64,000 nucleotides of DNA. It comes from Scyliorhinus canicula (Eukaryota). The position numbers were made by a program, and so were the translations under genes. This document shows positions 1 through 64,000 of the stretch, one piece after another. Each line of letters opens with the position of its first letter. Position 1 is the stretch's first letter. The notes under the pieces were generated by a model. That model was not told the DNA's origin. It saw nothing but the letters and a program-made list of their open reading frames with translations, and did no database searches. The stretch spans positions 584,657 through 648,656 of the forward strand of contig NW_024056025.1 in assembly GCF_902713615.1 (NCBI RefSeq), read 5' to 3'.

Positions 1-527
1 CCCCCCCGTCACGCCAGACTCCGCTGCTCCACGTGGAAATGAAATTCAAAGACTAACCTTCAGAACATAATGTTCTTTATTAGTGTCACAAGTAGGCTGA
101 CATTAACACTGCAATGAAGCTATTGTGAAAAGCCCCTCGTCGCCACACTCCAGCACCTGTTCGGGTGCACAGAGGGAGAATTCAGAATGTCCAATGTCAC
201 CTAACAACACGTCTTTTAGGACTTGTGGGAGGAAACCGGACTACCCGGAGGAAACCCACGCAGACACAGGAGAAGTTGCAGAATCCGCACAGTGACCCTA
301 GCCGGGAATCGAACCCAGGTCCCTGGCGCTGTAAAGCAACAGTGCTAACCACTGTGCGATCGTGCCACTACATTAGAAAAATCTGTGCCCAATATTACTT
401 TACTGCCCCCTTAAATGTCAGCCATCTCCTGGGAAAACCAGCCCTTTAGTTGTGAATATTAGGAAAGAGACCATCCTTTTAGCCAGACAAATAAATTAAT
501 CAAGCTGAGGGACACTGAAGCCTGGGT

Positions 528-960
528 GTGTTTGCTGCCTCGGGCACTGGGACCTGGCCGGGTGAGACTACGAAGCCCCGCCCATTCCAGACGTCACAGC
601 ATCCGCGCATGCGTACCGTTCCATTTCAATCAAGATGGCAGCCGTTGAACTGGGCCTGTTATCGGGAAAAAGAGCAGAAGCTGCAAACGCAGGACCTGCA
701 GGTTCGTATTCCTGGTTTAGGGCCTTCACGTAGTGTTTAGAAACTCTCTCCCTCCAGAGTGGACTCCGTCGCTTCCTCCGGATTTCCGCATCCTTACCCG
801 CTGCCCATAAGACAAAGAAGCGTCTCTTTCCCAGGCGCCAGCACACACCGCGCATGCTCCAACTACTCCCAGGCATTGCGCCTGCGCACTGTTGTCCTGC
901 GGTGTCGATAGGGGACATTCACCACCGCGGGGAATGCCGGGTAATGCAGCCCCATTCATC
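528..960. promoter_or_regulatory. CpG-rich promoter-like block
   Basis: GCGCATGCG (NRF1-like) and CAAGATGGC (YY1-like) motifs in CpG-dense sequence. Confidence 0.45.
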
Positions 961-1301
961 ATCCCAATTAGTGAATAGTGATTTTTGTTTGCTATGATGT
1001 GAAGTTTGGGCGAGTGGGATATAAATCATACATAAATCCAAGTAAGAGGGAGACATGTGGCATAGTGGTTAGCAGTGGGACTAAGGTGCTGAGGACCTAA
1101 GGTGCATGATGGACTGGGGTTGTGTTCTCTGTCGTTTCTGATGGTCTTGGGCTGAGCAGTTGCCACAGCAGGCTGTGATGCATCCTGTGATAGGATGTTT
1201 TCCTATCATGTTTTCCTGCATCTGTAAAAATCGTAAGACCCAACGTGGACAAGCTGGATTTCCATAGTTTCCTGAGGAAGTATAGGCGCTTTTTTTTTTA
1301 A

Positions 1302-1630
1302 GAATTAGAAAAGTACAGCACAGAACAGGCCCTTCGGCCCTCAATGTTGTGCCGAGCAATGATCACCCTACTCAAGCCCACGTATCCACCCTATACCAGT
1401 AACCCAACAACCCCCATTAACATTATTTTTTTAGGACACTAAGGGCAATTTAGCCTGGCCAATCCACCTAACCCGCACATCTTTGGACTGTGGGAGGAAA
1501 CCGAAGCACCCGGAGGAAACCCACGCACACACGGGGAGGACGTGCAGACTTCGCACAGACAGTGCCCCAGCCGGGAATCGAACCTGGGACCCTGGAGCTG
1601 TGAAGCATTGATGCTAACCACCATGCTACC
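1302..1630 (-). mobile_element. tRNA-derived shark SINE (HE1-like)
   Basis: A/B boxes (tagcatggtggttagca / ggttcgattccc), conserved body ggtttcctccgggtgctccggtttcctcccacagtccaaag and a ttctatg tail; nearly identical to 1945-2282 and 13113-13445. Confidence 0.88.
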
Positions 1631-1944
1631 ATGCTGCCCATTTATGCGCTGTTATGCTTTCTTGGTCGTAGCGTTGATGTGGGAAGCCCTATGCATCTAA
1701 TATTGGAAAATAGATATCTAATGAGAGGGATTTGTGTATCTAATTTGTGTATCCTTTTTAGCGTGGCCAATTCACCTACTCTGCATGTCTTTGGGGCTGA
1801 GATCCATGTAGACACAGGGAGAACAATTTATGTATCCTTAATGAACATCGATATGCAGAGAGGCAGATGAAAATCCTTTAAACATCTCACTTGGAACAGA
1901 ACTGTCTGAAACTCGAAACAGGAGCTTCAGGAAATCAAAGTACA

Positions 1945-2282
1945 TAGAACATAGAACTGTACAGCACAGAACAGGCCCTTCGGCCCTCGATGTTGTGCCG
2001 AGCAAGGATCACCCTACTCAAACCCACGTATCCACCCTAAACCCGTAAACCAACAACCCCCCCAACCTTACTTTTAAGGACACTACGGGCAATTTAGCAT
2101 GGCCAATTCACCTAACCCGCACATCTTTGGATTGTGGGAGGAAACCGGAGCACCCGGAGGAAACCCACGCACACACGGGGAGGACGTGCAGACTCCGCAC
2201 AGACAGTCACCCAGCCGGGAATCGAACCTGGGACCCTGGAGCTGTGAAGCATTTATGCTAACCACCATGCTACCGTGCTGCC
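1945..2282 (-). mobile_element. tRNA-derived shark SINE (HE1-like)
   Basis: Same family and structure as 1302-1630. Confidence 0.88.
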
Positions 2283-2850
2283 CCAAAGTACTGAGAAACA
2301 GCCAGCTGCCCAGTTGATGGAAGACATTCTTAAAATATAAATTATTGGACATTGGTTCAAATCCTAGCTTGGGTCACTATCTGTGCCCAGTCTGCACGTT
2401 CTCCCCATGTCTGTTTGGGTCTCCGGGTGCTCCGGTTTCCTCCCACAGTCCACAGGTTAGGTGAAATGGACACTCTGAATTCTCCCTCAGTGCACCTGAA
2501 CAGTAACTTCATTGCAGTGCAAGCCTACTTGTGACACTAATAAAAAAAAGACATTCACTCACTTAACTGAGCAACTCAGGTACCAGTCCTCAAGTCTGGT
2601 GCCAGACCTCACTGCTCCCTTGCCCTTATAACCTCCGAGCTCCTCTTGCTGTTGTTTCCCAGGACAATTGAGGGGCTGTTTAGCACAGGGCTAAATCGCT
2701 GGCTTTGAAAGAAGACCAAGGCAGGCCAGCAGCACAGTTCAATTCCCGTACCAGCCTCCCCGAACAGGCGTCGGAATGTGGCAAATAGGGGCTTTTCACA
2801 GTAACTTCATTGAAGCCTACTCGTGACGATAAGCGATTTTGATTTCATTT

Positions 2851-3200
2851 TAGGGCAGCACGGTTGCATAGTGGTTAGCACAGTTGCTTCACAGCTCCAG
2901 GGTCCCAGGTTCGATTCCCGGCTGGGTCACTGTCTGTGCGGAGTCTGCACGTTCTCCCCGTGTCTGCGTGGGTTTCCTCCGGGTGCTCCGGTTTCCTCCC
3001 ACAGTCCAAAGATGTGCAGGTTAGGCGGATTGGCCATGCTAAATTGCCCTTAGTGTTCAAAAAATGTTAAGTGGGGGTTGCTGGGTTACGGGGGTAGCGG
3101 AGATACGTGGGCTTCAGTAGGATGCTCTTTGTAAGGTCCGGTGCAGACTCGATGGGCCAAATGGCCTCCTTCTGCACTGTAAATGCTATGATTCTATGAA
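2851..3200 (+). mobile_element. tRNA-derived shark SINE (HE1-like)
   Basis: gggcagcacgg... head, conserved body, ctatgattctatga tail. Confidence 0.88.
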
Positions 3201-4599
3201 TCAATGTCCACTCTCCAACGTTACTCTGTCTGATAGAGTTCAGAGGCTCAGAAGAGGAAAGAAATGAGGACATGAATCTGAATTCAGAAATACAGTTAAA
3301 GAAACATGATAAACTGAAGGATTTAAGTCACAGTATTTAATTGCAATTAATATATTAATTTTGTCTGACACTTAAGCGGAATGGAAGCAAATTATGGTAG
3401 TTGTTTTATATCGCTCTTTTCTATGATTTCGACACATCATCTTTCTTTTTTCTTACATTTAAATGGTGGAGCATGCTACCCAGAATTCCCTCCATGGGCG
3501 AATACAGATATTTTAGTTTATTAACAACTCCATATTACAAAAGAACACAGCTGAATACAAAACAATCAGCAATACAGTAGAAACATCCACAATACACCAA
3601 AACTGGACATTCTGAATTCTCCCTCAGTGAACCAGAACAGGCGCCGGAATGTGGCGACTCGGGGATTTTCAGAGTAACTTCATTGCAGTTAATGTAAGCC
3701 TACTTGTGACAATAAAGATTTTTGTTATGAAACAGAAAGCAATGAATAATCAACAAGAAAACAAAACCACCAGATTTCACGCCAGCACACGCCCACCACC
3801 ACATCAGCAGAAAGGCTCCCAAACGAGCAACACAGACCACTGGTAAAGGACACACTGATATGGGGCACGGCGGAAGGGAGAGAGGGAGAAAGAACACCCC
3901 TCCCAAGAGGGAGCACAGTTCAACCCAGAAACAGTTGTGTATGTGAGTACATCTTATCTTAATCAAAAAGACTGTAATGCGCAGGTACAGAAAGGCTGGG
4001 CAGACCAATTATGAGCAGGGTTCAGTTAGGATGGGCATTGGATGCAAAAGCAATTTGGGCTGGAGTGGAGATGGTGGAGGTGCTGCTGGGTTTAACCTAT
4101 TGGACTGGGACTAAGGAGGACGAACAGGCCATTCGGCCCTTCAAGCCAGTTCCACCATTCAATATAATTAGGGCTGATCTGGTTGTGGTCTCAGTTTCCT
4201 TTGCCTGTCTGCACCACCCACCTGCACCCAGAACCATTGACTCCCTTGTCTATCAAAAATCTTTCCAACTCTACCCCAGCCTCCACTGTTCTCTGCGGAA
4301 GTGAATTCCACAGACTAATGAACATCGGAAACAAAAAAATTATCCTCATTTAAGCCTTCACATTCTCCCCATCTCTCATTCTTAAAGTGTGTCGCCTCGT
4401 TCTAGTCTTTCCCACGGGTCCAAAACCGTCCTTATTATTTTCCTCCTCTGAGCCTCTGAACCCCATCAGACAGAGTAATGTAGGAGAGAGGACACTGATT
4501 GTCTTGGGAAAGGTGTGTAATCGGCGGGGCTTCGTTGTCTATTCCCGGCCTGGTCCTAGTGCCCGAAAAAGCATCGTTCTGGCAACAAGTTAAACAACT

Positions 4600-4990
4600 T
4601 CACCCATCCCCAGGCTGCAGTCGGGAAGAGTGCATGAAGCCATGGATATACTCAGGGTGAGAGGTTACAGCCTCTGTATAGTTTCCTGAAGGGGCTGCTC
4701 CTCAACTTTGGTTACACTTGAGCCCCAGGCTCCTAATCTTTGGCTGTCCAGTGTGGAGGAGGCTGGGTAAATCAGAAGTACTTCTCCTGGACCTGTTCTT
4801 GGATCTGGTTAACACAGAAATTTGTTGAACCTCAATGAGCAGTTTCTCTGGAGGTTGGGCGCCTGTCAGACTGCCTTACAACGTTTCATTGAAAGGGAGC
4901 AGTGGTGTCCACTGGTACGCTTGCTACCTTCCACAACTGGTGGGAAACTCGGTAAAGAGCAACTCCAAAACACTGGAAGCAACATTCTGG
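4600..4990 (+). mobile_element. Degenerate Tx1-like non-LTR ORF2 C-terminal fragment
   Basis: Frameshifted LQPLYSFLKGLLLNF...HFSPRLLIFG-like peptide read by eye. Confidence 0.45.
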
Positions 4991-5595
4991 TTTAGTTAGG
5001 AAGCTTCCCTTTGATTTTGTTGCTAATTTTGTCTTCTTTCAGTTTGTTTGGACCACTTATTTGGGGTAACAAGCGATAAAAGATTAGTCCACAGAAACTG
5101 GAATTGTCTATTCTGAATTTCTATTGCTATACAGTGATGATGTTTGTAAACTTCTTTTACAGGGTATTAGGAGAAAACATTTTGCAAGTGGAAACTCAAA
5201 CAAAACATCGCAGAGATGTAACGGAATCATTCACTACATCAAAATCTGAATAACTTCGGAGAATGTGGAAGGAGAAATGTTTCTCTGTTCTATTGGTGGG
5301 AAAATATTTCAAACATCAGTGTGATTGGAAAGCAACGAGATACACACACACCCAAGTGAGAGTGTTCCAGTGAACTGACTGTGGAAACATCAGTGTGACT
5401 GGAAAAGCACCGAGACCCACACAACACATAGCCAAGTGAGTGTTGCAGTGAACAGACTGTGGAAAGTTTTAACCAGTTACACAGCCTGATAAAAATACAA
5501 GCATTCACAGCGGGGAGAAACCTTACACATGTTCTGTGTGTGGCTCAAGCTTCAACTGATCATCCAACCTGGGGAGAGACAACAATTCCAGCACC

Positions 5596-6573
5596 ATGGA
5601 GAAACCGTGGAAGTGTGAGGACTGTGAGAAGGGATTCAATTATCCATCCCTGCTTGAAAATATTCAACACAGTCACACTGGGGAGAGGCCATTCGGCTGC
5701 TCCGTATGTGGGAAGGGATTCATTCAGTCCTCCCACCTGCTGACACACCGGCAAGTTCACATTGACGAGAGGCTCTTTAACCCCTCAGGCTGTGATAACA
5801 ACTCTAAAATCTCCGAGGACCTGGTCAAGCACCAGGTGGTTCCCACCGAGAGACAGTTCAGTTGCTCTCACTGTGCGAAGCGGTTCATACGATCATAGAC
5901 ACTCATCGAACATGGACGTACTCACACTGGGGAGAGGCCATTCACCTGCTCTGTGTGTGGGAAAGGATTCACTCAATCAGCCTACCTCACTACACACCGA
6001 CTAGTTCACACGGATAACAGACCTTTCAAATGTACTGAATGTGAGAAGAGTTATAAAACCACAAGTGAATTGTCGATACACCAGAGAGTCCACACTGGGG
6101 AGAGGCCATTCACCTGCTCTAAATGTGGGAAGGGATTCTCACGATCATCCTACCTTGCTAAACACCAACTGGTTCACACGGATAAAAGACTTTTCAAATG
6201 TTCTGAATGTGAGAAGATTTACAAAACCTCAACTGATCTGCTGACACACCAGCGAGTTCACAATGAGGAGAGGCCATTCAGGTGCACTGTGTGTGGGAAG
6301 GGATTCGCTCTGTCGTCCAGCCTCCAGAAACACCAGCGAGTTCACACTGGGGAGAGGTCATTCACCTGCTCCACGTGTGGGAAGGGATTTATTCATCCAT
6401 CCAATCTTCTGACACACCAGCGAGTTCACACTGGGGAGAGGCCGTTTCTTTGCTCTGACTGTGGGAAGACATTCATCCACTCATCCCACCTCTTGAGACA
6501 CCAGAGAGTTCACAAGGAACAACTAGAATTGGATTCTGTTGTTAATGCTGCTGTTAATCACATCCAGGACTGA
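5596..6573 (+). pseudogene. C2H2 zinc-finger array with an in-frame TAG at 5896-5898 (7 intact fingers downstream)
   Basis: ORFs 5596..5898 and 5953..6573 share one frame; TGERPF linkers; upstream acceptor ttttacAG at 5161-5162. Confidence 0.85.
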
Positions 6574-8164
6574 ACCATGTTCATTCTGACAGTTGGAGAA
6601 TGTTCATGCTGATGTTAATCATCCCACAACTTGCTGCAGTTTAATATTCTGATATGTGTCAAATGAATTTATGTTTTTTCAGCCACACAGCAGGGACAGT
6701 AATTTCTCCAGGATAGGAGGAAACTAACTTGTGTCCTGTTCCCGACTGCCCCATTTTAGGGTCTCTTCTCCTTTTTAATCCAGTTCTCATCCCTTCAGTT
6801 ACTCCCATGGACAGGTCCGAGCTCCCCATACCTTCCAGAGTGTTTCCTAACCCTCGGATCCAGGGAAGGTATCGGGAACACTCCCAGGATCACAAACACA
6901 AGAGCCAGTCTTTAGGACTGAGAGCCAGTGTTTTGGACTGATGTACTGAATCTCATCATTAAGGGTGGGATGGTTGCAAAGCCTCCTCTTCCTGTGGTTA
7001 CACTTTGGGCTGAAATTAATGAAGCCACAGATCTCTGTTTGGGAAGTGGATCATTGTAAACAGGAGTTTAGGGTTACATTGTGCAGGAAGAGAAACAGAA
7101 ACCAAAACCGCACAAGAGGCTGAGTTGTTGCTGATTTTAGTGAACTCCTTTCCCAGGATATTCTAAACTAACTGGTCTGTAATTGCTGGAACTGTCCTTT
7201 TTGAACAAGTGCATAACATTTGTAATTCTCCAGTCCTCTGGCACCCCCAGGAATGGCTGGGAGATTATTGCCAGCACTCCTGTAATTTACATTCTCACTT
7301 CAACACGTCCTCAATTTTGAACCGATCTAGGGACAGGGTTTCCTAATCTGTCTCCATGGCCTGGGTAGTGTTCTAACCCTACAGGCGGCCCAGGGATCTG
7401 CAACCTCAGAGTCCCTGTGGCCTCACCTGAGTATTATTTACCAAGGTGAGGGGAGTAGGAGCTGCCCCACCTTTTCCTCGGACTGCTGGAACATAAATAT
7501 CCCGACCCAGGTGTGGGTAGATGCCGGAGACCCCTTTGGTGAGTAGAAGATATAAATAGTAAGAGGAATAAATCGAAACTTTTCTACAGTCATCGCTTCC
7601 GAGTGCTCGCTTGCCTGAGACTTTATAGATAGCTGGTGAAGACAGTGAGTTTAGTTTGATTTTCAACAAGGTGACTCGATCTTTAAAAGCTCCTTCTTCA
7701 TGAGTATGAGGGGGTGAGAAAAATATCAGCCATGATTCAATGGCGGAGCAGACTCGATGGGCCGAGTGGCCTAATTTTGCTCCTCTGTGTTATGTCTTGT
7801 GATCATTGATGATTTCAAAGTAATACCTGTTTCTGTAGAACATTTAAACCTGTTGTCTTTATTTTCGAAAGGATTTATCTTGTGGATGTTGTTAGGAAAG
7901 TTATCCAGGGTTAGCTATAGAGTACTGTATTCTTTTGGTGGGGTGGTCAGGATTGGTAGTTGATGAATTGTTTATTGTTTGTTTATAAAATGTTAACTGG
8001 ATTCATAGAATAAACATTGTTTTGTTTTAAACACACTAGCTCTCTGTTGCATCACACCTGCAAAGTGGTCCCTTGTGCTCCCCATAACCACAATCTATTT
8101 AAAGTTGTGGGTCAGGTGAACTCCATGATGCACTTTGGGGTTCTCTAAACCCTGGCCCAGAATA

Positions 8165-8916
8165 GGCTGGATTCTCCGATCGGCAGAATCGCGTTCGGCG
8201 ATCGGCCGAACATTCCATTTTGATGCTGGTATCAGAGGGTGCACCGTTTTTCCGATACTCCGCCCCCTAAAACGGTATTCTCGAGGAGTACGCCACATGG
8301 CGTATGGACGGTCCCCGGACATCACCTGGGACCCTCCCCAATGCTCCAGCCCCAATTGGCCATGATGTGGGACATGGGGACTTTGAGGCGACTCTTGGGA
8401 CAGACACATGGACAGCAGTAAATTGAAGGGGTGTAGGTTAGGTTGATATTACATTAGGATAAATGGGTGGCACAACATTGTGGGTCAAAGGGCCTGTACT
8501 GTGCTGTACTGTTCTGTGTTCTATGTGTCCTCAAAACTTTCAGGGACCTTGCGTGGTGGCTGCGGACTGTGTCCAGCGCTGTCACTGTCGGGGGGTTGGG
8601 GAGCCATTCCGCTGGCAGGGGAGGCTTCGGCTGGGGCTGGGGGGATGGTCTGGGGTTGGCGAGGGGGGTTACAGGGGGGCAGATTTTGGCAAACCGGGTC
8701 CGCACGCGGCCAGTACCATGCTTTCCGGCACGGCCGTCGCAGGTCACAGCTCTGCGCATGCACGGCCATTGACCCAGCCGTTCTGCAGCGTAACCACAGG
8801 TAGAGCCGGCGGCTTTACGCGGAGTGGCTGCTGACCCCCCCCACCGGGCAGAGGATCGGTGTGGGGGCGCCGCCGGCTTTTGGTTGTAGCGGATCCTGCG
8901 GACAGAGAATCCAGCC
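8165..8916. mobile_element. MITE-like GC-rich element with 12-bp terminal inverted repeats
   Basis: GGCTGGATTCTC at 8165-8176 and GAGAATCCAGCC at 8905-8916; a SINE tail is inserted at about 8440-8530. No clean TSD. Confidence 0.45.
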
Positions 8917-8993
8917 CATAATCGTTCATCACCAGAAAATGCTGGACATATTCGCTGCTCTTATATGCTGTGTCTCACTTAATATCGACGTCG

Positions 8994-9315
8994 TGAACAT
9001 AGAACATACAGTGCAGAAGGAGGCCATTCGGCCCATCGAGTCAGCACCGACCCACTTAAGCCCTCACTTCCACCCTATCCCCATAACCCAATAACCCCTC
9101 CTAACCTTTTTGATCACGAAGGGCAATTTAGCATGGCCAATCCACCGAACCTGCACATCTTTGGACTGTGGGAGGAAACCGGAGCACCCGGAGGAAACCC
9201 ACGCCACACATGGGGAGAACGTGCAGACTCCGCACAGACAATGACTCAGCTGGGAATCGAACCTGGGACCCTGGAGCTGTGAAGCAATTGTGCTAACCAC
9301 TATGCTACTGTGCTG
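8994..9315 (-). mobile_element. tRNA-derived shark SINE (HE1-like)
   Basis: Same family. Further copies or fragments at about 70-365, 10095-10360, 11385-11660, 16380-16590, 19040-19330, 29355-29660, 30820-31050, 36600-36800, 38080-38395, 40882-41000, 51060-51225, 52180-52435, 54100-54300 and 54710-55035. Confidence 0.85.
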
Positions 9316-10499
9316 CCCTGTGTGCCTTTTCAACCACCTCATCTACCTCTCCTGTTACTTTCAGGGATCTGTGAGCCTGCACTTCAATCTCCCTCTGTGC
9401 CTCTACACTTCTCACTCATACCAGTAATATTATTTCTCTTTGCCTTGTTTGTCCGCCCCAAATGTATTTATTACTTCACAATGTTGCAGATTAATCTCCA
9501 TTTGTTACTTGTCTTACCACCTGATCACTCGGATGAAATTTTCCTGCCGGTTAAAGCTTTCTTCCTCACAATCACAAGACTTAAACATGTCCCCTATGTC
9601 AAAGTTCAAATCATTGATGTATATCACACAAAGCATGGAATCTTATCCTGAGAAATACTCCTCTTTGCTTCCTGCTGCTGCAGCTGATGACATTTCCTGC
9701 ACATGTGATTGTCCAGCTGATGAGAAAGATGCTGCTTTTCCCACAGGGAACTGGATGTGCATTCCACGGGACTGGGATGCCCTGCTGTGCCTTTGTTTAT
9801 CTGATTATTAACTGACTGAACCAAAATCAATTTCATATTAAAATAAATAAATGTTTATCAGCTACTCACCAATCAGCTTCTTCCATTGTGCTGAAGTCAC
9901 CTTGTTTTATAGAATTAACTGAAATGATTATTATCTAAACACCTCAGAATTTAATTGACTGAGAAATTGAGATTCCCAACTGTTGCAATCCTTTGTTCGT
10001 TAGTGTTATCTTTATCTCCTAGATTTGATTAACTGAACAATGAATGTAACTATATGATAAATTATGAATTTAAGTGTCTGCACTGATTCTCTGAAAGGGC
10101 ACCTGTCTAGGCCCACACCTCTACCCTGTCCCTGTAACCCCATTGCCCCACCTAACCTGCATATCCCTGGACACTATGGGGCAATTTATCAAGGCCAATC
10201 CACCTAACTTTCCCTTCTTTGGACTGTTGGAGGAAACCTGTTGGTAGAAACCCACGTAGACACGGGGAGAAAGTGCAAACTCCACACAGACAGTCACCAA
10301 GGCCAGAATTGAACTCGGGTCCCTGGCACTGTGAGGTAGCAGTGCTAACCACAGTGCCACCAGAAGCATAGTTTCTGTGTCAGTATTACTCCAGCCCATT
10401 TACAGGAGCTAATATTTTGTGTAAAAGTCAAATAAATTAGATTTGTGTTAAATATGCAGTGTGTTGAAACTTTTTAATATCTCTGACACAAGTTAGTTC

Positions 10500-11065
10500 C
10501 TTTTGAAGTTCTCTCGCTCTCCCCTGTCTCTTCCATCCTCACCTCCAACAAGAAGTGTGAGGAGTTTGTGGAGTTTCTTTGTGACTGAGATTGAGTAAAT
10601 CCGATCAGCTGCCTCTGCTGCTTCCCTCCCTTCCACGAGCCCACCGGACCAAACCGTCTCTAAATTTCATCCTTTCCCGAGCCCTGAACCCACATCTTTA
10701 CCAGTTTCTTTCCCATCTTCCCATATGCCCTCTCAGAGCTCATCTTGTCCATGAGACCCAGCTCCTGCTCCATCGACCCTATTCCCACTGAGCTACTGAT
10801 CAGCCAACTACCCTGTGTCCACGGATATTGTCAAAATTTCTCTTTCTTCAGGTACTGTCCCTCTCCTTCAAATCTGCCATCACCACCCCCGCCTCAATAA
10901 AACAAACCCTTGACCCTGCCATCCTTACAAATTACTGCCCCATCTTCAACCTCCCACTCCAGTCCAAACTCTTTGAACATGATGTCACCTCCCAAATCCA
11001 TGCCCATCTTTCCCAGAACTCCCATGTTTGAATCTTCAAACAGGTCTCTGCCCTGTCACAGTAAT
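10500..11065 (+). mobile_element. Old L2-clade LINE fragment
   Basis: Degenerate LDPAILTNYCPIFNLPLQSKLFE (cf. the L2 RT motif NYRPISNLPFLSK). Confidence 0.65.
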
Positions 11066-13112
11066 GAAATATGTTCATAAGACCAGAAGACTAGGGTAGT
11101 AGCACAGTCATTATCGAGAGACAACAATACCTGCTGGAGACAGACAGACAACAGAACAACACAAATCACAACACCAAGCTACCGACACCCATATACCCGA
11201 GACAGGAAGGAGAATTGGAGACGGACTGGAAGAACTCAAAGAGTCCAGACATATTAACCAAAAACAACAGCGAGAACCAAGGAAGTTCAACTGCTCCCTA
11301 AACTACCCAAACACATGGACAGTACCAGGGAAATACCACCAGACAAACCCATCGGTTCAGATTGTGAGAGAGAAAATCCGACAGAATCATAGAATTTACA
11401 GTGCAGAAGGAGGCCATTTGGGCCATCGAGTCTGCACCGGCCATCGGAAGGTGCACCCTACTTCAGTCCATGCCTCCACCCTATCCCCGTAACCCAGCAA
11501 CCTTTTTTTAGACACCAGGGGGCAATTTAGCGCAGCTAATCCACCTAATCTGCATATCTTTGGACGGTGGAGAAAACTGGAGCACCCGGAGGGAACACAC
11601 AGACTGTGCAAACCCCACACAGTCACCTAAGGCCGGAATTGAACCCAGATCAGGGGTTATGGGGAGAAGGCAGGAGAATGGGGATAAGAAAACATCAGCC
11701 ATGATTGAATGGAGGAGCAGATTTGATGGGCCGAGAGGCTTAATTCTGCTCCTATGTCTTATGATCTTATAGGTCACTGGTGCTATGATGCAGTCGTGCT
11801 AACCGCCGTGCAACATCTGTGGTGAGCGAAACAGAGTTAATGTTTGTTTTGCTACTTGTAACAGTTTTGTAGAAGGATCAACAGAATCTTAAAAAGTCCA
11901 TTGAAGTGAAAAGAAGTAGAAAGAAAGTGTTTAACTCGAGGTTTGACACAGGAAGACGTTTTAATCTGTGTGAAGCTCAAACTTCATTCCCACAAAGCGT
12001 GCAGTCTGATTGGTTGGAGGACCAGAGTCCATATGGTCCTCCAAATCTTCCCATTGGTCAACACCACTCAGACAGGAAATGAGGTTTTGGAACCCGCTCC
12101 CACGTGACCAATGGGAAGAACTCAAAGGTGCAGAGTCTCAGCCAATGAGGGAGATCCTGGATCAGCCCTGCCCCTCATTCACGATGACTGGTTGGAGGAT
12201 CAGCCACTCGTGCTAGGACCTCCAACGCTGTCCCCTCTTCCTATTGGTCCGCAGCTGCCGTCAATCACCCCGGGCATTGTGATGCGGAGCATGCGCAGTG
12301 TGGCTGCTGGACATGGATTTCAGCGCTTGTTTGTCCCGGAGAAGCGGAGTCAGCGTCAGACGGTGGGTGGGAGGATCTGGAAACACTTTGTGGGTCCGCA
12401 AACCTGTCACCATCATTGTCACCTCCCTGGTTTGCAGCTGCGGGGCTAAAATCAATGAGGACTCTGATCTCTGGCAAGGAAGGAAACCCTGGCAGGTGGG
12501 CGGGGAGGATTCACAAACACCCGCTGGAGGCCCCAAACCCCCAATAAGACCCATTGATTTTATAGTCAGTCTGCAGACAGGAGCTGGAGAACTGAACCCA
12601 GGCAGAGAAGAGGGAGGGAGAAAACTGGGAGTGGAGGAAAGAAATGGTGTAGATGGTGAGATGGGTTTGGATTTCAGCCCAGGGAGGAGGGAGAGTGGGG
12701 GACGGGGATTTACAGCTTTGGGGGAACAAGAGAGGGAAAAATGTTCCAGAGAAACTAGAATTGTCTGTTCAGAATTTCTATCCTGGGCTGACAGTGATGA
12801 CTTTTGTAAACTCCTTTTACAGAATATTGGAAGTGGAGGATTGGCCAACAGGAAACTCAAACTAAACATCTCATCGACCTCTCAAAGAGTCACTCAATTC
12901 ATTACAACCTGAACATCATCAGTGAAAGGTAAAATGTTTGTCTAGTCTGTGGGAAAAGATTTCAAACATTAGTGACTGGAAAAGCATCGAGACACACACA
13001 CACACACCTGAGTGAGAATGTTCCAGTGAACTGACTGCAGAAAGAACTTTAACCAAACATACAGCGTGAAAAAGCATCACACCATCCACAGTGAGGAGAA
13101 GCTGTACATGTG

Positions 13113-13445
13113 CCTCACGGTAGCATGGTGGTTAGCATCAATGCTTCACAGCTCCAGGGTCCCAGGTTCGATTCCCGGCTGGGTCACTGACTGTGTGGAG
13201 TCTGCACGTCCTCCCCGTGTGTGCGTGGGTTTCCTCCGGGTGCTCCGGTTTCCTCCCACAGTCCAAAGATGTGCGGGTTAGGTGGATTGGCCATGCTAAA
13301 TTGCCCGTAGTGTAAGGTTAATGGGGGGATTGTTGGGTTATGGGTATACGGGTTACGTGGGTTTAAGTGGGGTGATCATTGTTCGGCACAACATCGAGGG
13401 CCGAAGGGCCTGTTCTGTGCTGTACTGTTCTATGTTCTATGTTCT
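13113..13445 (+). mobile_element. SINE inserted in the ZNF leader
   Basis: Full SINE splits a decayed finger (EKLYM/CSVCGRGF); a short ATGTGC duplication lies at both ends. Confidence 0.85.
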
Positions 13446-13514
13446 ATGTGCTCTGTCTGTGGACGAGGCTTCAACTTATAATTCAACCTGGAGAGACACA
13501 AGGACACCGGCACC

Positions 13515-14189
13515 ATGGAGAAACCATGGAAACGTGAGGATTGTGGTAAAGGATTCAATTATCCATCCTTGCTGGAAAACCATCGACGCATTCACACTAG
13601 AGAGAAACCATTTACTTGCTCTGTGTGTGGAAAGGGATTTACTCAGTTATCCTGCTTCCAGTCACACCAACAAACCCACACACAAGAGAAACCGTTCAGC
13701 TGCACCGCCTGTGAAAAGAGGTTCAGGTCTTCGTCCAACCTCACTGCACACCAGCGAGTTCACACTGGGGAGAGACCATTCAGCTGCTCTGTATGTGGAA
13801 AGGGATTCACTCGGTCCTCCCATCTGCTGGAACACCAGCAAACGCACAGCGAGGAGAGGCCGTTCAGCTGCAATACTTGTGCAAAGAGGTTCAGGTCTTC
13901 ACCCAATCTCATTGCACATCAACGGGTTCACTCTGGGAAGAAACCATTCATCTGCTCTGTGTGTGGTAAGGAATACACTCACCCATCGAACCTGCTGATA
14001 CACCAGCGAACTCACACAGGGGAGAGGCCATTCACCTGCTCAGTGTGTGGGAAGGGATTCACCAAGTCCTTTAACCTAGTGATACACCAACGTACTCACA
14101 CTGGGGAAAGGCCGTTCACCTGCTCCGTGTGTGGGAAGGGATTCACTCAGCCATCTAACCTGCTGACACACCAGCGAATTCATAAGTAA
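13515..14189 (+). CDS. C2H2 zinc-finger protein (7 intact and 1 degenerate finger), no KRAB
   Basis: 224-aa ORF from MEKPWK with CxxC-x12-HxxxH repeats and TGERPF linkers. Confidence 0.85.
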
Positions 14190-14864
14190 CTGCAGGGTTT
14201 GGATTCAATAGTTTCACTGCTGTTAATCACGTTTAGGATTGTTAGTCTGATAATATTTGGTTTGCTCCTGTTGATGTTAACAAATCCTATAAATGGCTGG
14301 TATTTAAATACCTTCAGACATTTCACTGATCTTTGGGGCTGTGATGTCCCTTTTTGAAAGCACTGGCTGTGATGTTTCCCTTTGATTCAAGAACGCCACC
14401 ACCTGGAAGTTCACCTCCAAGTCACTCACCATCTCCACCTGGAATTATATCGACATTCCTTCACTGCAGCTGGATTAAAATCTTGGAATTCTCTTCCTAA
14501 CATGGTTGGACTGCAGCGGCTCAGGAAGGCAGCTCACCACCATCTTTTCAAGGGCAATTAGGGATGGACAATAAATGCTGACCGAGCCAGCGACACCCAC
14601 ATCCCATCAATGATGTTTTTAAAAGTCTCAACAAGAACTCATTCACAAAATTATGAACTTTCAGTTCAATCCTGAATTGATCTTGCACGGAGTCTCTTGC
14701 CAACTCCACATGGCTCCCCATTGCCATTTGAACAGGCAGCCTGGTCACAGAAATCTAATCACTTCACTCCTCTGTGTTGGTAGTTTTGAAACCAATCGTT
14801 TTAATGTAACCCAACTATTTTCAGGTTAATTCAATTTAGATTCATTGTCATGAAAGGTTAAAAT

Positions 14865-15252
14865 TCGACGCTATGTCCAAAGTGGTGGGGGTCAGGGTGG
14901 AGCCATGCCCGATAGTGGCGGTCTTTGGGGTTTCAGACCAGCCAGATCTATTCCTGGGGAGGAGGGCGGACGCTCTTGCCTTTGCCTCCCTGATCGCCCG
15001 CCGTAGAATCCTGTTTGGCTGGCGGTCAGCAGCACCACCCAGAGCTGCAGACTGGCTGTCCGGCCTCTCGGAATCTCTCCAAATGGAGAAAATCAAATTC
15101 GCCATCCGAGGGTCAGACGACGGCTTCCACAGAACGTGGGAGCCATTCATGCAATTGTTCCGGGACCTGTTTGCGGCCAACGAACAAGAGGAAGAATAGT
15201 CGGGTGGCCAAGAATCAGGGGAAAATGGACGGGAATCGGGGGAAGGTAGCTG

Positions 15253-15283
<31 letters not shown>

Positions 15284-15703
15284 ACGGGTTCGTTATGGGG
15301 GTTTGTTCTCATGGTTTTACGCTTATTTCTTTTTCTTGTTAATTTATTATTTTTGTATTGGAGGGGAGGGGTTACTGTTTTTCTCTGTTGTGATAAAATT
15401 TGTTGTTGAAAACTTGAATAAAAATTATTCCAAAAAAAAAGGAAGGACAAAGCCGCAAGCGACAGTCTGATGGCAAGCTAAGGCCCAAAACCAAATTGTA
15501 AATAAATGCCTATAAACATGTGCCTCGGCCATATTGGGGAATGTGAAATATGTATGCCGGTTAAAGGGGGTGGCCACAGTTGTTATTATGAAGATGCTTA
15601 CCTGTAAATATACATGTTAATTTTTGTGTTTTTTTTCTAATAATTTCAAATTTGTTGGATATTAAATATGAAAACTCAATAAAAAACATATCCCAAAAAA
15701 AAA
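14865..15703 (+). mobile_element. L1/Tx1-type 3' fragment(s) with two poly(A)-ended segments
   Basis: ORF2 C-terminal peptide LAFASLIARRRIL...W (homologous to 28200-28300); poly-G tract; A tails at about 15433 and 15695. 13-bp TSD GAAAGGTTAAAAT at 14852-14864 and 15704-15716. Confidence 0.85.
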
Positions 15704-16741
15704 GAAAGGTTAAAATGCCATTTTCTACTAACACGGAAATAAGATGACATTTTGAACGAATCTCAAAGACTGTTTGAAAACAAACCCAGTTTCTGCTGTA
15801 TTGGAAACCAGCCAGATTAGTTCAATTCTGAGACAGTTAAAGAATAAGCCATTGATCAATAGATATAAGGCTGGTGATAGCCTGTAACACAAAGTTTGTA
15901 ATGTTTTAGATTTTATAATTACACATTATTATATGATTTTCAGCACACTATCATGAGAAGTGTAAAATAATGTTTTTCAAGCCAGTCTCTTGGCCGTGAC
16001 AAGTTCCATCAAGTTGGGGCATGAATGGGGCCTGACTCAAACCGTCTCAGTTTTCAGTCGGCCTCTGTATTCAGACATCAGGAAACACGAGTCGATGTCG
16101 GGTTGATTATAAATCAGCAGACAGTGAGGTTAACCAGTTAATGTTCGACACTTTGGCCAATTAGAGATTCGAAAAGCTGAGCTGAGGAGATAAAGCTAAA
16201 TGTTTCGATTAGCCATTTTGTGAACAGGTTACCACATTTTGGGATTATTACTTCATGTCTTTCACCTGATCAACTGAGGAAAGTTGGATGAACTCTGTTT
16301 AATTGTTAATGATAAATATCTCTGTCAATTACTGTTCATTAAACTTAGTTTTTTATCTTTCTGACTTGTTACTCTTTTTTCAAAATTTAGAGTACCCAAT
16401 TATTTTTTCCAACTAAGGGGCAATTTACCGTGGCCAATTCACCGACCCGGCCCATCTTTGGGTTGTGGTGGAGACCCCGTGCCGACACGGGGAGAACGTG
16501 CAAACTCCACATGGACAGTGACCCGGGGTCGGGATCGAACCCGGGCCCTCGGTGCCATGAGGCAACAGTGCTAACCACTGTGCCACCCCAAACTTGTTAC
16601 CTTTCTACCTTTTAATGGTTCATAAATCTTTTGAATTTACAATTTAAAGTGTTCATTCTGTCAGATAGTTAAATCTTTTAGAACCTGATTTAATTGAAAG
16701 TTGGGGATTTATTGCAAACTATCTGAACCCCATCAATCAAA

Positions 16742-16925
16742 CTGGGGCTGGTTTAGCACACTGGGCTAAATCGCTGGCTTTTAAAGCCAGGCCAGCAGCA
16801 TGGTTCGATTCCCGTACCAGCCTCCCGGGACAGGCGCCGGAATGTGGCGACTAGGGGCTTTTCACAGTAACTTCATTGAAGCCTACTCATGACAATAGGC
16901 GATTTTAATTTTCATTTCATTTCAT
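16742..16925 (+). mobile_element. Second short tRNA-like SINE family
   Basis: ggggctggtttagcacactgggctaaatcgctggc...ggttcgattcccgtaccagcctccc...; other copies at about 2670-2850, 18860-19035 (minus) and twice in 21345-21670. Confidence 0.8.
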
Positions 16926-16939
16926 CAACTTCAAAATGT

Positions 16940-17460
16940 AAATGTTACCTGGATTTGGTGTCTCGGTGTAAGTGGTCCCTGGATTTGGTGCCTCAGTGTA
17001 AGTGGTCCCTGGATTTGGTATCTCGGTGTAAATGGTCCCTGGATTTGGTGCCTCGGTGTAAGTGGTCCCTGGATTTGGTATCTCGGTGTAAATGGTCCCT
17101 GGATTTGGTGTCTAGGTGCAAGTAGTCCCTGGATTTGGTGTCTAGGTGTAAGTAGTACCTGGATTTGGTGTCTCGGTGCAAGTGGTCCCCGGATTCGGTG
17201 TGCCAGAGTAAGTGGTCCCTGGATTTGGTGTGTCAGAGTAAGTGGTCCCTGGATTTGGTGTGTCACAGTGTGGTCCCCAGATTTGGTGTGCCAGTGTAAG
17301 TGGTCCCTGGATTTGATGTCTCAGTGTAAGTGGTCCCTGGATTTTGTGTCTCAGTGTAAGTGGTCCCTGGATTTGGTGTCTCGGTGTAAGTGGTCCCTGG
17401 ATTTAGTGTCTCAGTGTAAGTGGCCCCTGGATTTGGTGTGTCAGAGTAAGTGATCTCTGG
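16940..17460. repeat. 30-bp minisatellite (about 17 units)
   Basis: Unit ctggatttggtgtctcggtgtaagtggtcc. Confidence 0.95.
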
Positions 17461-18199
17461 CTTTGGGGTCTCAGTACATGTGGGCTCAGCTCTGCTTCCA
17501 ACACAGTCTCTCATCTTTCAATAATTTCAATTGAACGGAATCTGACAGTTGGAACCTGTCAGCATTTGAAAGATATTTGCAAATGGTTCGAGAGTTTCTT
17601 ACAGTTGGGATCTTTATCTGTTTTGTCCATTCGAGGTGTTTGATAACAGACTTTCTCTGTGAATATACAGCTGGAGTTTTGGGCCCTACTGTGTTTCCGT
17701 GTTCATCTTGTTGACTCTAAACATTGAATCTTTTGCTTTCAGACACCAGAGAATCAAACTCCCAACAACAGATTGTCTTTTACTGACTTTATTAACAGCT
17801 CTGCAATAATAGAGACACAGTACAGTCACTTGTTCTGGGGAACAGAGATAATACAGGGATTCAGAGCTCCCTTTTCTTCAGCTCTGATTTAACAAGCTGC
17901 AGCCACACTGGAGATATTTATATTAAACTTTTCCACTACATTTGTGATCTGATCCTTTCAAACACTCACCACAAGGATATCTTTGTTCTGAGTGTGAGCA
18001 CAAGGCTGTGCCTCTGTCACACACACAGATACCATTTCCTAGGTTCACATCTCCACACAGAGACCAGCTCTTTACACATCCCCTTTCTGCACAACTGCAG
18101 CAATATGAGCAAGGATGTGAGGCTCAGTAATATTCACCCACATTTCAGAACAGCAAAGGCTCAACTGGAACAAAGATTCAGTCATTTTCTGTTACAATA

Positions 18200-18830
18200 G
18201 AGATTAGTACAGGAGCACAATGACAGTGTAACAGAGTCTCATCAGTCTGCAGACCCCTGTTAAATACAGAGCAGTACAGGAGCACACTGACAGTGTAACA
18301 GAGTCTCAGTCTGCAAACTCCTGTTAAATACAGAGCAGTACAGGAGCACAATGACAGTGTAACACAGTCTCATCAGTCTGCAGACTCCTGTTAAATACAG
18401 AGCAATACAGGAGCACACTGACAGTGTAACACAGTCCTATCAGTCTGCAGACTCCTGTTAAATACAGAGCAGTACAGGAGCACACTGACAGTGTAACACA
18501 GTCTCAGTCTGCAGACTCCTGTTAAATACAGAGCAGTACAGGAACTCACTGACAGTGTAACACAGTCTCATCAGCCTGCAGACTCCTGTTAAATACAGAG
18601 CAGGACAGGAGCACACTGACAGTGTAACACAGTCTCATCAGTCTGCAGACTCCTGTTAAATACAGAGCAGTACAGGAGCACACTGAGTGTAACAGTCTCA
18701 TCAGTCTGCAGACTCCTGTTAAATACAGAGCCGTACAGGAGCAAACTGACAGTGTAACACAGTCTCATCAGTCTGCAGACTCCTGTTAAATACAGAGCAG
18801 TACAGGAGCACACTGACAGTGTAACAGTGT
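18200..18830. repeat. About 67-bp minisatellite (about 9 units)
   Basis: Unit tacagagcagtacaggagcacactgacagtgtaacacagtctcatcagtctgcagactcctgttaaa. Confidence 0.95.
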
Positions 18831-19949
18831 CTCATGGGTGGAATGGTACCACAGTGAAAAAATGAAAATCGCTTATTGTCACGAGTAGGCTTCAATGAAG
18901 TTACTGTGAAAAGCCCCTAGTTGCCACATTCCGGCGCCTGTCCGGGGAGGCTGGTACGGGAATCGAACCGTGCTGCTGGCCAGCTTGGTCTGCTTTAAAA
19001 GCCAGTGATTTAGCCTGGTGAGCTAAACCAGCCCCTAAACCAGTGGTTAGCACTGCTGCTTCACAGCAGTAGCATCCCAGGTTTTATTCCCTGCTTTGGT
19101 CACTGTCTGTTCCGAGTCTGCACGTTCTCCCCGTGTCTGCGTGGGCTTCCTCTGGGTACTCCGGTTTCCTCCCACAAGTCCCGTAATACATGCTGTTAGG
19201 TGAATTGTACATTCTGAATGATCTCTGTGTGTAATCGAACAGGTGCCGGAGTGTGAGGACTCGGGGATTTTCACAGTAACTTCATTGCAGCGTTAATGTA
19301 AACATACTTGTGACAATAATAAAAATTATTATGATTATCATCAGTCTGCAAGATATGGAGAGCTGGGAATTGTCCACGCGAGTAACTGATGCCGTGAGAT
19401 CTGAAATAATCAGATGATAATCAGATAACTAATGATTAGTAAAGAGAAAAGGCCCCAAAAATAAAGCAGTCGGCAACAGGACATCAATTAATCTCCACTT
19501 ACATTGGAGAAAAATGGAACATAACACTGTGTATTTGCTCAACAACTGACCAAATTGACATTCATCTAGAATTAAAAAGAAATAGATTTAAAGTGCCCAA
19601 TACTTTTTGTTCCAATTAAGGGGCAATTTAGCGTTACCAATCCACCTGCCCTGCACATCTTTGGGTTGTGGGTGTGAGACCCATGCAGACACGGGGAGAA
19701 TATCTTCATCTAAAATTTCAATAACCTCCAAGACGGGGCTGACGTTTAACATCAGCAGAAACAAACAGTGAAAGTGATGAACAGCAGAATCCCACCCCTG
19801 CAATCACATATAAACTCACTGGTCTCACAATAGGTGCTGTAACTGAGTGAACCCTTTTCACACACAGAGCAGATGACCAGCCCCTCCCCAACATGAGTGC
19901 GTTGGTGTGTCTGAGCCTCACTTGTACTTCTCACATTCATAACAAGAGA

Positions 19950-20594
19950 TCATTTAGCAATGTGTACACGTTGATGTGCAGCGAGGGTGCTTAACCGAGT
20001 CAATCCCTTCCCACACACAGAGCAGGTGAATGGCCTCTCCCCCGTGTGAACCCGCTGGTGCCTCAGCAGGGTGGATGACTGAATGAATCTCCTCCCGCAC
20101 ACTGAACAGGTGAATGGCCTTTTCCCAGTGTGAGTCTGCTGGTGCCTCATCAGGGTGGATGACTGAGTGAATCCTTTCCCACACATGGAGCAGGTGAACG
20201 GCCTCTCTCCAGTGTGAGTGTGTTGGTGTTGCATCAGGTTCTTTCTGCTTTTAAAGCTCTTCCCACAGTCAGAACATTCTAAAGGTCTCTTATTGGAGTG
20301 AGCACATTGGTGTGACTGTAGGTGTTGTGACTGAATGAAATCTTTTCCACACACGGAGCAGATGAACGGCCTCTCCCCTGTGTGACTGCGTCGATGAGTT
20401 TTGAGATGGGATGGGTAATTGAATCCTTTCCCACAGTCCCCACATTTCCACGGTTTCTCCATGGTACCGGTGTCCTTGTGTCTCTCCAGGTTGGAAGATA
20501 AGTTGAAGTCTTGTCCACACATAGAACACCTGAATGATTTCTCCTCGCTGTGAATGGTGTGATTTTTGTTCACGCTGGTTAAAGCTCTTTCCAC
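19950..20594 (-). CDS. C2H2 zinc-finger protein (6 intact fingers), no KRAB
   Basis: 214-aa ORF; the likely true start is the internal ATG of MEKPWKC. A degenerate out-of-frame finger follows at about 19800-19930. Confidence 0.85.
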   Translation of the reverse strand: MERALTSVNKNHTIHSEEKSFRCSMCGQDFNLSSNLERHKDTGTMEKPWKCGDCGKGFNYPSHLKTHRRSHTGERPFICSVCGKDFIQSQHLQSHQCAHSNKRPLECSDCGKSFKSRKNLMQHQHTHTGERPFTCSMCGKGFTQSSTLMRHQQTHTGKRPFTCSVCGRRFIQSSTLLRHQRVHTGERPFTCSVCGKGLTRLSTLAAHQRVHIAK

Positions 20595-21039
20595 AGTCAG
20601 TTCACTGGAACACTCTCACTTGGGTGTATGTGTGTCTCAGTGATTTTCCAGTCACACTGATGTTTGAAATCTTTTCCCACAGATTGAAGACAAACATTTC
20701 TCCTTCCACATTCAAAGGCAAATGAGATTGAGGTCTTGAATCGAGTGATTCTGTTGAATTTTGTTGTGATGCTTAATTTGAATTTCCCATCTGTAAATCA
20801 TCCACTTCGAATATCCTATAAATGAAGATTACCAAAGTGAAAGATGTAAATTTCTATCCCACACACCCTCTCTCTCCTCCCTGGGCTGAAATCCAAACCC
20901 ATCTGCACCATTTCTTTCCTCTAATCCCAGTTTTCTCCCTCTGCCTGGGTTCAGTTCTCCAGCTCCTGTCTGCAGACAGACAATAAAATCAATGGGTCTT
21001 ATTGGGAGTTTGGGGTCTCCTCTTACCCACCTGAGTCCA

Positions 21040-22330
21040 GAGCAAGAACCTGCACTGCGCGTGTTCCAGCTCACAATGCCCGAGATGTGATTGACAGCAT
21101 CTCTGAACCTACAGGAAGCAGCAGTGGGGCTGGAGGACTGAGCAGGAGCAGCTGGTCCTCCAACCAATCGGAGTGAATGAGGGGTGGGGCTGAGCCCGGA
21201 TCTCCCTCATTGGCTGAAACACTGCATCATTTTGAAAACTGATTTTTCTCAAACTCCAAGAGAAAAGTGGACTTTTCTGTCTGCGTTCGGAGACACCCTC
21301 GAGCATTGAATAAGTACCTGGCTGATCTGACTAACGCCCACTACACAGGCTGGTTTGGCACAGTGGCTAAATAGCTGGCTTGTAAAGCAGACCCAGGCAG
21401 GCCAGCAGCGTGGGTTCAATTCCCGTACCGGCCTGCCCGAACTGGCGCTGGAATGTGGCGACTAGGGGCTTTTCACAGTAACTTCATTATGGGCTGGTTT
21501 AGCACACTGGGCTAAATCCCTGGCTTTTGAAGCAGTCCAAGGCAGGGCAGCAGCACGGTTCAATTGCCGTAACAGCCTCCCCAAACGGGCCGGAATGTGG
21601 CGACAAGGGTCTTTTCACAGTAACTTCATTGAAACCTACTCGTGACAATAAGCGAATTTCATTTCATTTTCACATGCAGCGAGCAGGACTGTCCTGGAGC
21701 TCAATTATACTCACATTCTGATAATGTTCAGGGTGACTCTGTTAGATCTTGATGTTATCTTTGATTTGAGTTTTCTGTGTAAATCCAGCCATCCCAACCC
21801 CCTGTAAAAGGAGTTTGCAGAATGCATCCCTGTCAGTCCAGGAGAGAAATTCACAACATTCTCGCCTCCTGTTGACAGGGAGCCCCGCGCATGCGCCCTG
21901 AATCCGGGCCTCTCACTGCAGACGCGGTTCAGCTGCTGCCTCCGCCGCGCAGATACAAACCCGGAACCGGCAGCTTCTTCTTCCGGGGTCAGAGCCGCAT
22001 CCCGGGACTCACGGACCCTCCCCAGGCTCCGCCTCTCCCTCCATTCCCCTCACCGACTGTGGATCTGACAAACAAGCTTCTGTCCCAGCCCGTTGCTACG
22101 TCACAATGCCCGGCGAGTGATTGACGGCATCTCCGCGCCAATAGGAGCAGGAGGACCGAGCGGGAGCGGCTGGTTCCCCCAGCCAATCGGAGTGAATGAG
22201 GGGGCGGGGCTAGGCAGTGACTGACGCAGGCGCAGTGCGGGCGATCGATAAACGGAAAATTGCGGAAAGCCGGCAGCGGTCCATCTGCCGGGTGTGTGCA
22301 GTGTTTTTGTCAACATGTTGTGCAGCACAA
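21040..22330. promoter_or_regulatory. Promoter-like blocks between divergent ZNF genes
   Basis: Repeated CCAATCGGAGTGAATGAGGGG block (about 21161 and 22183), GCGCATGCGC near 21887, CpG-rich; lies between a minus-strand and a plus-strand ZNF array. Confidence 0.55.
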
Positions 22331-22384
22331 TCTGGGGAAAATGACTCTCCCATTTGAACCGAACACGTCCTCACCGGCCCGTGT

Positions 22385-23330
22385 TAAAGATCACCATCTT
22401 TAATGGGGGCAATGATTGCAGAGACTGGGACAGATAAGGGCATGGAGTGGATTACAGAGGGAAAAAAGATCATAGAGGGGATTACAGACAGAGAGAGAGA
22501 CAAGAGCATGGAGGAGATTACAGAGAGAGACCACAGCATGGAGGGGATTACAGAGAGAGAAAAAACATGGAGGGGATTACAGAGAGAGACCAGAGCATGG
22601 GGGAGATGACAGAGAGAGACCAGAGCATGGGGGAGATGACAGAGATAGAGAAGGGCATGGAGGAGATTAGACTTGGAGGGGGGGAGGGGAGGGGAGGGGC
22701 GCGGTGCAAGAGCATGGAGAAATTTGAAAACAAGGATGAGAATTTCTAAATGTATCTGCTTCTTAACTGGGAGCCTTTGGAGGTCTGTGAGCATGAATGA
22801 AACTTGGTGTGATTAAGCAATAAAGTTTATGATCTCAGGTTCATAGGGAGGTTTAATGCGGGAGACCAACCAGGCAGACCAGCATTAGAACAGTTCAGTC
22901 CACAGGGAACAAAGGAATGGGTGAAGGTTTCAGCAGCAGATGAGCAGAGAGTCTGGTGATGTTACTGAGGTGGAAATAGGCGGTGTTGGTGATGATGTAG
23001 ATATGGGATTATCACAAAATATTTTGGGATATGTATGAACCATGGTTCAGTCTCAGGCTGTTATCGGGGAGATGGGTGGAGCCGGTGCTGAGGAAATGGA
23101 GTTTGTAGGAGAGAAGCAAAGACAATGGGATCATTTTTTGCAATGTTTAAATGCAGTAAATGTTTGCTCATCCAGTACAGTATGTCAGTAGGTGTGTGAC
23201 TGGGAGAGGAATTTGTAGGTGAATGCGTTGTCATACACATGCTGCCCTGGTCCTTTATGGTGATGGAAGCTGAAGGCTTGAGAGATTTGTAAATGTCTGG
23301 TCAAGCTGTAGATGTATAAAAACCCTTTCC
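22385..23330 (-). mobile_element. Old L2-clade LINE 3' fragment with an internal purine/pyrimidine microrepeat
   Basis: LQRLPVKKQIHLEILILVFKFLHALAP resembles the L2 ORF2 C-terminus; interrupted by acagagagagaccagagcatggg repeats. Confidence 0.6.
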
Positions 23331-24095
23331 TTCATTCCCTACCTCTCCCACCTCTCCTCTCTTTCGCTCTCTCTTCCATTCTCCCTCCTCCTATAGAAGT
23401 CTGAATCTTGTGTTGGCCCAGACCAGTTGGCAGGATTCCTTCCCTGAAGGACATTCCTGAACCAGTTGGGTTTTCATGACAATCCAGCAGTTTTCATGGT
23501 CACTTTTTCCGAGTGCTGGCCCCACAAATGACCAAATTCATTCAGCTCAATTTCATTCTCACACTTTTCTGTTTGCTGTCAATTTTACAGGAGGTTGAAC
23601 ATTGGAAAACTGAAACTCAACATCACATCAGAATCTTACATAGTCGCCCAATTCACCATCATCCAAATGCTGACGGATTTTGAACATGGACGGGAAACAA
23701 CACCGTTCACAGTGGAAACTGTGCTCAGGTTCTGTGTGGCTGAGATTTCAGCCGATCAGCTGTCCTGTTGAGCCAAACGCAGTTACAGCAGAGAGAGAAC
23801 GTAGAAACGTGCGGACTGTGGGAAGGGATACAATTACCCATTGAAGTGGAAATTCACAGTGACACACACAGGGAGAGATCGCTCACTTGCTCTGAGTGTG
23901 GGAAGACATTCACTACCTCATCCCACCTATTGACCCCAATGAGTCCACACTGGGAAGAGACCGTTCAGCTGCTCCGAGTGTGGGAAGGGATTAGCTCACT
24001 CAGCCAACCCGCTGAGACACCAGCGAGTTCACACCCACGAGATACCTTTTAAATACCCAGACTGCGGGAAGCACTGTCGAGGTTCTGGGGAACTG

Positions 24096-25412
24096 ATGTC
24101 CCATCAACGTGTTCACACTGACATGACTCCGTTCAAGTGCTCTGGCTGTGGGACTGGGTTCAGACGATCATCTGATCTGACTGTACATCATTGCAGTCAC
24201 GCCAGAGAGAGGCCGTTCACCTGCTCTGAGTGTGGGAAAGGATTTATTACCTCATCCTACCTGCTGACACACCAGTATATTCACAGTGGGGAGAGGCCAT
24301 TCACCTGCTCTGAATGTGGGAAGGGATTCACTCAGTCATCCCACCTGCAGACACACCAGCGAGTTCACACTGGAGAGAGACCATTCATCTGCTCCAAATG
24401 TGGGAAAAGATTCACTCAGTCATCCAACTTGCTGACACACCAACGCATTCATACTGGAGATAAACCATTCATCTGCTCCAAGTGTGGAAAGGGATTCATT
24501 TGTACAGCCTACTTACTGAGACACCAGCGGGTTCATACTGGGGAGCGACCATTCACCTGCTCCAGGTGTGGAAAGGGATTCAGTCACTCACACAACCTCC
24601 AGAGACACCAGTACATTCACACTGAGGAGAGGCCGTTCACCTGCTCAGACTGTGGGAAGAGATTCACTCAGAGATATAGTCTTCTGGAACACCAGCGAAT
24701 TCACACTGGGGAGAGGCTGTTCCCCTGCAGTGAGTGTGGGAAGGGATTCAGTGCCTCATCACAACTGCAGACCCACCAGCGCACTCACACTGGGGAGAGA
24801 CCGTTCAGCTGCTCCTGGTGTGGGAAGAGATTCACTTGTTCATCCCATCTGCAGACCCACCAGCGAGTTCACACCGGGGAGAGGCCATTCATCTGCTCTG
24901 AGTGTGGGAAGGAATTTGCTCATTCATCCAACCTGCTGAGACACCAGCGAGTTCACAGTGAGGACAGACCTTTTAAATGTCCAGACTGTGGGAAGTGCTA
25001 TAAAAGTTCTGAGGAACTGATGTCCCATCAACGTGTTCACACTGATGAGAGACCGTTCAGGTGCTCTGACTGTGGAACTGGGTTCAGGCGATCATCTGAC
25101 CTCACTGTACATCAGCGTATTCACACGGGGAAGAGGCCATTCACCTGCTCTGTGTGTGGCAAAGGATTCACTACCTCATCCTACCTGCTGACACACCAGC
25201 GACTTCACACTGGGGAAAGGCCGTTCAGCTGCCCCTTGTGTGGGAAGCGTTTCACTCAGTCATCCCACCTGCTCACACACCAGCGAGTTCACACTGGAGA
25301 GAGACCATTTACCTGCTCTCAGTGTGGGAAAGGATTCACTCAGTCATCCAACTTGCTGACACACCAGCGCACTCACACCTGGGAGGAGCTGTCTGATGCC
25401 ATATGTGAGTAA
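24096..25412 (+). CDS. C2H2 zinc-finger protein (15 fingers), no KRAB
   Basis: 438-aa ORF of tandem fingers; decayed fingers on both sides (about 23770-24095 and 25430-25750). Confidence 0.9.
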
Positions 25413-26258
25413 AGAGTCTATCAGACATACGCCCTTCTGAGATATCAGTGAGTTCATACTGGGGAAAAGATGTATGTGTGTAGGGATTCAGTCAGTTACA
25501 CAGTCTCCTGTTGGACAGTCTTTCACTTGCCCCGTGTGTGGAAATGTTTCAACTGACCTGATGAATCACCAAATTGTTCACACTGGGGGAAAGGCTGGGC
25601 AGTGATCTGACGTGAGATTGATTCATTAATCATCTAATCTGTGGACACACCAGCAAGTTCCCACTGGGCTGAGACTGTTCACCTGCTCCATGTGTGGGAA
25701 GGGATTCACTCAGTCATTTAAACTTCTGACTGCTCAGTGAGTTCACACTGCACAGAGGGTGTTTGTGTGTGTGTGTGTAAAAGGATTTGATCATCATCAC
25801 AACTGTAAATTTGTCAATTACAAAGTGGAGAGAGGATATTCACCTGCTTCCTGTCTGCAAACACATTTCCTGAAAATGGATATCGTTTTGATCAGAGATC
25901 CTGGAATTCATTTCAAATTGTTGCAGATTTGCTGTCTTAATGGCTAAATATACTTTTTTGTTTTTACACAATGATTTATTGCTTTAAACAAGCAACAATG
26001 AGACATTGGTTCAATGTTTTTATTTCTATCACATAAACCATTCCAGACAGGAACCATGAGATTACTGGATACTGATAGGAGGTCTCATCAGAAAGATCTG
26101 GGAGCACGTTATTCTAATCTGATCAATCTGCTCAAAGGTAGACCTGGTCAGGAACACCGAGATTTTATATTGGTCCTTTCTGACTTCAGTCATGTTGTGT
26201 TTTTTTTTAATAAACATTTTATTGAGGTATTTTTGGTATTATAACAACAAAATAAACA

Positions 26259-28674
26259 TCTCGCTCCTCAATGTGGATGCTAAGTTGCTGGCGAAGATCC
26301 TGGCTACCAGGATAGAGGACTGTGTGCCAGGGGTGATACACGAGGATCAGACAGGATTTGTCAAGGGAAGACAGCTTAACACGAATGTGCGGAGGTTGTT
26401 AAATGTTATCATGATGCCGGCGGTGGAGGGGAAGGCGGAGATAGTGGTGGCGCTAGATGCAGAGAAGGCGTTTGATAGAGTTGAGTGGGGGTACCTGCGG
26501 GAGGTGCTGGAGCGGTTTGGATTTGGGGAGGGGTTCATCAAATGGGTGAGGTTGCTTTATGAGGCCCCGATGGCGAGTGTAGTTACTAATGGAAGGAGAT
26601 CAGAGTACTTCAGGCTCTACCGTGGGACCAGGCAGGGGTGCCCCCTGTCCCCCTTGCTTTTTGCACTGGCAATTGAACCTTTGGCTTTGGCGCTGAGGGA
26701 GTCGGGGAGGTGGAGGGGCCTGGTGCAGGGTGGGGAGGAACATTGAGTATCGCTGTATGCGGACGACCTGCTGTTGTATGTGGCGGATCCAGAAGGGGGA
26801 ATGCCGGGGGTGATGGAGCTGTTGGCTGAGTTTGGGGGCTTCCCGGGCTGAATCTGGGCAAGAGAGAGGTATTTGTAGTGCACCCGGGTGATCCGGAGGA
26901 GGGAATTGGGAGACTCCCATTTAAGAGGGCAGTGAAGAGTTTCAGATACCTGGGGGTGCAGGTGGCCAGGAGTTGGGGGACTCTCCACAAGCTTAATTTT
27001 ACCAGGCTTGTGGAGTAGATGGAGGAAGAATTTAAAAGGTGGGACATGGTGCCGCTATCGCTGGCGGGTAGAGTGCAGTCCGTCAAAATGACGGTGCTCC
27101 CGAGGTTCTTGTTCCTTTTTCAGTGTTTGCCCATCTTTATCCCTAGGGCCTTTTTTAGAAGGGTGACTTGCAGCATCATGAGCTTTGTTTGGGCGCATGG
27201 GACCCCGAGGGTGAAGAGGGCCTTCTTGGAGGGGGGTAGAGATGGTGGGGGGCTGGCGTTAACCAATCTCTCTGGGTATTATTGGGCGGCCAATGTGTCG
27301 ATGGTGCGCAAGTGGGTGATGGAGGGGGAGGGGCAGCACGGAAAAGGTTGGAGATGGCGTCCTGTGGAGTCACAAGCCTGGGGGCCCTGGTAACGGCGCC
27401 GTTGCCGCTCCCTCCTACGAGATATACCACGAGTCCGGTTGTGTCGGCTACCCTCAAGATTTGGGGGCAGTGGAGGCAACATAGGGGGGAAGTGGGGGGC
27501 TCGATGAAGGCTCCGCTAAGGGGGAATCATCGGTTCATCCCGGGGAACATTGATGGGGGGTTCCAGGGTTGGCACAGAGCGGGCATCGGAAAGCTGAGGG
27601 ACCTGTTTATTGATGGGAGGTTTGCGAGCCTGGGAGAGTTGGAGGAGAAATTTGAGCTCCCCTCAGGGAACATGTTTAGGTACCTGCAGGTAAAGGCGTT
27701 TGCTAGGCGGTAGGTGAAGGGATTCCCTTTGCTTCCCGCGAGGGGGGTGAGGGACAGGGTGCTTTTGGGGATCTGGGTCGGGGATGGGAAGATATCTGAT
27801 ATCTACAAGGTATTGCAGGAGGTGGAGGAGGCGTCAGTAGAGGAGCTAAAGGCTAAGTGGGAGGGGGAACTGGGGGAACAGATCGAGGATGGGACATGGA
27901 CGGATGTCCTGGAGAGGGTTAACTCTTCCTCCTCATGTGCGCGGCTTTGCCTCATCCAATTCAAGGTGCTGCGCCGGGCCCACATGTCCGGGTCTAGGAT
28001 GAGTACGTTCTTTGGGGGCGAAGACAGGTGTGTCCAGCGAATCATACCCATATGTTCTGGGCATGCCCGGCACTGGAGGATTTCTGGAAGGGGGTGGCGA
28101 GGACGGTGTCGAGGGTGGTGGGATCCAGGATCAAGCCAGGCTGGGGACTTGCGATTTTTGGGGTTGCGGTGGAGCCGGGAGTGCAGGAGGCGAGAGAGAC
28201 CGGTGTTTTGGCCTTTGCGTCCCTAGTAGCCCGGCGGAGGATCTTGCTACAGTGGAAGGATGCGAGACCCCCAAGCGTGGAGACCTGGATCAATGACATT
28301 GGCGGGTTTTATTAAGCTGGAGAAGGTCAAATTCGTCCTGAGAGGATCGGTACAAGGTTCTTTAGGCGGTGGCAGCCTTTCCTCGACTTTCTGGCTCAGC
28401 GATAGGGAACTGGGTCAGCAGCAGCAGCAACCCGGGCGGGGGGGGGGGGGGGGGGGGGGGGTGTCGTTGACTATGTTTATTTAATTTTAATTTATTTTTA
28501 AGTTATCTTGTTATTTACTGGGTTTGGGGAGGGTGGGAGGGGGGGTGCGATATATGCGTTGCTACTGTCTTGGGGGTGTTATACTTATTATGTTGTTTTA
28601 TTGTTGCTTGTTACTGTTAGTTGTTATATTTTTTGTTAAAAATTTCAATAAAAATTATTATTTTTGAAAAAAAC
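26259..28674 (+). mobile_element. 5'-truncated L1/Tx1-clade LINE (ORF2 RT and C-terminus, disrupted)
   Basis: ISLLNVDAKLLAKILA, QTGFVKGR, LDAEKAFDRVEW, RGTRQGCPLSPLLF, LYADDLL; stops and frameshifts; A-rich tail. 16-bp TSD AACAACAAAATAAACA at 26243-26258 and 28675-28690. Confidence 0.93.
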
Positions 28675-29819
28675 AACAACAAAATAAACAATGTACATGA
28701 AACTATAAACATAGTGCAAAAGCCGCCTCCCTCTCTTACAGGTCCCAGCTTTAGTAATGTTGTATTAACCTGACGATAACATCTCAATAAATTCTGGTTA
28801 CTTGTTTATTAAAACATAACATATTAACCCATTAATTCAGCTGATAAATGATATCATGCTCTTTAGTAGTCTTGTGTGATATTGTCATTACTTTTTTCAT
28901 GGTTTGTACCTGAATATCTCATCTCTTTCTGAAGGATGTAATAATGTCTTTGTATTCAGTCCATCTCCTGACCCTCTGTCTCAGTGTCGACAACTTACAT
29001 TCATAGAATCATAGAATCCCGACAGTGCTGAAGCAGGCCATTCGGCCCATTGTCTGTCCTTTCAGATCATTTATCTCTTCATGTCTAATCTTATCCTCAG
29101 TGTGACCTCTGAGAACCTGTTTCTATTGTAGGTCCTTAGTTTTAATGTGTGCAAGTGTCATTACTGTTGAAAAATGTTTATTAAAGTTATTCAGATCTTC
29201 TTGCGTTGCCTCCCTCTGTCTACATTCCCCACCTCGAGGCTCAATAAGGTGCTTCCTTTTGTAGCTTTAGAGTTTTCTCTTGCTCAGTACAAACATTTCT
29301 ATTATATTCTTTCCCTTTGTAACCTGTTTACTTGAATTTTTACTTGTAATTGAGTGCGGCACGGTAGCACAGTGGTTAGCACTGTTGCTTCACAGCACCA
29401 GGGACCCGGGTTTGATTCCCGCTTGGGTCACTGTCCGTGCGAGTTTGCACGTTTTCCACGTGTTTGTGTGGGTCCCTGCGGGTGCTCCGGTTTCCTCCCA
29501 CATGTCCCGAAAGACGTGCTGTTGGGTGAATTGGACATTCTGAATTCTCCCTCTGTGTACCTGAACAGGTGCTGGAGTGCAGCGACTGGGAGATTTTCAC
29601 AGTAACCTCATTGCAGTGTTAATGTAAGCCATCTTGTGACACTAATAGATTATTATAATTTCCGTAACGTTGTGGTCTTTCCAGACACTGGTACTTTAAC
29701 CCCAGGATTGGTCAGGTTGGATGGGACTGTCCACCTTATGGGACAGGAGGTATTCCTGTGTTAGTGTGTGTGACTGTCGCTCTCTGTGTTTCAGAATGTG
29801 GTTGTGTATTCAAAGGTTG

Positions 29820-30715
29820 TGTCTCTGCAGACTGTGTGTGTCTGCAGGCTGTGTGTGACTGCAGACTGTGTGTGTCTGCAGGCTGTGTGTGTCTGCAGGC
29901 TGTGTGTGTCTGCAGCCTGGGTGGGTCTGCAGGCTGTGTGTGTCTGCAGGCTGTGTGTGTCTGCAGGCTGTGTGTGTCTGCAGGCTGTGTGTGTGTCTGC
30001 AGGCTGTGTGTGTCTGCAGGCTGTGTGTGACTGCAGGCTGTGTGTGTCTGCAGGCTGTGTGTGCCTGCAGACTGTGTCTGACTGCAGGCTGTGTGTGTCT
30101 GCAGGCTGTGTGTGTCTGCAGGCTGTGTGGGTCTGCAGGCTGTGTGGGTCTGCAGGCTGTGTGGGTCTGCAGGCTGTGTGTGTGTCTGCAGGCTGTGTGT
30201 GTCTGCAGGCTGTGTGTGACTGCAGACTGTGTGTGTCTGCAGGCTGTGTGTGTCTGCAGGCTGTGTGGGTCTGCAGGCTGTGTGTGCCTGCAGGCTGTGT
30301 GTGCCTGCAGGCTGTGTGTGCCTGCAGGCTGTGTGGGTCTGCAGGCTGTGTGTGTCTGCAGGCTGTGTGTGTCTGTAGGCTGTGTGTGTGTCTGCAGGCT
30401 GTGTGGGTCTGCAGGCTGTGTGTGTCTGCAGGCTGTGTGGGTCTGCAGGCTGTGTGTGTCTGCAGGCTGTGTGTGTGTCTGCAGGCTGTGTGTGCCTGCA
30501 GGCTGTGTGGGTCTGCAGCCTGTGTGGGTCTGCAGGCTGTGTGGGTCTGCAGGCTGTGTGTGTCTGCAGCCTGTGTGGGTCTGCAGGCTGTGTGTGCCTG
30601 CAGCCTGTGTGTGACTGCAGGCTGTGTGTGTCTACAGGCTGTGTGTGTCTGCAGCCTGTGTGGGTCTGCAGGCTGTGTGTGTGTCTGCAGACTGTGTGTG
30701 ACTGCAGACTATCTG
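29820..30715. repeat. About 17-bp TG-rich minisatellite
   Basis: Unit ctgcaggctgtgtgtgt with length variants. Confidence 0.95.
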
Positions 30716-31050
30716 TGCTGCTTCTAATCAGCTGTAACATAAACCTTCCTCTCTCTGAGCAAATGCTGTTGGTTCACTGAGAATCCCACCCAGTGATTTG
30801 AATGGTGCCACTCCGATTCTTCATAAAATCCCTACAGTGCAAAAGGAGGCTATTCGGCCCATCGAGTCTGCACCAACTCTTCGAAAGATCCCCTTACCAA
30901 TCCCCTGCCCTATTCCTGCTACACCATCCTAAGGGATAATTTAGCTTGGCCAATCCCCCTAATCTGCACATCATTTGACTGTGGGCAGAAACCGGAGCAC
31001 CCAGAGGAAACCCAAGCAGACATGGCGGGGAATTGTACCATCTCCATACA

Positions 31051-31874
31051 TGATGTGGAGATGCCGGCGTTGGACTGGGGTGAGCACAGTAAGAAGTCTT
31101 ACAACACCAGGTTAAAGTCCAACAGGTTTGTTTCAAACACGAGCTTTCGGAGCACGGCTCCTTCTTCAGGTGAATGGAAAGGCTTGTTCCAGAAATGTTT
31201 ATATAGACACAGTCAGAGATGCCCGGAATGCGAGCACCTGCAGGCAATCAAATCATCAAAGATGCAGAGAGAGAGGTAACTCCAGGTTAAAGAGGTGTGA
31301 ATTGTCCCAAGCCAGTTCAGTCGGTAGGCCTCTGCAAGTCCAGGCTTGTTGGTGGGGGCCGAATGTAATGCGACATGAATCCCAGATCCCGGTTGAGTCC
31401 GCATTTATGCGTGCGGAACTTAGCTATAAGTTTTTGCTCAGCAATTTTGCGTTGTCGCGTCTCCTGAAGGCCTCCTTGTAGAATGCTGACCCGGAGATCA
31501 GAGGCTGAATGTCCTTGACTGCTGAAGTGTTCCCCAACTGGAAGGGAACAGTCCTGCCTGTTGATAGTCGCACGATGCCCGTTTATTCGTTGTCGCAGTG
31601 TCTGCATGGTCTCGCCAATGTACCACGCTTCGGGACATCCTTTCCTGCAGCGTATGAGGTAGACTACATTGGTCGAGTCGCACGAGTATGCGCCGCGTAC
31701 CTGGTGGGTGGTGTTTCCACGTGTAATGGTGGTGTCCATGTCGATGATCTGGCATGTCTTGCAGAGATTACCCTGGCAGGGTTTTGTGGTGTTGTGGTTG
31801 CTGTTCTGAAGGCTGGGTAATTTGCTGCAAACAATGGTTTGTTTGAGGTTGCGCGGTTGTTTGAAGTTTGCCAT
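31051..31874 (-). mobile_element. Penelope-like element 3' fragment: GIY-YIG endonuclease and terminal repeat
   Basis: CxxxxCxxC knuckle, NVVYLIRC...WYIGET, RINGHR and GLNRDLG motifs (31317..31874), followed by the terminal repeat that recurs at 51719-51955. Confidence 0.9.
31138..31172 (-). ncRNA. Minimal type I hammerhead ribozyme motif (second copy)
   Basis: Exact reverse complement of 51834-51868. Confidence 0.7.
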
Positions 31875-31989
31875 TGTTCAGAAGTGAGTGTTTGCAGCAT
31901 TGTGATTCCATTTGACAAACATAATGAATGTGAACTTTGTGGTTCTTACAGATATCTGGCTGTAAATCTGATTTCAGACCTTCCTCTGA

Positions 31990-32330
31990 ACACTTTGCAA
32001 CCTCAGCTCCAGCTCATTGTCCTTCACTAAAGACCCGGATAGAAAGTCCCGCCACAAGATGGCGGCGTCCGCCGGGTGACCCGGGAGGAACTCCCACCCA
32101 CTCCCTCTACCCATACCAAGATGGCCACCCCCAGCACTCAATCTCTGAATGAAACATTCGCCTTCCTGTCCCAAGATGGTGGCTGGTTGCCACGGAAAAT
32201 CCAGACCTTGATTACCAGCTTCCTATTGGTCCGGAGCTGCCACCCATTACTCCACAGCCATTTTGGATTGGAGCATGCGCAGTGCGGGTATGAAGCTGAA
32301 CCCCCCAATAAGACCCATTGGTTTTATTGT
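31990..32330 (+). promoter_or_regulatory. ZNF cassette promoter-like block
   Basis: AAGATGGCGGC (YY1-like) and CCAAT boxes; related blocks at about 12100-12320, 38690-39120 and 51480-52150. Confidence 0.5.
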
Positions 32331-32890
32331 CAGTCTGCAGACAGGAGCTGGAGAACTGAACCCAGGCAGAGGAGAGGGAGGGAGAAAACTGGGAGTGGAG
32401 GAAAGAAATGGTGAGATGGGTTTGGATTTCAGCCCAGGGAGGAGGGAGAGTGTGTAGGATGGGGATTTACAGCTTTGGGGGAACAAGAGAGTAACAAATG
32501 TTCCAGAGAAACTAGAATTGCCTGTTCAGAATTTCTATCCTGGACTGACAGTGATGGCTTTTATAAACTCCTTTTACAGGATATTGGAAGTGGAGCATTG
32601 GCCGACAGAAAACTGAAACCAAATATCGAAATCTGACAGTCACTCAATTTTTTAGAACCTGAATATCATCGGCCTTTGAATGTGGAAGGAGAAATGATTC
32701 TCTGTACTGTTTGTGGGAAAAGATTTCAGACATCAGTGTGACTGGAAAAGCACCGCGACACAGACTCCTCGAGTCAGAGTGTTCCAGTGAACTGACTGTG
32801 GACAGAGCTTTAACCAGTTACACAGCCTGAAAAACCATCACACCATTTACAGCGGGGAGAAACCACACACGTGTTCGGTGTGTGGATGAG
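32330..32890 (+). pseudogene. Truncated ZNF cassette (intron block and leader) broken by a CR1 fragment
   Basis: Near copy of 12570-13110, ending at [11 protein letters not shown] where CR1 sequence begins. Confidence 0.75.
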
Positions 32891-34700
32891 TTCTATATAA
32901 CTGTAACATAATTTCCAAGCTTTTATATTCTATATCCGTCCTATGAAGGCAAGCATGTCATATGCTTTCTTTACCACCATTTCCACCTGTGCTGTCACTT
33001 TTAAGGATCTGTGGTCCTATACACCCAGATCTCTCTGTGTATCTATGCCTGTGATGGTTCTGCCATTTATTTTATAGCTCCCACCTGAATTGGATCGACC
33101 AAAATGCATCACCTCGCATTTGTCTGGGTTAAATTCCATCTGCCATTTCCACGGCCAATTTTGCAGCCCATCTATATCCTGTTGTATTCTCTGACAATCT
33201 TCATCACTATCCACAACTCCTGCAATCTTAGTACCATCCGCAAACTTGCTAATCAGACCCGCTACGTTTTTTTCCAAATCATTTATATATATTACAAAGA
33301 GCAGAGGTCCCAGAACTGATCCCTGCAGAACACCACTCGTGACAGACCTCCATTTGGAAAAACACCCTTTCACTGCTATCCTCTGTCTTCTATGGCTAAG
33401 CGAGTTCTGGATCCATCCAGCTAGTTCACCCCTGACCCCATTTGATCTAATCTTTTGCACCAGCCTGCCGTGAGGGACCTTATCAAATGCTTTACTAAAG
33501 TCCATGTGGACATCCACAGCCCTTCCCTCGTCAATCATTTTGTCACCTCCTCAAAAAATTCAATCAAGTGAGACATGACCTCCCTTGCACAAAACCATGC
33601 TGTCTGTCACTAATAAGACCATTCACTTCCAAATGTGCACAGATCCTATCTCTGAGAATCTTTCCCAACAATTTTACTATCACTGACGTCAACCTCACTG
33701 GCTATAATTACCCACATTATCCTTGCAACCCTTCTTAAATAACAACATTGGCTATCCTCCAATCATCTGGGATCTCATCTGTGGCCAATAAGGACACAAA
33801 GATTTATGTTAGAGGCCCAGCTATTTCCTCTCTTGTCTCCCTCAGTAATCTGGGATAGATGCCACCTGGCCATGGGGATTTGTCTACCTTAATGCTTTTC
33901 AACAAACACTTCCTCCCTCAAAATAATGACTTGTTCTAAAGTGTTTGCACATCCCTCTGAGACACCACCAATCAACGTGTCCCTCTCCATTGTGAATACC
34001 GATGCAAAATACTCATTAAGGACTTCAACTACTTCCTCTGGTTCAACACATAATTTCCCTCTTTTGTCCTGGAGTGGACCAACTCTTTCTCCAGCTACCC
34101 TTTTGTTCCTAATATACGTATAAAATACCTTGGGATTCTCCTTAATCCTATCTGCCAAGGACACTTTGTGACCCCTTTTTGCCCACCTAACTCCCAGCTT
34201 GAGCTCTTTTCTACTTTCCTTGTATTCCTCAAGTGCTTCATCTGTTTTTAGTTACCTTTACGTCACATATGCATCCTTTTCATTTTGACCAGATTCTCAA
34301 TTTCCCTGGTCATCCATGGTTCCTGAATCCTGCCTTTCCTGTCCTTCCTTTTTACCGGCACATGCCTGTTCTGTACTCCCATCAACTGCTCCTTAAGAGA
34401 CTCCCACATGTCAAATGTGGATTTACCCTCAAACAGCCTCTCCCAAACAACAGCCTCTAAATCCGGCCGAATCTGGTTGTAGTTAGGCTTATCCCAATTT
34501 AGCACCTTAACCCGAGGACAACGCTCGTCCTTTTCCATGAATATGCCAAAGCTTACGGAATTGTGGTCACTGTTCGCCACATGTTCGCCTACTACAACTT
34601 TGATAACATGGCCGGGCTTGTTCCCTCGTATTAGGTCCATATAGACCCCTATCTAGTCGGACTATCCACATATCGTTCCAAAAAAACCATCTTGGACACA
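32890..34700 (-). mobile_element. CR1-clade LINE internal fragment (EN-RT region, disrupted)
   Basis: DFSKAFDKVPH, QGSVLGPLLFVIYINDL, SKFADGTKI, SDHNSVSF and IKENPKVFYTYI motifs split over several frames. Confidence 0.92.
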
Positions 34701-35087
34701 GTTAACAAATTGTTAACAGACCCCTCACCCTCAGGGTTCACCACTCAATGAGGAAAATTAGAGGCTCATGGAAGGGAGGGAAGCAGCAGAGGCAGCTGAT
34801 CGGATTGACTCAATCTCAGTCACAAAGCTCCACAAGCTCCTCACACTTCTTGTTGGAGGTGAGGATGGAAGAGACAGGGGAGAGCGAGAGTACTTCAAAA
34901 GGGACAGACTTGTGTCACAGATATTAAAAAGGTTCAACACACTGCGTATTTAAAACAAATCTAATTTATTTGACTTTTAGCCAGTATATTAGCCCCTGTA
35001 AATGGGCTGGAGTTTGTTATCAGCAGAAAGAGACCCAAATGAACATGGTTCAGTCCTGAATGTAACAGCAAAATCAAATCACTGTGG

Positions 35088-36215
35088 TTACTTGTGGCCA
35101 CATTGGTGTCTCAGTAGGTGGGATGAAGTGGTGAATCCCTTCCCACACTCGGAGCAGGGGAATGGCCTCTCCCCAGTGTGAATTCGCTGATGTACAGTGA
35201 GTTGAGATGATCGCACAAACCCAGTCCCACAGTGAGAGCACCTGAATGGTCTCTCCTCAGTGTGAACACGTTGGTGACGGGTCAGTTCCCCAGAACTTTT
35301 AAAGCATTTTCCACAGTCTGGACATTTGAAAGGTCTCTTGTCAGTGTGAACTCGCTGGTGTGCAGCGAGTTGAGATGTTCGCCTGAACCCAGTCCCACAG
35401 TGAGAGCACCTGAACGATCTCTCGTCAGTGTGAACACGTTGATGGAGCATCAGTTTCTCAGAACTTTTGTAGCCTTTCTCACAGTCTGGACATTTAAAAG
35501 TTTTCTTGTTTGTGTGAACTCGCTGGTGTGCCAGCAAGATGGATGATGTAGTAAATCCCTTCCCACATTTGGAGCAGGTAAATGCCCTCTCCCCAGTGTG
35601 AATTCGCTGGTGCTTCTGCAGATCGGATGACTGAGTGAATCCCTTCCCACACTTGGCGCAGGCAAATGGTCTCTCCCCAGTGTGAATTCGCTGATGTACA
35701 GTGAGGTCAGAGGATCGCCTGAACCCAGTTCCACAGCGAGAGCACCTGAACGGTCTCTCGTCAGTGTGAACACGTTGATGGCGCATCAGTTCCCCAGAAC
35801 TTTTATAGCACTTCCCGCAGTCTGGACATTGAAACGGTCTCTCATCAGTGTGAACTCGCTGGTGACTCAGCAAGTGGGCTGAAATAGTAAATCCCTTCCC
35901 ACACTCTGAGCAGGTGAATGGTCTCTCCCTGGAGTGAACTCGCTGGTGTGTGGACAGTGAGGATGACTGAGTGAATCCCTTCCCACATTTGGAGCAGGTG
36001 AACGGTCTCTCCCCAGTGTGACTGCGTCGATGAGTTTCCAGCTTGGATGGGGAAGTGAATCCTTTGCCGCAGTCCGCACATTTCCACGGTTTCTCCTCAG
36101 TGTGACTGCATTTGTGGCTTGTGAGGCTTGATGGTTGTGTGAATCCTCGTCCACACACACAACACGTGTATGGTTTCTCCCCACTGTGAACAATGCTTTT
36201 TGCTTCCATGTTCAA
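35088..36215 (-). CDS. C2H2 zinc-finger protein (13 fingers), no KRAB
   Basis: 375-aa [21 protein letters not shown]... with TGERPF/TDERPF linkers. Confidence 0.9.
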
Positions 36216-36902
36216 AATCCCATGATATTCAGGATATGATAAATTAAGTACTCTGTCAGATCCTGATGTGATGCTTGGTTTGAGTTTCTGGACTTTGAAG
36301 CTTCCCTTCGCACACCCTGTGAAACTGATTTAAAACAGAAAATAAGGAGTGAGAGAGAACCCACAAAAACAGGTTGCAAAATTGAGCTGAATGAATCTGG
36401 TCATTTGTGGAGCCGAAACAAGGGATAAGGGCCATGAAAACTGCTGGATTGTCATAAAAACCCAACTGGCCTCTTTGGGAGGAGAAAGGGGTAAAGAGGG
36501 ATTTTGTATATCTACAAGACATATTACGAGAGTAGTTGGCAAAGCAAATGCGATCTTGAGCTTCATAAACAGTAATATTGAGACTGAAACTATGCTTCTG
36601 GTGGCACAGTGGTTAGCACTGCTGCCTCACAGCGCCAGGGACCGGGTTCAATTCCGGCCTTGGTGACTGTCTGTGTGGAGTTTGCACTTTCTCCCTGTGT
36701 CTGCGTGGGTTTCCACCCGGTGCTCAGATTTCCTCCAACAGTCCAAGAACAAGTTAAGTGAATTGGCCTTTATAAATTGTCTCTTAATTGGGAAAAGAAA
36801 AGAATTGGCAACTCTGTATTTAAAGGGAAAAAAATGGAAAATAAAATAGGTAATCAAAATTTTTTTTTTGAAAATTAGATGAGCCATAATCTCATTGAAT
36901 AG

Positions 36903-37790
36903 TGGAGCAGGCCTGAGGGGCTGAGTGGCCGACTCCTAGTTTATCTGTAAGGAGCAGGCTCGAGGGGCCGACTCCTAGTTTGTGTGTAAGGAGCAGGCTC
37001 GAGGGGCCGACTCCTAGTTTGTATGTAAGGAGCAGGCTTGAGGGGCCGACTCCTAGTTTGTGTGTAAGGGGCAGGCTCGAGGGAACGACTCCTAGTTTGT
37101 GTGTAAGGAGGAGGCTCGAGGGGTTGGCTCCTAGTTTGTGTGTAAGGAGCAGGCTCGAGGGACCGACTCCTAGTTTGTGTGTAAGGAGCAGGCTTGAGGG
37201 GCCGACTCCTAGTTTGTGTGTAAGGAGCAGGCTTGAGGGGCCGACTCCCAGTTTGTGTGTAAGGAGCAGGCTCGAGGGGCCGACTCCTAGTTTGTGAGTA
37301 AGGAGCAGGCTTGAGGGACCGACTCCTAGTTTGTGTGTAAGGAGCAGGCTCGAGGGGCCTACTCCTAGTTTGTATGTAAGGAGCAGGCTCGAGGGGCCGA
37401 CTCCTAGTTTGTGTGTAAGGAGCAGGCTTGAGGGGCCGACTCTTAGTTTGTATGTAAGGAGCAGGCTCGAGGGGCCGACTCTTAGTTTGTATGTAAGGAG
37501 CAGGCTCGAGGGACCGACTCCTAGTTTGTGTGTAAGGAGCAGGCTTGAGGGGCCGACTCTTAGTTTGTATGTAAGGAGCAGGCTCGAGGGGCCGACTCCT
37601 AGTTCGTATGAAAGGAGCAGGGTCGAGGGACCGACTCCTAGTTTGTGTGTAAGGAGCAGGCTCGAGGGGCCGACTCCTAGTTTGTGTGTAAGGAGCAGGC
37701 TCGAGGGACCGACTCCTAGTTTGTATGAAAGGAGCAGGCTCGAGGGGCCGACTCCTAGTTTGTATGAAAGGAGCAGGCTCGAGGGGCTGA
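36903..37790. repeat. 39-bp minisatellite (about 22 units)
   Basis: Unit gtaaggagcaggctcgaggggccgactcctagtttgtgt. Confidence 0.95.
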
Positions 37791-40349
37791 CTATTTTTTT
37801 CAGTGTCGGAAAAATCGCTTTTATTGTCCCTATCATTTTCCAGAGACGCAAAAATCTTTTTTACTGTCCTAATGATTTTCCAGACAGCCAGGTATGAATC
37901 TCACAAAGGCAGAAGGTAACATTTGAATTAATTGAAAGTTTACTGATGACCATGAAACCATTGTCAATTGTTGCAAAGACCCATCTGGTTCACTCCTGTC
38001 CTTCAGTGAAGGAAATCTTCTATCCTTACCTGGTCTGGCCTACATGTGACTCCAGATCCACAGTCAGCTTTATCATAGAATTTACAGTGCAGAAGGAGGC
38101 CATTTGGCCCATCGACTCTACACCGGCTCTTGGAAAGAGCACCCTATCCAAGGTCAACACCTCCCCCTATCCCAATAATCCAGTAACCCCACCCACACTA
38201 AAGGCAATTTTGAACACTAAGGGCAATTTATCACGGCCAATCCACCTAACCTGCACATCTTTGGACTGTGGGAGGAAACCGGAGCACACACGGGGAGGAT
38301 GTGCAGACTCCGCACAGTGACCCAAGATGGAATCGAACCTGGGACCCTGGAGCTGTGAAGCCATTGTGCTATCCACAATGCTACCGTGTTGCCCAAGGGT
38401 TGACCCGTAAAATGCTCTCGGAGATGCACTCAGTTGAAGGGCAATTAGGGCTGGGCAGTGAATGCTGGCCCAGCCAGCGACACCCACATCCCGTGAATGA
38501 ATAGTGAAGAAAATCTGCCATCCTTACCTGGTCTGGCCGACACGATTCCAAACCACAGCAATGTGGTTGACTCTTTAAATGCCCTCCGAGATGGCCGAGC
38601 CCGCCACTCAGTTTGAGGGAAATTAGAGATGGGCAATAAATGTTGGCCCAGCCAGTGACTCCCACAAATGAATAAAAGAAAATCCTGGAGACTCCAGCCA
38701 GTCAATCCGGGAGAGTTGGTATCCGGTCCAGGCTCGCAGTGCATGCTCCCTGCGGCACCTTGTCCTCTGTAAAGATGGCGGCCGGTAACCCAGGCCTGTC
38801 ACCGCTCAGCTCTCACTCTGTTCGGTGCTGCTTAAGACGGGACCGTTAACATTTTCCTCGGGAGTTGAAGCCTCCACAGGGTATTTATGAAGCCTCCCGG
38901 CTCATTCCGCAGCTTCGATTACTCCCGGCCACCCACCAGCTCCAATCCTGAAAGTCGCTCAATTGCTTCTTTCCCGCTCCTCGCACCGTCAGCGACAACC
39001 TGAACTGCATATGCGCCGGTCACAGCCGGACTCTGCGCATGTGTGAGCAACTTCTGTAATGTGGATGGAGCACATTCACAGCCGCAACGCACGATGGGTA
39101 ATAACCCTGTCACTGAAATCGATATTCCTGATCGAAATTATGCTTTGTGATCCGATTCCGATTGGTACCATTGTGCCAATGTAACAAATGTATTAAATAA
39201 ATTAATAAGGAACTTAAATAGTCTGGGCCCTCCACCACAGTTCTGTCCTGGGTGTGATTGACAACAGACCACACACGGACAGTGAGTTGTTAACGGGTTG
39301 GGGTCTGAGCAGGTTCAGGTGAACAGTGATTTTTGTCTTCTTGGACAAAAGTTAAACTACCCCTCGCCAATAACAATGTGCTGAAATTGGATCAAATGGT
39401 TTGTGCTTTTAAATTTGGAGTGTTGACCAGTGGAAAACTGAGGAAATACCTTTGCACATGTGAAGTGTGTGAGTGATCTCCCTCTAAACTGCTCCTGAAC
39501 TGCACATTAGATTAATTAATGACTATTTATTCTTATCCAGTGAAAACATCTTCCACTTGTCTATCATATCAAACCTTTTCATAATCTTACATGATCAGGT
39601 CATCCTTCATTCCCTTTTCCAGAGAAAGGTTTACACCCTGCCAAATCTTTCTTGCTGGGTCTAACCTGCTAATTCAGACATAATTCAAATATATTTTCCT
39701 GCATCTTCTCCGGTACTTCTAGATCCATTTTACAATATGGAGACTTTAACTAATCTGAACAGTAAACTCACCGTTGTCCCCAAATGCCTGTATGTTGCAG
39801 TATTTTAGTCATTTTTCTGTTCGCTGAATGTAAGATGGGACAGAATAAGATCCAACGAGCCAGTCTGTAACACTGCAGAACATCTACAAACCTGCCTCTT
39901 CCCCCTTACTGCTAACAGTTGACTTTTTCACTCTTAACCTGTCAGCTCTGTCATTGAGACTAATGTGTCAGAGAAAGACTGGATTTCAGCTTGGTGACAC
40001 CAGGCCAGACTAAATTTTAGTTCAGAGGATTGTTGAGCTAATTTCTCCATATCATAAGATGCCACTGACGGTTCCTGAACTGTCAAACCAACGGAAGGAA
40101 TTTATATTTACCCCCTGTTCATCTGAAAAGTGTTGATTCTGCTGTTACTGTCACTGTTAATCACACCCAGAACTGAACCATCTTCATTCTGACAATTGGG
40201 GGTTATTTCGATTCCCTGTAACTGAGCTCGGCTAGTGTTTAATATCTTGTTGATTGTGAAATAAATCAGCTTTGTCTCAAACACACTATGTCAAGTCCTT
40301 GATTTCTCTAGCGGGAAAGGAAATTAATTGATGCCACGTGTCACCAGGC

Positions 40350-40780
40350 CATGCCCGTCAGTCTTTTTAAGACAGAGATATATTGGTTCTTGATTAATAA
40401 GGGGCTCAGATGTTATGGGGAGAAGGCAGGAGAATGGGGATGAGAACCATATCAGCCATGATCGAATGGCAGAGCAAACCCGATGGGCTGAATGGCCGAA
40501 TTATGCTTCTCTATCTTTTTTTTAATGAAATGATCTCATAGAAACATATAAAAATCTAACAGGGGTGGACAGAGTAGATTCATAAAGAGTCCAGAACTAG
40601 ATGGGTCATAGTTTGAGGATAACGGGTAAAACTTTTAAGACTGAGGTGAGGAGAGATTTTTTTCACCCAGAGAGTGATGAGCCTGTGGAATTCATTACCA
40701 CAGAAAGTCGTTGAGGACAAAACATTGTGCAATTTGAAGGAGTTTGATACAGCTCTTGGGCCGAAAGGGATTAAAGGATA
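40350..40780 (+). mobile_element. CR1 3'-end fragments
   Basis: ggggagaaggcaggagaatgggg...gaatggc tail and a SLWNSLPQKVVE peptide. Confidence 0.7.
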
Positions 40781-40785
40781 TGTGC

Positions 40786-40876
40786 AGCTCTGTGGTGCAA
40801 TGGACAGTGTGTTGTACTTCTACTTAATGACAAGTCAGGGATTCAAATGTTGTGGGTTCAAATCCCACCAGAGTCG
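40786..40876 (+). tRNA. Intron-containing tRNA-Arg(TCT), CpG-decayed, probably a pseudogene
   Basis: AGCTCTGTGGTGCAATGGACAGTGTGTTGTACT-TCT-A, 18-nt intron (40823-40840), then ATTCAAATGTTGTGGGTTCAAATCCCACCAGAGTCG. The T-arm is intact; there are mismatches in the acceptor and anticodon stems. Confidence 0.8.
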
Positions 40877-41126
40877 ACTGGTAGCGTGGCACGTTGGTTA
40901 GCACTGCTGTCTCACAGTGCCAGGGACTCAGGTTCAATTTCGACCTTGGGTGGCTGTCGTGGACCTTCTCCCCATGTCTGCGTGGGTTTCCGCCGAGTGC
41001 TCCGGTTTCCTTCCACAGTCAGGGTATTGAATCGACGATCAGCCATGATGATAATGAATGGCGGAGCTGGCGTGAAGGACCAAATGGCCTCCTCCTACTC
41101 TATTTTCTATGTAAGTCACATGTCGG

Positions 41127-42112
41127 TGTAGCCACCTAAAATGGACACTGGGCTAACAAGATGGAGAATTGCTAAGACTGCAGGGAAAGAAAGCAGTTTA
41201 GCCAAGACAGCAGTCTGCAAAGACTAATTAGCATTTTGCAAGCAGCAAAACTAGTTTCTGGCCAGGTGGAAGATCTCAAACCAAAGGTGTTAATGGCAAA
41301 ACGCTTTGCATACTAATGAGGCAATCCAGATCTAGGCACACACAATGGCAACATCTAGGTTTGAATAGATACTTTAAGTGGATGTCCAGACAGAGCGGCG
41401 CCAGAAGTATCTATCTCAAAAGACCATAGAGACCGCCCCCTCCATCGAGGAGAGACCCTCATTGGGGGGTTCGAAAGATATCGATTGGGAGTTGATCCAA
41501 TCGATACCTGAAGGTAAAGCCCGCCCCGAAAAGGCACGGACATTGGGGACCCCTATAAAAGATAGACCCCCACACATGGTCCGTTCTGTTTACTTGCTCC
41601 GGCTCTACTGTTGCTCTGGCTTTGACCTCGACCCAGAACTTCAACTTGTATCCTGACTCCAGCCGTTGAGCACCAGCCGCCGAACCGTAAGTGACCATAC
41701 GACGCTCGCTACGCGAACCAGGCCCACTAGACCCCCAGCGACCAGCACGCTCTCTGAAGGTTGCAGACCAAGATCGGAACGAAGGCCTCGCTCCCTGACC
41801 TTGCCTGTTCCTGTTTAGTTAAGTATTCTGATCGCTTAGTTTAGTTATAGCTTAGTCCCTTAGCGTGTGCATGCGTATTTATTATATTTGTATAATAAAT
41901 ATTGATCGTTTGGAACTTACTAATCGGTGTATCGTTTTATTACTTTGAACCTGACCTTGGAATATTTGTGAGGTGTCTATACGGCATCTGGCGACTCCTG
42001 AGCTGAAAATACACATATAGAGCCTAGCAGTGTTAAGCACACGGCCTTTAAACGGAGGCGTGTTAATACACTCCAATAAACGCGTATTACACCCATAGTA
42101 AAACGTGCAACA
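41127..42112 (+). repeat. 5' LTR (986 bp)
   Basis: TG...CA termini; TATAAAA 41554-41560; GTAAGT donor-like site 41687-41692; AATAAA at 41894-41899 and 42075-42080; direct repeat of 48791-49776. Confidence 0.97.
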
Positions 42113-42117
42113 TTTAG

Positions 42118-42135
42118 TGGCGACTCCACCGGGAC
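42118..42135 (+). promoter_or_regulatory. Primer-binding site, tRNA-Arg(UCU)
   Basis: TGGCGACTCCACCGGGAC, 5 nt after the LTR end. It is 17/18 complementary to the 3' end of vertebrate tRNA-Arg-TCT (...GTCCCGGCGGAGTCG-CCA), recalled from memory. Confidence 0.8.
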
Positions 42136-42426
42136 ACGGTTATAAGTGGTACCCCCACTCCGTCGAGGACCCTGAAATTTGAATTAGAAATCTGGTAAAG
42201 AAAAAGGAAAGAAATCACAAATATTCAAGGTGTTCAAAGGAATAAACGTAATTCGGAAGTGTGTTTAGTGCATGCGTACTAACAGGGTTGTAAGGAAAAC
42301 CTGAAAGCATTTTTGTTGCGCCAAACTTTTGGTAGTTTTGTGAACGGAACATAGCGTAAGCCTTACCCGTTTCGTGAGACATAACCTCAACACCCCCTGT
42401 TCCAAAATTTAAAGTGAGTCAGAAAA

Positions 42427-42965
42427 ATGGCCATGCAGGCAATGGAACGCCTCATGAACCCAGAACGGTTTGTGGTTGCAGCGACCAGCAGTAGCCGAGT
42501 AGGTCAGTGTCCCATGTGGGAGCTGGAACTCCGCAAGTATCTGCAAGGAAAGGGATGGCCCCTTTGGAAAGAGTTTTGTTTGAATGAGGAGACAGGTCCC
42601 GGAAGTATAGGACATACTTGGTGGGAGAACCTCTCTCAAATTCACAAGAAAAATATGAGTAAAACACGTAAGCCGATGGCGATTGTGTCCTGTTTGGCAC
42701 AATGCGAGGCACAGAGGAGGTCGTTCAGACGCTCCGGGCAGAATTAGAAGAAAGAAATAGAATGAGTAAAGTGGATGTCAGGGACATCGAAAAGGAAAAC
42801 ATGGATCTTAGAGGGAAGTTGGCAGAGAAAGGTAGAGAGGTGGATGATGCACCCCAGAGATCACAGAGAGGCCAGCAGACAGGCACTCTGAATCGCAATA
42901 TAACAAAACCGATCCATAGTATAGGGATCCAGTCAGGACAGACCAATGTGGACGGAACGAACTGA
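42427..42965 (+). pseudogene. gag: gag remnant (about 180 codons, one frameshift near 42702, apparently lacking capsid)
   Basis: ORF MAMQAMERLMNPERF... at the gag position shifts frame into a coiled-coil-like segment (RGTEEVVQTLRAELEERNR...) and ends at TGA 42963-42965. It is far too short for a full Gag. Identity rests mainly on position. Confidence 0.65.
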
Positions 42966-44708
42966 CGGTGTTCGGGCTCCCCCACTTGGGTCTGTGACAC
43001 ACTATGGGATCCATCCGGAAGACCGGTAGTCACGGCAAAGTTAAGAGGGAAGCCCATAGAGTTACTTTGGGACACAGGAGGGTCCCACACCACGATTAAT
43101 TCCACCATCACGGCACAGGCAGACACGTGGCCGACCACCTCCACCATCACACTTAGCGGTTTCACAGGACACTCGCAGCAGGGACACATTACAGCACCCG
43201 TAGCAATCCAGCTAGGGAACATTTCCACCAAACACCCCGTCGTTCTAGTAAATCTTCCCCGGACAGCAGAACACATCCTAGGGATAGATTTCATGAATGC
43301 CCATAGCCTGTCGTTCGACCCAGTGAACCAATGTGTCTGGCGAATGGCAAGATCGGACAGAGCACCCGCTACTCTCACAGTAGGAGAGTACGCTAATAGG
43401 ATTAGTGCAGTAGGAGACTATTCATTTGACCCGACTACACTAAACACGGACAGACAAGTTAAGGCAGTACTAAACAAACATAGGACAGCATTTGCCAGTC
43501 ACCGGCACGACTGTGGCAGAATGACTGGACAAATTCACGTTACCGGACCTGACCCCAGACCACAGAAACAGTACAGATTTCCCCTAGAAGCAGAGGGAGA
43601 AATAGAGAAAGTGATAGGTAGCTTATTGGAGCAAGGTGTGCTTAGAACAGTAGCCTCGACCAATAATGCCCCTATTTGGCCAGTGAGAAAGCCCGACGGA
43701 TCATGGCGTCTGACCATTGATTATCGGGAACTCAATAAAGTAACCCCAGCAGTAGCCCCCACGGTAGCAACAAGTCCCGAGACCATGCTCAAGCAGGGAC
43801 TCAACTCCAAATATTTCACGGTTTTGGACATTAGCAATGGCTTCTGGTCAATCCCATTGGCAAAGGCGTGCCAGTACAAATTTGCCTTCACTTTTAAAAC
43901 ACAACAGTATACGTGGACATGCCTTCCACAAGGATTCCACAATTCCCCCTCCATTTTCCACCGACAGTTGGCGAATGGTCTAGAAAAATTTTCCCGCCCC
44001 GAATGTCTGGTACAGTATGTAGACGACCTACTACTGCAGACAGACACAAAGGCAGAGCACATTACGCTTCTGGCCGAGCTCCTGGAACTTTTAACCTCAA
44101 TTGGCTGTAAAGTTAACCCAAGAAAGGCCCAGATTTTGGAAAATAAAGTGATGTATTTGGGTACAATCATCACGCACGGCAAACGCGAGATCGAATTCAA
44201 AAGAATTGATTCGATTGTCAAATTGCCCCTTCCCCAGAATGTTTCAGCCCTCCGGTCGTTCTTAGGACTGGTTGGTTATTGTCGGAACCACATCGACGGA
44301 TTCGCGACAAAGGCAGCCCCACTCTCAGACCTCCTTAAGAAAGGAGCCCCCTGGGAATGGCTTCCGCAGCATACAGAGGCTGTGGAAGAGTTAAAGAAAG
44401 CCCTTAGCGCAGCACCCGCGCTACAAGTCCCAGACCAACTTTCCCCATATGCAATAGAGGTAGCGAGCACAGATCTGACCCTCTCGGCCGTGTTACTTCA
44501 GGAACGGCACGAGCAGCTAAGACCAGTGGCTTATGCCTCCCGACTGTTAGACCCAGTTGAACAAGGATTTTCAGCCTGCGAGGGGCACCTCCTTGCAGTC
44601 TTCTGGGCAGTACACTACTTTTCTTACATTACCGGACTCAACCCCACCACCATTTTGACCGAGCACACAGTTACTCCTAGACGGTCGACTGAAGGACGGT
44701 TCAGTTAG
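42966..44708 (+). pseudogene. pol: pol part 1: aspartic protease, reverse transcriptase and tether (degenerate RNase H)
   Basis: Open frame from 42966: protease LWDTGG (GAC at 43071) and ILGIDF. RT motifs PRPQKQY, WPVRKPDGSWRLTIDYRELN, LDISNGFWS, LPQGFHNSP and YVDD. Tether region ...RPVAYASRLL. Frame lost near 44668. Confidence 0.93.
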
Positions 44709-47193
44709 CCAGATTAGGGCAGCTAGGTGGACACTACTCTTACAAGGACGGGACATTACAGTAAAACGGACCCGCACACACACATTTTTAGCCGACAACC
44801 TCCAATACCCAGGACAGCCCCATGAATGTGAAATTGTAGCCCCCTTACATAACACAGGACCCTTTATAGCGAAGACACCCCCCAGGAAGATAGGGAACCC
44901 CAGACAAAGCCCCCAACACACAGACACGTGTGGACCACTACGGATATACGTAGACGGTTCATCCACGGTTTTAGAAGGTGAGCGTATCACAGGATGCGGC
45001 ATCTATGTCGAGGACGCGCAGGGGCGCGCTCTCGAAGAGATAGCTTTAAAATTACCAGGACACTTAGGCGCGCAGGCAGCAGAGCTCACGGCCGTAGCTT
45101 ATATAGTGGACCACCCTAATTCTTTCCCCAGCCCAGCGGACATATATTCGGACAGTCTATATGTCTGCAATAGTTTAACAGATTTTCTACCCCTGTGGAG
45201 GACACGGGGTTTTGTCTCCGCAGATGGGAAACCCCTTCCATCAGCCCCTTTACTCCAACACATTTTAGAGAAAGCGAAGGACAGGACCTTCGGCATTATC
45301 AAAGTAAGAAGCCACCATAGGTCATCCCCCCCATGGAATGTAAAAGCCGACGCACTGGCTAAGGCAGGTTCCAGGCGAGGACACTTGTGGACACCCCCAG
45401 CTAGCGCACCAGCTAGCGCCCCTGTGAGCGCGGTTCAAGTCTCACAGACCGATATTAAAGATCTAGTAGAGGCACAGAGGCAGGATGAGGATCTCAGGGA
45501 GATTTTCAAAGGCAACTTTGTGCCACAGTATGACAAGTTCAGACACGCACTGACCACACATGAGGGTGTGATCATAAAGGATCAGCTTTATGTCGTCCCG
45601 CAGCAGGACAGGAATGAAATGATTGCTTTGTTCCATGATGGACACGGGCATCAAGGGATCGACGCAACCACGAGGCACCTCAGGCAGCTCTGTTGGTGGC
45701 TTAACCTAAGGACAGATGTAAGTCACTACATCGAGAATTGCCTTATTTGCGCCCAGAATAACCCGGAGAGGTATTCTAAAAAGGCACAACTTCGGCATAC
45801 TCGACCAGTTAATGGCCCCTGGACAAACCTCCAGATCGACTTTATAGGACCATTGCCCCCTTGTAGGAATGGCTATAAATACGTTCTGGTGGTCATCGAT
45901 ACTTTTACCAAATGGGTAGAGGCATTCCCCTCTAGAACGAATACAGCTAAGACAGCTGCAAAGATCCTGACCCACCACATCTTCACGAGATGGGGTTTAC
46001 CCCGAAGCATTGATTCGGACCAGGGATCTCACTTCACAGGACGGGTCATGAAGAACGTCCTGACAATATTTGGCATAAAACAAAATTTTCATATTGCGTA
46101 TCACCCACAGTCCAGCGGGATTGTAGAGCGCATGAATCGGACCCTAAAATCCACACTTCGAAAGATGGTTCAAGGGAACAACTCCACATGGGATTCAGTG
46201 CTCCCATTTGTACTCATGTTCATCAGAAATACAGTTTCAACTTCCACAGGATACACACCACACACACTCATGACCGGACGCCCTATGAAAGGTACAGAAT
46301 TCCTTTTAGGACTGGACATGACTAGCCCCGAAGTGACGGCCCTCACACACGAAAAGACGGTTAAAGACCTGGTTGAGACTGTGAGGTCTGCACAGATCGC
46401 AGCCGCAGTTCAGCTAGAGAAACGCCGTAGACAAAGCACAGCATGCTTTAACAAGACCGTACACCCCACAGAATTCCAGGTTGGGCAACAGATAATGCTA
46501 TCTGTATACAACCCCAGCAGTTTTTTGGCACCAAAATATTCCGGCCCATACTCAATTTCGGATAAAATTAGCCCCTCAGTTTATAGGATAAAATATCCTA
46601 ATGGTAAGACCGCGTGGTTCCATATCAACCAGTTAAAGGCATATGGAACACAGGCCAACCATGCACACCATGTCCTGCTAGACGCAGCAGAACACCTCAC
46701 TCCACCCACTAGAGACACGTTTCCACCATCCCCCTCACAGACCAGTTCTTCATCGGACTCGCCCACGACTCCGCCCACTGACCATGACAGACCACGCCCC
46801 GAAACGCCCACAAGCTGCCGCAGCAGAGACAGCGATACAGACACTGACTCTGAGGACAGCCACAGCACACCACACTACAGCCCACATTGCAGCGACAATG
46901 ACCCCGACTACAGTGACCCCATGGAAGTCACTTACATTAAAAACCCAGACCCACCACCCGACCCCGACTACCCCGACAATACCCATTCACTTTTGGACCC
47001 AACACTCTGGCACAGGGACAATTCGTACCGACTTGTCCGCAATGACGAACGTGACCCCCAGTCACACAATTCAAAGATATCATGCCTGATCCACACAAGG
47101 GTGTGGGATCCGGGAGAGCAGGACGACACGGTGTCTGAATCCCGATACGGCAACCCCTTTGTGACCCTGTTCACAGAGACAGAGGAAAAGTGA
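44668..47193 (+). pseudogene. pol: pol part 2: RNase H, integrase (HHCC and DDE) and a long P/S/T/D-rich C-terminal extension
   Basis: One open frame from CAG 44668 through IYVDGSS...AQAAELTAV, IYSDS and HRSSPPWNVKADALAK (RNase H). Then HDGHGH...CLIC, IDFIGPLP, DSDQGSHF and YHPQSSGIVERMN (integrase). Stop at 47191-47193. Confidence 0.93.
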
Positions 47194-48076
47194 GGTGTCC
47201 AGATGATGTAAAATAGGAATCGTTTGAGGGAAACGATGTCCTTTCTGATGGAACCTGCACGTATGTTTTTGTTGTCAGTTTATGTTTGTTTTTCTTGTTA
47301 ATATGTTAAGGGATTGATTGCAGATCTTTTCGGCTGAAAAGATTGTGACCACCTCGCACGCACGTTAGCTTGTCCGCAGATACCTCTGAGAACTTCAGTT
47401 GTATCCTCTGGTGAACCGACACGGTTCACGACTTGTTCCCTGTTTTCAGATGAAGGAGCATCTTGGCTCCTCCATTGTTTTAGGTGCCCCTCTATTCGGC
47501 GAATAGAGGCTGCAAACCCACGGTAAACACATTCTTGCCCGTTTAATCCAGGTTACTCAGGCAGTGGACAAACGGCACTGAGGACCCGCCCTGTCTGAGA
47601 ACCCACTTTGGTCAGCCAAGCTCGGGTATGGCACAGCACGCCCTACCCGGGGATCCCATTCAAATCGTACCCGTAGCGGCCCATACGCAACCCATTCGAC
47701 CTTTTGTTTCCAATTTGTTTTCATTTTTCGTTAGGCAGCCCTTAGGCCGCCATCCCACATGCTATTTACATCCAGGAACATTCGGATGGTAAATGAGCAA
47801 AGCCTGCGAGACGGCTCGCAGGAGAAAAAGTTAGGTGTATTGTGTTCATTAAATTCGCTTTTGGAAAAAAAAAATGAGGGGAGTCACAGGGTGTGACTTG
47901 GCCAGTCATTTTAATGGGTCAATTGGAATTAAAGGACAGATACACTAACAAGTACGGATATTAAACTGTGTATTGACAGATACTGTGCTTGATCCCATAG
48001 CTTTCGAAGGACGAAAAAGGGATCACAGCAAGGATCAGCCATACAAGAGGAAGAGAAAGAGAACAAAAAGAAGACC

Positions 48077-48421
48077 ATGATGGAAGCCTGCTTATTGCTC
48101 TTAAATGTTGTATTTGTTTATGTGGGAGCAAGACACGTTTCCCCCACAACCCCCGCCGTAAATGTTTCACTCACCGCAACTCCCCCGTGCTCAGCTCTGA
48201 TCAGTGAGGTTCAGACCTGGTGCACAAAATTTATGACATGGTACTCCATGTCATATGTGATTGAATCACTGCTAGTGATTGCAATCCTCTGCATACTCGT
48301 ACAGACCCTCAGGTTGAGGAAGTGGAAGAGGAGAGCCTCCCGTTCCTGCCCCTCAACCGTCTATGGAGTTCGATCCCCTATTTTTCGGTTTCATCAATCC
48401 CCTTTGCCCCATGATGAATAA
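48077..48421 (+). CDS. Small (114 aa) predicted type I membrane protein in the env position of the LTR element
   Basis: accATG context. Hydrophobic N-terminus (MMEACLLLLNVVFVYVGA), ectodomain of about 41 aa with an NVS sequon and C-x10-C, TM segment YVIESLLVIAILCILVQTL, then basic RLRKWKRR and a short tail. Confidence 0.65.
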   Translation: MMEACLLLLNVVFVYVGARHVSPTTPAVNVSLTATPPCSALISEVQTWCTKFMTWYSMSYVIESLLVIAILCILVQTLRLRKWKRRASRSCPSTVYGVRSPIFRFHQSPLPHDE

Positions 48422-48779
48422 AGCACTGTGAATAAAAATAAAATATACCCATGTATTATATTGTCCTGAACTCGACTGCCGAGTCAGGAAATGTTATGTG
48501 ATGTGGTATGAATGGATGAGGTTTAGTCTGTAATGAAATGTTTAAGGTAAGATAAGGATAGTTGTGATAGGTAGAGGTTCCCGGTTTTTGGTAATGCATG
48601 TCCCCTTTGACATAGCGCCAAGTAGAGATGTCAGGTAAAAAAAAATTTCTTCCCATAGTTAAGGACAGAGTAGACGCTCAGGAGCTTGCCGAGGTCAGGG
48701 AACACAAACAAGGCACCCAGAAGCACTCGAAGCAACGTGCATAGGTGATCCTTCACAATGTTTTTGATTGTGAGGATCA

Positions 48780-48790
48780 CAAGGAGGGAA
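48780..48790 (+). promoter_or_regulatory. Polypurine tract
   Basis: CAAGGAGGGAA directly abutting the 3' LTR TG. Confidence 0.8.
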
Positions 48791-49776
48791 TGTAGCCACC
48801 TAAAATGGACACTGGGCTAACAAGATGGAGAATTGCTAAGACTGCAGGGAAAGAAAGCAGTTTAGCCAAGACAGCAGTCTGCAAAGACTAATTAGCATTT
48901 TGCAAGCAGCAAAACTAGTTTCTGGCCAGGTGGAAGATCTCAAACCAAAGGTGTTAATGGCAAAACGCTTTGCATACTAATGAGGCAATCCAGATCTAGG
49001 CACACACAATGGCAACATCTAGGTTTGAATAGATACTTTAAGTGGATGTCCAGACAGAGCGGCGCCAGAAGTATCTATCTCAAAAGACCATAGAGACCGC
49101 CCCCTCCATCGAGGAGAGACCCTCATTGGGGGGTTCGAAAGATATCGATTGGGAGTTGATCCAATCGATACCTGAAGGTAAAGCCCGCCCCGAAAAGGCA
49201 CGGACATTGGGGACCCCTATAAAAGATAGACCCCCACACATGGTCCGTTCTGTTTACTTGCTCCGGCTCTACTGTTGCTCTGGCTTTGACCTCGACCCAG
49301 AACTTCAACTTGTATCCTGACTCCAGCCGTTGAGCACCAGCCGCCGAACCGTAAGTGACCATACGACGCTCGCTACGCGAACCAGGCCCACTAGACCCCC
49401 AGCGACCAGCACGCTCTCTGAAGGTTGCAGACCAAGATTGGAACGAAGGCCTCGCTCCCTGACCTTGCCTGTTCCTGTTTAGTTAAGTATTCTGATCGCT
49501 TAGTTTAGTTATAGCTTAGTCCCTTAGCGTGTGCATGCGTATTTATTATATTTGTATAATAAATATTGATCGTTTGGAACTTACTAATCGGTGTATCGTT
49601 TTATTACTTTGAACCTGACCTTGGAATATTTGTGAGGTGTCTATACGGCATCTGGCGACTCCTGAGCTGAAAATACACATATAGAGCCTAGCAGTGTTAA
49701 GCACACGGCCTTTAAACGGAGGCGTGTTAATACACTCCAATAAACGCGTATTACACCCATAGTAAAACGTGCAACA
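48791..49776 (+). repeat. 3' LTR (986 bp)
   Basis: Copy of the 5' LTR at offset 7664. The only difference I found by eye is C41775 versus T49439. The ORF track gives identical peptides in both LTRs. Confidence 0.97.
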
Positions 49777-49780
49777 TCGG

Positions 49781-49985
49781 CCAGACCGGGTAAGGAGGGC
49801 AGATTTCCTTCTCTAAAGGACATTAGTGAACCAGATGGGTTTTTACAATAATTGACAATGTTTTCATGGTCACCATTAGATTTTTATTTAATTGAAATGA
49901 CACCATCTGCCATTGTGGGATTCGTACCCCAGTTCCCAGAGAATTACTCAGGGCCTGGATTACTAGTCATGTGATATTACCACTA
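49781..49985 (-). mobile_element. Deu-domain-type SINE fragment interrupted by the LTR element
   Basis: acccatctggttcactaatgtcctttag...ccttacc.ggtctggcc.acatgtgact motif, also seen at about 37960-38060, 38500-38670 and 50940-51060. The family name is from recall. Confidence 0.65.
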
Positions 49986-50199
49986 TGCCATCACCTCACC
50001 AAGTGATGCAGTGTCTATTACACATTTTTAATCCAGTAATATATATGTGTACATGGCCAGCAGCCTATATGATCCTTTTCAGGTCCCTTTGTCCTGTACA
50101 GGAATTAGTGATCATGGACCTGGTCATCAGCATGAATTGTCATTCAGAAGAATTGGGATGGTGTGTATTCGGCACAGCAGCGAGAATGGAGGGAGTGTG

Positions 50200-50790
50200 T
50201 GTGAGATGGAAAGATACAGGTTTTGGGGATGCGAGAGGAAGGATATTCCATAGAAACGAGCACTATGTGTTGTGAATATCTATCCTGTCCTGACAGTGAT
50301 GACTTTTGTAAACTCCCTTTACAGGACATTAGAAGATTTGTATTCGGGATATTCAAACTAAATATTGCATCAAAATCGGAGAGCGATCAGTTGATTCATC
50401 AGGACCTGAATATCATCCTTCGAATGTGGAAGGAGAAATGTTTCTCTGTTCTGTCTGTGAGAAAAGATTTAAAACATCAGTGTGACTGGAAAAGCACCGA
50501 GACCCACACAACACACACCCGAGTGAGAGTGAATTGACTGTGGAAAGGGCTTTCACCAATTACACAATGGGGAGGCGGTGATGCAGTGTTATAATCGCTG
50601 GATTTGTAATCCAGAGAACCAGGATAATGATCTGGGGACTTGGATTCGAATCCCACCATCTCAGTTGATGGAATAAAATATCTGGAATTAAAAGTCTATG
50701 ACTGGAAAAGCCCGAGACTCACACAACACACACCCGAGTGAGAGTGTTCCAGTGAACTGACTGTGGAAAGAGCTTTAACCAGTTACACAG
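50200..50790 (+). pseudogene. Truncated ZNF cassette with a tandemly duplicated leader/SINE junction
   Basis: Acceptor ccctttacAG near 50330; the leader block occurs twice (about 50480-50700 and 50700-50940). Confidence 0.65.
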
Positions 50791-51718
50791 TGGGGAGGCA
50801 GTGGTGTAGTGGTATCGTCGCTGGACTAGTCATCCATAAACCCAGGATAATGATCTGGGGACCTGGGTTTGAATCCTACTACCAGAGGTGATGGAATTTA
50901 AACTCAATAAAACTTCTGGAATTAAAAGTCTATGAAACCAGCTGGTTCACTAACGTCCTTTCGGGAGGGAAATCTGCCGTCCTTACGCAGCCTGGCCTAC
51001 ATGTGACTCCAGACCCATAGCAATGTTGTTGACTCTTACCAGCCCTCAAGGGCAATTAGATCTTAGAATTTACAGTGCAGAAGGAGGCCATTTTGCCCAT
51101 CGAGTCTGCACCGGCCCTGGGAAAGAGCAGCCTCTCCAAGCCCACACCTTCACCCTATCCTCGTAACCCCACCCAACCTTTTTGGACACGAAGGGAAATT
51201 TAGCATTGCCAATCACCTAACCTCATTTGAGAGTGATGTTGCCTCAGGATTGTGAGTTTCTGCCCTGCTGAACAGAGACGCAGAACTTTGGACAAATGGG
51301 CCTGGATGTCCAATGAGACAGTGAAATCTAGAGAGCAGGATTGGCTTCCTTTTCTTTCCATCTCTGTCACTGCTTTGCATCATCAATAAGACATTGAAAC
51401 TCAAAGACTAATCCAGTTTGATGGACAAGTTGTCTCCATTCTGAACAACTGGGAACAAGCTCCTCCCACTCATTGAAACATCAGCCCCGACAAAGATGAG
51501 AAACGCGCATGCGCCCTAATTCACATCCAATAAAGATGGCGGCCGTTAACCCGAGCCGAAGATGAGGAGATGCAGTTCCGCTCGGTACAAACTGGGTCTC
51601 GTAAACATTTCCGAGGTTTGCGATTGCAACAACTTTACACAACGTTTCCGCCCGCCCCCGCGATCTCTCGCTCCCTCCGTATTGTTAAACGTCTCTTACC
51701 AATTTCCGATCTGAAAAA

Positions 51719-51955
51719 CCTGGAGTTACCTCTCTCTCTGCATCTTTGATGATTTGATTGCCTGCAGGTGCTCACATTCCAGGGCATCTCTGACTGTGTC
51801 TATATAAACATTTCTGGAACAAGCCTTTCCATTCACCTGAAGAAGGAGCCGTGCTCCGAAAGCTCGTGTTTGAAACAAACCTGTTGGACTTTAACCTGGT
51901 GTTGTAAGACTTCTTACTGTGCTCACCCCAGTCCAACGCCGGCATCTCCACATCA
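51719..51955 (+). mobile_element. Solo Penelope terminal repeat inserted in a ZNF promoter block
   Basis: Reverse-complement match to about 31051-31290; 12-bp TSD CGATCTGAAAAA at 51707-51718 and 51956-51967. Confidence 0.88.
51834..51868 (+). ncRNA. Minimal type I hammerhead ribozyme motif (Penelope terminal repeat)
   Basis: CAC-CTGAAGA-A-GGAGC(cgt)GCTCC-GAAA-GC-TC-GTG: core boxes, stem II, 3-bp stem I and a palindromic AGCT stem III. Confidence 0.7.
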
Positions 51956-52499
51956 CGATCTGAAAAAGACATCCTTCTGCATCGCCATTACCCACACGAC
52001 GCATGCATCAATCACAGCGGTGCCCCGCCCCTCATTCACTCCGATTGGTTGGAGGACTAGCTGCTTCCGGTCCGTCCTCCAGTGTCCCTCCTCTTCCTAT
52101 TGGTCCCGTGCTGCCGTCAATCACCCGGGCATTGTGAGGCAGATTTCTGGCTGACTCAATAATCATAGAGGTAGGTAGAATCATAGAATTTACAGTGCAG
52201 AAGGAGTCCATTCGGCCCATTGAGTCTGCACCGGTTCTTGGAAAGGGCACCCTATTTAAGGCCACACCTCCAACCTATCACTGTAACCCAGCAACCCCAT
52301 CTAACATAAGGGAAATTTAGCATGGCTAATCCACCTAACCTGTGCATCTTTTGACTGTGGGAGGAAACCGGAGCACCTGGAGGAAACCCACGCAGACATG
52401 GGGAGAACTGTCAGACTCCGCACAGGCAGTGACACTTTTGTTGGGTTCTAGCTAATTTTGGTCCTTTATTTTGACTGGACCACATGCTTGGGGAAAGCA

Positions 52500-52842
52500 A
52501 GAGACGAAAGAAGGTTTGATAGAAACTAGAATGATCTGTTGTGAATTACTATCCTATTATAGTGATCATTTTTGTAAACTTATTTTTTAGGCATTAGAAC
52601 GGGAGGATTGGCAGCTGGGCAACTGGAACCAAATATAACATGAAGGTCTGACAGTCACTCAATTCATTAGCATCTAAATATCACAAACTGTCAATGTGCT
52701 TGTCTGTTCTGACTGTGGGAAGAGATTTCAAACATCAGTGAGACTGGAAAAGCCCCGAGACCCACACACACCTGAGTGGGAGTGTTCCAGTGAACTGACT
52801 GTGGAAAGAGCTTTAACCAGTTACACAGCCTGAAAAATCATC
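52500..52842 (+). pseudogene. Truncated ZNF cassette followed by a CR1 fragment
   Basis: Same intron block and leader (...gtgttccagtgaactgactgtggaaagagc...) as the other copies. Confidence 0.7.
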
Positions 52843-53669
52843 TTGTTTCCTCTTGTGGGAGAGTCTAGGACCAGAGGGCATCATCTCAGAGGAAGGGGTC
52901 TCAAATTTAGGACAGAGGTGAGGAGACATTTCTTCCATCAGAGGGTAGTGAATCTGTGGAATTCTTCAGCTGGCATTATATCTCTGGGGTTTTACCATAA
53001 AAAGACAAAGGTGAAGGTGTCTTAACCCGGATGGGCCGCTTGGTGGCGCAGTGGCTCTTTCACTGAGGGGCCTTGAGTTCAGACACATCCCAGACAGGAC
53101 TGGTGAGAAATATCTGTCTGGGAAAGGGGAGCAAACTGTATAACCGGGGAAGTGGAGCGGTGCCGATGGATCTTAGAGAAAGGAGTTCAGATTAGTCTTA
53201 TTTTCTTCATTTTTCATTCAATATTTATTAAAATTTCAGCGAAAATATTACACAAAAGTTTATTTTGATGTTTACAAAAGGGAACATAACGATTGGGGGT
53301 CACAGTGAGAACAGAACACATGCCCTCTGAGCTGCCAAATGTATGTACAACTGTAACAGACACAAGAGAGAAAAGGAGCTCAACATAAAGGGAAGGCAAC
53401 AGTTGTCAATAAGGTACGAGATAAGTTACTTATTTATACATAACATTGAGGGAAATTATTAGCTACAATTACATTACAGCCAAAATTATCTCGTACATTT
53501 TAAACTGAAAAGCAGAAATACTGTCCATGATTGTCTCAGTTACAGATGCAGAATAATAAACGGAGAGGATTTTACTGTTAGAGTCACCAAGAGGAGATAT
53601 TGTATTTGTGTCACACACAGATCATAATAAACAGCTGAGGGAAATCTACAGCGTCCGAACGTCAACCCA

Positions 53670-53678
53670 TCACTTGAT
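53670..53678 (-). CDS. IGHM: IgM TM2 exon (IK-stop)
   Basis: ctcttttacag/ATC AAG TGA; candidate AATAAA at 53259-53264 and 53224-53229. Confidence 0.8.
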   Translation of the reverse strand: MK

Positions 53679-53819
53679 CTGTAAAAGAGAGCGAAAATGA
53701 TGAAGCAGATGTTTATGATCTGGAACATTTATGTTAGAGTTTTTAATCAATCAAACATTTAGAGATTTTTTTAAACGGCTTCATTCAGTTTGAAGTGTGA
53801 GTGGATTGAATCTTCTCAC

Positions 53820-53947
53820 CTTCACCAGAGTGACTGCAGCGCTGTAGGAAATGCTCAGGAAGAACAGGGTGATGAATGTGGAAGCGGTTGTCCAGATGTT
53901 CCCGTTATCATCTTCATTGTCTTCAGTCCAGGTGTGGTCTGTAGTAT
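53820..53947 (-). CDS. IGHM: IgM transmembrane exon TM1
   Basis: My translation: (D)TTDHTWTEDNEDDNGNIWTTASTFITLFFLSISYSAAVTLVK, with the conserved antigen-receptor TM motif. AG/GT borders and phase match the CH4 internal donor. Not in the ORF track. Confidence 0.93.
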
Positions 53948-54309
53948 CTACGAGGATAGAGCCGAATAAATATTATCAGATTGTTTGTTAATCCAGGATT
54001 TATTTTCAGTATTCTCGTTTCATTTTCTCCCGCTGCTAATTAATTCTTTAATATATTTTCAGTAACTTCATACTGTTGAGTTCATGACACTCATAAATCG
54101 ATCTCTGTAACTTTTTTCTTCCAATCAAGGGGCAAGTTAGCATGGCCAATCCACCTACCCTGCACATCTTTGGGTTGTGGGGGTGAAACCCACGGGTCAC
54201 GTGGAAACTCCACAGGGACACAGACCCAGGAGCGGGATCAACCCCAGGTCCATGGTGGCGTGAGGCAGCAGTGCTAACCATTGCGTCACCGTGCTGCCCT
54301 TGCCTGACG

Positions 54310-55700
54310 TTTGTGTTTGTTCTTTATCTTTTGTGTCTATGTAGATGCGAAATTCGTGTTTTGCTTTACTCTTTTGTTTGTCCCGATGTCTTTATAAATG
54401 TCATTGTGTCTGTTCATGTGTCAATGAGTATTGATCTGTGTATTTGTGTGTCAGCGCCTGAATGTGAACTTTGTTTATCTTCTGTCAATGTGTATATATG
54501 AGTGTTTGATTGTGCGTGTTTGTGTGTTGAAGTCTATGTTTATATATTAATGCCTGTGCTAATATATGTTTATACGTCCCTGCCCAGTAATAAAAATGTT
54601 AATGTGTCTTTATGCGTTCAACATGCATGTCAGTGTCTTAATGTTTGTGTCTGCATAAGTGTGTTTGTGTGTGTGTGTGTGTGTTTGTTGATGCATGTAT
54701 TTCATCACAGAATCATCATCGTATAATATCGACTGTGCCGAACGAGGCCATTCGGCCCATTGGGTCTGCACCGACCCTCGGAAAGAGCACTCTGCCTGGA
54801 CGCATGCCCCTGCCCTATCCCCAGAACCTCGTAACCCCACCTAACGTTGTGGACAATGAGGGGTAATATAGCATGGCCAATCCACTGAACCTGCACATAT
54901 TTGGACTGTGGGAGGAAACCGGAGCACGCGGAGGAAACAGGAACATACACGGGGAGAACGTGGGAACACCACACAGACAATCACCCAAGGCTGGAATTGG
55001 ACCCGGGATTATGGTGCTGTGAGGCAGCAGTGCTATTTATGCGTTGGTGGTTGTTTATAACTATCTATTGCTGTGTATTGATGCCTCCATGTGTATTCAT
55101 ATGTGTTCGTGTTAGCGTTTGTACAAGTCTGCTAATATGTGTCTACGTGTGTCCACAAGTGTGTTAATGTGGATTACTGTCTCTGAAAGGAAATATTTCT
55201 GTCATCGTGAAATTCTGCTAATGTATATGTTATTGGTTACAATTGTGTTTCATATTCTTCTGTCAGCCTGCTTGTCTGGTTTTATATGTTTGTGTATCTG
55301 TGTGGACACGTGGTTGTATGTGTCTGTTTGTGTACATTTGTGTACCCGCTTGTGTGTGTGGATTTGTGTGTGTCTGTGTGTGTATACACGTGTGCTTTTT
55401 TGTGTTTATGTCCATGTTTGTGAATTTGTGAGCACGTTTGCATGTGTTTTTGTGTCAAAATATGTGTGGTTCGTTATGCCTGGATGTATGTTTATGCATG
55501 TGTGTCTATGTGTGTGCCCATGTATGTGTTTGTGTCTACGTGTGAGCGTGTGTGTGTTTGTGGGTCTGTGTGCGTGTGTGTGTGTGTAGTGTTTGTGTCT
55601 GTTTATCTGTCTGTGTATTTGTATCAGCTGCCTGTAGCTTTGCCAGTTGTGGGTATTATTGGTACCGATGTAGAATATGTTGAACTTTCTGCTTATAAAT
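54310..55700. repeat. TG-rich low-complexity region in the IgM CH4-TM1 intron
   Basis: Degenerate (TG)n with an inserted SINE. Confidence 0.85.
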
Positions 55701-56189
55701 GTATTTTGTGTGGGTTGCAAGCTGACATCAGGTGACCGAATGCAAAAATACAAGGAGGTGCCTCAGGAGAGAACAGTGAAAACCCAGGGAGAATTCAATC
55801 ACCAGTCTGGATTTGGATTATGGTGAATCAGTTTCACCATACGGATAAGAGGAACAAGAGTGCTAAAAAAAATTCTGTTGCATGAATATATATTTTAAGA
55901 ACATCTTTATCATGATGGTCTCTTAAACCCTTCAGGCAGTAAGCTATATGCCGTCTTGTAATGTCAGTAACTGAGTTCTTAGTCCAGAGAGCCGTTTACT
56001 TTCAAACTCCCTGCTTGGGGACTGGGAAGATATTGAGTTAATAATCTCCCTCTCTCTGGTCAGCTCAGCAAATTGCCTTTGGGTTCTCCCTGCTGGAGGT
56101 GGAGCTATAGAGAGTTCACTCATCACCTTCCTCCTCTTTTGGTCGGGAACGTAGAGGTAAAATAGGTTAGTATTGCCCCTTTGCTCTCT

Positions 56190-56850
56190 TTGTTGGGGAA
56201 GTGTGGGTCCAGTGGATTAAATAATGCCGCTCCATTCATTGTTGGAAGCGGGTGTGCAGTGGATTAATTCACCCCCCACCATCGCCTTGGTGGGCAAGTA
56301 GAGGTACAGTGTGTTAACTAATGTCCCTCCCCTCTCTTTGCTGGGCAGGTGGAGGTACAGTGTGTTACCTAATGCCCCTACCCCTCCCTTTGGTGGAGGG
56401 GGGGGGGGTACAGTGCATTGAGTAATGCCCTCTTCCTCTCTATGCTATGGAATTGGTTTACAGTGGGTTAACTAATGCCCCTCCCCCTCTCTTGAGGAAT
56501 TGGGGGTACAGTGGATTACCTAATGCCCTTCCCCTTCTCTTTGTTGGGGAAGTGGGCAGACAGTGGAATAACTATAGCCCCTCCCACACTCTGTTGGTGA
56601 AGTGGGGGTACAGTGGACTAACTAATGCCCCTCCCCCTCTCTCTCTTGGGGAAGTGGGGGTACAGTGGATTATTTAATGCCCCACACCTCTCTATTCGGG
56701 ATGTGGGGAACAGTGGATTATCTAATGTTCCTCCCCCTCTCTCTATTGTGGAAGTGGCGGTACAGTGGATTAATTAAAGCCCCTCCCCCTCTCTCTGTTG
56801 GTGAAGTGTAGATTCAGTGGATTAACAATTTCACTTTCCCCTCTCTTTGA
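56190..56850. repeat. Diverged minisatellite of about 52 bp in the IgM CH4-TM1 intron
   Basis: Unit tacagtggattaactaatgcccctccccctctctttgttggggaagtggggg. Confidence 0.85.
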
Positions 56851-57294
56851 CTGGGGATTGTTGGTCCATGTTTTTGTGTGACCCTCAATTCAGTTCCCAG
56901 TGGGTGTGATGCAGCAACTTAAAGCTGACATTAATTTTAAGGGATGGACAATGAGAAAAGCAGGAACACCGAGATCTAAATGTGATGTTTCTTTGTCTGA
57001 AATGGGAACGTGTCCGATTTCTCCTCAGCGGGAGGAAAGCCAATGAAGATATTTTGCTGAATCCTGGAATGAATGAGTTTTACTCTGTCTCTAACCCAGG
57101 GTGTATCTGAGCTGGGAGGTCTGGTTGTATCAGATTTGGGGCCGAGACCTGTAGAAATCTGGGTCTCATTCAACAGATCTAATATCAGCAAAGTGGAAGC
57201 TCCATTAATTAAGCGGCTGTGTATTTAAATCACAATTGGAGGAAAAAAAATCTTTATTATTTTTATTTTAGTTCAAAATATAATCAATAGATTC

Positions 57295-57686
57295 TCATTG
57301 ACATGAATTAACGGTGTCCATCAGAGCGAGGGAAATGTTCACAAAACTGGGTTTACCGCTGGATTTATCAACCGTTCTGTTGATGATCTTCAAGGGGATG
57401 GCTTCATGTCCCACCACACAGGAGTAAGAAGCGCCGCTGGCCCACTCCTCCGCTGCAATGGATAACAGGCTGTACATGAAGAAGGAGCTATTGCCGTTCT
57501 CCGCCATCACCTCGGTGTTCTTGTAGTTCCCGGGATTCACCGGCTTGTCATTGACGGTCCACTTGACGAAGATCTCTCGGGGGGAGAAACCTCTCACTAA
57601 GCAGCTGAGGGAGACGAATCTCTGAGCGGAGACGTCTTCAGCCGAGGGCAGGAGGACAGAGACGGACGGTTCTCGCGGATTGGGAT
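57295..57686 (-). CDS. IGHM: Immunoglobulin mu heavy chain CH4 exon with secretory tailpiece
   Basis: [14 protein letters not shown]...SCLVRGFSP...[13 protein letters not shown], then tailpiece [20 protein letters not shown] (NIS sequon, penultimate Cys). Internal donor G/GTAAAC at 57356 for the membrane form; AATAAA at 57253-57258. Confidence 0.96.
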
Positions 57687-57974
57687 CTGCAGAAAATGTA
57701 CAATAAATATCAATAAAATGGGGAATTCTGGAGACAATGGAACCGCGGGTTAGATGTGAGAGAAATGTGTTTTGTGTTGGATTTTAAAGGTTTCCATTTG
57801 CCACTTTGGGATCTGTCTGGTTTCCTAGCTCGGAGCAGAGGTGGACACAATCCTTTTCCCTGAGAATTTACGGATGTTGAATTCGAAAGTTTCAGAAAAT
57901 GTACAGCAGGGGAACAGGCCATTCGGCCCAACTGTTCTGTGCTGGTGTATAAACTCCACGCCAAACTCCCCCTA

Positions 57975-59165
57975 CCTCAAGAGGATTGGAAAACTGCCAA
58001 TGTAACACCCTTATTCAAAAGGGAGGGAGACAAAAACAGATAATTATAGGCCAGGGACCTTCGTAGCTGAGCATTTAGACATACAGAGTATAATCAAGCA
58101 GGGTCTGCACGGCTTCGTGAAGGGGAAATCAGTGCCTGACAAATTTATTGCCCTTATTTGAGGTGATAACGAGAAGGATAGAGAGAGGGGGGCCAGTAGG
58201 TGTGATATACATGAATTTCAAAACTGTGTTTAATAAATGAATGTACTATTCCCACGGCTGCAGCTGACAAAAATAGAAAGGCAAGTGGTGAGGATTACAG
58301 AAAATCTAGAGAGGGACAGAGACAGCTTTAGTCACTGAGCTTGGCAGATGGGACATAATGTTGGAAAATGTGAGGTTAGACACTTTGGGAGGAGGAAGAA
58401 CATAACGGAATATTTTTTAGATGGAGAAAGACTGTAGAAAGCTGAAGTAACGGGTGAATTGGGGGTCCTCATGCAGAAACCACAAAAAGCAAGTTCTGCA
58501 GGTAATATGGAGACAAATTGAATGTTGACATTTATTTCAAAGGGAATAGAATATAAACATGGGGAAGTCTAGCTCAAACTATACAAGGCATTAGTTAGTC
58601 TACACCTGATACACTTTGAATAGTTTTGATGCCCTTATCTGAGGAAGACAGATTGGTTTTGGAGGCAGCCCAGAGAAGGATCACGAGGTTGATCCCGAGT
58701 ATGGAGGGATTTTCTTATGGGGAGAGGTTAAATATTATGGGTTGTACATATTGGAGTTGAGAAGAATGAAGGCGGCCTAATCGAGACATGAAATATTCTC
58801 CGGGAGCTTCTTAGGATATACGCTGACAGATTGTTTTCCCTTGTAGGAGCATCTAGGAGCAGCGTGCATGGTCGCAAAGTGAGGGTTCGCCCATTTCAGA
58901 CCGAGATGAGAAGGAATTTCCTCTCTCAAAGGACAGTGAAGCTGTGGAATTATTTAACCCAGGGGGCTGGAGATTTTAGGTCGGTCGGTATGTTCAAGGT
59001 TGAGAGAGAAACATTTTCAATTAGTAAAAGCGTCAAGAGATATGGGGATATGGTGGGAAAGAGGAGTTGAAGATTATCACAGCAGATCAGTCATGACCTC
59101 ACTGAAGGCTGGGCCGGCGTTGATGGGCCCAATGGCCTTCATCTGCTCCTAAGTCTTGTGGTCTA
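57975..59165 (+). mobile_element. Degenerate CR1 3' portion in the IgM CH3-CH4 intron
   Basis: EDWKTANVTPLFK-like start, CR1 3' peptide VRPFQTEMRRNFLSQRTVKLWN and a typical CR1 tail (gggccaatggccttcatctgctcct). Confidence 0.8.
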
Positions 59166-59385
59166 TGGTCTCGCTCCGTCTAAACCCAATATCACTGTTT
59201 TCAATTCATTGTTCATTCTGCTACATATCAATTTCCCCCTTAAACTCTGAGGGCCCAGAGTATTTAGTTAGTGGAATTACCAATCAGAATGGACCATAAA
59301 TACACTGAATGCTAAATACTGACCGCTGCACTGACACCAGAAATAGACACAATGATTCACTTATTGCTTCAGTCTCACCGCTCAC

Positions 59386-59694
59386 CTATTTTTTTGTGTA
59401 TTGAAATTCTTAAAGGAGTTGGCAGGTCCTGATGGCTCGCCACACAGTCAAACACAGCCCCACTCAGCCAGGCTTGTGTCGAGATGTTTAATTTGCTGAC
59501 CACGCTCTCGGTATCTGCCCCAGGCTGGTCGGCAATCTCTGATTTCAGCGGCTTCTTCGCTTCACTCCAGGACACGTTGACTCCATAAGGAGCATTCGAA
59601 ATGACGCAGGTTAAGGTGACAGTCGCCTCCAGCAAGACCTGTTCTATTGGTGGTGGCAGTATTGTTACTGAGGCAACAGTGCAAACGGAAGGAT
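59386..59694 (-). CDS. IGHM: Immunoglobulin mu heavy chain CH3 exon
   Basis: [30 protein letters not shown]...W...[13 protein letters not shown]; AG/GT borders, 309 bp. Confidence 0.95.
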
Positions 59695-60313
59695 CTGTGA
59701 ATGAAAAAAGTGGAAATCAACCCAAGTTTCATCTTCAGAATAGGACAGCAGGATTCAGCCTTCACTCACTCAATGGGAATGAATCAACTTCGAGACTTCT
59801 AATGATCGCCATTAATCTTCTATACACGTTTGGTCAGTGTAAACTATTCTCATTATGAAATACAGTCAGCCCCGATGCCATTCTAACGAATCAGTATTGC
59901 AGCATTCCCAATACAAATACTCAAGTGCTGATCTCAGGAACGAAGTACTGAGGGCTTATTTATAAATAGATTGGATTGAACTTTCCAACACTTTCGTCCC
60001 GGAGCTGTTATCAGTAAAATGTTTCAGACACCCACTGACTCAAATATAACCAGCTGTCTCAGGATAAAGCTGATATCAAGGCCACCTCACTCACTAAATG
60101 ACTTCAAATTAGAGTGAAACATGTATTTCTATACTGATCAAATCCTGAATGGTGAGCAATCCTAATGCAGCTTTTCCGTCAGAATGAAACACAAACTACA
60201 TGGCAGTAAATTAGAAGTTATTTTGTGCTTTGTACTAACTTCAGTAAATTCCTGATTTGGATTAACATCAGAATGCAGGATGATTTATTCTTTCCTCTGT
60301 TTGTGTCTCTTAC

Positions 60314-60622
60314 CAGACGCGGTGATGTTGTGACTTTGGGTGACCGCTTGATGAGTGACCTGGCAGGTATAGACCGCTTTGCTGAACCATTCCCCAGCGG
60401 AGACTGTCAGCCGACTGCTCGCCGAGAAGTTCCCGTTCACTTCACAGGCGGGAGAGGTGACAATTCCTGAACCCATGGGTTGTCCATTCTTCAGCCACTT
60501 CACCGTGATTGAATTTGGCTGGAAATCGTTAATTGAACAGACGATGGTTGCAAATTTCTGTCTTGTGATTTCTTCACTAGAACTCACGGTGAGGAGAACA
60601 TTTGGAGCATAAATTCTGGGAC
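60314..60622 (-). CDS. IGHM: Immunoglobulin mu heavy chain CH2 exon
   Basis: [10 protein letters not shown]...[10 protein letters not shown]...WLKNG...YTCQVTH; AG/GT borders, 309 bp, frame preserved. Confidence 0.95.
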
Positions 60623-60829
60623 CTTCAAGAAACACAATGAGATATTTCTTGCAGAAGAAATTGATGAAAAAAATGAGTTCATATGCTTTAAAACATGTTT
60701 GTGGTCAATAGACACAAAGCTTGATTTTCCAGGGATCAGAAATATGCAGAGTATTAAAATTAGTTATATCCAAGACCCTATACAAGATAATCATAGGTTT
60801 CTAATTCTCACAGATTCCACAACACTTAC

Positions 60830-61129
60830 ATGTCATTCCAATGCTCTTGGCTGAGCCGCTGTGTCGAACCTCACAGCTGATTTTGCTGCATTCCCCCTCT
60901 GACTCGGTGATGGTTAACTGGCTGCTCAGGGTGTAGGTTCCCTTCTTGTTTCTCACTGACGGGTATTTCTTAACTCCAGTGTCGATCAGCTGCCCATCTT
61001 TCTTCCAGGTAAGGCTGGTGATTTCTGGGGAGTAGTCCATCGCCAAACAGCCGAAGGTCACGGAGCCGTCGGTGTTGTGTTGCTGGCAGGAGGAGACCAG
61101 GCTGTAGAGAGTGGGCGGAGACGGTGTCG
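60830..61129 (-). CDS. IGHM: Immunoglobulin mu heavy chain CH1 exon
   Basis: (A)[14 protein letters not shown]...GCLAMDYSP...WKKDG...YTLSSQLTI...CEVRH. C1-set Ig domain of shark IgM type; canonical AG/GT borders, 300 bp. Confidence 0.95.
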
Positions 61130-61641
61130 CTGGGAGAGAATGACCCATTCAACAAGTTAGACTCTGGGATTGTATTTATTCAGTAACCAAACATTTCAAA
61201 ATTTGACGAGAACTATGTGTTTATTCCAACATTTTCCTAACAAATGCTACATCCACATTTCAACTTCTATTAGTTCTATCATTTGAGAACCAACACCTGT
61301 TTACCCCTCATTAGAAACTCACATCTTTCTCCGTCTCTATCACAAAAAAACAACATTTTGATGTAATCTGAATGATGTAATTTGCATTGGATTGAAAGCG
61401 AAAGCGAAGAGCGGATGATTTTCCCCATTATGTCAGCCATTACGTAAAACAAAATGTAATGTCCCATAGACCCGGAGTCTGCTCTCTCCTTTTGAGAGCT
61501 GACTGGTGGTGATTTAACCTGAGGGTCACCGCACCTCAGGCCAGGGCAAAGGTTGAGAATGGGGGTCTTTATGAATAACCTCAGCCGGTACAGCAATTGA
61601 ACCCACGCTGCTGGGATTGATCTTCATCACGAACCAGCCGC

Positions 61642-62261
61642 CCAGCTGACTGAGCCGTGTACGTCACAATCCAGCTCACTGAGCTGTGTACGTCACAATC
61701 CAGCAAACTGAGCTGTGTACGTCACAATCCAGCAAACTGAGCTGTGTACGTCACAATCCAGCTAACTGAGCTGTGTACGTCACAATCCAGCTAACTGAGC
61801 TGTGTACGTCAAAGTCCAGCTATATGAGCTGTGTACGTCACAATCCAGCTGACTGAGTTGTGTACGTCACAATCCAGCTGACTGAGCTGTGTACGTCACA
61901 ATCCAGTTGACTGCGCTGTGTACGTCACAATCCAGCTAACTGAGCTGTGTACGTCACAATCCAGCAAACTGAGCTGTGTACGTCACAATCCAGCTAACTG
62001 AGCTGTGTACGTCACAATCCAGCTAACTGAGCTGTGTACGTCAAAGTCCAGCTAGATGAGCTGTGTACGTCACAGTCCAGCTGACTGAGCTGTGAACGTC
62101 ACAATCCAGCTGACTGAGTTGTGAACGTCACAATCCAGTTGACTGAGTTGTGTACGTCACAATCCAGCTGACTGAGCTGTGTACGTCACAATCCAGTTGA
62201 CTGCGCTGTGTACGTCACAATCCAGCTAACTGAGCTGTGTACGTCACAATCCAGCTAACTG
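61642..62261. repeat. 29-bp AGCT-rich minisatellite (about 21 units) 5' of CH1
   Basis: Unit ctgagctgtgtacgtcacaatccagctaa. Confidence 0.95.
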
Positions 62262-62989
62262 AATGCACATTTATATAATTACAATAAAACTACATTTGAG
62301 TAATTGCAACAGTCTCTAATTTTAGGACCCTGCACATTAACAGCAGGAGGCGGCCATTCGGTCTGTCGAGTCTCCTCCCCATTCAATAAGCTCCTGCCTG
62401 TGTTGATTGTGCAGTTAATTTCACATTCCGCCTGTCACTGACACCGGGCTGTCTGCAATCCCCCCGCACCCCGCCCCGCGCTCCCTGTGCCGTTCCCGCT
62501 GGATTTCTGTACCTTTCTCCTGGTCCCTTCACTTTCTTTTAGCTCTCTGCTCTTTTTCACGGCTCTCTGCGCTTTCCTCCGCATCTCTGCACTTTCTCTC
62601 GACTCTGCATTGTCTTCCTGCTCTTTGTGTTTTGCCCATGTGTGCTGCACTTTTCCCAGTTCATTGTGCTTTTCCCGGTTCCTGGCATTTTGTGCGGGCT
62701 TTCTGAGCTTTTCACCAGCACGGTTCGCTTTACCCCGATTCTTATCGCTTATGACCCACTCCATGGATTTCCCTCCGGCTCTCTGCTACTCCACCGGCTC
62801 TCTGCGCCTTCCCCCGGTTCTCTGCTCCTTCCCCCGGCTGTCTGCACTTTCCTCCGGCTCCCGGCAATCCCGTGTCATGCAGCCACAATCGGGCGCCACT
62901 CGTCATCAGCTTCGTTCCAGTTCTCCATTCCTCCCCCGTTGCAGACGCTCCCGTGCCCATTTCCTGAGCATCAGTGAGAGAGGATGTGT

Positions 62990-64000
62990 GAGTAAGTGAG
63001 GAGGGTAGGAGTGTGAGTGTGGGTGAGTGAGTGAGTGAGGGTAGGAGAGTGCGGGTGAGTGAGTGAGGGTAGGAGAGTGAGTGTGGGTGAGTGAGTAACT
63101 GAGTGAGGGTAGGAGAGTGAGTGCAGTTGAGTGAGTAACTGAGTGAGGATAGGAGAGTGAGTGAGTAACTGAGTGAGGTTGGGAGAGTGAGTGCGGTTGA
63201 GTGAGTAACTGAGTGAGGATAGGAGAGTGAGTGAGTAACTGAGTGAGGGTGGGAGAGTGAGTGCGCGTGAGTGAGTAACTGAGTGAAGATAGGAGAGTGA
63301 GTGCGGGTGAGTGAGTAACTGAGTGAGGGTAGGAGAGTGAGCGTGGGTGAGTGGGTAACTGAGTGAGGGTAGGAGAGTGAAGGTGGGTGAGTGAGTAACT
63401 GTGTGAGGATAGGAGAGTGAATGCGGGTGAGTGAGTAACTGAGTGAGGGTAGGAGAGTGAGTGTGGGTGAGTGGGTAACTGAGTGAGGGTAGGAGAGTGA
63501 GTGTGGGTGAGTGAGTAACTGAGTGAGGGTAGGGGAGTGACTGTGGGTGAGTGGGTAACTGAGTGAAGGTAGGAGAGTGAGTGCGGCTGAGTGAGTAACA
63601 GAGTGAGGATAGGAGAGTGAGTGTGGGTGAGTGGGTAACTGAGTGAGGGTAGGAGAGTGAGTGTGGGTGAGTGGGTAACTGAGTGAGGGTAGGAGAGTGA
63701 GTGCAGGTGCGTGAGTAACTGAGTGAAGATAGGAGAGTGAGTGCGGGTGAGTGAGTAACTGAGTGAGGGTAGAAGAGTGAGTGTGGGTGAGTGGGTAACT
63801 GAGTGAGGGTAGGAGAATGAGTGCGGGTGAGTGAGTAACTGAATGAAGGTAGGAGAGTGAGTGTGGGTGAGTGAGTAACTGAGTGAGGGTAGGAGAGTGA
63901 GTGCGGGTGAGTGAGTAACTGAGTGAGGGTAGGAGAGTGAGTGCGGTTGAGTGAGTAACTTAGTGAGGGTAGGAGAATGAGTGCTGGTGAGTGAGTACCT
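62990..64000. repeat. 40-bp GA/GT-rich minisatellite running off the window end
   Basis: Unit gtgagtgagtaactgagtgagggtaggagagtgagtgcgg. Confidence 0.95.

Follow-up and report, generated by a model that had tools for sequence, protein, structure and literature searches.

Organization of the element

The window, a 64-kb stretch of Scyliorhinus canicula genomic DNA, harbors a retroviral element at 41127-49776. Its parts are listed below in order of position.

41123-41126 and 49777-49780: target-site duplication TCGG, 4 bp
41127-42112, + strand: 5′ LTR, 986 bp, TG...CA, from comparison of the LTR pair
41554: TATA box within the 5′ LTR
41684-41692, + strand: predicted splice donor (GT at 41687), about 130 nt past the TATA box and 5′ of the primer binding site
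42118-42135, + strand: primer binding site (PBS) complementary to tRNA-Arg(TCT), with one mismatch in the studied copy
42427-42965, + strand: gag, broken in the studied copy
42966-47193, + strand: pol, with protease, RT, tether, RNase H, integrase with an SH3-type end, and an acidic tail
47547-47824, + strand: conserved non-coding block with predicted hairpins, between pol and the small ORF
47972-48000, + strand: predicted branch point and splice acceptor (AG at 47999-48000)
48077-48421, + strand: small ORF, 114 aa, studied by translation, alignment, AlphaFold and selection per region
48778-48790, + strand: polypurine tract (PPT)
48791-49776, + strand: 3′ LTR

The two LTRs of this copy differ at one position, and the PBS matches the 3′ end of a tRNA-Arg(TCT) gene from the same genome. 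The gag frame is broken near 42700 and lacks about 1.2 kb at 42850 in comparison with sister copies, and the pol frame is broken near 44680; with the loss in gag and these frame breaks, the studied copy is defective. In sister copies, Gag is about 581 aa long with a coiled coil and one CCHC knuckle, and Gly2, the glycine for myristoylation, is absent from the copies read. At the end of gag (42960-42970), a TGA followed by CGG is in frame with pol in the sister copies, and the UGA at this junction is likely to be read through. On pol, Pfam identifies the RT, the integrase, and two domains of RNase H type, one of them tether-like and the other a true RNase H. The integrase is followed at the pol C-terminus (46681-47193) by a low-complexity acidic tail of 170 aa, whose last 95 codons evolve under selection (dN/dS 0.21-0.40) and which ends with an NPF-containing motif.

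The non-coding block at 47547-47824 is more conserved between subfamilies than the DNA of the small ORF. Covariation in its hairpins is weak (two-sided change in 3 of 42 pairs; z -1.95), and an Rfam search with the block gave no real match; it could be an element for RNA export or packaging. Around the insertion, the window contains arrays with an 84-nt period resembling C2H2 zinc-finger genes (5494-6546, 13581-14216, 19924-20460, 23869-25730, and 35124-36195), tandem repeats at 16852-17573, 29678-30500, 36806-37924, 61526-62405, and 62997-63950 with periods of 30, 17, 39, 29, and 40 nt, respectively, and many dispersed SINE-like copies.

Relatives of the element and the env survey

Among solved structures, the best relatives of the RT are the foamy-virus and MLV enzymes, far above Ty3, and the best relatives in databases are pols from ERVs of frog, turtle, coelacanth, and carp. 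A quick RT tree of 95 rows, from which SnRV is absent, groups the element with these frog, coelacanth, turtle, and carp pols (SH-aLRT 90, not starred); the gamma/epsilon group and a group of fish elements with motifs matching Loki-Str stand separately. A coiled-coil, non-myristoylated Gag with a zinc knuckle and the combination of tether and RNase H are common to SnRV and the shark element, and the primer of SnRV is reportedly tRNA-Arg, as in the shark element. An alignment by eye with the SnRV RT given in a published supplement found 77 identities in the first 119 aligned residues (about 65%; PMC9040795), and SnRV Gag is described as having a coiled coil and a zinc finger and as presumably non-myristylated (PMC2717909). 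The carp pol in the tree matches si_gr_ERV3, listed as a member of clade Huo (PMC6001957). Furthermore, Gag and protease of the whale-shark Rh_ty_ERV2, the closest relative in the literature, which stands beside SnRV in clade Huo according to the figure text (Xu et al. 2018, PMC6001957), are clearly alike by eye. By this sequence likeness of RT, Gag, and protease, together with the tRNA-Arg primer site, the element is an ERV of the SnRV clade (clade Huo). Besides a full env, SnRV carries several accessory ORFs (52, 94, 76, and 205 aa) that are expressed from spliced mRNAs, whereas in the shark element env is missing and a single small membrane ORF is present.

Lokiretroviruses and Odin retrotransposons (PMC7947760, PMC9040795) also have dual RNase H, and Odin is likewise env-less, but they differ from the shark element in RT grouping, primer, and host range. 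An identity with either was rejected, because the RT motifs and the tree side with SnRV-like pols; the F-like env of lokiretroviruses is also absent. A catshark consensus, “ERV-Spuma.0-Sca,” is listed with no Env detected (PMC10699275); it could represent this family or another one. A search of viral contigs with the RT gave no match, and 18 loci found by an integrase search of metagenomes (26-38% identity over long stretches) were rejected as relatives.

In the S. canicula genome, exact PPT-LTR junctions number 1,991; an ORF search of the genome returned 7,077 first-look candidates, a figure that is not a copy number. Six subfamilies were told apart by eye (A, that of the studied copy, to F), the genome having at least six, and the identity of the ORF protein to that of the studied copy ranges from 41 to 89% across them. 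LTR pairs are 98-100% identical in 28 of the 39 copies picked by pol, indicating recent insertion, and 88-98% identical in the older subfamilies.

A survey for env covered 59 full-length loci, 53 of which were measurable (the other six failed the anchor patterns). An env-sized frame between pol and the PPT was found in 0 of the 53, and the small ORF was found in all of them, with its core 0.9-1.1 kb past the end of pol except in two copies with insertions. The longest frame from pol to the PPT is 116-193 aa, with a single exception of 303 aa in locus L188; this frame was considered as a longer ancestor of the ORF and rejected as a chance read-through of non-coding DNA. The sequence-only reading had noticed the lack of an env-sized frame between the pol stop (47193) and the end of the PPT (48790) in the studied copy and had suggested a retrovirus-related lineage without an envelope. 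The absence is indeed confirmed there, and the lineage is found to be one of the SnRV clade with env in none of the measurable copies.

Structure, selection, and expression of the small ORF

All of the parts that the same reading had seen in the 114-aa ORF are present at 48077-48421: a hydrophobic N-terminus (residues 1-19, Kyte-Doolittle 19-mer 1.66), an NVS sequon at 29-31, a cysteine pair C38-x10-C49, a single TM segment (19-mer peak 2.36 at 57-75), and the basic run RLRKWKRR at residues 79-86. The protein is divided as follows.

Residues 1-18: predicted signal peptide, on the basis of hydropathy
Linker: S/T/P-rich, bearing the predicted N-glycan site N29
W48-Y60: aromatic membrane-proximal helix
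TM segment: containing the invariant E63
Residues 79-89: basic patch
Tail: conserved Y96 and an SPIF motif

Cleavage of the predicted signal peptide would leave an ectodomain of about 41 aa. An AlphaFold model (pLDDT 66) consists of two helices, a long one at 39-90 and another at 3-19, with the remainder disordered. FAST proteins carry an amphipathic helix in their cytoplasmic tail; in the shark protein, a high helical moment is confined to the basic patch, and the tail is predicted to be disordered. In 2000 dinucleotide-matched simulations of the 1.6-kb pol-to-PPT region, no comparable ORF (at least 90 aa with a hydrophobic N-terminus, a TM, and a basic patch) arose.

The frame is well kept among sister copies. 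The small ORF is full length in 31 of the 39 copies chosen by pol DNA, only 8 of which have an unbroken pol, and it is open in 25 of 30 loci taken by the PPT in genome order. Between subfamilies, the dN/dS of the small ORF is 0.24 overall (bootstrap 0.17-0.31) in 30 open-frame copies chosen by hand, with dS of 0.8-1.5, where synonymous sites are saturated. The value is 0.13 in the core (residues 47-109; dS about 1.3-1.4), 0.43 in the signal peptide and linker, 0.23 in the juxtamembrane polybasic motif, which is present in 30/30, and 0.15 in the tail (95-109), which is as constrained as the TM; the membrane-proximal helix has a dN of 0.13 with saturated dS. When the studied copy is compared with eight other copies, dN/dS is 0.10-0.30 for the small ORF and 0.06-0.16 for RT. 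Shared variants within the young subfamily A give a higher value for the small ORF, 0.56 (16 synonymous and 23 non-synonymous), against 0.12-0.13 for pol and 0.94-0.97 for the two other frames of the ORF, and none of these variants changes an amino acid in residues 38-69. Both expectations of a functional gene, a preserved frame and a dN/dS below 1, were thus borne out, and the small ORF is a real gene kept by purifying selection. This selection is close to that on pol and extends through saturating divergence in two shark species.

Thirteen residues are invariant in the 30 aligned copies: N29, W48, F52, W55, Y56, S57, E63, L65, I70, Q76, R79, W83, and Q107. The N-x-S/T sequon is found in 29/30, C49 in 28/30, and a cysteine at the inner end of the TM in 26/30. 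The N-terminus of all 30 copies is a hydrophobic stretch, short and variable, with small residues at its end, as judged by hydropathy, and Gly2 is found in none. The C-x10-C pair is restricted to five copies, all of subfamilies A and B, and any second ectodomain cysteine is present in 12; in subfamily C, it lies 14 residues ahead of C49, while subfamilies D and E and the second catshark species have no second ectodomain cysteine; the database proteins P0108, P0109, and P0110 lack it as well. Therefore, the p10-like cystine loop that the sequence-only reading had seen in the ORF is a feature of few copies rather than of the family, and neither the older subfamilies nor the second species have it. 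Homologs are found only in two Scyliorhinus species, with four proteins among 1.8 billion representatives; NCBI proteins assigned to S. canicula are identical to the genome sequence across the ORF.

A branch point, an AG acceptor, and a purine-rich leader lie 60-110 nt 5′ of the ATG in 95 of 119 loci, by a pattern that missed subfamily B, which has AAG at this site; in the studied copy, the purine-rich leader between the acceptor AG and the ATG is 76 nt. Of 12 readable leaders, 8 have a GTAAGT donor in the LTR past the TATA box; two of the other four end short of the donor site, and two have no donor. As we infer from these signals, the mRNA of the small ORF would be spliced from the LTR donor to the acceptor at 48000 in the manner of an env mRNA. 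Neither the three raw RNA runs nor the one contig set examined listed a spliced GT-AG joint. Sense-strand reads from two stranded poly(A) RNA runs extend along the whole element and cover the small ORF. Sense depth over the small ORF versus pol is 20-27 versus about 6 in one run (X22) and 26-46 versus about 21 in the other (X24), an excess equally explained by oligo-dT 3′ bias together with cross-mapping of diverged subfamilies. The highest RNA peak is over the conserved non-coding block.

Several NCBI gene models (P0108-P0117) end in the small ORF, with galectin-like, B3GAT-like, SUGCT, CFAP36, KIAA1958, and HEPACAM2-like host parts. Eight models from the two catshark species join host exons at the acceptor (one by script, seven by eye); in P0109, the script places the departure from the genomic reading exactly at the AG at 47999-48000. 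The ERV acceptor may thus add a TM exon to host proteins.

Origin and possible roles of the small ORF

Database comparisons offer few leads on the protein. A Pfam search with the 30 copies, down to E=1, gave no FAST or Env family, with TMEM156 as the best hit, under its cut-off. A PDB sequence search returned nothing meaningful, the AlphaFold model had no match among viral folds, channel and accessory families gave neither a sequence nor a fold match, a word-indexed protein search with the single ORF gave no match, and none of 48 pattern matches of its profile in metagenome contigs was confirmed. The nearest named Atlas clusters, TMIE, influenza M2, and geminivirus movement protein, are all under 0.9 and are leads only. 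In the open-access literature searched, we found no description of this ORF, nor any report of a vertebrate ERV with a FAST-like ORF.

The sequence-only reading had likened the protein to the reovirus FAST fusogens. It indeed resembles p10, p14, p15, and NS22 in small size, one TM, and N-out/C-in topology, in the basic patch after the TM, in a conserved membrane-proximal ectodomain motif, and in a cysteine often found at the inner end of the TM; its size lies within the FAST range (about 80-200 aa with one TM and a short N-terminal ectodomain), and the juxtamembrane polybasic stretch is there. However, FAST proteins have no cleavable signal peptide, the TM serving as a reverse signal anchor, and no glycosylation (PMC3952855), while the shark protein is predicted by hydropathy to have a signal peptide and its predicted N29 site is invariant. 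Moreover, the FAST fusion peptide depends on N-myristoylation or an essential cystine loop, the loop being essential in p10 (PMC3961370); in the shark ORF, Gly2 occurs in 0/30 and C-x10-C in 5/30. Because FAST proteins lack a signal peptide and a glycan, we do not file the small ORF as FAST, and the earlier likening to FAST is not supported on these points and the missing Gly2.

The insect precedent that the same reading had mentioned proved real: sORF2 of MDG1 elements (Voichek et al., bioRxiv 10.1101/2025.03.14.642691) is likewise a short single-TM ORF in an env-less LTR element, with a short ectodomain and a juxtamembrane basic patch, and in some moths it lies downstream of pol. According to the main text, it differs from the shark ORF in its length (63-107 aa), in being mostly N-myristoylated with an ectodomain of about 30 aa, and in its location, mostly upstream of gag in insect Metaviridae; a signal peptide is not mentioned there. 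In Drosophila MDG1 elements with sORF2, the same text reports that transfer of cores between cells was shown by imaging (10.1101/2025.03.14.642691). Apart from fusogens, there are single-TM viral proteins of similar build. Influenza M2/CM2 and HIV Vpu resemble the shark protein in size, single TM, short glycosylated ectodomain with cysteine, and polar TM residue, but no significant match in sequence or structure was found.

The small ORF is predicted to encode a single-pass surface glycoprotein, and our tentative first choice for its role is a factor for transmission at cell contacts that replaces Env, working like sORF2/FAST without being a member of the FAST family. We favor it because a secretory glycoprotein is of no evident need to an intracellular retrotransposon, because the ORF takes the slot and the predicted expression mode of env, and because MDG1 offers a precedent. 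The constrained outer helix and the N29 sequon would imply a role outside the cytoplasm that plain intracellular retrotransposition does not need. Several observations speak against it: there is no FAST-type fusion-peptide candidate, the predicted signal peptide and glycan are unlike FAST, no Pfam FAST/Env family or fold matches, subfamily A has the higher dN/dS among shared variants in comparison with pol, and no spliced joint was listed in the RNA data. Very high copy number is reportedly typical of env-less ERVs that copy intracellularly, and that of this family needs no transmission factor. The invariant glutamate in the TM suits a channel or a TM-partner role equally well.

Such a role is the substance of another explanation, possible and somewhat less probable, in which the product is an accessory protein modulating the host cell, either a Vpu-like antagonist acting via the TM glutamate and the tail or an M2/CM2-like channel, while the element copies inside germ cells. 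Lack of a FAST-type fusion peptide, the TM glutamate, and the high copy number bring it close behind the contact factor. The small accessory ORFs of SnRV on spliced mRNAs, the invariant E63, one conserved ectodomain cysteine (28/30) free to link chains, the cysteine at the inner TM end (26/30), the conserved Tyr/SPIF tail, and the Atlas leads fit this explanation as well, against the lack of any match to channel or accessory families and the location of the ORF in the sole predicted spliced slot past pol of a wholly env-less lineage; a product common to all copies in a cell should also be under weakened selection. The protein might instead anchor Gag to an internal or surface membrane for particle assembly, perhaps the job of Env tails in related viruses, with no role in entry. 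This we think unlikely: it would suit a Gag without Gly2 in the copies read, as SnRV Gag is presumed non-myristylated too, and a tail as constrained as the TM, but would account neither for the invariance of the sequon nor for the conservation of the outer helix.

Slightly more improbable still is a shrunken Env, a signal peptide fused to the membrane-proximal region, TM, and tail by an internal deletion long ago, and kept for a residual role, for instance as a block to superinfection or to recruit the Env of a different ERV family. In position, in predicted splicing, and in the succession of signal peptide, aromatic helix, TM, and tail, the ORF matches the C-terminal part of Env, and Env-bearing ERV families exist in the same genome (L211-L240, with class I-type env in open frames up to about 570 aa, unrelated to the shark element in DNA). 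However, a profile built from 30 small-ORF copies matched none of 30 env loci from other ERV families in the catshark genome (best E about 1), nor the env-side segment of the Xenopus relative. In P0003, the Xenopus tropicalis gene model nearest to pol, residues 569-760 form a weakly Ig-like segment with a signal peptide, perhaps the env of that element or a captured gene. Nine longer database homologs of the ORF are all gene models or host-gene chimeras with the extra sequence joined 5′ of the ORF, none being Env, and the frame upstream of the ORF is closed, with a median of 10 stops per 300 codons in 118 loci. Had the ORF been a deletion remnant of env, the possibility raised in the sequence-only reading, env or Env likeness might have appeared in the measured copies, the class I-type envs of this genome, the Xenopus relative, or the longer database proteins; none did, and by these comparisons the small ORF does not appear to be such a remnant. 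Least of all do we believe in an accidental or decaying frame that merely travels with a young and rapidly copying family, with which the 0.56 of the youngest subfamily would agree: it is refuted by the core dN/dS of 0.13 between subfamilies at saturated synonymous sites, and the near-neutral values of the two other frames, the 0/2000 simulations, and the homologs in a second Scyliorhinus species also stand against it.

Under the contact-factor reading, the signal peptide would be cleaved and N29 glycosylated, with the basic patch setting topology and surface delivery. The aromatic membrane-proximal helix and the TM would cluster the protein at cell contacts, where the conserved cytoplasmic tail would gather cores of non-myristoylated Gag or the cytoskeleton. 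The cores would then cross into the neighboring cell, from soma to germ cell, comparable to Drosophila MDG1 with sORF2.

The infectivity of retroviruses is ascribed to Env, and ERVs without env are assumed to copy only within the cell. Possibly, though we hold it doubtful, this is a vertebrate retrovirus lineage that lost Env long ago and spreads from soma to germline by means of a novel, very small glycoprotein for contact or fusion. Next to reovirus FAST and insect sORF2, this would be the third such solution to arise independently, and the first among Retroviridae. If cores are carried between cells in this way, envelope-free transmission would extend beyond insect retrotransposons and non-enveloped viruses, and a shark for which many RNA data sets exist would offer a new minimal protein of fusion or contact to work on. 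Should the product be an accessory protein instead, it would still represent an undescribed family of retroviral membrane proteins.
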